Part shown: piece by piece, positions 1-25,050 of the stretch
Layout of the letters: each line of letters begins with the position of its first letter
Numbering within the stretch: position 1 is the stretch's first letter
Virus record (IMG/VR): IMGVR_UViG_2778261084_000006
Location: 1 to 25,050 of that record
Length of the DNA: 25,050 nucleotides
Direction: 5' to 3' (one strand)
Source: a virus
Lineage: Duplodnaviria > Heunggongvirae > Uroviricota > Caudoviricetes
Notes under the pieces: generated by a model
What the model was told of the DNA's origin: nothing
Databases searched by the model: none
The model's input: the letters and a program-made list of their open reading frames with translations, nothing else
Made by a program: the position numbers and the translations under genes

Positions 1-318
1 ATGAAAAAGATAGCTGCTATATCATTAATTAGTGTTTTTCTTATGTCTGGGTGTGCTGTACATAATGATGAGACAAGTATCGGTAAATTTGGTCTTGCAT
101 ATAAAAGTAATATTCAGCGTAAACTCGATAACCAATACTACACCGAAGCCGAAGCTTCTTTAGCCAGGGGCAGAATTTCTGGTGCAGAAAATATAGTAAA
201 AAATGATGCAGCTCATTTCTGTGTTACTCAGGGCAAAAAAATGCAGATAGTTGACCTGAAGACAGAAGGTGCAGGATTACATGGCGTCGCTCGTCTGACA
301 TTCAAATGTGGAGAGTGA
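1..318 (+). CDS. yegR: small lipoprotein, YegR-like (host chromosomal flank)
   Basis: 105-aa ORF with N-terminal signal peptide ending in lipobox LMSGC; lies outside the prophage att repeat; synteny with cyaR/yegQ on the far side recalls the K-12 yegR-(P2 remnant)-cyaR-yegQ locus (memory, not searched). Confidence 0.6.
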   Translation: MKKIAAISLISVFLMSGCAVHNDETSIGKFGLAYKSNIQRKLDNQYYTEAEASLARGRISGAENIVKNDAAHFCVTQGKKMQIVDLKTEGAGLHGVARLTFKCGE

Positions 319-380
319 GAATATTTTTTGGTAAGCGTCAAACATGCGCGTTCTGGCTGTGCGTAACCGGAACCTGTGCG

Positions 381-413
381 AGCACGATGCCAATAAGTGA
401 AAGGCATCGTGCT
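381..413. other. perfect 11-bp inverted repeat (agcacgatgcc / ggcatcgtgct, 11-nt loop) in host-side flank
   Basis: read directly; no adjacent T-tract on either strand, so not a canonical intrinsic terminator. Confidence 0.4.
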
Positions 414-475
414 ATGAAGGGGGATTCTATCGATGTGGTCAATGGAAGACGGTGACCAGGATACGGCTTATGCAT

Positions 476-502
476 AAAAAATAAGCCCGTGTAAGGGAGA
501 TT
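476..502. repeat. attL core (27 bp; copy of cyaR 3' end; matches the P2 attP core as I recall it)
   Basis: aaaaaataagcccgtgtaagggagatt, recurring at 23518-23543 with 5 rather than 6 leading A; adjacent to the integrase 3' end. Confidence 0.8.
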
Positions 503-581
503 TAGGGTGTCACCAGTAGGGGCTTTCAACGGTACAATGCGGGTTTGAGCGGCATAAATTACCACTGAAAGCCCTTAAACG

Positions 582-1595
582 TTACTCTACTGTGGACACT
601 GTGTGGACACTCTCGGCCTCAGTACCACCTCTTAGCGGATTAAGAGAAATGGCGTCCTGAAGGTACTCTGGCGCAAAATGAGCGTAAACCATAGTTTGCT
701 CAATCCGCGTGTGACCTAGTATCCGTTGTAGCGTGATAATACTTCCTCCATTAATCATGAAATGAGTGGCAAAGCTGTGCCTTAGTGCATGTGTGGCTTG
801 CCCCATTGGCAAATCCGGTTTTATTGCTTTCATTGTTCGTCTGAAGCGAGGGTAATCAGCATCAGGGAATAAAAAACCTCGTTTGTTATCCGCGATCATT
901 TTGGCAACAGCCTCTGAGATCGGGACGGTGCGTGGTTTGTTTGTTTTCGTTTTAACAAACGTGACGCGGTTATGGATGATATTTTCTGCTTTCAAACGAG
1001 CTGCTTCTCCCCAACGTGCTCCAGTACTCAGGCAAAGAATCGCAATCTTTTTGTTGTCGCCGTCAAGAGCAGCAAGCAGTAAGGCAATTTCTTCCTGCGT
1101 GAGATAGCCTGTGTCTGGTTTTTCCTCCTTAAGCCTTTTTGTCCCTCTGATAGGGTGCTCACCAAAGAATAACTCCGCTTCAATCAGGGCTGTAAACATG
1201 CCGCTAATACATGTTAAATCACGATTGATACTCGAAGGTTTAATACCCTGACTTCTTCGGGTGGCGCAGTACTGGCTGATAAGCGATTTCGTAATTTGAA
1301 ATGCGCATGGGTCATTCGTTATTTTTGTGAAGATTTCAATTTTTCCAAGATTAGATTTCCCATGCTCTTCGTGTTTACCCTTTAAATCCCACCAGATCTG
1401 TGTCAGCTCCGACAGACGTCGCTTGTCTGTTGGTTTTGATAGCCATTCTTTATTGTGGTGGTTGTACAACGTGTATTTCTCGAAAGCGACAGCTTCGCTT
1501 TTCTTATCAAACTTCCTACGGATGCGTTTTCCATTACGTCCAGTAGGGCGGATGTCCACTTCATATCGACCATCATCGAGTTTTTTGATTGCCAT
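582..1595 (-). CDS. int: tyrosine integrase (P2 Int-like, 337 aa)
   Basis: starts MAIKKLDDGRYEVDIRPTG; C-terminal catalytic signature ARWGE / HALRHSFAT / MVYAHF (R-H-R-Y recombinase); sits next to the att core as in P2. Confidence 0.95.
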   Translation of the reverse strand: MAIKKLDDGRYEVDIRPTGRNGKRIRRKFDKKSEAVAFEKYTLYNHHNKEWLSKPTDKRRLSELTQIWWDLKGKHEEHGKSNLGKIEIFTKITNDPCAFQITKSLISQYCATRRSQGIKPSSINRDLTCISGMFTALIEAELFFGEHPIRGTKRLKEEKPDTGYLTQEEIALLLAALDGDNKKIAILCLSTGARWGEAARLKAENIIHNRVTFVKTKTNKPRTVPISEAVAKMIADNKRGFLFPDADYPRFRRTMKAIKPDLPMGQATHALRHSFATHFMINGGSIITLQRILGHTRIEQTMVYAHFAPEYLQDAISLNPLRGGTEAESVHTVSTVE

Positions 1596-1710
1596 CAGAA
1601 AACCCTCCGAGTGGTGTGTTTTTTTGCGACTACTAATCGCTTTTTTCGTGGTGGCTGAAATTTAGCCACCAATAGTAGGCACTTGTGATGAATATATTCA
1701 CGATGAATTG

Positions 1711-2010
1711 TTAACCAGTCTTTTGACCGGAGTGGGGCGACGTTGTTTCGTTTTGCCCAAAGTGTGCGAGAGCGGGCGCAATTTGCCCGGACTCAGGAGC
1801 GATCTGATTGGTCATGAACCATAAAGTGTATTTGGTGAATTGTGGGGTCTGCAGGATGTTCATCATGACATCTGTTGGAGGTGTTGAACGACCACTTTCA
1901 TAGTAACTCAGCGTGCCATACGGAACCCCTGTTAAATCAGCAAGTTGTTGTCTGCTCAAATACTCTGATTTTCGCATTAAGACTATCTTCTCGCTTATCG
2001 TGTTTGACAT
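1711..2010 (-). CDS. C: immunity repressor C (P2 C-like, 99 aa, HTH)
   Basis: MSNTISEKIVLMRKSEYLSRQQLADLTGVPYGTLSYYESG; HTH motif; divergent from cox; matches my recollection of P2 C. Confidence 0.9.
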   Translation of the reverse strand: MSNTISEKIVLMRKSEYLSRQQLADLTGVPYGTLSYYESGRSTPPTDVMMNILQTPQFTKYTLWFMTNQIAPESGQIAPALAHFGQNETTSPHSGQKTG

Positions 2011-2124
2011 GGTGTTTAGATCTCAATAGTATTTAGTTTAGATGTAGATTGTTTAGTGCTTGGATGTGGGCACTAAAAGGCATTATAAGACATTAAACGC
2101 AATTCATGAGGGCTAGAGGACGAC
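2011..2124. promoter_or_regulatory. C/cox intergenic switch region (face-to-face Pc/Pe promoters and repressor operators)
   Basis: 114-bp AT-rich interval between divergent C and cox with reiterated TTTAG-containing motifs (tttagatct, tttagtttagatgtagattgtttagtg); exact operator boundaries not resolved. Confidence 0.55.
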
Positions 2125-2400
2125 ATGAGCAAGCAAGTAACACTCATGACTGATGCGATTCCTTATCAGGAGTTCGCAAAACTAATAGGAAAATCGACAG
2201 GAGCGGTTCGTCGGATGATCGATAAAGGAAAGCTGCCTGTAATTGATATGACCGATCCACAATCAGCTTCAGGTCGTGCAGGTGAATATTGGGTATACCT
2301 TCCGGCATGGAATAACGGACTAAAACTGGCTTATGAAAGCCGCCCTAAAGAGATTCGTGACGGCTGGTTGATGTGGTTAGGTCTCGGTGAACCACGTTAA
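2125..2400 (+). CDS. cox: Cox (excisionase / repressor of Pc), 91 aa
   Basis: MSKQVTLMTDAIPYQEFAKLIGKSTGAVRRMIDKGKLPVIDMTDPQ; size and position identical to P2 cox. Confidence 0.9.
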   Translation: MSKQVTLMTDAIPYQEFAKLIGKSTGAVRRMIDKGKLPVIDMTDPQSASGRAGEYWVYLPAWNNGLKLAYESRPKEIRDGWLMWLGLGEPR

Positions 2401-2410
2401 GGAGAACCGT

Positions 2411-2581
2411 ATGAATGAGCCTCGTTGTATTGCTCAGTTACTGCGTAACGAAAGCCCCAGGGCGATTGACTTCACCATCACCCACGGTAAGGGGCGTAAG
2501 GGAATCATTATCCGCACCAAAAAACAGAGTCCGTTAAAAAAGGCTCTGACCTTTCTGAAAAGCCGGAGGGTATGGAAATGA
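2411..2581 (+). CDS. small early-operon protein (P2 orf78-like), hypothetical
   Basis: ATG at 2411 preceded by aaggag RBS; ORF-track entry 2387..2581 begins upstream at a non-ATG codon; stop overlaps B start. Confidence 0.5.
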   Translation: MNEPRCIAQLLRNESPRAIDFTITHGKGRKGIIIRTKKQSPLKKALTFLKSRRVWK

Positions 2582-3078
2582 CAGTGATGACGCTCAATCT
2601 CGTTGAAAAACAGCCAGCAGCTATGCGCCGGATAATTGGTAAGCATCTTGCCGTTCCTCGCTGGCAGGATACATGTGATTATTATAATCAGATGATGGAG
2701 CGCGAACGGCTAACAGTTTGCTTTCATGCGCAGTTAAAACAGCGTCACGCAACGATGCGTTTTGAAGAAATGAACGACGTCGAACGTGAACGACTGGTAT
2801 GTGCAATTGATGAATTGCGTGGGGCATTCTCAAAACGTCGTCAGGTCGGTGCAAGTGAGTATGCATATATTAGTTTTTTAACAGTCAGTCAGCGTCGTAC
2901 TTTATTTATGCATGCCGGATTGACTGAAAAAGAATTTAACCAGCCATACTGGCGAATTAATGAAGAGTCATGTTACTGGCGTGATGCTTTATTCCGTGCA
3001 TTACGTGAATTATTCAGCCTGTTTGAGTATGCACCGACAATTCTGACATCGGTAAAACCAGAGCAATATCTGCATTAA
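2578..3078 (+). CDS. B: replication protein B (P2 gpB-like, helicase-loader type)
   Basis: MTVMTLNLVEKQPAAMRRIIGKHLAVPRWQDTCDYYNQ...; start chosen at second ATG (2578) for RBS spacing after ggaggg; track ORF starts at 2572. Confidence 0.85.
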   Translation: MTVMTLNLVEKQPAAMRRIIGKHLAVPRWQDTCDYYNQMMERERLTVCFHAQLKQRHATMRFEEMNDVERERLVCAIDELRGAFSKRRQVGASEYAYISFLTVSQRRTLFMHAGLTEKEFNQPYWRINEESCYWRDALFRALRELFSLFEYAPTILTSVKPEQYLH

Positions 3079-3141
3079 GTAATTAACCAGAGTTTTTAAC
3101 GCACTTAATTGTGCGGGGCTTCTTTTTGCCTGGAGAAAGTC

Positions 3142-3366
3142 ATGCATACAGTTTCTGAAAATCAGTGCGGTAAATACGCATTACTGCTGCAACAGGCCAG
3201 AACCGAAGCACAGGCCGATGCAGCGACGCGCTTTTCTTCTCATCTTGACGCCATGATTCGCCACATCACAAAGGCGGAGTTATCCCGCGTGGAGATAGTC
3301 GAGCTGCTCAGTCAGGAGTCGGAAAAATTTCACAACATCGGATTGTCTCGCGGGGAGGTGCTTTGA
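3142..3366 (+). CDS. small early-operon hypothetical protein (P2 orf80-like position)
   Basis: ATG at 3142 with ggagaaag RBS; track ORF starts at TTG 3109; stop overlaps next start. Confidence 0.5.
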
Positions 3367-3668
3367 TGTCCTGTTCTCGTTCAGTTGTTTTACTGAACAA
3401 TGCCTTAAAAATCGCCGTTATGAAAAATGGCGATTTGTCTCTTATTCAACTTGGTCTTGATAAAGAAAAACGCGAAATAACTGAATCTGTTATCGCGATT
3501 TATCAGAGTGAATTAAACCTCCTGTCTGATGTGGTCAATTTACTTGTTAAACGCGCTGTATTTCACAAGCAAATTTCCTCCGTGGATGAACTGACGAAAT
3601 TAACGACAGAAATCGCCAGCTATTGCGCTGATGAATTTAAAAAAATGAACGACAAAAGGAACTGGTAA
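3366..3668 (+). CDS. small early-operon hypothetical protein (P2 orf81-like position)
   Basis: ATG 3366 overlapping upstream stop (TGATG), ggggagg RBS; ~100 aa. Confidence 0.5.
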   Translation: MSCSRSVVLLNNALKIAVMKNGDLSLIQLGLDKEKREITESVIAIYQSELNLLSDVVNLLVKRAVFHKQISSVDELTKLTTEIASYCADEFKKMNDKRNW

Positions 3669-3892
3669 TGCCGGACAACGTAGATTTTATTCAGGAACAA
3701 CAGGCTGAATTACTGGAGCGCCAGATTAACGCGGCAAGGGTAAAACATTGCGGTGCTTCTGCGCTGGTTTGCGAAGAGTGTGACGCGCCAATACCTGCTG
3801 CCCGTCGTGCGGCTTATCCGTCAGCCACGCGTTGTGTTTCCTGTCAGGCAGTCTTTGAAGCAAAAAACAAACATTACCGGAGAACGGCATGA
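3668..3892 (+). CDS. TraR/DksA-family C4 zinc-finger protein (P2 orf82-like)
   Basis: 74 aa; CGASALVCEECDAPIP...ATRCVSCQ gives CxxC-N17-CxxC; TAATG overlap with upstream gene. Confidence 0.75.
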   Translation: MPDNVDFIQEQQAELLERQINAARVKHCGASALVCEECDAPIPAARRAAYPSATRCVSCQAVFEAKNKHYRRTA

Positions 3893-4164
3893 GTATTCGT
3901 ATTGAAATTGGCGAACGTTATGTCGTTACCAGTGACAGCTTTCAGTTTATTCTCCACGAGAAAAAGAGAGCGGAAAGCGGTAAAAACGCCGGTCAGGAAT
4001 GGCTGGCGGTGGTTGGTTATTACCCGAAATTAAGCCAGCTCGTTTCCGGCCTGATGCATCACGATATTCTGACCGGAAGCGCAAAATCTTTTGCCGATTT
4101 AAACGTGCAGGTTGAGCAACTCAGCAGGCGTTGTTCAGAGGCTTTTGGCTCATATGGACGTTAA
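3889..4164 (+). CDS. small early-operon hypothetical protein (P2 orf83-like position)
   Basis: ATGA overlap with upstream stop; ggagaacgg RBS; 3' end overlaps the A start. Confidence 0.5.
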   Translation: MSIRIEIGERYVVTSDSFQFILHEKKRAESGKNAGQEWLAVVGYYPKLSQLVSGLMHHDILTGSAKSFADLNVQVEQLSRRCSEAFGSYGR

Positions 4165-6439
4165 AGCCTCCGGGCGTTTTGTCCCTCCGTCAGCATTTGC
4201 CGCAGGCACCGGTAAGACGTTTACCGGTGCTTATGCATGGAACGCGCCACGCGAGGCTGTCGGGCGCGAAAGACCCCTTACACGTGACGAGATGCGTCAG
4301 GTGCAAGGTGTTTTATCCACGATAAATCGCCTGCCTTATTTTTTGCGCTCGCTGTTTACTTCACGCTATGACTACATCCGGCGCAATAAAAGCCCGGTGC
4401 ACGGGTTTTATTTCCTCACATCCACTTTTCAGCGTCGTTTATGGCCGCGCATTGAGCGTGTGAATCAGCGCCATGAAATGAACACCGACGCGTCGTTGCT
4501 GTTTCTGGCAGAGCGTGACCATTATGCGCGCCTGCCGGGAATGAATGACAAGGAGCTGAAAAGGTTTGCCGCCCGTATCTCATCGCAGCTTTTCATGATG
4601 TATGAGGAACTCTGCGATGCCTGGGTGGATGCGCATGGCGAAAAAGAATCGCTGTTTACGGATGAGGCGCAGGCGTATCTGTATGGTCATGTTGCTGGCG
4701 CTGCACGTGCTTTCAATATTTCCCCGCTTTACTGGAAAAAATACCGTAAAGGACAGATGACCACGAGGCAGGCATATTCTGCCATTGCCCGTCTGTTTAA
4801 CGATGAGTGGTGGACTCATCAGCTTAAAGGCCAGCGTATGCGCTGGCATGAGGCGTTATTGATAGCTGTCGGGGAGGTCAATAAAGACCGTTCTCCTTAT
4901 GCCAGTAAACATGCCATTCGGGATGTGCGTGCGCGCCGTCAGGCAAATCTGGAGTTTCTTAAATCGTGTGACCTTGAAAACAGGGAAACCGGCGAACGCA
5001 TCGACCTTATCAGTAAGGTGATGGGCAGTATTTCTAATCCTGAAATTCGCCGGATGGAGCTGATGAACACCATTGCCGGTATTGAGCGTTACGCCGCCGC
5101 AGAGGGTGATGTGGGGATGTTTATCACGCTGACCGCGCCGTCAAAGTATCACCCGACACGTCAGGTCGGAAAAGGCGAAAGTAAAACCGTCCAGCTTAAT
5201 CACGGCTGGAATGATGAGGCATTTAATCCGAAGGATGCGCAGCGTTATCTCTGCCGTATCTGGAGCCTGATGCGCACGGCATTCAAGGATAATGATTTAC
5301 AGGTCTACGGTTTGCGAGTCGTCGAGCCACACCACGACGGAACGCCGCACTGGCATATGATGCTTTTTTGTAATCCACGCCAGCGTAACCAGATTATCGA
5401 AATCATGCGTCGCTACGCGCTCAAAGAGGATGGCGACGAAAGAGGAGCTGCGCGAAACCGTTTTCAGGCAAAACACCTTAACCGGGGCGGTGCTGCGGGA
5501 TATATCGCGAAATACATTTCAAAAAACATCGACGGCTATGCACTGGATGGTCAGCTCGATAACGATACCGGCAGGCCGCTGAAAGACACCGCCGCGGCTG
5601 TTACCGCATGGGCGTCAACGTGGCGCATCCCGCAATTTAAAACGGTTGGCCTGCCGACAATGGGGGCTTACCGTGAACTACGCAAATTGCCGCGCGGCGT
5701 CAGCATTGCTGATGAGTTTGACGAGCGCGTCGAGGCTGCACGCGCCGCCGCAGACAGTGGCGATTTTGCGTTGTATATCAGCGCGCAGGGTGGGGCAAAT
5801 GTCCCGCGCGATTGTCAGACTGTCAGAGTCGCCCGTAGCCCGTCGGATGACGTTAACGAGTACGAGGAAGAAGTCGAGAGAGTGGTCGGCATTTACGCGC
5901 CGCATCTCGGCGCGCGTCATATTCATATCACCAGAACGACGGACTGGCGCATTGTGCCGAAAGTTCCGGTCGTTGAGCCTTTGACTTTAAAAAGCGGCAT
6001 CGCCGCGCCTCGGAGTCCTGTCAATAACTGTGGAAAGCTCACCGGTGGTGATACTTCGTTACCGGCTCCCACACCTTCTGAGCACGCCGCAGCAGTGCTT
6101 AATCTGGTTGATGACGGTGTTATTGAATGGAATGAACCGGAGGTCGTGAGGGCGCTCAGGGGCGCATTAAAACACGACCTGCGAACGCCAAACCGTCAGC
6201 AAAGAAACGGAAGCCCGTTAAAACCACATGAAATTGCACCATCGGCCAGACTGACCCGGTCGGAAAGAATGCAAATTACCCGTATCCGCGTTGACCTTGC
6301 TCAGAACGGTATCAGGCCACAGCGATGGGAGCTTGAGGCGCTGGCGCGGGGAGCGACCATAAATTATGGCGGGAAAAAATTCACGTATCCGGTCACTGAT
6401 GAGTGGCCGGGATTCTCAACAGTAATGGAGTGGACATAA
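4154..6439 (+). CDS. A: rolling-circle replication initiator gpA (HUH endonuclease), 761 aa
   Basis: HUH-type motif HHDGTPHWHMMLF and tandem-tyrosine motif AGYIAKYISKNIDGY; first ATG at 4154 (MDVKASG...) gives 761 aa; track ORF starts at TTG 4112. Confidence 0.9.
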   Translation: MDVKASGRFVPPSAFAAGTGKTFTGAYAWNAPREAVGRERPLTRDEMRQVQGVLSTINRLPYFLRSLFTSRYDYIRRNKSPVHGFYFLTSTFQRRLWPRIERVNQRHEMNTDASLLFLAERDHYARLPGMNDKELKRFAARISSQLFMMYEELCDAWVDAHGEKESLFTDEAQAYLYGHVAGAARAFNISPLYWKKYRKGQMTTRQAYSAIARLFNDEWWTHQLKGQRMRWHEALLIAVGEVNKDRSPYASKHAIRDVRARRQANLEFLKSCDLENRETGERIDLISKVMGSISNPEIRRMELMNTIAGIERYAAAEGDVGMFITLTAPSKYHPTRQVGKGESKTVQLNHGWNDEAFNPKDAQRYLCRIWSLMRTAFKDNDLQVYGLRVVEPHHDGTPHWHMMLFCNPRQRNQIIEIMRRYALKEDGDERGAARNRFQAKHLNRGGAAGYIAKYISKNIDGYALDGQLDNDTGRPLKDTAAAVTAWASTWRIPQFKTVGLPTMGAYRELRKLPRGVSIADEFDERVEAARAAADSGDFALYISAQGGANVPRDCQTVRVARSPSDDVNEYEEEVERVVGIYAPHLGARHIHITRTTDWRIVPKVPVVEPLTLKSGIAAPRSPVNNCGKLTGGDTSLPAPTPSEHAAAVLNLVDDGVIEWNEPEVVRALRGALKHDLRTPNRQQRNGSPLKPHEIAPSARLTRSERMQITRIRVDLAQNGIRPQRWELEALARGATINYGGKKFTYPVTDEWPGFSTVMEWT

Positions 6440-6592
6440 TGGCAAAAATTCACGCAATATTAGATAATTTCGTACTGTATATATTTAGTGTTATTGAAAA
6501 ATCTCGACAGAAAGAGTTTTCTGTATTTAATCGTTGCTTGCAGTTTGGTATTGTTTACCATGATTGTTTGTTAAGTGCTTTAAAGGTGAGGA

Positions 6593-8431
6593 ATGAGCGA
6601 GTTTGATGTTTTTTCTATTTCAGTTGATGATTTTAAAAAAAGTGAATACGCCAGTATATTATCATCGCCAAGAAGTTATTCTCATTTTGATATGGAGTCT
6701 TATTTTGTTCAGTTGTTGTCATCTTACAAGCTAAAAAACGATGTAAGTTCTTGGCGGCTTTGCTATTTATTACGTGCGTTGTTTAATTTTAAATTTTCTA
6801 GGTCTGGTGATATTATCGGTTTTGAGCCAAAAATCATTCTCTATCCTGAGAGGGGCTATAGGCCTTCAGATTATAAGGAGAGTTTTTCAACAATATTAAC
6901 TTGTATTAAAGAAAACTCCGATAATCCTTATATTATATCTAGGGTGTGTGATGTTTTATGGATAAATAACCGTAAGGATATAGACTCTGCCAATAAAGCA
7001 ATAGAGTCATATTCTCTAATGGTTAATGATGCTTGCGATACTTTAATAGAAAAACAAGAGTCAGGTGATATCCATATTTTTGATGTTGTTGACTGCTTGG
7101 ATAGAGGTATCGCAATATCGCGCATGCTTATTGGCAGGAAAAAACAACTACAAGGGGGGATAGTTGATTCGACATTAAGGTTATATCATGTATTAATAGA
7201 CTCTGGTATATTCACCGGTGTATTAAGAGTTTCTGAAATTCTTTATAAGAATAATTTATTGTGTCCCTTGCAATTGGCTGAGAATGCAGAAAAGATAGCT
7301 GATGAGCATTGTGGAGCGTCTTATTTTGATGCAGTGAAAAAATTGTTTTATTTTGCGTCTGAATTATATGTTAAAAACGATATGGAAGAGCAAGGAAGAC
7401 GGTGCAGAATTAAAGCGTCAGAAATAACATTGGCTCAATTTGAACAGTCTTCATCTTCAATATTGAAGGCTCATTGGTTAAGAGTTGCTCTTGGCGAATT
7501 TAGAGCAATTGGTGGAATGAATGAAGAAATTAAAAAGATTAGAGAGGAATTGAATTCTATTCGAGATCAAATTAATGATGAAATGCACTTCTTTGCAATA
7601 CCAATGGATCTTAGTGATGTTATCGCTCAGAAAGAGCATGTTTATAATCAATTGGATTTCTCAAGGGTAATTAAAACTTTAATTGCTAGATTTAAGATTG
7701 TAAGTGCCAGTGAAATTATGGAAAGAGCTCGTTCCGATGCTAAAAAACATTTTTTTCTTAATATGAGTGAAACGGTTGTTTATGATGATAGAGGGCGCGT
7801 TGTAGCAAGTCGTTCACCTTTGGATCCTGCGGGGGATATAAGTTTAAATGATGCTTGTGCAAATTATTTAAGAACTAGTAACATTGAGCATCAGGTCTAT
7901 GTTTGTGGTGAGTTTGAAGTCGTTAGGCAAAGTGTGTTGGCTAGGTATTCATTAAATGAAAATACATTTGACCCAATCTCACAACAAAGTGCATTTGTTC
8001 CACCTGGGTATGCAGAAATATTTTCTTTGGGGTTTTATAAGCTTTGGCAGGGAGATTATGTGTCTGCCTGTTATTTGTTATTGCCGCAATTGGAGAATTC
8101 AATTAGATGGATTTTAGAATTAAGAAGAAAAGAAACAACGAAAATAGATGTGTCGCTTTTTGAGGAGGCTACTAGCCTATCTCAAATGCTTGCAAATTAT
8201 AGGAGTGAAATGGAAGGTGTTTTTGATAGTGATCATGTATTGACTATGGATTTATTGTTCAATATGAAAGGTGGTGCTGCAATTAGACACACGATGGCTC
8301 ATGGCAGGTATACTGTAAATCATTGTTATCAACCAACTTCAGTTTTTGCCTGTGTCTTTATCTTTTATTTAACTTGTTTGCCTTTATTTAGTGTATGGGA
8401 AGATAAAGTTGAACCTTATCTGGCTGATTAA
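6593..8431 (+). CDS. cargo protein of unknown function, 612 aa, in the A-to-cos variable locus; possible HEPN-like motif and C-terminal hydrophobic anchor
   Basis: long ORF in visibly AT-rich DNA with aaggtgagg RBS; no Walker A motif (so not an Old-type ATPase); GGAAIRHTMAHG (Rx4H) near C-terminus followed by hydrophobic SVFACVFIFYLTCLPLFSVW. Confidence 0.7.
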   Translation: MSEFDVFSISVDDFKKSEYASILSSPRSYSHFDMESYFVQLLSSYKLKNDVSSWRLCYLLRALFNFKFSRSGDIIGFEPKIILYPERGYRPSDYKESFSTILTCIKENSDNPYIISRVCDVLWINNRKDIDSANKAIESYSLMVNDACDTLIEKQESGDIHIFDVVDCLDRGIAISRMLIGRKKQLQGGIVDSTLRLYHVLIDSGIFTGVLRVSEILYKNNLLCPLQLAENAEKIADEHCGASYFDAVKKLFYFASELYVKNDMEEQGRRCRIKASEITLAQFEQSSSSILKAHWLRVALGEFRAIGGMNEEIKKIREELNSIRDQINDEMHFFAIPMDLSDVIAQKEHVYNQLDFSRVIKTLIARFKIVSASEIMERARSDAKKHFFLNMSETVVYDDRGRVVASRSPLDPAGDISLNDACANYLRTSNIEHQVYVCGEFEVVRQSVLARYSLNENTFDPISQQSAFVPPGYAEIFSLGFYKLWQGDYVSACYLLLPQLENSIRWILELRRKETTKIDVSLFEEATSLSQMLANYRSEMEGVFDSDHVLTMDLLFNMKGGAAIRHTMAHGRYTVNHCYQPTSVFACVFIFYLTCLPLFSVWEDKVEPYLAD

Positions 8432-8592
8432 TGGAAGTTGATTTAGGTATTTTGGCATTTATCTTTCTGCGTGCAATATGTGCATGGTTTTGCATGTGCC
8501 GGAGTTGCATGTTCCGGCCGTGCGTCCGCCAGGACGGGCGTGGCTCAAAAGCGGTATTGCACTTGCATTAAAACCGCCCCACGAAGCGGGCG

Positions 8593-8611
8593 GGCGAGGC
8601 GGGGAAAGCAC
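8593..8611 (+). other. putative cos cohesive-end sequence (ggcgaggcggggaaagcac)
   Basis: 19-mer matches my recollection of the P2 cohesive end; lies between the A-side cargo and Q as expected for the P2 genome end; not verifiable here. Confidence 0.55.
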
Positions 8612-8744
8612 TGCGCGCAATGATGTCAGTTTGAGGGCATCAGGCATGGGGACACTACACAGTTTCATTTTTGTTATTAATTGTTTATCATATAAGTGTT
8701 TGTTTTTTGAACGGCATGTCGTGTGCTATATGGAGTGAATAGAA

Positions 8745-9014
8745 GTGACTAAATTTGACAAAAAAAAAGCAATTTCTATTTTAACAGAAAAAAAAGCCTT
8801 GCTCCCATGTCATCGGTGTGGAAATTCAAAGTTCATCATTTTGGATGGCATATCATCACTTCCATTAATGGAAAATATGGAAATGATTGGTAGTATTGTT
8901 GTTGGCGGAATGAATGCTCCTGTATTACATGTGGCATGTGAGAATTGTGGTGCAGTTACTTCACATTTGCTTGGGGCACTTGGTTTAATGCCGGAGATTA
9001 AATCAAATGACTAA
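8745..9014 (+). CDS. small zinc-ribbon protein (CxxC...CxxC), hypothetical cargo
   Basis: 89 aa from GTG start with ggagtg RBS; CHRCGN ... CENCGA cysteine pairs; last 8 nt overlap the next ORF. Confidence 0.6.
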   Translation: MTKFDKKKAISILTEKKALLPCHRCGNSKFIILDGISSLPLMENMEMIGSIVVGGMNAPVLHVACENCGAVTSHLLGALGLMPEIKSND

Positions 9015-9477
9015 GGATGTTTTTTTCTCTGATGAAGGTAGTGGTAAAAAAAGTGCTGTCTTGCATGGGGCGCAGGTTACAATAAACCCTGATTCGCAAT
9101 TTACAAAAAAGATAATTAGGCAGACTGAGGTTGATGTTATTGTGATAAGTGATGATAAACTTCATATAATTTTGACGAATTGCTTATCTAAAATTGCATC
9201 ATTAAACCGCTGGTCAACACCTTTGGGTATTTTAATTACCTTGGCGGTAACTATGTTAACCACAAATTTTAAGAATTTTATTCTTCAGGATTCTGTGTGG
9301 GAGGCTGTTTTCTGGATGCTTATTTTTTTTAATATTATCTGGTTGGTGAAAAACATTCCATATAGACACTTATTTTTAACTGTTTGTCATTCTATAGGGG
9401 TTCGTAAAGATAAAAAAAGAATTAGTGATGTATACCACATTATAGATATAATTAAACAAGGTGATACACGCTTTTGA
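9007..9477 (+). CDS. small membrane protein with two predicted TM helices, hypothetical cargo
   Basis: 156 aa; hydrophobic segments WSTPLGILITLAVTMLTTNF and WEAVFWMLIFFNIIWLV; start overlaps upstream stop (translational coupling); AT-rich. Confidence 0.6.
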   Translation: MTKDVFFSDEGSGKKSAVLHGAQVTINPDSQFTKKIIRQTEVDVIVISDDKLHIILTNCLSKIASLNRWSTPLGILITLAVTMLTTNFKNFILQDSVWEAVFWMLIFFNIIWLVKNIPYRHLFLTVCHSIGVRKDKKRISDVYHIIDIIKQGDTRF

Positions 9478-9510
9478 TTTAATATCAATATTTGATTGAG
9501 TATATAATAA

Positions 9511-9533
9511 AGCCGCCTGAGTTTATGGCGGCT
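9511..9533. terminator. bidirectional hairpin between convergent cargo gene and Q
   Basis: stem agccgcc / ggcggct with 9-nt loop, flanked by A/T-rich runs on both sides. Confidence 0.45.
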
Positions 9534-9553
9534 AATATAGGGTGTGTGCTAAG

Positions 9554-10573
9554 TCATAATGTGTATTTGTTGAATCTAATTATTTCTTCGCCAACCCATT
9601 CATTAAGGGCAATAAAGCGAGATTGAATAGGAGTAAGCTCATTGCGGACAAAGACCTTTGCCACTTTCTCAATATCACCCAGTGACCCGACGTTCTCCGG
9701 CTTGCCGCCCATCAACTGAAAGGGGATGCGGTGCGCGTCCAGCAGGTCAGCGGCGCTGGCTTTTTTGATATTAAAAAAATCGTCCTTCGTCGCCACTTCA
9801 CTGAGGGGGATAATTTTAATGCCGTCGGCTTTCCCCTGTGGGGCATAGAGAAACAGGTTTTTAAAGTTGTTGCGGCCTTTCGACTTGACCATGTTTTCGC
9901 GAAGCATTTCGATATCGTTGCGATCCTGCACGGCATCAGTGACGTACATGATGTATCCGGCATGAGCGCCGTTTTCGTAATACTTGCGGCGGAACAGCGT
10001 GGCCGACTCATTCAGCCAGGCAGAGTTAAGGGCGCTGAGATATTCCGGCAGGCCGTACAGCTCCTGATTAATATCGGGCTCCAGCAGGTGAAACACGGAG
10101 CCGGGCGCGAAGGCTGTCGGCTCGTTGAAGGACGGCACCCACCAGTAAACATCCTCTTCCACGCCACGACGGGTATATTTTGCCGGTGAGGTTTCCAGTC
10201 TGATGACCTTACCGGTGGTGCTGTAACGCTTTTCCAGAAACGCATTACCGAACACCAGAAAATCCAGCACAAAGCGGCTGAAATCCTGCTGGGAAAGCCA
10301 CGGATGCGGAATAAACGTTGAAGCCAGAATATTGCGTTTAACGTAAATCGGCGAGCTGTGATGCACGGCAGCACGCAGGCTTTTTGCCAGACCGGTAAAG
10401 CTGACCGGTGGCTCATACCATCTGCCGTTACTGATGCACTCGACGTAATCCAGAATGTCACGGCGGTCGAGAACCGGCACCGGCTCGCCAAAGGTGAATG
10501 CCTCCATTTTCGGGGCGCTGGCGGTCATTTTTTTTGCCGCTGGTCGCGGTGTTTTCCCTTTTTTCTTGCTCAT
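9554..10573 (-). CDS. Q: portal protein gpQ (P2-like)
   Basis: 339 aa, MSKKKGKTPRPAAKK...; Q start overlaps P stop (ATGA) as in P2. Confidence 0.9.
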   Translation of the reverse strand: MSKKKGKTPRPAAKKMTASAPKMEAFTFGEPVPVLDRRDILDYVECISNGRWYEPPVSFTGLAKSLRAAVHHSSPIYVKRNILASTFIPHPWLSQQDFSRFVLDFLVFGNAFLEKRYSTTGKVIRLETSPAKYTRRGVEEDVYWWVPSFNEPTAFAPGSVFHLLEPDINQELYGLPEYLSALNSAWLNESATLFRRKYYENGAHAGYIMYVTDAVQDRNDIEMLRENMVKSKGRNNFKNLFLYAPQGKADGIKIIPLSEVATKDDFFNIKKASAADLLDAHRIPFQLMGGKPENVGSLGDIEKVAKVFVRNELTPIQSRFIALNEWVGEEIIRFNKYTL

Positions 10574-11250
10574 CAGTAAAACTCCAGAATGGTGGATGTC
10601 AGCGGAGTGCTGATACCCGCGGTGAGTGGCTCATTTAACAGGGCGTGCATGGTCGCCCAGGCGAGGTCGGCGTGGCTGGCTTCCTCGCTGCGGCTGGCCT
10701 CATAGGTGGCGCTGCGTCCGCTGCTGGTCATGGTCTTGCGGATAGCCATAAACGAGCTGGTGATGTCGGTGGCGCTGACGTCATATTCCAGACAGCCACG
10801 GCGGATGACGTCTTTTGCCTTGAGCACCATTGCGGTTTTCATTTCCGGCGTGTAGCGGATATCGCGCGCGGCGGGATAGAACGAGCGCACGAGCTGGAAC
10901 ACGCCGACACCGAGGCCGGTGGCATCAATACCGATGTATTCAACGTTATATTTTTCGGTGAGTTTGCGGATGGATTCCGCCTGGGTGGCAAAGTCCATGC
11001 CTTTCCACTGGTGACGCTCAAGTATTCTGAATTTGCCACCGGCCACCACCGGCGGTGCCAGTACCACGCATCCGGCGCTGTCGCCACGGTGTGACGGGTC
11101 GTAACCAATCCATACCGGACGTGAGCCGAACGGATTGGCGGCAAACGGCGCATAGTCTTCCCATTCTTCCAGCGTGTCGACCATGCAGCGTTGCAGCTCC
11201 TCGACCCGAATTTTGCTACCACCATGACTAATGCGCTTGCGGGTAAGCAA
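10573..11250 (-). pseudogene. P: terminase large subunit gpP, 5'-truncated (C-terminal ~225-237 codons only)
   Basis: C-terminal nuclease-domain-like sequence (WIGYDPSHRGDSAGCVVLAPP...YIGIDATGLGVGVF); frame closed by an in-frame stop at 11287-11289; full P2 gpP is ~590 aa; upstream DNA is tail-fibre coding on the other strand. Confidence 0.8.
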
Positions 11251-12318
11251 CCGAAAGATGCCACTTTGACGGCGCTGGCGGGGCTTGCTACTGCGGCAGA
11301 CAGGTTTCCGTATTTTACGGGGAATGATGTTGCCAGCCTGGCGACCCTGACAAAAGTCGGGCGGGATATTCTGGCTAAATCGACCGTTGCCGCCGTTATC
11401 GAATATCTCGGTTTACAGGAAACGGTAAACCGAGCCGGGAACGCCGTGCAAAAAAATGGCGATACCTTGTCCGGTGGACTTACTTTTGAAAACGACTCAA
11501 TCCTTGCCTGGATTCGAAATACTGACTGGGCGAAGATTGGATTTAAAAATGATGCCGATGGTGACACTGATTCATACATGTGGTTTGAAACGGGGGATAA
11601 CGGCAATGAATATTTCAAATGGAGAAGTCGCCAGAGCACCACAACAAAAGACCTGATGAATCTTAAATGGGATGCTCTGTATGTTCTTGTTAAAGCCCTT
11701 TTCAGCAGTGAAGTAAAAATATCTACAGTCAATGCGCTGAGGATATTTAATTCATCTTTTGGTGCTATTTTTCGCCGTTCTGAAGAAAACCTGTATATCA
11801 TTCCTACACGAGAAAATGAGGGTGAAAATGGAGATATTGGGCCATTAAGGCCATTCGGCATCAACTTAAGAACAGGAGTTGTGTCTGTTGGTAATGGTGC
11901 CAGGATTGATGGCGGGCTGGCACTTGGCACGAATAACGCGTTGGGTGGGAACTCTATTGTTCTTGGTGATAACGACACCGGATTTAAACAAAATGGCGAT
12001 GGTAATCTGGATGTTTATGCTAATAACGTCCATGTTATGCGCTTTGTTTCCGGAAGCATTCAAAGTAATAAGACCATAAATATTACGGGGCGTGTTAATC
12101 CCTCGGATTACGGTAACTTTGATTCCCGCTATGTGAGAGATATCAGACTTGGCACACGTGTTGTCCAGACCATGCAGAAAGGGGTGATGTATGAGAAAGC
12201 AGGGCACGTAATTACCGGGCTTGGTATTGTCGGTGAAGTCGATGGTGATGACCCCGCAGTATTCAGGCCAATACAAAAATACATCAATGGCACATGGTAT
12301 AACGTCGCACAGGTGTAA
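11191..12318 (+). pseudogene. H: tail fibre gpH-like, 5'-truncated (C-terminal ~365 aa)
   Basis: conserved tail-fibre block NALAGKQPKDATLTALAGLATAADRFPYFTGNDVASLATL begins at ~11230; ORF opens at TTG 11191 inside P-derived DNA; followed by tail fibre assembly gene. Confidence 0.75.
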
Positions 12319-12321
12319 TTT

Positions 12322-12849
12322 ATGCAGCATTTAAAAAATATTACTGCGGGTAATCCAAAAACTGTTGCCCAATATCAACTGACAAAAAATTTTGATGTTA
12401 TCTGGTTATGGTCCGAAGAGGGAAAAAACTGGTATGAGGAAGTAAGTAATTTTCAGGAAGACACGATAAAGATTGTTTACGACGAGAATAATATAATTGT
12501 CGGCATCACCAGAGATGCTTCAACGCTTAACCCTGAAGGTTTCAGCGTTGTCGAGGTTCCTGATATTACCTCCAACCGACGTGCTGATGACTCAGGTAAA
12601 TGGATGTTTAAGGATGGTGCCGTGATTAAGCGGATTTATACGGCAGATGAACAGGAGCAACAGGCAGAATCACAAAAGGCAGCTTTACTTTCCGAAGCTG
12701 AATCCGTGATTTTGCCGCTGGAACGCGCTGTCAGGCTGAATATGGCGACGGATGAGGAACGCAGCCGACTGGAAGCATGGGAACGCTACAGCGTTCTGGT
12801 CAGTCGTGTGGATCCTGCAAATCCCGAATGGCCGGAAATGCCGCAATAA
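12322..12849 (+). CDS. G: tail fibre assembly chaperone gpG
   Basis: 175 aa, [41 protein letters not shown] ... [12 protein letters not shown]; matches my recollection of P2 gpG. Confidence 0.9.
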
Positions 12850-13117
12850 GTTGTATGATCTCTGGTGTGAGCTTACATATCTATAGCACAGAGTAAAGCC
12901 TAATCTGACAGTCCGCTATGTGCCAAAAGCGGAAGTTGCTTCGTGCTGGGATAGGATGATTATGGAAATGTGTTCATGAGCATTTCATGACGCATGAATT
13001 GAATTATAATTCAATTAGATATACTATATTTATAATTAAAAATAGCATTGTAATATTTAAAAGATATATGTTATTGATACGCATATTTATTCTTTTAAAT
13101 TCACAAGTGAGGTTTGT

Positions 13118-14140
13118 ATGCGTAGAGTAGTAATTGACACAAATATTTTATATGCTCTGACTGGAGTTTCTGTGAATGAAAAGGTGGTAACTTCGAGTCT
13201 TAATGATTTTAAGCTATCCATAACCACCCCATCAATTATAGAGATGGTTGTTAAATTTCAATATGATTTAGATACAATAAAGAAATGCCTCGAACCTATC
13301 ATAAATGAAAGCATTGAGCTCATTAGCATAGGTCACGCCCCAATTCCGAATGAATATCTTTACATGTTACACTTCGCGAAGGAAATAGAAGAAGTTACAG
13401 ATCTCATTGATGAGATTAAAACGTTAAAAATCTCCAGGGAAGCTGAATTCTACAGGTTTATACTTATATTAGTTGTTTCTGGGTTATTTGAGGTTATTAG
13501 AGAGGATGGCTACAAATTTTGTGATGAGGCACGAAATCAAAAACAATTAATGATGGTGCGTTCTTTATTTGAGTCTAACATGGATCTAATATTAGATTAC
13601 TTTAAAGATGAAATACGTAATGGATATATGAATGGAAATGAACAACAAGCTGCCCTAGATGCTTTCCAAAGTAAAATAATCATGTTATTAAATATTTTTC
13701 ATATAAATTATCATATGATTAAAACCGATACATTTCCTTATAATGAATCCTCGGTGAACCTTGAGAACTTAATCACTAGTTTAGATAGTGATTGCTTTAA
13801 CATAAAACTTAAAAAATACATCGATAATCCTTTATTTTTTGCATCTAAAGCAAAATACAATTCGATAATAAATAATTATATGGCAGAAATGAGAAATGGA
13901 ATGCTAGATTTGAGTGGACTCACTGAGAAGTCTATGGATTTCCTATTGAATAAGATTGACAGTGCTTATAAAAATGGCAGGAAGTTGCGAAAAAATGACA
14001 TATTTGATTTCCTGATTGTTATTTCCTTAAACATGCCAGACACTTTGATTGTTACACTTGATAAAGGTTTCCTGAAAGATCTTGAACATCTTGATTATAA
14101 TAGCTACCAACTTTGTCAAAAGTTAGGCTATATAAATTGA
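13118..14140 (+). CDS. PIN-like domain protein (putative nuclease), 340 aa, cargo in G-to-FI variable locus
   Basis: N-terminus MRRVVIDTNILYAL (PIN first strand with Asp), downstream PSIIEMVVKF (second acidic), C-terminal LIVTLDKGF (PIN TxD..F-like); AT-rich; agtgagg RBS. Confidence 0.6.
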   Translation: MRRVVIDTNILYALTGVSVNEKVVTSSLNDFKLSITTPSIIEMVVKFQYDLDTIKKCLEPIINESIELISIGHAPIPNEYLYMLHFAKEIEEVTDLIDEIKTLKISREAEFYRFILILVVSGLFEVIREDGYKFCDEARNQKQLMMVRSLFESNMDLILDYFKDEIRNGYMNGNEQQAALDAFQSKIIMLLNIFHINYHMIKTDTFPYNESSVNLENLITSLDSDCFNIKLKKYIDNPLFFASKAKYNSIINNYMAEMRNGMLDLSGLTEKSMDFLLNKIDSAYKNGRKLRKNDIFDFLIVISLNMPDTLIVTLDKGFLKDLEHLDYNSYQLCQKLGYIN

Positions 14141-14348
14141 AACTTTCAGTGAATGTAATGAAACCATTACACCAACTTTTAGATGACTCTGGATAAGACA
14201 ACAGTAAGAATAATTGCAGAGGTCCTCTTTTCGCTCATAGCAGCCCTCGCGGCGCTTCAGACGGTCTGCTTCGTGCTGGAGCGGACCTAAGTGCCTAGCT
14301 ATGAGTGGCACGACAGAATACAATGTAAAATAAAATACCCTTGCAGGG

Positions 14349-15407
14349 ATGAAAATAATGATTGAACCGTTTAGTTGGGAAAATTGGAAGCAAGTATACC
14401 TACATAAAAAAAACAAGAAGCGAGTTTCTCTTGAACGATACGGATTGAGAAGTCTTCACTCTGTCGCCAGCTTGGACTTAATCGTATCAAAAGTTCATGA
14501 ATTATATTTAAAAAAACAGCAAGAAGTGGCTGTTAATGCTAAATCTGTTTGGATAGATGGAACTCCTCAGGCTAAATTCAAGAGTGTCGATGGCTCTGTC
14601 TTAAACTGCGAATTGGCGGATCTTCTGTTTATTATTCACGAGATGGATAATAAAAACAAAACAATAAATTTTCGAGCTACCTTATTACAAGGTAAGTGTT
14701 CTGAGAAACATAATTTACTCCCAAATGGACCTTCGACAGATAAAGAAAGAAAACTGCTCGAATCTATCGATCGCAATGAGTATTTGTACTTATACCCAGG
14801 CACGAGGGCATACGGAGAAAAAATAGGGAAATATAAATTAGGCGGGGAGAACATCGGATTAGCGGACTGTGCGAAATATTTAATTATGCCTAAATATGAA
14901 AGATGGAAATATAAAACACCTGATAATATATCTCCTTACGTAATTGGCTGGCCAAACAAAATATCATCCAATTATTTAACCAATGTTGTAAATTACATGG
15001 ATGTAATTCTTGAAAAAATGATTTCATCAAAGACCATGGGAAAGGAAATAAATTTAACGATGCAAAACCATATAGACAGGCAATGTGAGTGGTCAAAAAT
15101 GATTTATGATTTGTTAAATAGCTACTTACCGATAACAATGAAGGGCTATGACTCCCAACGAAGAGTATATAAGTCAAGTTTATTTGACGATAATATGTCT
15201 GCTACATTAGCATTGATTAATAATGGTCACTGTGATTTCATAAGTAAACATGCTTTTAAAGACTTGCCTAAAGGTAAGGGTAGGTTTTTATATCAACATA
15301 CATTAAATATTCTTGGGGATTACTCTAGCCCCGTTATTTCAACAATATATATCCAAATCAAACAAAAGGAAGGGGAAATATATCGTCAATCTCTTGGGGT
15401 TGATTGA
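14349..15407 (+). CDS. hypothetical protein, 352 aa, cargo
   Basis: long AT-rich ORF on same strand as the PIN-like gene; no motif recognised; alternative start at 14358. Confidence 0.6.
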   Translation: MKIMIEPFSWENWKQVYLHKKNKKRVSLERYGLRSLHSVASLDLIVSKVHELYLKKQQEVAVNAKSVWIDGTPQAKFKSVDGSVLNCELADLLFIIHEMDNKNKTINFRATLLQGKCSEKHNLLPNGPSTDKERKLLESIDRNEYLYLYPGTRAYGEKIGKYKLGGENIGLADCAKYLIMPKYERWKYKTPDNISPYVIGWPNKISSNYLTNVVNYMDVILEKMISSKTMGKEINLTMQNHIDRQCEWSKMIYDLLNSYLPITMKGYDSQRRVYKSSLFDDNMSATLALINNGHCDFISKHAFKDLPKGKGRFLYQHTLNILGDYSSPVISTIYIQIKQKEGEIYRQSLGVD

Positions 15408-15655
15408 GTTAGGAGTAACTGTTTGCTAAAGACTATATTTCCACTCTTGACGAGAATAATAAGATGCTCGGTTTTATTAGCAGAGTTATTTTAAAATTCA
15501 ATTCAGAAAGATATGATTGTGTTTAGGCTTAGGTCCACTCCTCGCTCATAGCAGACCTGATAATGTTCTGTCGATCAGTGGGTTCAAGAAAAGGACTATT
15601 AATCATCAACTATTAGTTGACCATTATCGTCATCGAAAATATTAGGTAAAAAATT

Positions 15656-15694
15656 GAGCCACAGACAAAAATATATTGAATTAACCTGTGGCTC
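15656..15694 (-). terminator. hairpin downstream of the GNAT gene (stem gagccacag / ctgtggctc, 21-nt loop)
   Basis: perfect 9-bp stem; on the minus strand it is followed by a T-run (complement of aaaaaatt); long loop lowers confidence. Confidence 0.4.
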
Positions 15695-15701
15695 TTTAAC
15701 A

Positions 15702-16352
15702 TTAGAGGTACATGCTCATCGGTATGCCTTGCCCTGCCTCAAGAGCAGCTTTACCTATCCATGTATCATGAACAACAAATCCATATTTTTCAAAATGCTT
15801 CTTGAGTGGTATGTCCGCAGCGGTAAGATATATTTCCTCAATGCCTTCTTGCTTACAATACTGTATGGCGTTTTCCAGAAGTTCGGCGAAAAGCCCAAGG
15901 CCATGATATTCTTGGAAGTCATATTTTTGAGGGATTACTGGTTCGTAGGGATTTACAAGCATTACATCAACGATCATTAAAATATTAGGGTAGGAATGTG
16001 CTAATATGAGCTCTACCGTCTCTTTATCATCCAGTTCTGGATCCTGAACCTCTCCATGTACATATAAAATATCTTTAATAACATTTTCATTTATATGTTT
16101 TGACACTTTTTTATATAGTAGCGGGTTATTAGTTTGGCATTCCCTTCCAAATATAAACTTATCTTGGTTAGGATTTGCATTGCAGAAACGGTCCCACGCT
16201 GCAATACCTATCTGAAAAAGATCATTTGGTTTATTTCTTACAAGGAATTCTATTCGCTCAATTCCATATTCTATGAATTTTACTGGATTAGTAAATTTTT
16301 TTGTTATTGATTCAGAAGGAAGTATAGCGTTTAATCTTCTCTGGTTTTCCAT
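15702..16352 (-). CDS. GNAT-family N-acetyltransferase, 216 aa, cargo
   Basis: acetyl-CoA-binding motif A region EYHGLGLFAELLENAIQYCKQEGIEEIYLTAAD and C-terminal KKHFEKYGF typical of GNAT fold; ATG with aggtg RBS; convergent with the 352-aa ORF. Confidence 0.7.
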   Translation of the reverse strand: MENQRRLNAILPSESITKKFTNPVKFIEYGIERIEFLVRNKPNDLFQIGIAAWDRFCNANPNQDKFIFGRECQTNNPLLYKKVSKHINENVIKDILYVHGEVQDPELDDKETVELILAHSYPNILMIVDVMLVNPYEPVIPQKYDFQEYHGLGLFAELLENAIQYCKQEGIEEIYLTAADIPLKKHFEKYGFVVHDTWIGKAALEAGQGIPMSMYL

Positions 16353-16693
16353 AATTCACACCTTGTAATTACCTCATGAAAATAATCTATATGTTGCACC
16401 AAGAAAGATAACATTGCCATAATTTATTAACTGGCCTATGACGCACATCAAGAATGGTCGTATCGGAATAAGGAGTAGCGGAAGATTATACCAGCAGATT
16501 TGCTACAAATATTAATAGTAGTTCTGGTGATGCTATGGGCTAGCATCACGAAAATGATGAATCATGTGTTATGCGGACACGATACTTGATCATAACGACA
16601 GCTTCTCGCTCAAAGCAGACTGTCAGATTTGATAGCGTTTTGGCTATGTAAATTGTCAGTCGGGAAATAAGTGAGTACAAATCATGACAGGCG

Positions 16694-16720
16694 GGCGGAT
16701 TGTCCGCCTTTTCTTTATCT
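16694..16720 (+). terminator. intrinsic-terminator-like hairpin plus T-tract upstream of FI
   Basis: ggcgga-ttg-tccgcc followed by ttttctttatctgttgtttc. Confidence 0.4.
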
Positions 16721-16813
16721 GTTGTTTCATCCACTGACCAGCCAGGTCAAATAGCGTCTCATGCTCTGCACAACAGAAAATACCACTCACCCATTAACCA
16801 CGGAGTTAGACGG

Positions 16814-18004
16814 ATGAGTGACTATCATCACGGCGTGCAGGTGCTGGAGATTAACGACGGCACCCGCGTCATTTCCACCGTATCCACTGCCATTGTCGGC
16901 ATGGTCTGCACGGCCAGCGATGCAGATGCGGAAACCTTCCCCCTCAATAAACCGGTGCTGATTACCAATGTGCAGAGCGCAATTGCAAAGGCCGGTAAAA
17001 AAGGCACGCTGGCGGCGTCGTTACAGGCCATCGCTGACCAGTCAAAACCGGTCACCGTTGTTGTGCGCGTGGAAGACGGCACCGGCGACGACGAAGAAAC
17101 GAAACTTGCGCAGACCGTTTCCAATATCATCGGCACCACCGACGAAAACGGTCAGTACACCGGACTGAAAGCCCTGCTGGCGGCGGAGTCGGTAACCGGT
17201 GTTAAACCGCGTATTCTCGGCGTGCCGGGACTGGATACCAAAGAGGTGGCTGTTGCACTGGCATCAGTCTGTCAGAAGCTGCGCGCTTTCGGGTATATCA
17301 GCGCATGGGGCTGTAAAACCATTTCTGAGGTGAAAGCCTACCGCCAGAATTTCAGCCAGCGTGAGCTGATGGTCATCTGGCCGGATTTCCTCGCATGGGA
17401 TACGGTCACCAGTACCACCGCCACCGCGTATGCCACTGCCCGTGCGCTGGGGCTGCGCGCTAAAATCGACCAGGAGCAGGGCTGGCATAAAACGCTGTCC
17501 AACGTTGGGGTGAACGGTGTTACCGGCATCAGTGCATCTGTATTCTGGGATTTGCAGGAGTCCGGCACCGATGCTGACCTGCTTAACGAGTCAGGCGTCA
17601 CTACGCTGATTCGCCGCGACGGTTTCCGCTTCTGGGGTAACCGTACCTGCTCTGATGACCCGCTGTTCCTCTTTGAAAACTACACCCGCACCGCGCAGGT
17701 GCTGGCCGACACGATGGCTGAGGCGCACATGTGGGCGGTGGACAAGCCCATCACCGCAACGCTGATTCGCGACATCGTTGACGGTATCAATGCCAAATTC
17801 CGTGAGCTGAAAACAAACGGCTATATCGTGGATGCGACCTGCTGGTTCAGCGAAGAATCCAACGATGCGGAAACCCTCAAGGCCGGAAAACTGTATATCG
17901 ACTACGACTATACACCGGTGCCTCCTCTCGAAAACCTGACCCTGCGCCAGCGTATTACCGATAAATACCTGGCAAATCTGGTCACCTCGGTTAACAGCAA
18001 TTAA
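16814..18004 (+). CDS. FI: tail sheath protein gpFI
   Basis: MSDYHHGVQVLEINDGTRVISTVSTAIVGMVCTASDADAETFPLNKPVLITNVQ ...; 396 aa from ATG 16814 (track ORF starts upstream at 16700). Confidence 0.95.
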   Translation: MSDYHHGVQVLEINDGTRVISTVSTAIVGMVCTASDADAETFPLNKPVLITNVQSAIAKAGKKGTLAASLQAIADQSKPVTVVVRVEDGTGDDEETKLAQTVSNIIGTTDENGQYTGLKALLAAESVTGVKPRILGVPGLDTKEVAVALASVCQKLRAFGYISAWGCKTISEVKAYRQNFSQRELMVIWPDFLAWDTVTSTTATAYATARALGLRAKIDQEQGWHKTLSNVGVNGVTGISASVFWDLQESGTDADLLNESGVTTLIRRDGFRFWGNRTCSDDPLFLFENYTRTAQVLADTMAEAHMWAVDKPITATLIRDIVDGINAKFRELKTNGYIVDATCWFSEESNDAETLKAGKLYIDYDYTPVPPLENLTLRQRITDKYLANLVTSVNSN

Positions 18005-18016
18005 GGAGCCTGACCG

Positions 18017-18535
18017 ATGGCAATGCCGCGCAAACTCAAATTAATGAACGTCTTTCTGAACGGCTACAGCTATCAGGGCGTTGCAAAGTCCGTCACGCTG
18101 CCAAAACTGACCCGTAAGCTCGAAAACTATCGCGGTGCGGGAATGAACGGCAGCGCACCGGTAGACCTCGGCCTTGATGACGATGCGCTGTCAATGGAGT
18201 GGTCGCTGGGTGGCTTCCCGGATTCGGTTATCTGGGAGCTTTACGCCGCAACCGGTGTGGATGCTGTGCCGATTCGTTTTGCAGGCTCTTACCAGCGTGA
18301 CGATACCGGCGAAACGGTGGCCGTCGAGGTGGTCATGCGTGGACGTCAGAAAGAAATCGACACCGGCGAGGGTAAACAGGGAGAAGACACCGAGTCGAAA
18401 ATCTCCGTGGTCTGCACCTATTTCCGGCTGACGATGGACGGTAAGAAGCTGGTCGAAATCGACACCATCAACATGATTGAGAAGGTGAACGGCGTCGACC
18501 GGCTGGAGCAACACCGCCGCAATATCGGCCTGTGA
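18017..18535 (+). CDS. FII: tail tube protein gpFII
   Basis: 172 aa, MAMPRKLKLMNVFLNGYSYQGVAKSVTLPKLTRKLENYRGAGMNG. Confidence 0.95.
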   Translation: MAMPRKLKLMNVFLNGYSYQGVAKSVTLPKLTRKLENYRGAGMNGSAPVDLGLDDDALSMEWSLGGFPDSVIWELYAATGVDAVPIRFAGSYQRDDTGETVAVEVVMRGRQKEIDTGEGKQGEDTESKISVVCTYFRLTMDGKKLVEIDTINMIEKVNGVDRLEQHRRNIGL

Positions 18536-18591
18536 TTTTCATCCGGTCAGCCTGGCTGACCGGTTAACCCCGATTCATAAGTGAGAAAACC

Positions 18592-18867
18592 ATGAACAAA
18601 GAAAATGTGATTACCCTGGACAATCCGGTCAAACGTGGTGAGCAGGTTATCGAACAGGTCACGCTGATGAAACCCAGTGCCGGGACGCTGCGCGGTGTCA
18701 GTCTGGCAGCGGTCGCAAACTCCGAAGTCGATGCACTGATTAAGGTGTTGCCGCGCATGACGGCACCGATGCTGACCGAGCAGGAAGTCGCCGCACTGGA
18801 ACTGCCTGACCTTGTGGCGCTGGCCGGTAAGGTGGTCGGTTTTTTGTCACCGAACTCGGTGCAGTGA
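18592..18867 (+). CDS. E: tail assembly chaperone gpE
   Basis: 91 aa; position between FII and T; ends just after slippery TTTTTTG. Confidence 0.9.
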   Translation: MNKENVITLDNPVKRGEQVIEQVTLMKPSAGTLRGVSLAAVANSEVDALIKVLPRMTAPMLTEQEVAALELPDLVALAGKVVGFLSPNSVQ

Positions 18868-19019
18868 CGTTTCCGAAAAATCTCTCGGTCGATGACCTGA
18901 TGGCGGATGTGGCAGTGATATTTCACTGGCCGCCATCAGAACTGTATCCCATGAGCCTGACCGAACTCATCACATGGCGCGAAAAGGCGCTCCGGCGAAG
19001 CGGAAACACGAATGAGTAA
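18592..19019 (+). CDS. E': gpE+E' fusion by programmed -1 ribosomal frameshift at TTTTTTG (18840-18846)
   Basis: slippery heptamer inside the last codons of E; the -1 frame stays open to TAA at 19017-19019, overlapping the T start (19012); standard P2 and general tail-chaperone arrangement. Confidence 0.75.
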
Positions 19020-21459
19020 CAATGTAAAATTACAGGTATTGCTCAGGGCTGTTGACCAGGCATCCCGCCCGTTTAAATCCATCCGCACAGCGAGCAAATC
19101 GCTGTCGGGGGATATCCGGGAAACACAAAAATCACTGCGCGAGCTGAACGGTCACGCATCCCGTATTGAGGGATTTCGCAAGACCAGTGCACAGCTCGCC
19201 GTGACTGGTCATGCACTTGAAAAGGCACGGCAGGAGGCCGAAGCCCTTGCCACACAGTTTAAAAACACCGAACGTCCGACACGTGCTCAGGCGAAAGTGC
19301 TGGAATCCGCGAAGCGTGCGGCGGAGGACTTACAGGCGAAATATTACCGCCTGACGGATTCCGTTAAACGCCAGCAGCGGGAACTGGCCGTTGTGGGAAT
19401 TAATACCCGCAATCTTGCACATGATGAGCAGGGACTGAAAAACCGTATCAGTGAAACCACCGCCCAGCTTAACCGGCAGCGTGACGCGCTGGCGCGTGTC
19501 AGTGCGCAACAGGCAAAACTTAACGCAGTCAAACAGCGTTATCAGGCCGGAAAGGAACTGGCCGGAAATATGGCCTCAGTGGGCGCTGCCGGTGTGGGGA
19601 TTGCTGCTGCGGGAACGATGGCCGGAGTTAAGTTGCTGATGCCCGGTTATGAGTTTGCGCAGAAAAACTCAGAATTGCAGGCCGTGCTCGGTGTGGCAAA
19701 AGACTCCGCCGAAATGGCCGCGCTCCGCAAGCAGGCGCGCCAGCTCGGCGACAATACCGCAGCCTCGGCAGATGATGCAGCCGGTGCTCAGATTATTATT
19801 GCGAAAGCCGGTGGGGATGTTGATGCCATTCAGGCGGCAACGCCGGTCACGCTGAATATGGCGCTGGCGAACCGTCGCACGATGGAAGAAAACGCCGCCC
19901 TGCTGATGGGGATGAAATCCGCCTTTCAGCTTTCAAACGATAAGGTCGCTCATATCGGGGATGTTCTCTCCATGACGATGAACAAAACCGCCGCCGATTT
20001 TGACGGTATGAGCGATGCGCTGACCTATGCCGCACCTGTGGCAAAAAATGCCGGTGTCAGCATTGAAGAAACCGCCGCAATGGTCGGGGCGCTGCATGAT
20101 GCAAAAATTACCGGTTCAATGGCGGGGACGGGAAGCCGTGCCGTGTTAAGTCGCCTGCAGGCACCGACGGGAAAAGCATGGGATGCACTCAAAGAGCTTG
20201 GAGTGAAAACCTCAGATAGCAAGGGAAACACCCGACCAGTATTTACAATTCTGAAAGAAATGCAGGCCAGTTTTGAGAAAAACCGGCTCGGTACTGCCCA
20301 GCAGGCTGAATACATGAAAACCATTTTCGGGGAGGAGGCCAGCTCAGCCGCCGCCGTGCTGATGACTGCCGCCTCAACCGGAAAGCTGGACAAACTGACC
20401 GCTGCGTTTAAAGCCTCAGACGGGAAGACCGCGGAGCTGGTAAATATCATGCAGGACAACCTCGGCGGTGACTTTAAGGAGTTTCAGTCCGCTTATGAGG
20501 CGGTGGGGACTGACCTGTTTGACCAGCAGGAAGGCGCGCTGCGTAAGCTCACGCAGACGGCCACAAAGTATGTGTTAAAACTCGACGGCTGGATACAGAA
20601 AAACAAATCACTGGCGTCAACCATCGGCATCATTGTCGGTGGTGCACTGGCGCTGACTGGTGTCATCGGTGCCATTGGCCTCGTAGCCTGGCCGGTTATC
20701 ACCGGCATCAATGCCATCATCGCGGCAGCAGGCGCAATGGGTGCAATCTTCACGACGGTTGGTAGTGCCATTATGACGGCCATCGGGGCGATTAGCTGGC
20801 CGGTTGTGGCCGTGGTGGCTGCCATTGTCGCCGGGGCGTTGCTTATCCGTAAATACTGGGAGCCTGTCAGCGCATTCTTTGGCGGTGTGGTTGAAGGGCT
20901 GAAAGCGGCATTTGCGCCGGTGGGGGAGCTGTTCACGCCACTGAAACCGGTGTTTGACTGGCTGGGCGAAAAGTTACAGGCCGCGTGGCAGTGGTTTAAA
21001 AACCTGATTGCCCCGGTTAAAGCCACCCAGGACACCCTGAATCGTTGCCGTGACACGGGCGTCATGTTCGGGCAGGCACTGGCTGACGCGCTGATGCTGC
21101 CGCTTAATGCGTTCAACAAACTGCGCAGCGGTATTGACTGGGTACTGGAAAAGCTCGGGGTCATCAACAAAGAGTCTGACGCACTTGACCAGACCGCCGC
21201 CAGAACTCAAGCCGCCACGTATGGCAGCGGTGGTTATATTCCGGCGACCAGCTCTTATGCAGGCTATCAGGCTTATCAGCCGGTTACGGCACCGGCTGGC
21301 CGCTCTTATGTGGACCAGAGTAAAAACGAATATCACATCAGTCTGACGGGCGGTACTGCACCGGGGACTCAGCTCGACCGCCAGTTACAGGATGCGCTCG
21401 AAAAATACGAGCGGGATAAACGTGCGCGCGCCCGTGCCAGCATGATGCATGACGGTTAA
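19012..21459 (+). CDS. T: tail tape measure protein gpT, 815 aa
   Basis: long alpha-helical protein with Ala/Gly-rich hydrophobic central segment (GIIVGGALALTGVIGAIGLVAWPV...), positioned after E/E'. Confidence 0.9.
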   Translation: MSNNVKLQVLLRAVDQASRPFKSIRTASKSLSGDIRETQKSLRELNGHASRIEGFRKTSAQLAVTGHALEKARQEAEALATQFKNTERPTRAQAKVLESAKRAAEDLQAKYYRLTDSVKRQQRELAVVGINTRNLAHDEQGLKNRISETTAQLNRQRDALARVSAQQAKLNAVKQRYQAGKELAGNMASVGAAGVGIAAAGTMAGVKLLMPGYEFAQKNSELQAVLGVAKDSAEMAALRKQARQLGDNTAASADDAAGAQIIIAKAGGDVDAIQAATPVTLNMALANRRTMEENAALLMGMKSAFQLSNDKVAHIGDVLSMTMNKTAADFDGMSDALTYAAPVAKNAGVSIEETAAMVGALHDAKITGSMAGTGSRAVLSRLQAPTGKAWDALKELGVKTSDSKGNTRPVFTILKEMQASFEKNRLGTAQQAEYMKTIFGEEASSAAAVLMTAASTGKLDKLTAAFKASDGKTAELVNIMQDNLGGDFKEFQSAYEAVGTDLFDQQEGALRKLTQTATKYVLKLDGWIQKNKSLASTIGIIVGGALALTGVIGAIGLVAWPVITGINAIIAAAGAMGAIFTTVGSAIMTAIGAISWPVVAVVAAIVAGALLIRKYWEPVSAFFGGVVEGLKAAFAPVGELFTPLKPVFDWLGEKLQAAWQWFKNLIAPVKATQDTLNRCRDTGVMFGQALADALMLPLNAFNKLRSGIDWVLEKLGVINKESDALDQTAARTQAATYGSGGYIPATSSYAGYQAYQPVTAPAGRSYVDQSKNEYHISLTGGTAPGTQLDRQLQDALEKYERDKRARARASMMHDG

Positions 21460-21473
21460 GGAGGTGACGAAAA

Positions 21474-21953
21474 ATGATGCTCGCGTTAGGTATGTTTGTT
21501 TTTATGCGCCAGACGCTGCCACACCAGACCATGCAGCGTGAATCAGATTATCGCTGGCCGTCAAATTCCCGTATCGGTAAACGGGATGCCTTTCAGTTTC
21601 TCGGTGTGGGTGAGGAAAACATTACGCTTGCCGGTGTGCTTTATCCCGAACTGACAGGCGGAAAGCTGACGATGACCACGCTCAGGCTGATGGCAGAGGA
21701 AGGTCGGGCGTGGCCGTTGCTGGATGGCACCGGCATGATTTACGGCATGTATGTCATCAGCAGGGTGAGTGAAACAGGGAGTATTTTCTTTGCAGACGGC
21801 ACACCCCGGAAAATTGATTTTACGCTGTCGCTCACCCGCGTTGATGAATCACTGGCCGCGCTTTATGGCGATATCGGTAAACAGGCGGAATCGCTCATCG
21901 GTAAGGCTGGCAGTATGGCGACCAGATTCACGGGTATGACGGGGGCGGGATAA
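21474..21953 (+). CDS. U: tail protein gpU
   Basis: 159 aa, MMLALGMFVFMRQTLPHQTMQRESDYRWPSNSRIGKRDAFQF; P2 order T-U-D. Confidence 0.9.
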   Translation: MMLALGMFVFMRQTLPHQTMQRESDYRWPSNSRIGKRDAFQFLGVGEENITLAGVLYPELTGGKLTMTTLRLMAEEGRAWPLLDGTGMIYGMYVISRVSETGSIFFADGTPRKIDFTLSLTRVDESLAALYGDIGKQAESLIGKAGSMATRFTGMTGAG

Positions 21954-23116
21954 TGCTGGATGCGCTGACATTTGATGCAGGCAGTACGCTGACGCCGGAT
22001 TACATGCTGATGCTCGACAGCAGGGATATTACCGGCAATATCAGCGACCGTCTGATGAGCATGACCCTGACGGATAACCGGGGCTTTGAGGCTGACCAGC
22101 TTGATATTGAACTGAACGATGCCGACGGGCAGGTCGGGCTGCCGGTTCGTGGCGCTGTCCTGACGGTGTATATCGGCTGGAAAGGTTTTGCCCTGGTATG
22201 CAAAGGGAAATTTACCGTTGATGAGGTTGAACACCGGGGCGCGCCGGATGTGGTTACCATCCGCGCCCGGAGTGCAGATTTTCGCGGGACGCTCAATTCC
22301 CGCCGTGAAGGCTCCTGGCATGACACCACGCTCGGTGCGATTGTTGAGGTGATAGCCTCCCGTAACAGGCTGGAAGCCAGTGTCGCGCCGTCACTGGCCG
22401 GAATTAAAATCCCGCACATCGACCAGTCGCAGGAGTCTGATGCAAAATTCCTGACCCGCCTTGCTGAACGCAACGGCGGGGAGGTGTCGGTAAAAATGGG
22501 AAAACTGTTGTTTCTCAAAGCGGGGCAGGGAGTGACGGCCAGCGGTAAAAAAATCCCGCAGGTCACCATAACCCGCAGCGACGGCGACCGCCATCATTTT
22601 GCGATTGCTGACCGTGGAGCCTACACCGGTGTAACGGCAAAATGGCTACACACCAAAGACCCGAAGCCTCAAAAGCAGAAGGTAAAACTGAAACGCAAAA
22701 AGAAAGAGAAACACCTGCGCGCACTGGAGCACCCGAAAGCGAAACCGGTCAGGCAGAAGAAAGCGCCTAAAGTACCGGAAGCGCGTGAAGGTGAATACAT
22801 GGCCGGTGAGGCTGACAACGTTTTTGCCCTGACCACGGTATATGCCACGAAAGCGCAGGCCATGCGCGCCGCTCAGGCGAAGTGGGATAAACTGCAACGG
22901 GGCGTTGCGGAGTTCTCCATCAGCCTGGCTACCGGTCGGGCAGATATTTACACGGAAACACCGGTCAAAGTGTCTGGCTTTAAGCGCGTCATAGACGAGC
23001 AGGACTGGACAATCACTAAGGTGACACATTTTCTGAATAATAGCGGCTTCACGACGTCCTTAGAGCTTGAGGTCAGGCTTTCTGATGTGGAGTACGAAAC
23101 AGAAGATGATGAGTGA
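21953..23116 (+). CDS. D: tail protein gpD (late gene D)
   Basis: 387 aa, MLDALTFDAGSTLTPDYMLMLDSRDITGNISDRLMSMTLTDNRGFEADQLDIELND; start overlaps U stop. Confidence 0.9.
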   Translation: MLDALTFDAGSTLTPDYMLMLDSRDITGNISDRLMSMTLTDNRGFEADQLDIELNDADGQVGLPVRGAVLTVYIGWKGFALVCKGKFTVDEVEHRGAPDVVTIRARSADFRGTLNSRREGSWHDTTLGAIVEVIASRNRLEASVAPSLAGIKIPHIDQSQESDAKFLTRLAERNGGEVSVKMGKLLFLKAGQGVTASGKKIPQVTITRSDGDRHHFAIADRGAYTGVTAKWLHTKDPKPQKQKVKLKRKKKEKHLRALEHPKAKPVRQKKAPKVPEAREGEYMAGEADNVFALTTVYATKAQAMRAAQAKWDKLQRGVAEFSISLATGRADIYTETPVKVSGFKRVIDEQDWTITKVTHFLNNSGFTTSLELEVRLSDVEYETEDDE

Positions 23117-23197
23117 TGTTTTTGTTTTATCTGTTTGTTTTGTAAGGATAAATTAACTAAAATGGCACCATCAACAAAACCGGAAGAGGTGCTCGCG

Positions 23198-23416
23198 ATG
23201 TTTCATTGTCCTTTATGCCAGCATGCCGCACATGCGCGTACAAGTCGCTATATCACTGACACGACAAAAGAGCGTTATCATCAGTGCCAGAACGTGAATT
23301 GCAGCGCCACGTTCATCACTTATGAGTCGGTACAGCGATACATCGTGAAGCCGGGAGAAGTCCACGCCGTAAGGCCGCACCCGTTGCCATCAGGACAGCA
23401 AATTATGTGGATGTAA
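23198..23416 (+). CDS. ogr: late-gene transcriptional activator Ogr (zinc finger), 72 aa
   Basis: MFHCPLCQHAAHARTSRYITDTTKERYHQCQNVNCSATFITYESVQRYIVKPGEVH with CxxC...CxxxxC; track ORF starts upstream at 23135. Confidence 0.9.
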   Translation: MFHCPLCQHAAHARTSRYITDTTKERYHQCQNVNCSATFITYESVQRYIVKPGEVHAVRPHPLPSGQQIMWM

Positions 23417-23428
23417 TTACAAACAGAA

Positions 23429-23453
23429 AGCCCCTCAGTCGAGGGGCTTTTTT
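23429..23453 (+). terminator. rho-independent terminator after ogr
   Basis: agcccctc-agtc-gaggggct 8-bp GC-rich stem followed by ttttt. Confidence 0.65.
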
Positions 23454-23517
23454 GTCGATGTGGTCAATGTGTGGACGTGACCAGAAATAAATCCTTTTAT
23501 TTCAATTTATTGTACGT

Positions 23518-23543
23518 AAAAAATAAGCCCGTGTAAGGGAGAT
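23518..23543. repeat. attR core (direct repeat of 476-502; forms the 3' end/terminator of cyaR)
   Basis: aaaaataagcccgtgtaagggagatt identical to the left copy apart from one fewer A. Confidence 0.8.
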
Positions 23544-23603
23544 TACACAGGCTAAGGAGGTGGTTCCTGGTACAGCTAGCATTTTATGGGTTATGTTTTT
23601 CAG
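23518..23603 (-). ncRNA. cyaR: CyaR (RyeE) Hfq-dependent sRNA
   Basis: reverse complement reads GCTGAAAAACATAACCCATAAAATGCTAGCTGTACCAGGAACCACCTCCTTAGCCTGTGTAATCTCCCTTACACGGGCTTATTTTT, matching the CyaR sequence as I recall it; lies between ogr and yegQ as in K-12. Confidence 0.85.
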
Positions 23604-23635
23604 CGAAACGGATGATAACCTTAATAAATGCAGCT

Positions 23636-23657
23636 GTATGTGATCGGTTTCTAAGAA
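23636..23657 (-). promoter_or_regulatory. putative CRP site / promoter of cyaR
   Basis: tgtgatcggtttcta (TGTGA-N6-TCTAA) ~35-50 bp upstream of the CyaR 5' end; cyaR is known to be CRP-activated; placement approximate. Confidence 0.35.
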
Positions 23658-23688
23658 TTTTCCATCCGGGAAAAATAATCGAAATTAA

Positions 23689-25050
23689 TCACTTACCGTG
23701 GGGGTTACGCGTGGTTTCCCCGGAGAAATTACGCATCAGCAGCGCGTAATTTAGCTCAAGATCCTGCGGCACCGGGATCCACACAGTATAACCATCGCCC
23801 GGTGCGACCGGCATTGCTTCGCCTTTGGCGTTTTCCATCTGCTCAAGGGTAAAGTTAATGTTGCCATGCGGCGTCATCAGCTCAAGGCTGTCGCCAACGG
23901 AGAATTTATTTTTCACCGCTACCGCCGCGAGGTCGCCCTTGCGCTCACCGGTAAACTCACCAACAAACTGCTGGCGGTCAGAAACTGAATAACCGTATTC
24001 GTAGTTCTGATAATCATCGTGAGTATGACGACGCAGGAAACCTTCGGTATAGCCACGATGCGCCAGACCTTCCAGAGTTTCCAGCAGGCTGGTATCGAAC
24101 GGTTTGCCCGCAGCGGCGTCATCGATAGCTTTACGATAAACCTGCGCGGTGCGTGCGCAATAGTAGAAAGATTTGGTACGGCCTTCGATTTTCAGCGAAT
24201 GCACGCCCATTTTGGTCAGGCGTTCAACGTGGGCGATGGCACGCAGATCTTTCGAGTTCATGATGTAAGTGCCGTGCTCATCTTCAAACGCGGTCATATA
24301 CTCGCCCGGACGCTGGGCTTCTTCGATCATAAACACTTTGTCGGTCGGCGCGCCGATACCCAGCGTCGGCTCAACATTTTGCACCGGAATCGGCTCGTAC
24401 TTATGTACGATGTTGCCAACATCATCTTCTTTCCCTTCCTGGACGTTGTACTCCCAGCGGCAGGCGTTGGTGCAGGTGCCCTGGTTCGGGTCGCGCTTGT
24501 TGATATAGCCAGAGAGCAGGCAGCGACCGGAGTAGGCCATGCACAGCGCGCCGTGAACGAAGATTTCGATCTCCATATCTGGCACCTGATTGCGGATCTC
24601 TTCAATCTCTTCCAGCGACAGCTCGCGAGAGAGGATCACGCGGGTCAGGCCCATTTGCTGCCAGAATTTCACCGTCGCCCAGTTCACGGCGTTAGCCTGT
24701 ACCGAGAGATGGATTGGCATTTCAGGGAAGTGCTCACGCACCAGCATAATCAGCCCCGGATCGGACATAATCAGCGCATCCGGCCCCATCTCCACCACCG
24801 GTTTCAGGTCACGGATAAAGGTTTTCAGCTTGGCGTTGTGCGGTGCAATGTTGACCACGACATAAAACTTTTTCCCCAGCGCGTGGGCTTCATTGATGCC
24901 GAGCTGAAGATTTTCGTGGTTAAATTCGTTGTTGCGCACACGTAGGGAGTAACGTGGCTGGCCCGCATAAACAGCATCTGCGCCATAAGCGAAAGCGTAA
25001 CGCATATTTTTCAGCGTTCCCGCCGGGGAAAGGAGTTCCGGTTTAAACAT
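23689..25050 (-). CDS. yegQ: U32-family peptidase-like protein YegQ/RlhA (23S rRNA hydroxycytidine synthase), complete 453 aa
   Basis: MFKPELLSPAGTLKNMRYAFAYGADAVYAGQPRYSLRVRNNEF...; start codon is the last 3 nt of the window; host gene by composition and synteny. Confidence 0.9.
   Translation of the reverse strand: MFKPELLSPAGTLKNMRYAFAYGADAVYAGQPRYSLRVRNNEFNHENLQLGINEAHALGKKFYVVVNIAPHNAKLKTFIRDLKPVVEMGPDALIMSDPGLIMLVREHFPEMPIHLSVQANAVNWATVKFWQQMGLTRVILSRELSLEEIEEIRNQVPDMEIEIFVHGALCMAYSGRCLLSGYINKRDPNQGTCTNACRWEYNVQEGKEDDVGNIVHKYEPIPVQNVEPTLGIGAPTDKVFMIEEAQRPGEYMTAFEDEHGTYIMNSKDLRAIAHVERLTKMGVHSLKIEGRTKSFYYCARTAQVYRKAIDDAAAGKPFDTSLLETLEGLAHRGYTEGFLRRHTHDDYQNYEYGYSVSDRQQFVGEFTGERKGDLAAVAVKNKFSVGDSLELMTPHGNINFTLEQMENAKGEAMPVAPGDGYTVWIPVPQDLELNYALLMRNFSGETTRNPHGK

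Follow-up and report, generated by a model that had tools for sequence, protein, structure and literature searches.

Several two-component abortive systems act through a transmembrane (TM) effector, among them RexA/RexB, retron Ec48 with its 2-TM effector, and CBASS with 2-TM effectors. Retron Ec48 and PD-T4-4 are validated anti-phage systems, and membrane morons such as HK97 gp15 and the integron-cassette protein 'Deva' have been reported to block phage genome entry. Two further comparisons are of interest: in the E. coli CptA(YgfX)/CptB(SdhE) operon the gene for a soluble protein of 88 aa precedes that for a 2-TM protein of 135 aa, SdhE being a helical flavinylation factor and not a zinc ribbon, and class II holins are proteins of ~65-95 aa with two TM helices and an N-in/C-in topology, encoded in a lysis cassette beside the endolysin. 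For P2-like prophages, a cos-proximal hotspot between gpA and gpQ has been published by Rousset et al. 2022 (PMC9122126); its authors report activity for no more than roughly one in three of the systems that they cloned, so residence in the hotspot is not in itself proof of defence. Supplementary file 6 of that paper lists WP_001288417 + WP_087891114 + WP_023567683, and its table labels this exact three-protein locus 'hypothetical + hypothetical + hypothetical'. Here we describe a pair of small overlapping genes that lies in the gpA-gpQ hotspot, between A and Q and adjoining cos, within a window of 25,050 nucleotides (the whole stretch of DNA analysed). We found no report in the literature of anti-phage activity for this locus, nor, searching by accession or keyword, any characterisation of the pair proteins, and their accessions are absent from the DefensePredictor supplements.

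The variable segment is bounded on the left by a conserved cos core (8558-8618), an alignment block that is invariant in all P2-like loci compared, and sequences diverge from 8619 on. Within the core, the 19-mer GGCGAGGCGGGGAAAGCAC at 8593-8611, which we take to be the P2 cohesive-end sequence, is matched exactly in 8 P2-like loci, the phage P2 record KC618326 among them, in agreement with an initial annotation of this DNA that had tentatively taken it for cos. That annotation also described ~0.9 kb of AT-rich DNA between cos and Q. The distance from cos to the Q stop is indeed 943 bp at 33-38% GC, versus 170 bp in relatives that lack the pair (L010, L011), and GC content is 0.32-0.38 over 8600-9600 and 0.50-0.59 in the backbone. 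The alignment to P2-like genomes that it proposed as a check reveals a homology gap from 8619 to ~9634: the match to pair-less prophages ends 7 nt right of cos and restarts inside the 3' end of Q, with ~1.0 kb here in place of ~0.25 kb. Q itself is a flanking backbone gene for the 339-aa portal protein (9554-10573, minus strand; Pfam Phage_portal, with a PGAP annotation in ECC-1470). Its last ~27 codons (9554-9634, minus strand) are swapped along with the cassette and have a GC content of 33% here versus 51-54% in pair-less Q. Because the right recombination joint, at ~9634, falls inside Q, each cargo type carries its own last ~27 portal codons. The prophage in the window is defective, and the one in ECC-1470 is intact.

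Between the cos core and the first gene is a 126-bp AT-rich leader (8619-8744, plus strand), which belongs to the cassette: every E. coli locus with the pair has it, even one in which the cargo upstream runs in the opposite direction. It contains a GGAG Shine-Dalgarno sequence (8732-8735) and a weak candidate -10 element, TATCAT (8686-8691), chosen by eye; a consensus scan of the leader found no sigma-70 site, and this want of a convincing upstream promoter counts against the reading that we favour below. Downstream, between the convergent second gene and Q, a GC-rich hairpin, AGCCGCC-N9-GGCGGCU (9511-9533), is likely a terminator, clearer on the Q strand; the segment 9478-9560 folds at -23 kcal/mol (z = -3.4), and pair-less loci have an analogous hairpin at the same position. 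An 86-aa ORF at 8478-8738, which spans cos and has no family match, was treated as spurious. On the other side of cos, towards the replication gene A (4112-6439), sits a separate cargo gene for a 612-aa DUF7380 protein, the PADLOC candidate PDC-S39 (6593-8431, plus strand), which is independent of the pair.

The first gene of the pair, ORF1 (8745-9014, plus strand), encodes an 89-aa CxxC...CxxC protein (C22/C25 and C65/C68) with the motifs LPCHRCG ... CENCGAxTxHxLGALGL; its GTG start is validated by an ATG at the aligned position in homologues. The AF2 model (pLDDT 78) predicts a helix and a three-stranded ribbon. At E<=1e-3 the family comprises 1,295 clusters at 50% identity, a locus scan with a narrower alignment recovered 8 loci, and a scan of IMG/VR recovered 4. 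The RpoM zinc ribbon was the sole match in a profile search of the PDB (E = 6e-4), structure searches gave neither a PDB assignment nor a structural neighbour of known role, and a Pfam scan of 67 relatives returned only sub-threshold generic zinc-ribbon and Lar matches. ORF1 contains two homopolymers, A9 at 8761-8769 and A8 at 8790-8797, and homopolymer frameshift variants are present in databases. Phase variation through these tracts was set aside because they are not conserved in homologues. ORF2 (9007-9477, plus strand; 156 aa, ATG start) encodes a putative inner-membrane hairpin protein, with hydrophobic TM segments at residues 70-86 and 97-113, a conserved, predicted cytosolic N-domain of ~65 aa containing the motif VIVISDDKLHIIL, and a basic C-tail. 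Median K+R counts in 97 family members are 10 in the N-terminal region, 1 in the loop and 4 in the C-terminal region, from which, by the positive-inside rule, we infer an N-in/C-in topology with both termini in the cytoplasm. The AF2 model of ORF2, at pLDDT 52.7, is unusable and was left out of the fold search. ORF2 matches PHROG 32870 (E = 1.7e-9), as do its homologues from Shewanella, Aeromonas and an Arthrobacter phage (E = 5e-13 to 2e-11), but this family has no annotated function and membership in it therefore adds no functional information.

The two genes overlap by 8 nt (ATGACTAA) and their translation is probably coupled; the ORF2 ATG is preceded, at a distance of 9 nt, by a GGAG. The initial annotation had recognised an overlapping 89-aa CxxC...CxxC protein and a 156-aa two-helix protein, and the coordinates, cysteines, helices and overlap all hold. 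In 16 of 17 independent contexts with an ORF2 homologue, a zinc-ribbon gene directly precedes it in the same orientation, with overlaps of 0-14 nt, usually 4-14 where both gene ends could be determined. Both genes are under purifying selection (dN/dS 0.05-0.27 where dS is unsaturated), and the pair is conserved in Enterobacteria, in Bacteroidota and in a phage of Arthrobacter, with invariant cysteines and motifs. This conservation as a pair across phyla, together with the selection, shows that they are not chance ORFs: ORF1 and ORF2 are a real, co-inherited operon. The partners are also shuffled, as the zinc ribbon is paired with a second small 2-TM family in two loci (L030, L036), and the 2-TM family occurs once with another partner (L029).

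Within E. coli the pair is rare, being found in 8 of 5,426 complete genomes and in ~0.5% of roughly 1,600 records that have this Q. Such sparse carriage marks it as cargo, an insertion or replacement and not backbone, and bears out the earlier proposal of an insertion over a uniformly carried backbone pair. A survey of homologous pairs, also suggested at that stage, yielded at least 16 contexts independent of one another. P2-like prophages of Klebsiella (in the S/V moron slot, where the pair is antisense to the late genes) and Shewanella carry it, as do an Aeromonas lambdoid prophage and the Arthrobacter phage Shoya. Beyond phages it occurs on a mobilisable Col-type plasmid of 4.6 kb, where it directly follows rep, in integron-like and toxin-antitoxin (TA)-rich arrays, in an IS110-flanked unit, in an element with integrase and Rep, and in chromosomal islands. 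Among the neighbours of the pair are HEPN_AbiU2, HEPN_RiboL-PSP, a NERD-helicase and a weak TIR-like match, as well as TA cassettes (HigBA, ParE/Phd, CcdAB and RelE). These carriers are typical of defence or TA cargo, and the context fits the defence or exclusion cargo that the initial annotation had envisaged. The initial annotation's description of the insertion site as unusual is not supported, however, since the gpA-gpQ hotspot in which the pair lies had been published and the same cos-Q slot in other E. coli P2-like prophages holds retron Ec48 (L014, L015) or PD-T4-4 (L012). Our comparisons refine the P2 hotspot model in three respects. The cos site splits the hotspot into two cargo slots that assort independently, three kinds of A-side cargo (DUF7380/PDC-S39, HEPN and SIR2) accompanying the pair; most prophages leave the Q-side slot empty, and of 45 records with Q that were sampled, 41 have the canonical empty cos-Q spacing; and the right joint lies within Q.

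The pair is a good candidate for a compact defence or toxin-antitoxin-like module. The reading that we favour, tentatively and with slightly less than an even chance of being right, is that ORF2 is an inner-membrane hairpin effector under the control of a cytosolic zinc ribbon, serving phage exclusion or abortive infection. It draws on the slot, the presence/absence polymorphism, the pairing, the carriers and neighbours, the module shuffling, the selection and the predicted topology. We use 'sensor' and 'effector' only as role labels for putative functions. The segment 8619-9634 is an accessory cassette, and a mobile one, in the defence hotspot beside the P2 cos, on the side nearer to Q; under this reading it is exchanged among P2-like phages by recombination at the cos core and at a site inside Q. 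The cassette encodes a two-protein module in which overlapping, probably coupled, translation would make ORF1 in a fixed ratio to ORF2. ORF1 may bind and gate ORF2, as a sensor or an antitoxin, and ORF2 may permeabilise or depolarise the membrane or block DNA entry, such that a lysogen or other carrier would resist infecting phages through abortive infection or exclusion. The reading is weakened by the fact that neither protein has a Pfam, NCBIfam or PADLOC match above threshold, and by the lack of any structural neighbour of known role; against the 5,027 models of PADLOC-DB v2.0, no family matched ORF1 or ORF2 even at E<=1. If active, the pair would rank with the smallest anti-phage or abortive modules made of two genes, and because its sensor-like part is only a zinc ribbon of ~89 aa, one might ask what so small a protein could recognise. 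We further speculate, with more doubt than confidence, that the pair is the founding example of a widespread immune module of two genes and ~0.75 kb, in which a zinc-ribbon trigger or gatekeeper acts with a holin-like hairpin. Such a module would occur in Proteobacteria, Bacteroidota, Desulfobacterota, actinophages and possibly archaea. Prophages, plasmids and integron cassettes would carry it, its membrane effectors would be interchangeable, and once a phage infects it would seal the cell or kill it in a way that has no relation to any named system. The breadth of the pair across phages of Gram-negative and Gram-positive hosts, plasmids and integron-like arrays makes it an efficient experimental target.

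How does the pair compare with the systems described above? It shares with the hotspot cargoes Ec48 and PD-T4-4 its slot and flanking recombination points (at the cos core and inside Q), as well as presence/absence polymorphism, low GC and a small self-contained operon on the plus strand, but it has no sequence relation to them and no reverse transcriptase, ncRNA or ATPase. An Ec48-type retron was rejected because there is no RT gene within 8431-9554, and ORF2 as a relative of the Ec48 effector was rejected at an hhalign probability of 0.3% against WP_000993280. Like RexA/RexB, Ec48 and CBASS, the pair combines a soluble partner with a small multi-TM protein in prophages or defence islands. 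Unlike theirs, its soluble partner is a zinc ribbon of ~89 aa with no enzymatic or nucleotide-signalling domain, and ORF2 has a conserved cytosolic N-domain and no detected homology to PADLOC models or to the Ec48 effector. CptA/CptB is close in plan, being a small bicistronic operon with near-identical gene sizes, the same order and a 2-TM toxin architecture. However, it is a core chromosomal operon whereas the pair is mobile cargo, and no homology is indicated, as judged by Pfam and NCBIfam family matches.

The main rival explanation is that the pair is a toxin-antitoxin or addiction module with no dedicated anti-phage role, in which ORF2 would be a membrane toxin and ORF1 its upstream, co-translated antitoxin, together stabilising the prophage, plasmid or array. 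We consider this unlikely on balance, yet it fits the data nearly as well as the defence reading. Two small, adjacent, co-directional and overlapping genes in a bicistronic arrangement are what one would expect of a type II module. Carriage directly after rep on the 4.6-kb mobilisable plasmid, and in arrays rich in HigBA, ParE/Phd, CcdAB and RelE, fits a pure addiction module equally well. The pair has also been kept in the defective prophage of the window, and its partners are swapped as in TA networks. But neither protein is homologous to a toxin or antitoxin family above threshold in Pfam, NCBIfam or PADLOC, and ORF1 has no recognisable DNA-binding antitoxin domain. In one genome, TK3889, ORF1 is frameshifted beside an intact ORF2, which argues against ORF1 as an indispensable antitoxin unless the frameshift stems from a sequencing error in the homopolymer or ORF2 is silenced too, through coupling; this hint is ambiguous because the change falls in a homopolymer. 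TA and abortive-infection roles are, moreover, compatible, so that this explanation overlaps with the favoured one.

It is also conceivable, though we think it quite improbable, that the pair mediates non-abortive superinfection exclusion, with the ORF2 hairpin blocking entry of the incoming genome and ORF1 acting as an assembly or regulatory partner. A small membrane protein on prophage morons, in several phage types and in both Gram-negative and Gram-positive hosts, would suit such a role. So would the finding that about one third of integron-cassette phage-resistance genes have TM helices and that one interferes with injection (10.1101/2024.07.02.601719). But a strictly conserved cytosolic zinc-ribbon partner and a large, conserved cytosolic N-domain are unexpected for a simple injection block, and carriage on a small plasmid and in TA arrays is less typical.

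A function in the phage lifecycle or in counter-defence, for instance in regulating lysis as a holin-like protein, in assisting packaging close to cos or in alleviating restriction as Lar does, seems highly improbable. The cassette does begin 7 nt from cos, and ORF2, by hydropathy and the positive-inside rule, is a predicted N-in/C-in two-helix inner-membrane hairpin like the class II holins and pinholins. But at 156 aa it is about twice as long as these, has the ~65-aa conserved cytosolic N-domain, and is encoded outside the lysis cassette (the P2 lysis genes are at 19669-21445 in L008). The pair is also found outside phages altogether, on the plasmid, in integron-like arrays, in the IS-flanked unit and in chromosomal islands; it runs antisense to the late genes in Klebsiella; and ~99.5% of E. 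coli P2-like prophages are without it, which means that neither packaging nor lysis requires it. ORF1 resembles Lar (Lar_restr_allev, Pfam PF14354) as a small phage-borne CxxC...CxxC zinc ribbon with weak profile similarity (E = 0.004), and 16 of the 67 family members gave below-threshold matches (best E = 7.7e-4). We rejected this assignment, since ORF1 scores 17.8 bits against a gathering cutoff of 28.6 and such similarity is shared by zinc ribbons in general. The distinctive HxLGALGL motif at the C terminus and the obligatory partner in the membrane are, in addition, not features of Lar. Finally, the idea that the two ORFs are spurious, or are decaying within AT-rich junk DNA, as the lack of an annotated function and of a clear promoter and the homopolymer frameshift variants might suggest, is effectively refuted by the conservation of both together in Enterobacteria, in Bacteroidota and in a phage of Arthrobacter, with invariant cysteines and motifs and low dN/dS.

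The zinc-ribbon gene (ORF1, 8745-9014, + strand, GTG start, 89 aa, with cysteine pairs C22-x2-C25 and C65-x2-C68) and the gene for a membrane protein with two hydrophobic segments (ORF2, 9007-9477, + strand, 156 aa) overlap by 8 nt (ATGACTAA), and a GGAG precedes the start of ORF2 by 9 nt. They lie in an E. coli prophage of the P2-like type, which runs from an integrase (582-1595, - strand) through early genes, replication gene A (4112-6439) and a 612-aa DUF7380 protein (6593-8431, + strand) to cos, the pair and the portal gene Q (9554-10573, - strand). Eight other P2-like loci, a phage P2 record among them, have exactly the cos 19-mer of 8593-8611, and GC content is 0.32-0.38 in the pair segment against 0.50-0.59 in the backbone. 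Because ORF coordinates, cos identity and GC contrast were all confirmed, what the initial annotation had read directly from the sequence (the ORFs, their overlap, the CxxC pairs, the cos match and the low GC) was correct throughout. An 86-aa ORF that spans cos (8478-8738) has no family match and is most likely spurious.

The pair had been proposed to be an insertion rather than P2 backbone, and its distribution bears this out: in a megablast search of 5,426 complete E. coli genomes with 8400-9700 as query, the flanks were found in 2,153 genomes and the whole pair segment in only 8, and none of the deposited phage genomes searched carried the segment. The distance from cos to the Q stop codon is 943 bp in the window versus 170 bp in two pair-less loci (L010, L011). 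Multiple alignment puts the left break at 8619, 7 nt past the cohesive end, and the right break at about 9634, within Q, so that about 1.0 kb replaces about 0.25 kb, including the final ~27 codons of Q; these are 33% GC versus 51-54% and encode a diverged C-terminus. The cassette moves as leader, ORF1, ORF2, hairpin and Q 3' end, and its exchange occurs by recombination at two places, the conserved cos core (8558-8618) and a site inside Q. Those last codons of Q (9554-9634) differ by slot cargo when the window is compared with L012 (PD-T4-4), L014 (retron Ec48) and L011 (empty), and every cargo type in the slot has its own AT-rich Q terminus (GC 33% with the pair, 27% with Ec48, 42% with PD-T4-4, against 51-54% when empty). 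Since these cargo-specific ends converge at one point in Q, the right recombination joint of the hotspot falls within the portal gene.

The site itself, which the initial annotation had called unusual, is less so than claimed. The whole gpA-gpQ interval adjoining cos was defined as a defence hotspot by Rousset et al. 2022 (PMC9122126), whose supplementary table lists WP_001288417 + WP_087891114 + WP_023567683 as "hypothetical + hypothetical + hypothetical" (PMC9122126). The locus of the pair is exactly that entry, already catalogued and never characterised. We surveyed the slot with a composite query of the cos core and the Q 3' region, sampling the ranking at even intervals; the canonical empty cos-Q spacing was present in 41 of the 45 Q-bearing records sampled, and three of the four exceptions held cargo there, namely retron Ec48 (EC93 and MS14386) and the PD-T4-4 A+B pair (S21; PADLOC E = 2e-112 and 1e-15). 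Both of these have been reported as validated anti-phage systems. The Q-side slot is thus occupied in a minority of prophages, but recurrently, and elsewhere by these two systems. Which cargo lies on the A side varies independently of the pair: it is DUF7380/PDC-S39 in six pair-bearing genomes, a HEPN protein in GF4 and, on the opposite strand, a SIR2 protein in SWHEFF_58. The DUF7380 protein of the window, which matches the PADLOC candidate PDC-S39 (E = 2e-68) and phrog_5183, is a separate candidate defence gene, replaced by HEPN or SIR2 proteins in some other genomes with the pair.

Word-indexed searches turned up close homologues of ORF2 at 57-65% identity in Serratia, Klebsiella and Proteus, and relatives of ORF1 at 43-76% identity. 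A profile that included two distant ORF2 copies reached 298 proteins of about 130 aa, and a full HMM search of 1.84 billion cluster representatives with the ORF1 profile gave 1,295 matches at E<=1e-3 and 349 at E<=1e-10, the best 150 listed being mostly 80-120 aa and spanning nearly the full profile length. Pairing is strict: in the loci gathered to that stage, a start-agnostic HMM scan found an ORF1 homologue directly upstream on the same strand for all ORF2 homologues except one. Including one pair added later, the genes occur together, mostly with overlaps of 4-14 nt, in 16 independent contexts: E. coli P2-like prophages at the cos-Q slot (window, L008, L009); Klebsiella P2-like prophages, between tail genes S and V and antisense to the late operon (L002-L005); Serratia (L001) and Proteus (L006) chromosomal islands; a small integrase + Rep_trans element (L018); a contig beside HEPN_AbiU2 (L019); a Shewanella W3-18-1 P2/HP1-like prophage, at the end adjoining smpB (L021-L023); an Aliivibrio integron-like cassette array with HigBA and HEPN_RiboL-PSP (L024); a metagenome-assembled genome of an unclassified bacterium (L031); Weeksella, a member of the Bacteroidota (L034); a 4.6-kb Col(Ye4449) MOBP plasmid of Klebsiella, immediately after rep (L038); Arthrobacter phage Shoya, genes 27/28 (L039); an Alteromonas unit between two IS110 copies, adjoining a NERD-helicase and cassettes of ParE, CcdAB and RelE (L040); an Aeromonas lambdoid prophage (L042); an Alcanivorax cassette-like array (L043); and a 3.7-kb contig binned to a Methanosarcinaceae MAG (L050). 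Among enterobacterial pairs with unsaturated synonymous sites, dN/dS is 0.05-0.19 for ORF1 and 0.11-0.27 for ORF2; synonymous sites between the window copy and most others are saturated or nearly so, with protein identity still 57-77%. ORF1 and ORF2 are real, co-inherited genes under selection. The Klebsiella copies (5739-6471) occupy a different moron slot, between S (tail completion) and V (spike), which in ECC-1470 holds a 246-aa hypothetical protein at what we take to be the position of P2 orf30. Shoya gene 27 (3591-3899) was deposited with too late a start (61 aa); the longer ORF regains the first CxxC (RPCYRCG), is a full-length ORF1 homologue and has a 4-nt overlap with the ORF2 homologue, gene 28.

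The two modules are also shuffled. An ORF1 relative is followed in L030 (477-1024) and L036 (3965-4502) by a different small 2-TM protein with the motif LDLxAGxLGKxFG ... GYxFGK, in L016/L017 by a GNAT acetyltransferase (L016 6001-6696) and in L032 by a 299-aa soluble protein, while an ORF2 relative on a viral contig (L029, 4630-5345) lies downstream of an unrelated 118-aa protein, beside a HicAB-like pair. Partner exchange of this sort is typical of sensor/effector or antitoxin/toxin modules.

In ORF1, the four cysteines and G69 are invariant in 67 diverse relatives, F30, P59 and H74 nearly so, and the tail has the consensus HALGALGLL; AF2 (pLDDT 78) predicts a helix at the N-terminus, a zinc ribbon of three strands and a C-terminal tail modelled with less confidence. 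AF2 failed on ORF2 (pLDDT 53), whose hydrophobic segments span residues 70-86 and 97-113. Among 97 relatives with two such segments, median K+R is 10 in the 56-aa N-region, 1 in the 15-aa loop and 4 in the 31-aa C-region, an asymmetry that under the positive-inside rule points to an N-in/C-in hairpin. At least 96% of 118 aligned members keep F32, I45, I47, D50, K51, L52, I55, L56, W69, P72, F88, W98, A100, F102, W112 and K150, and the core motif NVKSDLIEITEDKLENILLKHL directly precedes TM1. The sole family assignment of ORF2 is PHROG 32870, which has no functional annotation, and comparison with the Ec48 effector found the two unrelated. A few ORF2 relatives, including the distant proteins P0041 and P0125, carry the precomputed Pfam accession PF27874, which was not found in searchable literature; the family may by now be included in a recent Pfam release, probably as a DUF.

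The 126-bp leader (8619-8744) is part of the cassette and is kept even where the upstream cargo is convergent, which suggests that the cassette has its own putative promoter there. A promoter consensus scan of the leader found none, and the best candidate by eye is a weak -10, TATCAT (8686-8691). Between ORF2 and the convergent Q lies a GC-rich hairpin (9511-9533; -23 kcal/mol, z = -3.4), followed on the Q strand by a U-rich run.

The reading that we favour, tentatively, is that the cassette is accessory immunity-type cargo. ORF2 would act as an effector in the inner membrane, with ORF1 as its cytosolic zinc-ribbon partner, and coupled translation would keep the two at a fixed ratio; ORF1 may bind ORF2 and hold or release it, so that infection by another phage would lead either to membrane failure (abortive infection) or to blocked entry. 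What the sequence data establish is the hotspot slot shared with Ec48 and PD-T4-4, the spread over many kinds of carrier, the strict pairing, the selection and the shuffling of partners; topology, ORF1-ORF2 binding, action on the membrane and a role against phages are predictions. Small cargo of prophage hotspots that combines a soluble protein with a TM effector is a well-known kind, and the site is the published P2 hotspot; both protein families, however, are uncharacterised and show no relation to the named defence or TA components tested. The main competing model is a plain addiction (TA) module, which we think unlikely; carriage on a small plasmid and in TA-rich arrays fits it well. In E. 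coli TK3889, A8 replaces A9 at 8761-8769, which frameshifts ORF1 and leaves ORF2 intact; if real, this would mean that ORF1 is not an indispensable antitoxin, and it bears on the defence reading too. Equally, the missing A could be a sequencing error in the homopolymer, and ORF2 might be silenced too through coupling. Exclusion of other phages by a non-abortive route seems to us rather improbable, and a lifecycle or counter-defence role highly so, weakened as it is by the occurrence of the pair outside phages and by the fact that about 99.5% of E. coli P2-like prophages lack it. That the ORFs are spurious is excluded by their joint conservation. The pair is a solid, unusually widespread candidate module.

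The A9 tract and an A8 tract (8790-8797) fall in the first 18 codons of ORF1 and are not conserved in its homologues; P0014, a database protein, looks like a double frameshift compensated between the two, for which sequencing error and real slippage are each possible. A second AT-rich island (13000-16400, GC about 0.29-0.38) occupies the Z/fun slot of P2, between the tail-fibre assembly gene G (12322-12849) and the sheath gene FI (16700-18004); its ORFs of 340, 352 and 216 aa (the last on the - strand) had no match in PADLOC, and the 216-aa ORF gave a weak GNAT match only. The prophage of the window is defective in the region 10573-12318: terminase gene P is cut to its C-terminal 225 aa, with Terminase_6C only, and joins a tail-fibre gene directly at about 11200, the capsid, lysis, tail-completion and baseplate genes being deleted. 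This junction was absent from all complete E. coli genomes of the collection, whereas in ECC-1470 the same prophage is intact.

Follow-up and report, generated by a model that had tools for sequence, protein, structure and literature searches.

A P2-like prophage at the yegR/yegQ site of Escherichia coli, probably crippled by one recent deletion between the terminase gene P and the tail-fibre gene H

The chromosome of Escherichia coli K-12 carries next to yegQ a cryptic P2 remnant (the ogrK region), which we take to have become defective via the loss of most phage genes at the yegR/yegQ site. The element described here, which lies at the same chromosomal locus, keeps 23 kb with both att sites, int and the replicon, whereas the K-12 remnant is presumably a short right-end fragment only. 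More generally, the capsid and packaging operons Q to L serve as core markers of P2-like prophages, and P2 is known to harbor two defence hotspots, one between GpA and GpQ near cos and the other at Z/fun (PMC13586616). Incomplete P2-like prophages that lack core genes, show pseudogenisation and carry hotspot cargo identical to that of intact elements have been described in the same work, which leaves their domestication undecided (PMC13586616). Our element likewise lacks core genes, but it displays one clean, datable deletion and the defence role of its cargo is putative.

The DNA analysed (hereafter the window) is the 25,050-nt stretch formed by positions 1–25,050 of the IMG/VR virus record IMGVR_UViG_2778261084_000006. 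Whole-window blastn against phage P2 (NC_001895 with its annotation) gives four collinear blocks with 97–98% nucleotide identity, which span att–int–C–cox–B–A, Q–P, part of H with G, and the F operon–ogr–att in the same gene order as in P2, so that the backbone is that of a Peduovirus (Table 1). The prophage is flanked by the E. coli genes yegR and yegQ/trhP and measures 23.0 kb. Its 27-bp att core, present as a perfect copy at both ends, and its 19-nt cos ends are identical to those of P2, and its integrase is 99.7% identical to P2 Int, as expected for a P2-like prophage; of the Q-to-L core operons, only Q and the 3′ third of P are left, O, N, M and L being absent. Using all P2 proteins as tblastn queries, we found matches for 21 of them in the window, 19 over their full length and two, P and H, over part of it. 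The genes int, C, cox, orf78, B, orf80–83, A, FI, FII, E, T, U, D and ogr are full length with 97–100% identity. Hence, a previous reading of the sequence alone (the sequence-only reading) was right in stating that int, C/cox and the replication, portal, sheath, tube, tape-measure and ogr genes are retained: all are full length, with 95–100% amino acid identity to P2. The cargo regions that it listed are present too, as are cos and both att cores. Compared to P2, tin/old, orf91 and Z/fun are swapped for different cargo, the cos–Q interval contains two additional ORFs, H has a distal part of the type found in Escherichia phage P2_AC1, and P2 coordinates 1853–13663 have no counterpart in the window according to blastn.

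Table 1. Positions of the features of the P2-like element in the window and of its blocks of similarity to P2 (NC_001895)
Feature	Window position	Strand	Description	Basis
Block 1	475–6454		P2 24355–30334; att core, int, C, cox, B, A	blastn
attL	476–502		27-bp core identical to the P2 attP core	exact match to P2 24356–24382
int	582–1595	−	full length, 337 aa	99.7% aa identity to P2 Int 1–337
Immunity switch	1711–2400		C repressor 1711–2010 (−), Pe/Pc operator region, cox 2125–2400 (+)	C and Cox 100% identical to P2; operators placed from P2 annotation and sequence
Early replication operon	2411–6439	+	orf78, B, orf80–83, A (with ori), full length	97–100% aa identity, full coverage
A-to-Q hotspot cargo gene	6593–8431	+	612 aa, in place of orf91/tin/old	Pfam DUF7380, E = 1.9e-24; PADLOC PDC-S39, E = 2e-68
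cos	8593–8611		19-nt cohesive-end sequence GGCGAGGCGGGGAAAGCAC, P2-like flanks	window 8564–8618 matches the P2 cosR/cosL junction
Two small ORFs between cos and Q	8745–9477	+	8745–9014 (89 aa) and 9007–9477 (156 aa), absent from P2	ORF list
Q portal gene	9554–10573	−	full length, 339 aa; pP promoter gone	95% aa identity to P2 gpQ 1–339; P2 annotation
Block 2	9634–11204		P2 282–1852; Q, 3′ end of P	blastn
P remnant	10573–11204	−	stop codon and codons 382–590 of gpP, nuclease domain only	tblastn (100% aa identity), Pfam
Deletion junction	11203–11204		2-nt GA common to both parental sides, no filler DNA	three-way alignment, parental breakpoints, reconstruction
Block 3	11203–11697 and 12112–12933		P2 13664–14158 (middle of H) and 14537–15357 (end of H plus G)	blastn
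H remnant	11203–12318	+	codons 311–681, distal receptor-binding part; lacks the baseplate-attachment N-terminus and pV	370/371 residues identical to P2_AC1 H
G tail-fibre assembly gene	12322–12849	+	full length	Caudo_TAP; 92% identity to P2 gpG
Z/fun-position cargo	13118–16352		340-aa and 349-aa genes (+), 216-aa gene (−)	family searches
Block 4	16601–23544		P2 17436–24382; F operon, ogr, att core	blastn
F operon	16814–23116	+	FI sheath, FII tube, E/E′, T tape measure, U, D, full length	98–100% aa identity
ogr late-gene activator	23198–23416	+	full length	100% identical to P2 Ogr
attR	23518–23544		second perfect copy of the 27-bp core	

The sequence-only reading had proposed that a deletion fuses P to H somewhere within positions 11190–11290. 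Alignment to P2 and to P2_AC1 locates the junction inside this interval, at 11203/11204. When window 9500–13000 was compared to phage genomes by megablast, it split into two clean halves, the first (9630–11204) about 98% identical to the Q–P region of P2 and of many relatives, and the second (11203–12922) 99.1% identical to the H–G region of P2_AC1. Against P2 itself, the sequence is 98.0% identical on the left side of the junction (block 2, Q and the 3′ part of P) and 97.2% identical on its right side (the first segment of block 3, in the middle of H). The E values of the matches flanking the junction to P2 and P2_AC1 are equal to 0, far beyond chance. More specifically, in the three-way alignment the window tracks the P region of P2 up to ...CAGCTCCTCGA and tracks H starting at GACCCGAATTTTGC..., so that the dinucleotide GA belongs to both sides and there is no additional base between them.

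Both products encoded next to the junction are fragments, of a 590-aa and of a 681-aa protein, respectively, rather than full-length genes of a different phage family. What is left of P encodes the last 209 residues of gpP, i.e. the C-terminal third of the protein (the gene lies on the minus strand, and its 3′ end is retained), in which Pfam only detects the Terminase_6C nuclease domain. Similarly, the only Pfam domain of the H remnant is Gp34_trimer; the N-terminal domains Phage_tail_fib and Phage_fiber_2, present in full-length H copies such as that of the sibling prophage L013, are gone. The details of the two reading frames differ from those first put forward. The P frame does not end at a stop codon at 11287–11289, since the minus-strand translation of 11349–10573 is uninterrupted: the frame stays open past the junction into antisense H, the first upstream in-frame stop is a TAA at 11413–11415, and the TAG complement at 11288–11290 is out of the P frame. 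Likewise, the figure of about 365 residues given for H fits the 364-aa ORF that starts at the ATG at 11224 on the plus strand, but the H-derived codons actually start at 11203 and number 371. The 225-aa ORF found for P in a mechanical ORF list begins at a TTG at 11250, inside H-derived DNA, and gene callers applied to identical contigs give the P remnant 203 aa and the H remnant 364 aa. We discarded as spurious a 379-aa minus-strand ORF spanning the junction (10839–11978), which no gene caller reports in the carrier contigs. The 23-kb region should be annotated as a defective P2-like prophage, in which P (10573–11204) and H (11203–12318) are pseudogene fragments and not genes of 203–225 and 364–375 aa.

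Several complete E. coli genomes contain intact P2-like prophages of 32–41 kb between yegR and yegQ; with its full core, this attachment site appears to have served many P2-like phages. The intact siblings L018, L030 and that of ECC-1470 share with the window the integration site, the A-to-Q cargo and at least 99.9% identity on either arm, but keep full P, O to S, V to I and H; overall, intact siblings show 2–7 differences per ~11 kb relative to the window. L018 (GCA_025640765.1) is identical to window 1–11204 apart from three differences (99.97%) and then continues into a full 590-aa P, followed by O, N and onward, while L030 (GCA_046116555.1) is identical to window 11203–22851 apart from seven differences (99.94%) and extends upstream into I, J, W and V. 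Using these two loci, which overlap by 7.3 kb with 99.97% identity, we built a composite intact parent rather than relying on a single one. Removal of 10,947 bp from this composite reproduces the window junction exactly. Thus, relatives about 99.9% identical to the window possess a 590-aa P and an uninterrupted P-to-H interval, as expected if the window derives from such a prophage by an internal deletion. Note that the 681-aa H of this type was called in P2_AC1 and L013, the gene caller giving no H for L030. In P2 coordinates the missing interval is 11,811 bp long, mostly because the siblings lack orf30, which P2 carries.

At least 21 contigs, which come from independent NCBI, ENA and Logan samples, carry the exact 364-aa H-remnant ORF, and look-ups of the Q protein add L015 and L020, further records with this structure from ENA and NCBI. 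Loci L006–L010 share an identical 71-nt string at the junction, and L015 and L020 align to the window as a single collinear block over the junction. Altogether, the deletion carriers differ from the window by 0–4 SNPs over 4–21 kb. Among them, NNWW01000013 matches window 1224–22318 at 100% identity, and the isolate it comes from was placed in ST641 E. coli by a published comparison (PMC8467794). The junction allele surfaced only through the exact-protein look-up of the 364-aa ORF: a 601-bp query retrieved the junction from none of 5,426 complete RefSeq E. coli genomes, and there was no match in GTDB species representatives, IMG/VR viral contigs or JGI metagenomes. Because the same junction is present in at least 21 contigs that are 0–4 SNPs apart, an assembly artefact can be set aside and a single recent event is indicated. 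The window taken alone cannot show what lies elsewhere in the genome, so that a rearrangement relocating the missing genes is conceivable as a general possibility; yet the carrier contigs, which reach hundreds of kb, come from independent assemblies and runs, and the orientation of the join, P 3′ to H 3′, is that of a simple-deletion product, which an inversion would not give. Artefact and relocation are thus both scarcely credible. In our opinion, the deletion is very probably a single recent event within one E. coli lineage, to which the ST641 isolate belongs.

Three of the carriers (L008, L015 and L020) form a sub-clade with three defining SNPs, two of which fall in the 114-bp C–cox switch region. 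The first, 2035 A>G, lies one base before operator O2 and just after the −10 element of Pe; the second, 2122 G>T, precedes the cox ATG by 3 nt. At both positions, the alleles of the window are also those of P2 and of every intact sibling examined. By a post hoc hand estimate, the chance that two out of three SNPs fall in this region is about 2e-4.

As to how the ends were joined, homologous, site-specific and IS-mediated deletion were considered and rejected: within ±150 bp of the parental breakpoints, the only repeats are chance matches of 6–8 nt (E ≥ 1), and there is neither an IS element nor filler DNA at the join. The 2-nt microhomology is not diagnostic, because two or more shared nucleotides are expected in ~16% of random joins (hand calculation with P(k) = (k+1)(1/4)^k(3/4)^2 and equal base frequencies); therefore, the sequence would fit replication slippage, topoisomerase error and end joining alike. 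We are thus confident, although short of certainty, in the following explanation: a P2-like (Peduovirus) prophage located between yegR and yegQ/trhP would have undergone a single, recent internal deletion of 10,947 bp, with one breakpoint within codon 381 of P and the other at the end of codon 310 of H, the ends being joined by illegitimate, homology-independent recombination, as one instance of a recurrent decay process. The DNA that is gone comprises the late-promoter regions pP/pO and pV, the half of P that encodes the ATPase, the genes O, N, M, L, X, Y, K, lysA/B/C, R, S, V, W, J and I, and the half of H that binds the baseplate; the switch, integration, replication and F-operon modules are formally intact.

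The absence of head, lysis and baseplate genes between P and H, claimed by the sequence-only reading, was borne out within the window, where tblastn with the P2 proteins gave no match for O, N, M, L, X, Y, K, lysA/B/C, R, S, orf30, V, W, J and I. According to the P2 annotation, P, O, N, M, L, K, Y, V, W, J, I and H are essential in P2. Judging from P2 genetics, the remnant would therefore be devoid of the terminase ATPase, the small terminase subunit, the scaffold, the capsid and the head-completion protein, and also of the holin, the endolysin, the spanins, the baseplate and tail-completion proteins and a fibre able to attach to the baseplate; it would be unable to build heads, baseplates or fibres, to package DNA or to lyse the cell. 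Excision and replication are probably still possible, but the formation of particles is probably not. A second P2-like prophage elsewhere in the host genome may complement the loss. The presence of P2-type sheath, tube, tape-measure, U and D genes and the lack of head genes are reminiscent of R-type tailocins. However, a tailocin depends on a baseplate, complete fibres and a lysis cassette, and since tblastn detected none of V, W, J, I, X, R, S, the N-terminus of H, Y, K and lysA/B/C, we rejected a tailocin function.

Both the P and the H remnants lack their 5′ ends and promoters. The promoter/activator sites of pP/pO and pV lie at P2 3016–3127 and 10239–10308 according to the P2 annotation. 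Because both fall in the deleted interval, we infer that no late promoter remains for Q, the P remnant, the H remnant or G. The promoter pF is retained, as are the F operon and ogr. A consensus scan revealed no new promoter at the junction, with seven sigma-70-like matches in window 9400–13200 versus 5.7 ± 2.4 in shuffled sequences.

The retained modules raise the question of mobility. P2-size heads can hold P4 dimers of ~23 kb, and the 23.0-kb element has an intact cos core with its flanks, perfect 27-bp repeats as attL and attR, and full-length int, cox, B and A; it could thus behave as a helper-dependent mini-P2 that excises, replicates and is packaged by a heteroimmune P2-like helper, which would move its cargo. 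If so, it would be a satellite in the making, issued from the helper lineage itself and spreading rare cargo in heteroimmune P2-like capsids, and the sub-clade described above would be a sister acquiring early-promoter and cox-leader changes. Nevertheless, in every examined carrier whose sequence extends to the ends of the element the insertion site is again yegR/yegQ, the junction is not found in IMG/VR viral contigs or JGI metagenomes, and no helper-manipulating gene was recognised among the ORFs, so that this possibility, which is pure inference, is very doubtful. A P4-like satellite would be expected to have cos and helper-subversion genes of the sid/psu/delta type and to lack structural genes. 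The element has cos, its backbone is that of P2 with many structural genes, and family searches detected no satellite-type family among the cargo ORFs. The window element is a defective derivative of a P2-like prophage and a new allele of a well-known kind of object.

The cargo of the window occupies both P2 hotspots, A-to-Q and Z/fun. The A-to-Q gene encodes a 612-aa DUF7380 protein that also matches PHROG 5183, PDC-S39 being a candidate-defence family of PADLOC; the gene is present at 99.9% identity in six complete E. coli genomes, including ECC-1470. The two ORFs located between cos and Q are called as genes in sibling contigs and match only a PHROG of unknown function. In P2, the distance between cos and the Q stop codon is only about 170 bp plus the tQ terminator, so that these ORFs mark one more small cargo site, on the right of cos. 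The proteins encoded at the Z/fun position match no Pfam, PADLOC or NCBIfam family, except for a sub-threshold GNAT match on the 216-aa protein, and the corresponding DNA has no match in the 5,426 complete E. coli genomes. Their homologues are sparse (Enterobacterales, Pantoea, Vibrio and others), and the NCBI name for the 349-aa family is ‘lysogenic conversion protein’; a defence or conversion module that is as yet uncharacterised is one possible reading of these genes. The deletion reveals no new kind of system; this Z/fun-position cargo, which is separate from it, is the more interesting material of the window.

The sequence-only reading went further and proposed a domesticated element kept for its cargo or regulators, i.e. 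a remnant selected for the DUF7380/PDC-S39 candidate defence gene, the Z/fun cargo or the regulators C, Cox and Ogr. In favor of this proposal, the cargo genes are intact in two known P2 defence hotspots, and defective P2-like prophages with near-identical defence genes have been described (PMC13586616); moreover, the two sub-clade SNPs of the C–cox region could reflect selection silencing the remnant. Against it, the cargo is no more intact than FI, FII, T, U, D and Q, genes that serve no purpose when the baseplate is missing: all retained genes are intact, useful or not, and too few substitutions have occurred since the deletion for purifying selection to be compared between them. Nor is there long vertical persistence over diverged hosts, the carriers being almost identical to one another and the intact siblings equally close, which leaves no time for a signal of selection, and the absence of the junction from the complete E. 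coli genomes points to a rare allele in a narrow lineage. Hence, domestication receives no support from the data and seems unlikely to us. With a deletion this recent, the intact state of what remains carries no information on selection: the retained genes are intact simply because the deletion is young, and the element is an ordinary crippled prophage with no sign of special maintenance.

Crippled prophages of this kind arise repeatedly at this site. The siblings L013, L026 and L027, also inserted at yegR/yegQ, have undergone independent multi-kb deletions with different breakpoints. L013, which is 99.8–99.9% identical over most shared blocks, lacks cox to A, P to I and part of FI/FII; L026 lacks P to X and Y to I; and L027 lacks O to S, J to H and FI to T/U. 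A breakpoint falls inside P in three of the four deletion alleles, that of the window included, among loci that were ascertained via Q and G look-ups. Since sibling loci were found through exact Q or G proteins, the presence of Q or G in them reflects the way they were ascertained. The window deletion is therefore one example of a recurrent deletional decay of this prophage family, and a clean and datable one, in which every head, lysis and baseplate function was lost at once. The corresponding parent/derivative pairs, with 99.9% identity, would lend themselves to measuring how often prophage deletions occur and how their breakpoints are distributed.

Two minor observations concern the same site. 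RefSeq labels the ogr copy located at yegR/yegQ ‘ogrK’. In addition, P is shorter by 63 bp (21 codons), in frame, in the intact siblings L014, L016 and L019, where it encodes 569 aa versus 590 aa; the difference maps to window 10718–10768, in the region of the nuclease domain, and these siblings are otherwise near-identical.

Follow-up and report, generated by a model that had tools for sequence, protein, structure and literature searches.

The tail operon of a defective P2-type prophage is interrupted by AT-rich cargo in the 25,050-nt stretch of viral DNA analysed here (the window), and this raises the question of whether the genes inside form one defence system or are unrelated passengers. 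A sequence-only reading had proposed that two AT-rich genes on the same strand, at the position of the P2 Z/fun locus, are a candidate undescribed defence or abortive-infection pair. The two genes, ORF1 and ORF2, are borne out by the ORF list and by the GC profile, with a GC fraction of 0.29-0.38 over about 13000-16400 compared to 0.50-0.59 in the adjoining tail genes. The flanking genes, G on the left and FI on the right, with conserved inverted repeats outside, confirm the Z/fun position. A third gene in the same cargo, the minus-strand ORF3, had been overlooked (Table 1). The cargo lies in a defective prophage and could be in decay, though all three reading frames are intact. For ORF2, the N-termini of homologues and the 2004 GenBank annotation favour a start at the Met at 14358, which yields a protein of 349 aa.

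Table 1. Genes and boundary sites of the AT-rich cargo and its flanks (window coordinates).
Feature	Position	Strand	Description
Gene G	12322-12849		Tail-fibre assembly; left flank of the AT-rich cargo
Left-type site	12911-12934	-	TTCCGCTTTTGGCACATAGCGGAC (read on minus strand); within the left inverted repeat (12902-12937, 36 nt), just 3' of gene G
ORF1	13118-14140	+	340 aa, intact; predicted split-PIN nuclease of the DS-3 family
Cassette 1/2 junction	14222-14288		Right-type site 14222-14245 (+), ~18 nt spacer, degenerate left-type site ~14265-14288 (-)
ORF2	14349-15407	+	352 aa, or 349 aa from Met at 14358; intact
Right-type site	15533-15556	+	GTCCACTCCTCGCTCATAGCAGAC; between ORF2 and ORF3
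ORF3	15702-16352	-	216 aa, intact; GNAT-fold acetyltransferase (from sequence matches), convergent with ORF2
Right-type site, right cargo boundary	16597-16620	+	In the right inverted repeat 16594-16629, upstream of FI
Gene FI	16814-18004		Sheath; right flank of the AT-rich cargo

The variable Z-region of P2 was reportedly described by Nilsson et al. in 2004. The cargo DNA studied here is 99.9% identical to AJ512681, the Z-region of P2-EC48, which has been in GenBank since that year. Other cargo lies between the same flanks in 579 complete E. coli genomes, and cargo is exchanged among otherwise near-identical P2-type prophages. The P2 tail genes have been reported to harbour a defence hotspot (10.1101/2024.10.15.618418), and probably the same hotspot also appears in a more recent study (10.64898/2026.02.27.708500). 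Expression in the lysogen lacks support from the sequence, since a consensus scan found promoter-like sites no denser than in shuffled sequence (20 vs 17.9 expected). A structured RNA or terminator at the ORF1-ORF2 junction was considered and dropped: folding of the gap did not stand out from shuffled sequence (z = -0.75), and Rfam had no match within 12700-16900.

ORF1 and the DS-3 family

ORF1 has a published relative of known activity. It aligns without gaps to DS-3 (WP_022645725.1) with 212/340 identical residues (62%; 81% similar; BLASTP, E 7e-162), and the DS-3 clade (P0008, P0010) falls inside the 25-member ORF1 family. DS-3, with the working name PIN8, comes from the DefensePredictor study (bioRxiv 10.1101/2025.01.08.631726; Science 2026, PMC13092281) and defends against phages as a single split-PIN protein. 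Its PIN domain is split between the N- and C-terminus (Figure S10 legend), with HHpred PIN matches reported by its authors at residues 1-75 (probability 0.91) and 276-327 (0.41), and it has no cognate antitoxin according to them (PMC13092281). Defence by DS-3 needs D7 and E42 (mutants D7A and E42A, Table S11) and is strongly protective against T-even phages; the -log EOP values in the screen were 3.5 for T4, 5.6 for RB69 and 4.7 for Candy (PMC13092281).

In the predicted structure of ORF1, the N-terminal (~1-75) and C-terminal (~291-340) halves of a PIN domain are separated by an all-helical insert (~76-290), and the core, a Rossmann-like alpha/beta/alpha fold with a parallel sheet, superposes on VapC-type PIN domains. 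This supports the earlier suggestion that ORF1 is a divergent nuclease of PIN-like type in which a long insert separates the signatures. The three motifs on which that suggestion was based, VVIDTNIL, IIEMVV and TLDKGF, hold D7, E42 and D315, which are invariant in an alignment of 19 family sequences; a fourth acidic motif, KNDIFD, with the equally invariant D294 and D297, had escaped notice. The acidic residues stand in canonical PIN order and at the expected secondary-structure positions, in a comparison that covered the alignment and the secondary structure of the model. Pfam and NCBIfam PIN models were silent on ORF1 up to E 1, and the family profile gave only chance-level matches to PDB sequences. 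As already noted from the sequence, neither ORF1 nor ORF2 could be matched to a named system: PADLOC, Pfam, NCBIfam and PHROGs match neither of them. None of the three ORFs matched PADLOC-DB v2.0.0 up to E 1, a release which dates from 2023 and is earlier than DS-3.

Homologues of ORF1 occur solo in a lambdoid prophage, in the tail-fibre locus of an Enterobacter prophage and in a Pseudoalteromonas island, and they have no common neighbour across about five distinct genomic contexts. Of 5,426 complete E. coli genomes, 72 carry DS-3 but not one has the ORF1 allele. The proposed defence role stands for ORF1, as a 62% full-length homologue of the validated DS-3, and its sequence makes this role very likely; for ORF2 it remains a candidate role. 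The description of the locus as undescribed does not hold, with the ORF1 family already published as DS-3 and the DNA deposited in 2004. By homology to DS-3, ORF1 most likely acts alone. At 62% identity, its phage specificity and even its activity may differ from those of DS-3. We infer that ORF1 would be silent in the lysogen and switched on upon infection, that the active form would cut RNA through the D7/E42/D297/D315 acidic site and thereby block phage production, and that the helical insert of ~215 aa is the likely sensor or autoinhibitory module. The result for ORF1 is mainly a correct label, which places the DS-3 family in a second prophage type. Moreover, the 62%-identical allele could be used to map determinants of phage specificity and what the insert senses.

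The ORF2 family and its neighbour ORF3

The sole public name of the ORF2 family, 'lysogenic conversion protein' at NCBI, was inherited from a 2004 record. The family comprises at least 232 clusters at 50% identity in Gamma- and Betaproteobacteria. Among 69 divergent members, down to about 20% identity, E29, E88, D91 and K116 are invariant and D70, P73 and Q114 nearly so, with Q114 conserved in at least 90% of the sequences. In the structure model, D91 opens strand 92-99 and Q114-x-K116 lies within the paired strand 105-118; E29, E88, D91 and Q114-x-K116 map to one helix and one beta-hairpin, with their clustering deduced from the hairpin register. The signature D91...Q114-x-K116 together with E88 and E29 has a Q in place of the second acid of PD-(D/E)xK, and ORF2 would probably be a nuclease of this type. 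The protein is cytoplasmic (its sequence shows neither a signal peptide nor a membrane segment) and would act as a separate enzyme using E29, E88, D91 and Q114-x-K116.

Searches outside the family returned little. The 69 divergent relatives matched no family in Pfam, PADLOC or PHROGs, with one marginal PADLOC match (E 0.008); two family profiles gave chance-level matches only to PDB sequences; and a Foldseek search of the model against the PDB gave no meaningful match. An hhalign comparison to Sulfolobus Hjc, for which an approximate sequence was used, did not align the motifs, a result to which we give no weight either way. No mention was found in the literature under the GenBank and UniProt identifiers or under the protein name combined with 'defense'.

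We consider a second, independent anti-phage or exclusion function most likely for ORF2. It is possible, if rather doubtful, that ORF2 is not a defence protein and instead serves lysogenic conversion, repair or recombination, or counter-defence, or is a selfish or homing nuclease. The public name, the only one available, points in this direction, and the weak fold matches include a homing endonuclease and Holliday-junction resolvases. Furthermore, no defence model covers the 69 family members, and neither ORF2, ORF3 nor the name 'lysogenic conversion protein' was found in the portion of the DefensePredictor supplements that was searched. The genomic neighbourhood argues otherwise: besides the P2 Z/fun slot, the family sits in defence-rich slots and islands, with solo homologues beside a Cap4 nuclease with AAA_23, GmrSD, HD, AAA_15/21, AbiJ, GIY-YIG and PADLOC candidate systems. 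Further solo homologues lie at the ends of prophages and next to tail tube and sheath genes of Mu-like type. In addition, cassettes with the same boundary sites in other phages hold many defence domains, and a cytoplasmic location is unlike that of classical surface-modifying conversion genes. Single-protein PD-(D/E)xK defence proteins have been validated in the DefensePredictor study (PMC13092281). Compact and conserved, modelled with confidence and recurrent in prophage defence slots, ORF2 has four invariant residues of catalytic type and is a cheap and well-defined candidate for a plaque-assay screen.

ORF3, named GNAT family N-acetyltransferase at NCBI, is a GNAT acetyltransferase as judged from several matches. 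Residues 148-198 fall just below the Pfam cut-offs for Acetyltransf_10 (21.6 vs 23.6 bits) and Acetyltransf_1 (20.3 vs 20.7), PHROGs gives an acetyltransferase match (E 2.7e-5), and the family profile finds Naa50 (E 8e-5) and other GNAT structures. The acetyl-CoA-binding core (motif A region, strand 4 - helix 3 - strand 5) is present, and the family alignment has no variation at G151 or G153. A kinship of ORF3 to the GNAT-containing protein of DS-33 was rejected (E 1.4).

Boundary sites and the arrangement of the cargo

Our preferred reading, which we hold with reasonable confidence, is that ORF1 (a DS-3-type RNase), ORF2 (nuclease-like) and ORF3 (GNAT) are separate swap-in cassettes. The AT-rich insert would be an array of three independently acquired cassettes, each delimited by a short conserved site. 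The sites are 24 nt long, with the arms GTCCGCT...AGCGGAC; the form on the 3' side reads GTCCGCTCnTCGCTCAnAGCrGAC and the form on the 5' side is an inverted variant centred on TGGCACA. The core occurs three times in the window compared to 0.12 occurrences expected by chance, and the outermost sites lie in a pair of inverted repeats (12902-12937 with 16594-16629). The right cargo boundary is conserved in P2-like phages with other cargo. A site scan also found the left-type site upstream of DS-3 in three other loci (L056, L054 and L002). In lambdoid prophages DS-3 is enclosed by the same site, as is an AAA_15/21 operon in Raoultella, and 76 viral contigs have it around cargo that is very diverse and defence-rich.

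Homology between loci breaks at these sites. In a P2 variant (L013), other genes replace ORF1 alone: homology ends at 12932, in the left-type site, and restarts at 14227, in the cassette 1/2 junction. Conversely, a Raoultella island (L008) shares only 14266-16620 with the cargo, from the junction to the right site, and carries ORF2 and ORF3 without ORF1. The same ORF2-ORF3 block without ORF1 is present in Raoultella, Klebsiella, Citrobacter and Enterobacter.

A functional pair of ORF2 and ORF3, in which the GNAT protein controls the nuclease-like protein or protects the host, like a toxin-antitoxin or modification system, and ORF1 is separate, appears unlikely to us, even though the two genes travel together over some distance. 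Their 2.35-kb block sits as one unit in the non-P2 island with 88% DNA identity, they are neighbours in E. coli, Raoultella, Klebsiella, Citrobacter and Enterobacter, and within the clade above 83% identity, in five genera, they are always together; in Serratia, moreover, the gene convergent with an ORF3 homologue encodes a different nuclease, an Mrr_cat-like one. This association does not extend further, however: the 33 loci whose ORF2 homologue has no more than 59% identity lack an ORF3 homologue nearby, and neither the Providencia (83%) nor the Serratia (52%) homologue of ORF3 is accompanied by one of ORF2. The two genes are also separated by a right-type site and, being convergent, are not co-transcribed.

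Very little speaks for the pair originally proposed, in which ORF1 and ORF2 together make up a single defence or abortive-infection system, for instance as sensor and effector. The genes are neighbours on one strand and alike in their AT-richness, and at least 20 draft assemblies of E. coli contain both, but every one of these co-occurrences is the same nearly identical P2 cargo, and a search for the combination elsewhere yielded none outside it. Among diverged homologues, ORF2 or ORF3 homologues accompany those of ORF1 in 0/9 loci (about five distinct contexts), ORF1 homologues accompany those of ORF2 in 0/34 loci, and no conserved partner gene adjoins the latter. The 208-nt gap between ORF1 and ORF2 contains a cassette junction, and DS-3 defends as a single protein. 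The pair model thus fails because diverged homologues never co-occur, sites bound each gene and homology breaks there, as in the single replacement of ORF1 in the P2 variant and the ORF2-ORF3 blocks that lack it.

Comparison with known systems

The closest known system is DS-3 itself, which shares with ORF1 the length of 340 aa, the split-PIN layout and D7 and E42. Each is a solo gene in a prophage accessory slot with the same left-type and right-type boundary sites. ORF1 is a diverged allele, with about 70% DNA identity to the DS-3 gene; DS-3 has DUF977 and hokD as its neighbours in a lambdoid prophage, whereas ORF1 occupies the P2 Z/fun slot and is without the ~585-nt conserved 3' segment found after DS-3-clade genes.

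The core of ORF1 superposes on the VapC toxins of M. tuberculosis (VapC21, 5sv2), Caulobacter (5k8j) and Shigella (6sd6) over 112-126 residues at 2.7-3.0 A, with the acidic residues in the same canonical order. Unlike VapC, it has a helical bundle of ~215 aa between the third strand and the helix with the third acidic residue, no antitoxin partner and no Pfam PIN match. That ORF1 is the toxin of a VapBC-type module whose small antitoxin gene was overlooked is hardly credible, since, despite the PIN fold, the VapC proteins as nearest structures and a 47-aa ORF (12987-13130) overlapping the ORF1 start, this ORF, the only one upstream of ORF1, lacks conservation (the Enterobacter cassette is homologous only from 13099 onwards), no CDS lies upstream of DS-3 inside its cassette, ORF1 has 340 aa compared to about 130 aa for VapC, and the DS-3 authors report no antitoxin.

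For ORF2, the nearest known proteins that we can name are PD-(D/E)xK nucleases: the Hjc and RecU resolvases, restriction enzymes of the Cfr10I/NgoMIV type and the single-protein defence proteins of this class mentioned above. Like the cargo studied here, the P2 fun(Z) locus lies between G and FI within the same outer inverted repeats, but it holds one gene instead of three cassettes, and its sequence is unrelated; P2 and its relatives match the flanks only.

The recombination behind defence swapping has not yet been elucidated according to the P2/P4 hotspot study (10.64898/2026.02.27.708500). The boundary sites offer a concrete sequence to test for it, and this may matter most of all our results. 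They could simply anchor homologous recombination. A more far-reaching idea, which we put forward as speculative and as a whole improbable, is that ORF2 founds an undescribed nuclease-type family of single-gene anti-phage proteins and, at the same time, that the 24-nt sites are integron-like recombination sites by which single defence cassettes, among them that of DS-3, would move among chromosomal islands and prophages of unrelated types (P2-like, lambdoid and others). In contrast to integrons and the pdif modules of Acinetobacter, the locus contains no integrase or Xer-type gene, and we know of no recognisable sequence likeness of the sites to attC or dif. What the cargo described here has in common with integron cassettes (attC) and pdif modules is the arrangement: each cassette has a single short site that is an imperfect palindrome, cassettes stand in arrays, one and the same cassette occurs in unrelated genomic backgrounds, and the cargo is very diverse.

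Cargo locus of a defective P2-type prophage

The window is a P2-type prophage whose insert between G and FI occupies the Z/fun position (see the table of features). GC content across ~13000-16400 is 0.29-0.38, compared with 0.50-0.59 in the flanking tail genes. A sequence-only reading had placed two AT-rich, same-strand genes in this locus; both were found on the plus strand, and the GC drop and the flanks agree with that placement. Its description of the cargo as two genes was incomplete, since it left out ORF3 on the minus strand. Neither ORF1 nor ORF2 matches anything in PADLOC v2, Pfam, NCBIfam or PHROGs. The 47-aa ORF at the start of ORF1 could be taken for an antitoxin, but ORF1 homologues have no conserved counterpart upstream.

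The prophage itself is defective: terminase gpP is reduced to its C-terminal nuclease domain (225 aa), and this remnant abuts a truncated H, so the stretch from P to H lacks its capsid, lysis and baseplate genes. Prophages with the same cargo in some draft genomes (L009, L010) keep tail, baseplate and full-length tail-fibre genes. The other P2 hotspot in the window, between gpA and portal gpQ (old/tin in P2), carries a DUF7380 protein.

The cargo sequence is already in the databases and thus not new: 12850-16700 is 99.9% identical to GenBank AJ512681, entitled 'Bacteriophage P2-EC48 proviral Z-region, ORF1, ORF2 and ORF3', which labels all three genes 'putative lysogenic conversion protein'. 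This 2004 record lacks, at ~357-360, one A of the A-run at window 13176-13180; because of the resulting frameshift its authors annotated a 299-aa ORF1 from an internal Met, and the N-terminal part of the PIN domain before that Met, D7 included, is absent from the public protein CAD54903. In the window, the ORF1 reading frame is intact. None of 5,426 complete RefSeq E. coli genomes carries this cargo, and 579 of them have the same flanks with other cargo. At least 24 contigs encode the exact ORF2 protein; the six that were looked at are NCBI draft assemblies.

Positions of cargo genes, boundary sites and neighbouring features
Feature	Sequence	Position	Strand	Remarks
DUF7380 protein	window	6593-8431	+	612 aa; matches PADLOC candidate system PDC-S39, E 2e-68
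ORF adjoining DUF7380 gene	window	9007-9477	+	156 aa; no match
Terminase gpP remnant	window	10573-11250	-	Terminase_6C
Truncated tail-fibre H	window	11191-12318	+	Gp34_trimer part only; abuts gpP remnant
G (tail-fibre assembly)	window	12322-12849		left flank of insert
Left-type site	window	12911-12934	-	precedes ORF1
47-aa ORF	window	12987-13130	+	overlaps ORF1 start; AT-rich, low complexity
ORF1	window	13118-14140	+	340 aa
Right-type site	window	14222-14245	+	follows ORF1
Degenerate left-type site	window	~14265-14288	-	precedes ORF2
ORF2	window	14349-15407	+	352 aa; 349 aa from better-supported Met at 14358
Right-type site	window	15533-15556	+	follows ORF2
ORF3	window	15702-16352	-	216 aa; third AT-rich cargo gene
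Right-type site	window	16597-16620	+	right boundary beyond ORF3
FI (sheath)	window	16814-18004		right flank of insert
Left site of DS-3-type gene	L056	5802-5825	-	
Right site of DS-3-type gene	L056	7509-7532	+	
GNAT homologue, Serratia	L023	6001-6654		convergent with 282-aa protein
282-aa protein, Serratia	L023	6723-7571		convergent with GNAT homologue

Cassettes and their boundary sites

ORF1 and ORF2 had been proposed to form a pair; judged by sequence comparison, they do not. When ORF1, ORF2 and ORF3 were searched by tblastn against every fetched locus, diverged homologues of the two did not co-occur: ORF2 and ORF3 were absent from the nine loci with diverged ORF1 homologues (these come from prophages of Enterobacter and, lambdoid, of E. 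coli, from Pseudoalteromonas and from two viral contigs), and ORF1 was absent from the thirty-four with diverged ORF2 homologues, where ORF3 was found only with the 84%-identical Raoultella copy. Moreover, the E. coli P2 prophage L013 has three other genes in place of ORF1 alone but is otherwise identical, ORF2 and ORF3 being kept; homology to the window ends at 12932 and restarts at 14227. A Raoultella chromosomal island has only 14266-16620 in common with the window.

The breakpoints in L013 and Raoultella coincide with a repeated element, a 24-nt site whose arms are palindromic (GTCCGCT...AGCGGAC) and which has two forms. Its right-type form has the consensus GTCCGCTCnTCGCTCAnAGCrGAC, centred on TCGCTCA, and the left-type form is inverted, lies 5' of the cargo and has TGGCACA at its centre. 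The window has three copies of the 16-nt core (0.12 expected by chance), and a cassette junction consists of a right site, ~18 nt and an inverted left site. Sites and breakpoints together therefore let the locus be read as an array of three cassettes.

The two site forms together also bracket single cassettes in P2-like, lambdoid and other prophages as well as in a Raoultella island. In E. coli, Enterobacter and viral contigs, a left/right pair encloses a 1.73-kb unit with the DS-3-type gene; such pairs also flank the Raoultella AAA_15/21 operon and, in another E. coli prophage, a relative of ORF2. Sites are also present in L002 (Enterobacter), L008 (the Raoultella island), L055 and L057. In a P2 carrying Lit cargo, both cargo genes have a right-type site after them, and the left boundary is marked by a left-type-like site. 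The exact right-type pattern was found on 76 IMG/VR contigs (L059-L133), against an estimated ~0.02 by chance. The ORFs immediately before it encode 122 proteins, which group into 80 clusters; their Pfam matches include HEPN_LA2681, GmrSD_N, RelA_SpoT, S_4TM, DarT, Pycsar-type TIR, KAP_NTPase, FRG and DNA-hypermodification enzymes. The site-adjoining cargo is extremely diverse and rich in defence domains. In Enterobacter, sites at L002 937-960 (-) and 5041-5064 (+) enclose a 1,275-aa SIR2_2-domain gene (1085-4912). A few kb away is the DS-3-homologue cassette, with a Peptidase_S74 tail-fibre gene on either side and an invertase-type HTH_7 gene nearby.

Changes in one arm of the site are not matched by compensating ones in the other; what is conserved is therefore the sequence, not a hairpin. 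A recombinase may use the sites, or they may only anchor homologous exchange; the window locus contains no recombinase gene.

ORF2 and ORF3

A first search yielded 56 ORF2 homologues, many of them named 'lysogenic conversion protein' because the name was inherited from the 2004 record. When 1.8 billion cluster representatives were searched with a profile, 232 clusters had an E of at most 1e-3, and 72 an E of at most 1e-30. In a 69-member alignment reaching down to ~20% identity, E29, E88, D91 and K116 are invariant and D70, P73 and Q114 nearly so; none of the 69 members matches any Pfam, PADLOC or PHROGs model, and two family profiles found no match among PDB sequences. In the structural model (pLDDT 84.2, pTM 0.86; confident through residue 260), D91 stands at the start of strand 92-99; the strand paired with it in the hairpin (105-118) contains Q114-x-K116, and helix 128-139 comes next. 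The invariant residues and a weak fold signal suggest metal-dependent nucleic-acid cleavage, and we give ORF2 a roughly even chance of being a PD-(D/E)xK-type nuclease.

ORF2 homologues adjoin an HD protein and the AAA_15/21 operon in Raoultella, lie beside umuDC and GmrSD in Pantoea, follow a Cap4 nuclease and AAA_23 in Comamonas, and occupy prophage ends in Proteus (by the integrase) and E. coli (with an acyltransferase and a GIY-YIG protein). Mu-like prophages of Pseudomonas have them beside the genes for tail tube and sheath. The pooled neighbourhoods contain AbiJ, cytosine methylases and PADLOC candidate systems. No conserved partner gene emerged next to distant ORF2 homologues. These contexts, in which ORF2 is always a solo gene, fit an accessory or defence role. 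The Pseudomonas homologues (L037, L039, L041, L048, L049, L053) are distant (29-36% identity, 394-446 aa) and convergent with the genes for tail tube (174 aa) and sheath (~474 aa); the ORF2 family is therefore found beside sheath/tube genes in two unrelated myovirus lineages. ORF2 represents a genuinely unannotated family that is worth testing.

ORF3 is an acetyltransferase of the GNAT fold whose N-terminal half is specific to its family. It accompanies ORF2 in a clade of >83% identity spanning five genera; Providencia and Serratia have an ORF3 homologue without ORF2. Comparison with the DS-33 GNAT protein revealed no relationship. In Serratia (L023, L024), the ORF3 homologue converges with a 282-aa protein with a weak Mrr_cat (PD-(D/E)xK) match. 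This arrangement mirrors ORF3/ORF2, although the 282-aa protein has no sequence relationship to ORF2.

ORF1 and the DS-3 family

ORF1 belongs to the DS-3 family of split PIN nucleases. This family is small (25 proteins, nearly all ~340 aa), with invariant residues including D7, T8, N9, T36, T37, E42, G72, H73, E108 and E110 in the first half and K292, N293, D294, D297, T313, L314 and D315 in the C-terminal part. In the confident AlphaFold model (pLDDT 87.3, pTM 0.83), residues 1-75 and 291-340 form PIN-type strands and helices, and the segment between them is all helical. Model and invariant acidic residues bear out the earlier suggestion of a divergent PIN-like nuclease with a long insert; from conservation and model, its motifs VVIDTNIL, IIEMVV and TLDKGF correspond to the first, second and fourth acidic PIN positions, and KNDIFD to the third.

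DS-3 (WP_022645725.1, 340 aa) was described in the DefensePredictor study, where it gave -log EOP values of 3.5 for T4, 5.6 for RB69 and 4.7 for Candy, catalytic mutants (D7A, E42A) lost defence, and no cognate antitoxin was reported (PMC13092281). By BLASTP, ORF1 and DS-3 share 212/340 residues without gaps (E 7e-162), which makes ORF1 a diverged member of a system that is already described and validated. The earlier label 'undescribed' is not supported, and homology to DS-3 supports a probable defence role for ORF1. Building on the established fold, homology, conserved catalytic residues and solo occurrence, we propose that ORF1 would be inactive in uninfected lysogens and that infection would activate it to cut RNA, which would stop phage production; the helical insert may act as sensor or lid.

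DS-3 itself is present in 72 of the 5,426 complete E. coli genomes, with ~70% DNA identity to ORF1, and is flanked by DUF977 and hokD in a lambdoid prophage. In Enterobacter, the segment downstream of its homologue contains an intact ORF (L002 9133-9420, -) for a 95-aa protein, two stretches of which are hydrophobic; the matching ORF is broken into fragments at E. coli DS-3 loci. Genes of the DS-3 clade are followed by this conserved segment of ~585 nt and then a right-type site (L056 6927-7508, L054, L025, L026; L002 9024-9615), whereas the ORF1 cassette in the window has only 81 nt before its right-type site.

What the first reader, a model, noticed from the sequence alone, without database searches (positions are those of the whole stretch)
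14231..16620. Short repeated intergenic motifs bracketing each cargo gene in the G-to-FI island
A 13-bp core tcgctcatagcag occurs at 14241-14253 and 15542-15554 (22/26 identity over ggtcc.ct..tcgctcatagcag.cc) and with one mismatch at 16606-16618. A second 13-bp motif, tgcttcgtgctgg, occurs at 12937-12949 and 14267-14279. Each lies in an intergenic spacer flanking a cargo gene, which suggests cassette boundaries used for recombinational exchange, shared regulatory sites, or remnants of a small structured RNA.
Basis: seen in the sequence. Interest (0 to 1): 0.45.

Follow-up and report, generated by a model that had tools for sequence, protein, structure and literature searches.

The report
Palindromic boundary sites flanking cargo cassettes
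The short repeats are fragments of two related 24-34-base palindromic sites that mark, in this defective P2-like prophage and in many other phages and genomic islands, the exact points where accessory-gene cassettes are joined and swapped; the outer pair is annotated in a 2003-04 GenBank record of this island, and I found no description of the internal copies or the wider site grammar.

Summary
The two motifs are pieces of one element family: 24-nt units GTCYGCT-N10-AGCGGAC of two types, A (centre TGTGCCAR) and B (centre TGAGCGAR, opposite orientation). The island reads A | gene1 | B-18nt-A | gene2 | B | gene3 | B.

The outer A and B belong to the P2 backbone. In 14 other P2-like G-FI islands with unrelated cargo, homology to the window always breaks inside these units. 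The island is 99.9% identical to GenBank AJ512681 (P2-EC48), which annotates only the outer inverted repeats.

The internal copies are true module ends. Gene2+gene3 with their A and B units occur in a non-phage Raoultella locus, with homology starting and ending in the units. Gene1 homologues sit between A and B in three further contexts.

The units follow a strict grammar in about 170 loci. Inverted pairs are A+B, direct pairs are same-type, and back-to-back pairs are spaced 9-18 nt, most often 18. They show no link to gene direction, no promoter or terminator, no Rfam match and no linked recombinase.

Best reading: recombination sites for cassette exchange. The enzyme is unknown. Site-specific recombination is favoured over homology-driven exchange.

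The parts
12822..12910 (+). Outer part of the left arm: conserved P2 backbone, from the end of gene G to AATCTGACA.
   Evidence: GenBank AJ512681 annotates 'left inverted repeat' at 3-115, which is window 12822-12934. It is conserved in 14 other P2-like loci. It pairs imperfectly with 16621-16675.
12911..12934 (+). Unit A, left end of the island: GTCCGCTA TGTGCCAA AAGCGGAA.
   Evidence: HMM hit at 12906-12939, E 2e-9. Backbone homology in all 14 comparison loci ends at 12922-12941. Sequence variability starts at unit position 15.
12935..12949 (+). Partial second A-type unit, GTTGCTTCGTGCTGG.
   Evidence: Exact 13-mer shared with unit A'. A tandem A-A arrangement is also seen upstream of the gene-1 homologue in Serratia, L175 3354-3381 and 3399-3427.
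13118..14140 (+). Cargo gene 1 (340 aa, no family match).
   Evidence: ORF. No Pfam, PADLOC or NCBIfam hit. Homologues lie between an A and a B unit in L172, L175 and L177.
14222..14245 (-). Unit B', right end of cassette 1.
   Evidence: HMM hit at 14218-14245, E 2e-6. It has the general-pool signature CATAGCAG, not the P2 backbone signature CAAAGCAG.
14246..14263 (.). 18-nt spacer of the back-to-back B-A composite.
   Evidence: Composite HMM matches 14218-14290 over its full length, E 1e-12. An 18-nt gap is the commonest in back-to-back unit pairs (25 of 54). The spacer is 16/18 identical to that of a Klebsiella michiganensis composite, L129 792-857.
14264..14286 (+). Unit A', left end of the gene2+gene3 module. 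It is 23 nt, one base short, and contains motif 2, second copy.
   Evidence: Regex hit. HMM E 0.06. Homology to the Raoultella locus L165 starts at 14266.
14349..15407 (+). Cargo gene 2 (352 aa; sources name its homologues 'lysogenic conversion protein').
   Evidence: An 83% identical homologue lies in Raoultella L165 between A and B units.
15533..15556 (-). Unit B'' between gene 2 and gene 3. It contains motif 1, second copy.
   Evidence: HMM hit at 15529-15558, E 1.5e-8. It is conserved at the same place in L165, 3626-3652.
15702..16352 (-). Cargo gene 3 (216 aa, weak GNAT acetyltransferase signal), flanked by two B units in direct orientation.
   Evidence: It travels with gene 2 in L165.
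16597..16620 (-). Unit B, right end of the island. It contains motif 1, third copy with one mismatch. It is a hybrid: the inner arm is cargo-linked and the outer arm is P2 backbone.
   Evidence: HMM hit at 16601-16625, E 7e-7. Backbone homology resumes at 16591-16608 in 14 loci. Homology to L165 ends at 16620. The inner-arm variant GACAGCT is shared with L165, and the outer part carries the P2 signature.
16621..16675 (+). Outer part of the right arm (TGTCAGATTTGATAGCG...), conserved P2 backbone.
   Evidence: The GenBank 'right inverted repeat' coordinates (3166-3256) fall inside ORF3 and look like a misprint for about 3766-3856.

Best explanation
The motifs are parts of a family of palindromic boundary units. 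Each unit has two 8-nt arms (GTCYGCTN / RAGCGGAC, often extended to AAT...ATT or TGAAY...RTTCA) around an 8-nt asymmetric centre.

There are two types. A has centre TGTGCCAR. B has centre TGAGCGAR and always lies in the opposite orientation.

The P2 backbone carries one A after gene G and one B before gene FI, and cargo always sits between them. In this window three modules have been joined: A | gene1 | B-18nt-A | gene2 | B | gene3 | B.

Shown: the units are the places where cargo modules are joined to backbones and to each other, and the junction falls within the unit centre.

Inferred mechanism:
- Exchange is by conservative site-specific recombination at the centre, carried out by a recombinase encoded elsewhere (host or helper).
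- A and B act as non-cross-reacting sites.
- Same-type sites in direct orientation allow a circle carrying one site to integrate or excise. This would explain gene 3 lying between two B units, and the arrays of direct A units.
- A cassette held between an inverted A and B can be swapped between replicons without being inverted or lost.

My confidence that the units are cassette-exchange boundaries is about 0.85. The figure given in the confidence field is for the whole statement, including the site-specific mechanism.
For: Backbone/cargo breakpoints:
- In 14 P2-like G-FI islands with unrelated cargo, homology ends at window 12922-12941 and resumes at 16591-16608.
- Per-position identity is 92-100% through the outer arm and centre and drops from unit position 15, in both A and B.

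Internal units are module ends:
- Window 14266-16620 equals Raoultella L165 2363-4713 (88% over 2358 bp). The match starts in A' and ends at the outer end of B, and the flanks are unrelated.
- The right-end B is a hybrid: its inner arm is shared with L165 and its outer part carries the P2 signature.
- Gene-1 homologues are bracketed by A and B in an Enterobacter prophage, a Serratia locus and an E. coli lambdoid prophage.

Other contexts:
- The same units bound cargo next to the portal gene, after gene D and after gene U of P2-like contigs.
- They also do so in lambdoid and other phages, in enterobacterial chromosomes and plasmids and in the CFT073 island.
- Independent locus pairs break homology within 0-11 nt of unit edges.

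Grammar:
- Inverted pairs around cargo: 54 A+B against 2 A+A.
- Back-to-back pairs: 33 of 33 are A+B.
- Direct pairs: 41 A+A and 12 B+B, no A+B.
- Gaps of back-to-back pairs: 42 of 54 are 9-18 nt, and 25 are exactly 18.
- Only 1 hybrid centre occurs among the roughly 150 exact-pattern matches of the genome scan.

Site shape and alternatives:
- The 13-8-13 palindrome with an asymmetric centre is seen in the flank logos.
- Direct arrays of A units 0.6-2.8 kb apart occur in Nitrosomonadaceae.
- Gene orientation is independent of the units.
- There is no promoter or terminator signal and no unusual folding.
Against: - No recombinase or transposase gene recurs near the units in about 135 loci. The enzyme is entirely hypothetical.
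- The units are 24-34 bp of near identity. From my own knowledge this is close to the minimum length for RecA-dependent exchange, so general recombination could give the same breakpoints.
- Because the centre and arms are conserved everywhere, the crossover can only be placed between unit positions 8 and 15.
- The ascertainment was by exact pattern, which biases unit sequences, though not flanks, spacing or grammar.
- The origin of the B-spacer-A composite and of its preferred 18-nt spacing is unexplained.
- Multi-copy occurrence in Alphaproteobacteria looks more like REP-type repeats.
- The primary paper behind the GenBank record (from memory, Nilsson et al. 2004) could not be read.
Confidence: 0.45

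Rival explanations
1. Portable homology. The units are kept for some other function, such as a protein-binding palindrome. They serve only as short islands of identity at which RecA or phage recombinases occasionally exchange neighbouring genes, as proposed for PeSLs in T4-type phages.
For: - No recombinase is linked to the units.
- The units are 24-34 bp of near identity in all contexts.
- Breakpoints at unit edges are what BLAST would report for any crossover inside a conserved block.
- PeSL precedent: recombination between conserved intergenic motifs shuffles ORFs and makes mini-circles (PMC2839356).
Against: - It does not explain the two discrete centre types, with only 1 hybrid among the roughly 150 exact-pattern matches.
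- It does not explain the strict A/B orientation grammar or the preferred 18-nt spacing.
- It does not explain conservation of the same 24-mer across phyla.
- No other function is visible: no promoter or terminator, no gene-direction bias, no stable fold.
Confidence: 0.3
2. REP/BIME- or REPIN-like elements. The units are hairpin repeats spread by a single-strand HUH (RAYT or IS200/IS605-type) transposase. Cargo genes lie between them because the repeats accumulate in intergenic DNA of variable regions.
For: - There are two hairpin variants in alternating orientation with spacers of preferred length and in sequence families, as in BIMEs.
- The element is multi-copy in Xanthobacteraceae MAGs, with a third loop type forming doublets downstream of genes.
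Against: - There are only 1-5 copies per E. coli genome.
- No RAYT-like ORF was found in the sampled loci, using a query recalled from memory.
- Module homology ends at the units, which passive accumulation does not predict.
- Hairpin pairing is not preserved by compensatory change.
- From my own knowledge, the GTAG-type 5' motif of REPs is absent.
Confidence: 0.12
3. Expression or RNA element: a shared operator, insulator, RNase III-type processing hairpin, or remnant of a structured RNA flanking each cargo gene.
For: - The units are palindromes of the 7-10-7 type.
- The B-18-A composite could form a long hairpin of about 24 bp with two fixed mismatches.
- The units lie in intergenic DNA.
Against: - Units face 5' and 3' gene ends equally.
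- There is no promoter- or terminator-like site at the units.
- Folding z-scores range from -0.1 to -1.6.
- Deviations mostly break pairing.
- There is no Rfam match.
- This reading does not explain the breakpoints.
Confidence: 0.08
4. Local relic only. The internal copies are duplications of the P2 backbone inverted repeat made within this island, with no wider meaning.
For: The internal copies resemble the outer arms.
Against: - The internal B units carry the general-pool signature CATAGCAG, not the P2 backbone signature.
- The same internal units flank the same genes in Raoultella outside any P2 context.
- The composite spacer matches one in a Klebsiella chromosome.
Confidence: 0.02

Closest known systems
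Inverted repeats of the P2 'Z/fun' region: GenBank AJ512681, P2-EC48. From memory, the associated paper is Nilsson, Karlsson and Haggard-Ljungquist 2004, Mol Biol Evol 21:1.
   Same: It is the same DNA: 99.9% identity over 4024 bp. The record annotates a left and a right inverted repeat around three 'putative lysogenic conversion' ORFs. The paper's title attributes insertion to site-specific recombination.
   Different: The record annotates only the outer pair, with no internal copies, no A/B distinction and no composite. The paper itself could not be read, so I cannot say how much of the wider distribution it already reports.
dif modules of Acinetobacter plasmids (pdif XerC/XerD sites): PMC13141974, PMC6449649.
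   Same: Discrete accessory-gene modules are bounded by short sites of about 28 bp in inverse orientation. The modules are shuffled between replicons, and no recombinase is linked because the host Xer enzymes act in trans.
   Different: From my own knowledge of dif, the sequence is unrelated. Here neighbouring modules are separated by two sites (B-spacer-A) rather than sharing one. There are two centre types. The hosts are Enterobacterales phages and islands.
Integron gene cassettes and attC sites.
   Same: Arrays of promoter-independent cassettes are separated by imperfect palindromes. Direct arrays of A units in Nitrosomonadaceae look integron-like. AAY...RTT triplets lie at the cargo-proximal ends.
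   Different: The units are 24-34 bp, not 57-141 bp. The R''/R' consensus is not met. Enteric cassettes are bracketed by inverted sites of different type. No intI is nearby.
PeSLs (promoter-early stem-loops) of T4-type phages: PMC2839356, PMC4122927.
   Same: Conserved intergenic motifs flank non-essential ORFs in hyperplastic regions of phage genomes, and recombination between them shuffles modules.
   Different: PeSLs are functional promoter-plus-terminator cassettes. These units have neither and are not restricted to one phage group.
REP/BIME and REPIN elements.
   Same: Two hairpin variants alternate in orientation, with spacer motifs of preferred length.
   Different: Copy number in E. 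coli is low. No RAYT was found. Here the units coincide with module breakpoints.
lox-type sites and recombinase-mediated cassette exchange with heterospecific sites.
   Same: The extended unit has a 13-8-13 architecture with an asymmetric 8-nt centre. Two centre variants never mix. Cassettes lie between inverted sites of different type.
   Different: No Cre-like enzyme has been identified, and there is no sequence similarity to loxP (from my own knowledge). This is a functional analogy only.

Membership tests
P2 Z/fun-region inverted repeats (AJ512681) | Located between tail-fibre assembly gene G and sheath gene FI, flanking foreign ORFs. | tested here: met
   G is at 12322-12849 (Caudo_TAP) and FI at 16700-18004 (sheath domains). 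Identity to AJ512681 is 99.9%. The annotated left repeat maps to 12822-12934.
P2 Z/fun-region inverted repeats (AJ512681) | Arms conserved among P2-like phages with different inserts. | tested here: met
   In 14 of 14 loci homology ends or resumes in the arms.
Integron attC | R'' RYYYAAC and R' GTTRRRY boxes at the ends of a 57-141 nt imperfect palindrome. | tested here: not met
   The flank logos show AAY...RTT but no RRRY or RYYY context. The unit is 24-34 nt.
Integron attC | One site per cassette, all in direct orientation, next to intI and attI. | tested here: not met
   Enteric cassettes are bracketed by inverted A+B units (54 of 56). No tyrosine recombinase recurs near the units. Direct arrays exist only in some non-enteric genomes.
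REP/BIME/REPIN | High copy number of extragenic palindromes per genome. | tested here: not met
   E. coli has 1-5 places per genome, median 1. The element does appear multi-copy in Xanthobacteraceae MAGs.
REP/BIME/REPIN | A cognate RAYT (Y1 transposase) gene flanked by the repeats. | tested here: inconclusive
   There was no hit in the sampled 2-14-kb loci with a RAYT sequence recalled from memory. Whole genomes could not be scanned.
REP/BIME/REPIN | Two palindrome variants in alternating orientation with spacer motifs. | tested here: met
   33 of 33 back-to-back pairs are A+B. The gaps are 9-18 nt, with spacer families.
dif modules (XerC/XerD pdif sites) | Sites of 11-6-11 bp resembling dif. 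| not tested
   No dif model was available. By eye the units share nothing with the enterobacterial dif consensus (my own knowledge).
dif modules (XerC/XerD pdif sites) | Modules bounded by inversely oriented sites and shared between replicons. | tested here: met
   This is an analogy of architecture only.
PeSL regulatory cassettes | A strong sigma-70 promoter plus a terminator stem-loop in the motif. | tested here: not met
   No promoter- or terminator-like site lies at any unit. Folding is not above shuffles.
Transposon or MITE terminal inverted repeats | Inverted terminal repeats with target-site duplication and a cognate transposase. | tested here: inconclusive
   Inverted A/B ends are present. 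However, direct same-type arrays and fixed-gap composites do not fit this model. No transposase recurs. Target-site duplications were not examined systematically.
lox-type tyrosine-recombinase site | Two inverted arms of about 13 bp around an asymmetric 6-8 bp centre. | tested here: met
   TGAAYGTCYGCTT-TGTGCCAA-AAGCGGACRTTCA in Nitrosomonadaceae and Bacteroidota loci. AAT...ATT extension in enteric loci.
lox-type tyrosine-recombinase site | A cognate recombinase that binds and recombines the site. | not testable with these tools
   No candidate gene is linked. Genetics or biochemistry is needed.
Known RNA families (Rfam 15) | A match to a covariance model. | tested here: not met
   No match at the units at E up to 1 in the window. 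No match at gathering score in five unit-rich loci.

The most novel reading that the evidence does not exclude
A and B units are two non-cross-reacting target sites of a recombinase encoded in trans. Together they would form a natural cassette-exchange system. It would load and swap accessory and defence genes at P2 hotspots, in lambdoid and other phages and in genomic islands such as the CFT073 aspV island across Enterobacterales. Related single-type arrays would act like integrons without attC or intI in Nitrosomonadaceae and other phyla.
Probability: 0.3. Interest if true: 0.85.

Novelty: new variant of a known kind. Interest (0 to 1): 0.6.

Why it matters
P2-like prophages carry hotspots packed with anti-phage systems. 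Rousset et al. 2022 state that the mechanism behind the high rate of gene exchange at these loci is unknown, and they speculate about cos ends (PMC9122126).

A defined site of about 30 bp is present at every G-FI island examined. It also occurs at other P2 hotspots, in unrelated phages and in chromosomal islands, and homology breaks inside it. This gives a concrete and testable handle on that question:
- mutate the centre;
- look for cassette circles;
- search for the protein that binds the site.

The A/B grammar could also be used to delimit cargo modules automatically in prophages and genomic islands, and to find new defence or conversion genes.

If the 2004 paper already reports most of this, the value is smaller. 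What would remain is the internal composite, the two site types, the orientation and spacing rules, and the cross-context proof for this island.

Tried and rejected
- **Rfam.** I searched the window at E up to 1 and five unit-rich loci at gathering score. Nothing matched at the units.
- **Cargo protein families.** PADLOC, Pfam and NCBIfam gave only a weak GNAT signal for gene 3.
- **tblastn of the cargo proteins against 50,697 phage records.** Only AJ512681 matched.
- **Literature.** Searches by unit sequence and by topic found nothing relevant. The 2004 paper and Odegrip 2006 are not held.
- **Linked enzyme.** I clustered 943 ORFs from about 135 loci. The recurrent families are cargo-type: LysR, SDR, quinone oxidoreductase, aldo-keto reductase, MFS and ABC_sub_bind. 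BLAST with the P2 integrase and a recalled RAYT sequence gave nothing.
- **Structure.**
  - Folding z-scores are not significant.
  - Compensatory changes are few, and most deviations break pairing.
  - An early impression of strand-specific G-T wobble did not hold in less biased sets.
- **Expression signal.** There is no gene-direction bias and no promoter or terminator at the units.
- **tRNA-adjacent att site.** ARAGORN found no tRNA next to the Nitrosomonadaceae units.
- **Empty sites.** No A and B unit face each other within 200 nt in 78 convergent pairs.
- **A decayed A unit between B'' and gene 3.** It was not detected.
- **Ideas noted and dropped as probable coincidences.** These were similarity of the A centre to the R64 shufflon core GTGCCAA, similarity of the B centre to lambda boxA, a sigma-54-like reading, and the RuvC consensus at the inner edge.
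Full report
**Setting**

The window is a P2-like prophage.
- It has an integrase-side early region, replication gene A (Phage_GPA), a portal gene, a tail-fibre C-terminal fragment, tail-fibre assembly gene G (12322-12849), and then sheath, tube, tape-measure, U and D genes.
- CyaR sRNA lies just beyond the end, at 23521-23606.
- The finding concerns the 3.8-kb AT-rich island between G and FI. It holds three ORFs: 13118-14140 (+), 14349-15407 (+) and 15702-16352 (-).

**Checking the observation**

Both 13-mers exist as described. The only error is that the first copy of TCGCTCATAGCAG is at 14231-14243, not 14241-14253. At up to two mismatches about 0.5-0.7 matches are expected in the whole window, and no shuffle out of 100 reached the observed counts. 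The repeat finder extends motif 1 to a 28-nt family at 14220, 15531 and 16595. It also shows inverted relations:
- 12902-12937 against 16594-16629 (36 nt, 78%);
- 14278-14291 against 15528-15541 (14 nt, 93%).

**What the motifs are**

Reading the copies in register shows one element, a 24-nt unit GTCYGCT-N10-AGCGGAC. I read it on the strand that puts the cargo on its 3' side. It comes in two types.
- A has centre TGTGCCAR and lies to the left of cargo.
- B has centre TGAGCGAR and lies to the right of cargo, on the other strand.

Motif 2 is one arm plus the centre of an A unit.

The island reads:
- A 12911-12934, followed by a partial A-type copy at 12935-12949;
- gene 1;
- B' 14222-14245, an 18-nt spacer, then A' 14264-14286;
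- gene 2;
- B'' 15533-15556;
- gene 3;
- B 16597-16620.

HMMs built from units of other genomes, with the window excluded, hit the window significantly only at these places. The two-unit composite model matches 14218-14290 end to end with E 1e-12.

**Prior description**

The island is 99.9% identical to GenBank AJ512681, 'Bacteriophage P2-EC48 proviral Z-region, ORF1-3'.
- The record annotates a left inverted repeat (window 12822-12934), a right inverted repeat and three 'putative lysogenic conversion' proteins.
- The right-repeat coordinates fall inside ORF3 and look like a misprint.
- No internal repeats are annotated.
- From memory, the associated paper is Nilsson et al. [quoted passage not shown] It is not in the library, so I cannot tell how much further it goes.

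The outer pair, and the idea that site-specific recombination inserted the foreign DNA, are therefore not new.

**The outer units are backbone and cargo starts inside them**

I fetched 14 other G-FI islands from phages and E. coli genomes. All have different cargo, including SMEK, NUDIX plus phosphatase, Shedu and a P-loop ATPase.
- Homology to the window always ends at 12922-12941 and resumes at 16591-16608.
- Position by position, the outer flank, outer arm and centre are 92-100% identical among independent cargos. Variability starts at unit position 15, the end of the centre, in both A and B.
- The P2 backbone B has a lineage-specific base. The internal B units have the general-pool CATAGCAG.

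**The internal units are real module ends**

Gene-2 homologues occur in several genera.
- In a Raoultella ornithinolytica contig with no P2 genes, the order is A | gene-2 homologue | B | gene-3 homologue | B-spacer-A | next cassette | B-A. An IS110-type transposase and an HD protein lie upstream, and an AAA_15 ATPase lies downstream.
- BLAST aligns window 14266-16620 with that locus at 88% over 2358 bp. The alignment starts inside A' and ends at the outer end of the right B, and the flanks are unrelated.
- The right B shares its unusual inner arm (GACAGCT) with Raoultella, but its outer part has the P2 signature. The junction is therefore within the unit.
- Gene-1 homologues (61-66% identical) sit between an A and a B unit in an Enterobacter prophage, a Serratia locus and an E. 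coli lambdoid prophage.
- The 18-nt spacer of the window's composite is 16/18 identical to one in a Klebsiella michiganensis chromosome.

**Wider distribution and grammar**

A pattern for the internal B variant found 14 IMG/VR contigs.
- Some are P2-like, with the units at other positions: next to the portal gene, after D and after U.
- Others are lambdoid or of other kinds, where the units bound an Abi-like gene, an acyltransferase, a GNAT or LysR-plus-oxidoreductase modules.

- Many are Enterobacterales chromosomes and plasmids with A and B units.
- Others are Xanthobacteraceae and other Alphaproteobacteria, where the element is multi-copy and a third loop type forms doublets.
- Nitrosomonadaceae and a few other phyla are also represented.

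In E. coli complete genomes composite-like hits occur in 2164 of 5426 genomes, at 1-5 places each, all intergenic. In the CFT073 aspV-side island a TonB-receptor/ABC-transporter operon lies between two composites.

The grammar across all loci is strict.
- Back-to-back unit pairs: 42 of 54 have gaps of 9-18 nt, 25 of them exactly 18, and they always combine one A and one B.
- Convergent pairs always enclose more than 200 nt, so there are no empty cassettes.
- Inverted pairs around cargo are A+B in 54 cases against 2 A+A.
- Direct pairs are always same-type, 41 A+A and 12 B+B.
- Independent locus pairs break homology within 0-11 nt of unit edges.

**What the units are not**

- They face 5' and 3' gene ends equally.
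- They carry no promoter- or terminator-like pattern.
- They do not fold better than shuffles, and deviations mostly break pairing rather than being compensated.
- They match no Rfam family.
- No transposase, RAYT or integrase recurs nearby.

**Mechanism**

It is shown that the units are the joints at which cargo modules meet backbones and each other, and that the joint lies in the unit centre.

The mechanism is inferred. With flanks, the unit is a 13-8-13 palindrome with an asymmetric centre, which is the shape of a tyrosine-recombinase site. Several features fit conservative recombination between same-type sites by an enzyme acting in trans, as host Xer does for Acinetobacter dif modules:
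- two centre types that do not mix;
- the orientation rules;
- gene 3 lying between two direct B units;
- direct A arrays in Nitrosomonadaceae.

The main rival is exchange by general recombination at short conserved blocks, as proposed for T4 PeSLs. That rival is simpler on enzymes, but it leaves the grammar and the cross-phylum conservation unexplained. A REP/BIME-like origin remains possible, especially for the alphaproteobacterial copies.

**Verdict**

The outer repeats of this very island were published about twenty years ago. I found no description of the following in the annotation or in the searchable literature:
- the internal composite;
- the A/B site types;
- the spacing and orientation rules;
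- the proof that each cargo block here is an independently travelling module.

Rousset et al. 2022 still list the exchange mechanism at P2 hotspots as unknown.

Noticed in passing
window 9554-12318: The prophage looks defective. The portal gene (9554-10573, minus strand) is followed within about 600 nt by a C-terminal tail-fibre fragment (11191-12318, Gp34_trimer). The terminase, capsid, lysis and baseplate genes expected between them in P2 are missing.
   Followed up: partly
window 23521-23606 (-): A full-length CyaR/RyeE sRNA (100.7 bits) lies just past the D/ogr end of the prophage. This fits integration next to cyaR.
   Followed up: no
window 6593-8431 (+): The other P2 hotspot, between replication gene A and the portal gene, carries a 612-aa PDC-S39 / DUF7380 protein, a candidate defence gene. 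No A/B units are detectable at that hotspot in this window. Related IMG/VR contigs do have units there (L023, L027).
   Followed up: partly
L001 (AJ512681) 3166-3256: The GenBank 'right inverted repeat' coordinates fall inside ORF3 (2882-3532). The real right arm is at about 3766-3856 of the record, so this is probably a misprint in the record.
   Followed up: partly
window 14349-16352; L165 2452-4446: Gene 2 and the GNAT-like gene 3 stay together, in convergent orientation with a B unit between them. This holds in the P2 island and in Raoultella at 88% DNA identity, so they may act as a two-gene system. The exact gene-3 protein is listed in 157 blocks of the collection, and all 8 places shown carry the same three-gene island.
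   Followed up: partly
L172 2562-6032: In an Enterobacter hormaechei prophage the gene-1 cassette sits between two inverted Peptidase_S74 tail-fibre genes, with an HTH_7 gene beside them in L172 and a resolvase-family gene beside the same cassette in the related contig L173. The outer flanks of its A and B units (AAnCTGACA and further) resemble the extended P2 arms. The long P2 inverted repeat may therefore be a relic of an inverted tail-fibre duplication rather than part of the cassette sites.
   Followed up: partly
L047, L072, L053, L080: In Nitrosomonadaceae, a betaproteobacterial MAG and a Bacteroidota MAG, A-type units occur alone as direct repeats 0.6-2.8 kb apart, each within a 34-bp perfect-armed palindrome. 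This is an integron-like array without attC features.
   Followed up: partly
L034-L149 (Xanthobacteraceae, Pseudolabrys and other alphaproteobacterial loci): The same stem with a third loop (TTACCCCCRAA) forms doublets about 21 nt upstream of an A-type unit. The doublets occur many times per MAG, often just downstream of ABC_sub_bind-type genes. The reverse strand reads as spurious 'MSAFGTKRT'-like ORF starts.
   Followed up: partly
L150 (E. coli CFT073 264698-282762): In a CFT073 genomic island, a TonB-dependent receptor plus ABC transporter operon (locus 9316-14633) lies between two B-18-A composites (8996-9066 and 14758-14827). Further single units and an integrase fragment lie upstream.
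   Followed up: partly
window 16689-16709 (+): A strong intrinsic-terminator-like hairpin (9 bp, then TTTCTTT) lies between the right arm and the FI start. It is the only such site near the island borders.
   Followed up: no
window 12700-16900, searched against the RefSeq complete E. coli genomes: None of the 5426 complete RefSeq E. coli genomes carries this three-gene island, although 2115 carry the flanks. The island is nevertheless common in draft assemblies and read-set assemblies.
   Followed up: partly

Follow-up and report, generated by a model that had tools for sequence, protein, structure and literature searches.

A GNAT-fold accessory gene in a repeat-bounded cassette at the Z/fun hotspot of a P2-like prophage, with a tentative role in phage exclusion

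What does a small acetyltransferase-like gene do in the cargo island of a P2-like prophage, and does it act alone? These questions were raised by an open reading frame at 15702–16352 on the minus strand of a 25,050-nucleotide stretch of viral DNA (IMG/VR record IMGVR_UViG_2778261084_000006; this whole stretch is hereafter called the window). The original prediction described its product as a 216-aa GNAT-fold protein encoded in a mobile cargo island, with its own hairpin terminator and no small antitoxin-like ORF beside it. Three roles had been offered for it, as a stand-alone effector, a resistance determinant or a partner of a neighbouring PIN-like system. Here, we found it to be an uncharacterised accessory gene of the GNAT-fold class in a phage defence hotspot.

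The window contains an entire but defective P2-like prophage, with an integrase gene (582–1595), replication gene A (4112–6439), a portal gene (9554–10573), the tail-fibre assembly gene G (Caudo_TAP; 12322–12849), gpD (21953–23116) and ogr (23135–23416). The cargo island (12850–16700) sits between G and FI (tail sheath), which is the Z/fun locus, and is followed by the sheath and tube genes from about 16700. Its GC content was 29–38%, compared to 55–59% in the phage backbone, and it is flanked by the Z-region inverted repeats at 12902–12937 and 16594–16629 (arm I1), as is characteristic of P2 Z/fun (G–FI) cargo, i.e., foreign DNA between G and FI within these repeats. A total of 3.85 kb of the island was 99.9% identical to AJ512681 ('Bacteriophage P2-EC48 proviral Z-region, ORF1, ORF2 and ORF3'). 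In other P2-like phages, as in 579 complete E. coli genomes, only the flanks of the island were matched (5%), which indicates a hotspot with replaceable cargo. The GNAT gene itself was found in none of the 5,426 complete RefSeq genomes of E. coli that were searched and is thus rare. The fun locus was previously described as a second defence-enriched hotspot of P2, with three validated systems (Vassallo et al. 2022, PMC9519451), and the other P2 hotspot, between A and Q, was analysed by Rousset et al. 2022 (PMC9122126).

The ORF at 15702–16352 is a genuine gene. It corresponds to ORF3 of the P2-EC48 Z-region (CAD54905 / UniProt Q858S0), starts with ATG, encodes 216 aa on the minus strand and, as had been described, is convergent with its neighbour, here ORF2 (14349–15407, plus strand). 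A Shine-Dalgarno sequence (AAGGTG; 16359–16364, minus strand) could be read 6 nt 5' of the ATG; it was kept in six homologous loci, and AJ512681 annotates a ribosome-binding site at the same place. Further upstream, a promoter-like extended –10 element with a perfect match (TGGTATAAT; 16485–16493, minus strand) coincides with a –10 signal annotated by AJ512681 and reads CATAAT in relatives; a two-hexamer promoter scan made no call at this element. The region 5' of the ORF (16353–16620) showed 84–87% identity in three related loci (L022, L011 and L014). Overall, approximately 250 bp upstream of the ORF were conserved with the gene, and the proximal ~190 bp of these were still recognisable in Providencia and Pectobacterium. 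Upstream of the putative promoter lies a conserved palindrome, GGTGATGCTA-N5-TAGCATCAC (inverted repeat I14; 16522–16554), the right arm of which (TAGCATCA) was invariant in six loci, including those of Providencia and Pectobacterium. As the palindrome shows no compensatory changes, it probably represents a DNA site rather than an RNA stem, and we consider it a possible operator.

The 3' end of the gene fitted the predicted hairpin terminator only in part. Starting 8 nt past the stop codon, a terminator-like hairpin with a U-tract (15645–15694, minus strand) was found, comprising a 10-bp stem at 15656–15694 followed by AAUUUUUU, with a folding energy of –16 kcal/mol (z = –3.25). A strict terminator scan did not call it because its loop is ~19 nt long. 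In L022 and L011, the two relatives with this flank, the hairpin was conserved, with an A.C mismatch in the stem and not a compensatory change. The predicted hairpin exists, but it is atypical as a terminator.

The assignment of the 216-aa protein to the GNAT fold is solid, with a highly divergent sequence, and this part of the original prediction held under both structure modelling and profile comparison. The AlphaFold2 model (pLDDT 90.9, pTM 0.87) showed the strand and helix order of the GNAT superfamily (beta1-alpha1-alpha2-beta2-beta3-beta4-alpha3-beta5-alpha4-beta6-beta7), with the whole protein forming one GNAT domain, and profile searches with the family returned matches to Naa50 and further GNATs over motifs A and B. 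The two motifs quoted beforehand are present, EYHGLGLF at residues 148–155 and KHFEKYGF at residues 185–192. Pfam scores remained just below the gathering thresholds (Acetyltransf_10, 21.6 bits, cut-off 23.6; Acetyltransf_1, 20.3 bits, cut-off 20.7) and covered residues 148–196 only; distant family members scored similarly. PHROGs gave an 'acetyltransferase' match at E = 2.7e-5 and otherwise nothing specific. At 90% identity, the family formed 18 clusters in a set of 5.8 billion proteins; a search of 1.84 billion returned 183 representatives (E ≤ 1e-3), almost all of full length (about 210–220 aa). A housekeeping RimI/RimJ/RimL identity, which would have spoken against the predicted mobile effector, was rejected, as no NCBIfam equivalog matched and no chromosomal synteny was conserved. 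Four helices lie between beta1 and beta2, a region that is usually the substrate-binding region of GNATs. By Z score, the best structural neighbours were protein N-terminal acetyltransferases, namely NatD/Naa40 (4ua3, 4u9w) and Naa50 (6yzz); together with the enlarged alpha1-alpha2 region of the model, they weakly hint at a peptide or protein substrate.

The catalytic competence of the protein is uncertain, and its conserved residues give a mixed picture. Canonical motif A (Q/R-x-x-G-x-G/A) lies at the beta4-alpha3 junction and binds the pyrophosphate of acetyl-CoA. In an HMM alignment, H150-G-L-G153-L-F155 stood opposite R-G-I-G-I-G of Naa50, and the family version of the motif reads (H/K/R)-G-L-G-L-(F/L). 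The basic residue and the central Gly are kept and the final G/A is lost, with Phe, or Leu in distant members, at the last position. Across 50 diverse members, W53, D129 (beta4), P135, L176/A178 (beta5), F187 and G191-F192 were conserved, as was a family-specific C-terminal G-x-I-P-M motif. Only Phe187 and one other residue were invariant in this set. In alignments, Phe187 stood opposite a Tyr in Naa50 and in 3mgd and opposite the Phe of the deposited TacT chains, which we take to be Y140F crystallisation mutants; the catalytic Tyr of the TacT/AtaT/ItaT-type toxins lies in alpha4 (TacT Y140, AtaT Y144).

An invariant Phe at the position of the general-acid Tyr is what would be expected of a catalytically inert GNAT-like protein that serves as a CoA or ligand sensor or binder and not as an enzyme. 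The degenerate last position of motif A, the replacement of G151 by Ser or other residues in part of the family and the sub-threshold Pfam scores point the same way. On the other hand, the P-loop-like GLG, the LTAA of beta5 and the FxxYGF of alpha4 were kept across the same 50 members, and the acidic D129 on beta4 is near-invariant. Many active GNATs lack the Tyr, and a Tyr or His three residues after Phe187 (Y190 in the window protein) might replace the general acid. We consider an inert protein very unlikely.

The gene is organised as a cassette of ~1.06 kb (15533–16621), consisting of a putative promoter, ORF and terminator-like hairpin and bounded by copies of a short junction repeat. The copy at 15533–15557 (GGTCTGCTATGAGCGAGGAGTGGAC) marks the downstream edge of the GNAT cassette and its border with the ORF2 cassette, the copy at 16597–16621 marks the upstream edge, and a third copy (14222–14246) lies between the ORF1 and ORF2 cassettes. 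The window thus has three copies, compared to 0.02 expected by chance; all are on the minus strand and share the core GGTCTGCT(A/T)TGAGCGA(G/A)(G/A)AG(C)GGAC. The upstream copy falls within the right-hand inverted repeat of the Z-region, arm I1 (16594–16629), which pairs with 12902–12937. An ICE contig (L011) has these edges as well. It shares with the window the promoter region, the ORF and the flank downstream, its GNAT gene (90% identical) lies between two direct copies of the repeat 1060 bp apart (1064 bp in the window), and its homology to the window stops at the 15533–15557 repeat, where it has its own copy at equal distance. Only full two-arm copies of the repeat folded well (e.g., L063 with –20 kcal/mol, z = –4.1). 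A stable hairpin was ruled out for the copies in the window, with z scores from 0 to –1.6.

We then asked whether the gene depends on a neighbour by comparing the three proteins of the island against every locus fetched. ORF1 (13118–14140, plus strand; 340 aa) is the gene that had been called PIN-like and proposed as a partner; it had no Pfam, PADLOC, PHROG or PDB sequence match. ORF2 (352 aa) is a neighbouring independent cassette gene and possibly encodes a PD-(D/E)xK nuclease-like protein, to which its sequence bears a weak likeness. Among the fetched loci, the three genes occurred together only in P2 prophages of E. coli. In one E. coli prophage (L021), three other genes replaced ORF1 and everything left of 14227, and ORF2 and the GNAT gene remained. 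In a non-P2 locus (L022), the latter two formed an 88%-identical block of 2.35 kb (window 14266–16620, where identity ends) that adjoins an HD-domain gene and an AAA_15/21 ATPase gene. The GNAT gene was found without ORF1 or ORF2 in 13 independent contexts, and ORF2 homologues were found without the GNAT gene in four (Pantoea, Proteus, Providencia and an Enterobacter lambdoid prophage). ORF1 was thus ruled out as a partner, as neither L021 nor L022 nor any of the 13 other GNAT contexts carried it, and the proposed pairing with the PIN-like gene was abandoned; ORF1 belongs to a separate cassette that is unlinked to the GNAT gene. ORF2 was ruled out as an obligate partner, since only a single lineage keeps it with the GNAT gene and the two are separated by a junction repeat.

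The search for an antitoxin ORF or small RNA in the flanks agreed with the original expectation that none would be found. No small ORF was conserved in either flank, and Rfam had no match at E ≤ 1 there (sRNA or riboswitch). The lone candidate of 29–40 aa was a small hydrophobic ORF upstream of the gene (16500–16589, plus strand), which was rejected both as an antitoxin and as a type I toxin because it has lost its start codon in the window, carries a frameshift in L011 and lacks conservation in L010. Taken together, the 13 contexts without ORF2, the lack of a conserved small ORF and the lack of an RNA family indicate that the gene has no obligate partner or antitoxin and, with no antitoxin adjacent to it, is a stand-alone gene, the first of the three roles proposed for it.

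These results bear on the possibility that the protein is a partner-dependent toxin or abortive-infection effector, either a TacT/AtaT-like tRNA-acetylating toxin with an unrecognised antitoxin or one half of a two-gene module with the convergent ORF2. In its favour, ORF2 and the GNAT gene moved jointly to L022 and stayed joined in L021, homologues are convergent with Mrr-type nuclease genes (Mrr_cat endonucleases) in Serratia and Rhizobium, one viral contig has a convergent GIY-YIG nuclease gene at a distance of two genes from the homologue, and TacT-family chains were among the profile matches (E = 0.014). A common module of a GNAT and a convergent nuclease, considered because of the nuclease-like ORF2 and the Mrr-type genes beside distant homologues, found no support, given that ORF2 and the Mrr-like protein of Serratia are unrelated (hhalign probability 0.1%) and that most contexts have no adjacent nuclease. 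The junction repeat between ORF2 and the GNAT gene, their separate occurrence, the absence of an RHH or DUF1778 gene, the decayed upstream ORF, the empty Rfam search and Phe187 at the toxins' catalytic Tyr position all argue against such a toxin, which we regard as highly improbable.

Relatives of the gene are widely dispersed. Counterparts with more than 90% protein identity come from at least eight enterobacterial genera, namely Escherichia, Morganella, Raoultella, Klebsiella, Citrobacter, Pantoea and Enterobacter, along with Rahnella, in which there is a 95%-identical gene fragment; such identity across genera indicates recent horizontal spread of the cassette. A close-alignment scan of a genome collection yielded only 2 GNAT loci, and a metagenome scan only 1 fragment. 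Homologues resided on prophages, ICEs and plasmids in differing neighbourhoods, in keeping with the predicted mobile cargo. In Providencia the homologue adjoins a P2 ogr remnant, and in Proteus it stands alone between icd and a lambdoid prophage integrase gene, with flanks of only 270 and 125 bp. Other contexts that lacked ORF2 included a Serratia chromosome and Serratia plasmids, a Pectobacterium island, the ICE contig, Rahnella, a beta-proteobacterial MAG, three IMG/VR contigs, and Paraglaciecola, Rhizobium and Burkholderia plasmids.

The neighbourhoods of these relatives are rich in defence genes. PADLOC was run on 104 neighbour proteins, with results given as family-level counts, and 3 of the 104 were PtuA/GajA-type (Gabija/Septu-type) ATPases, with E values down to 4e-118. 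Other neighbours included type I HsdR, ABC-3C CTD6, UvrD-like helicases, GIY-YIG proteins, a DRT-like 1232-aa reverse transcriptase (RVT_1) with a KAP NTPase, a TIR protein, and Abi_2 and HNH cassettes. This association is qualitative and amounts to guilt by association; cargo regions of mobile elements also carry resistance and virulence genes.

Many GNATs borne by mobile elements act on small molecules in detoxification or resistance. The protein might accordingly acetylate an antibiotic, a microcin, a toxic amino-acid analogue or a metabolite, or be some other lysogenic-conversion enzyme, with a benefit to the host that is independent of phages. Streptothricin and phosphinothricin acetyltransferases were among its weak profile matches (E 0.019–0.077), one homologue adjoins a second GNAT gene on a Burkholderia plasmid, and the AJ512681 annotation speaks of lysogenic conversion. 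However, no NCBIfam model matched, including any curated resistance-enzyme model (the lone hit was ArsN2, at 12.4 bits with a cut-off of 125 bits), and this eliminated an AAC-type resistance enzyme and gave no support to a kinship with aminoglycoside and other antibiotic acetyltransferases. Furthermore, the best structural neighbours are protein N-terminal acetyltransferases and not antibiotic-modifying enzymes, and the neighbours of relatives are mostly nucleic-acid-targeting defence genes and not resistance genes. A small-molecule role is unlikely in our estimation.

The protein could also act in conflicts between mobile elements, inactivating an immune protein of the host or of a rival element and so protecting its carrier rather than the cell. 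There is precedent for a GNAT of this kind in AcrVA5, which acetylates Cas12a. The match of the window protein to AcrVA5 was, however, no better than that to dozens of generic GNATs, and no aca-like regulator adjoins the gene. Its own putative promoter and its orientation opposite to the P2 late operons would moreover be typical of morons expressed in the lysogen and not of early anti-defence genes. We consider such an anti-defence role improbable.

The reading that we favour, if with less than even confidence, is that the gene is an autonomous moron cassette that is expressed in the lysogen and acts alone as an acyl-CoA-dependent modifier to exclude superinfecting phages. Direct support exists for its foundations: the ORF is real and its product has a GNAT fold, the gene lies in a cassette that has spread horizontally and has no conserved partner, and its relatives reside in neighbourhoods rich in defence genes. 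The steps built on these foundations are conditional. A precedent for single GNAT-domain defence cassettes is known from mobile integrons. The gene would be transcribed in the lysogen from its own sigma-70-type promoter. Its single-domain GNAT-fold product, with the enlarged alpha1-alpha2 substrate region, would act without a partner and modify a protein or RNA target in an acyl-CoA-dependent manner, and this modification would in turn block superinfecting phages. If this defence role is correct, a compact single-gene mechanism based on an acetyltransferase would join the anti-phage repertoire, and a P2 'lysogenic conversion' gene that has been unexplained since 2004 would gain a function.

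A broader proposal extends from the gene to the organisation of the island, and we judge it unlikely as a whole. It holds that single-gene cassettes of ~1 kb (GNAT, ORF2, HNH, ASCH, Abi_2, AbiJ-like and others) are exchanged among several sites (the P2 Z-hotspot, the lambdoid P/nin junction, ICEs and plasmids) by means of the conserved palindromic junction repeat (core GGTCTGCTATGAGCGAGGAGCGGAC). In the same proposal, the GNAT gene is the founder of a new family of single-gene anti-phage factors, and its product is an atypical GNAT, with Phe in place of the catalytic Tyr, that modifies a phage or translation component upon infection. If true, the shuffled cassettes would constitute an integron-like system without an integron integrase, which would explain the exchange of small defence genes among P2, lambdoid phages, ICEs and plasmids, and the junction repeat would serve as a sequence handle for mining more cassettes. 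The importance of this organisation may outweigh that of the GNAT gene itself. A literature search returned nothing specific on P2-EC48, on GNAT anti-phage systems or on the junction-repeat sequence.

Among known systems, the P2-EC48 Z-region (AJ512681, CAD54905, Q858S0; Nilsson, Karlsson and Haggard-Ljungquist 2004) encodes the same protein. Its ORF3 product is 100% identical to the window protein, with no sequence difference, and it occupies the same G–FI position beside the same neighbours, ORF1 and ORF2. The record gives no fold or function, only 'putative lysogenic conversion protein'. As a side observation, the coordinates of the 'right inverted repeat' in AJ512681 fall within ORF3, which looks like an annotation slip.

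Compared to the GNAT superfamily at large, as represented by NatD/Naa40 and Naa50, the window protein has the same fold order, FxxYGF as motif B and a GLG at the pyrophosphate-binding loop, where the final G/A of motif A is lost. It falls under the Pfam thresholds, and its active-site region is atypical. The type II toxins TacT, AtaT, ItaT and KacT share the fold, and the original prediction had singled out AtaT, TacT and ItaT for comparison. The antitoxin of TacT, AtaT and ItaT is encoded by a small RHH/DUF1778 gene that usually lies upstream in the operon, whereas the window gene has no adjacent antitoxin. The toxins' catalytic Tyr position is an invariant Phe in the window family, and the toxins were no closer to the window protein than unrelated GNATs. 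On these three grounds, a TacT/AtaT-type identity was rejected.

With other G–FI cargo of P2-like phages the window gene shares the insertion point, the low GC content and an apparent promoter of its own. The protein itself is unrelated to that cargo, and PADLOC-DB v2.0.0, in which PD-T4, PD-lambda and PD-T7 are represented, had no family at E ≤ 0.1 for the GNAT protein, ORF1 or ORF2. In other P2-like phages, the G–FI slot is filled by validated exclusion or defence genes (PMC9519451). P2 fun is directed against T5. Finally, the integron cassettes Brc113 and BrcP, each with a single GNAT domain, were listed among phage-defence cassettes (bioRxiv 10.1101/2024.07.02.601719). The cassettes of the window differ from these in being bounded by another repeat, with no integron integrase nearby, and the likeness is one of concept: in both cases, one small GNAT-domain gene is carried on a mobile cassette and is associated with phage defence.

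Each single-gene cassette of the low-GC island was delimited by a junction repeat with a conserved core, GGTCTGCTATGAGCGAGGAGCGGAC, that is an imperfect palindrome. Three copies lay on the minus strand of the window (14222-14246, 15533-15557 and 16597-16621) and a degenerate copy on the plus strand at ~12902-12937. A second arm (TCCGCTyyTGGCAyrAAGCGGAC) frequently stood in front of the core, and full copies of the repeat were predicted to form a hairpin of ~65 nt (-20 kcal/mol, z = -4.1); folding of the window's own copies gave no hairpin comparable to that of full copies. The repeat matched no family in Rfam, and a search of the literature found no matching paper.

Besides the window, the junction repeat was present in compared loci L011, L012, L022 (a non-P2 locus), L034 and L044-L085. 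In the ICE contig (L011), the GNAT cassette was flanked by the same motif. In Rahnella (L012), copies of the repeat stood between small cassettes, of which there were five or six (alpha/beta hydrolase, ASCH, HNH and then Abi_2). Lambdoid prophages carried it after the lambda-P-like gene, where the nin-region cargo begins. Overall, the repeat was found in 42 IMG/VR contigs, cf. ~7 expected by chance according to our own estimate; of the complete E. coli genomes searched (5,426), 33 had it. All three of the E. coli sites inspected were in accessory DNA, two of them between defence-like genes and one next to IS elements. The junction repeat is a candidate cassette-exchange site.

ORF1 (13118-14140, plus strand; 340 aa) is a cassette of its own, and an E. 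coli prophage (L021) has three other genes in its place. Its N-terminus (RRVVIDTNILY) is PIN-like, a resemblance that makes ORF1 a candidate PIN protein, and its C-terminal part reads DIFDFLIVISL...LIVTLDKGF. Searches of ORF1 in Pfam, PADLOC, PHROGs, NCBIfam and PDB sequences returned no match.

In Rahnella (L012, region 8808-10306), the GNAT gene was reduced to C-terminal residues 116-216, which were 95% identical, and was probably truncated by insertion, since what remains of it is directly preceded by a transposase gene of the IS3 family. As only this C-terminal fragment is left, the GNAT cassette is dispensable in that Rahnella genome. Two distant family representatives (P0054 and P0069, 418-420 aa) fuse the GNAT-like domain to an unannotated N-terminal domain of ~200 aa (MGQAK(K/Q)RGS...AERHAVW) that had no match in Pfam and may point to a partner or target domain.

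On the upstream side of the GNAT gene's putative -10, at a distance of ~30-70 bp, we found a palindrome with 14-nt arms, GGTGATGCTA-N5-TAGCATCAC (16522-16554). Its right arm was invariant in six loci, reaching down to 80% protein identity, and no compensatory changes were seen in the left arm in these six loci. The palindrome is possibly an operator for some regulator. In AJ512681, the deposited record of the P2-EC48 Z-region, the feature labelled 'right inverted repeat' (record positions 3166-3256) falls within ORF3, the GNAT gene; the real right repeat is at 16594-16629 of the window, i.e., about record position 3775-3810. The deposited feature is probably an annotation slip, because its coordinates are similar to those in the sister record P2-EC46.

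The window prophage is defective. Within 9554-12318, a 225-aa terminase fragment retaining only the RNaseH-like C-terminal domain (10573-11250, minus strand) lies directly against what is left of tail-fibre gene H, a piece of its C-terminal part (11191-12318, plus strand), which indicates that the capsid, lysis and baseplate genes were deleted. The same deletion was present in L020; baseplate and fibre genes were intact in L018 and L019, which also carry the island. The other hotspot of P2, located between replication gene A and portal Q (6593-9477), encodes a 612-aa DUF7380 protein that matched the candidate system PDC-S39 in PADLOC (E = 2e-68); after it come three small ORFs (86, 89 and 156 aa) to which no family was assigned.
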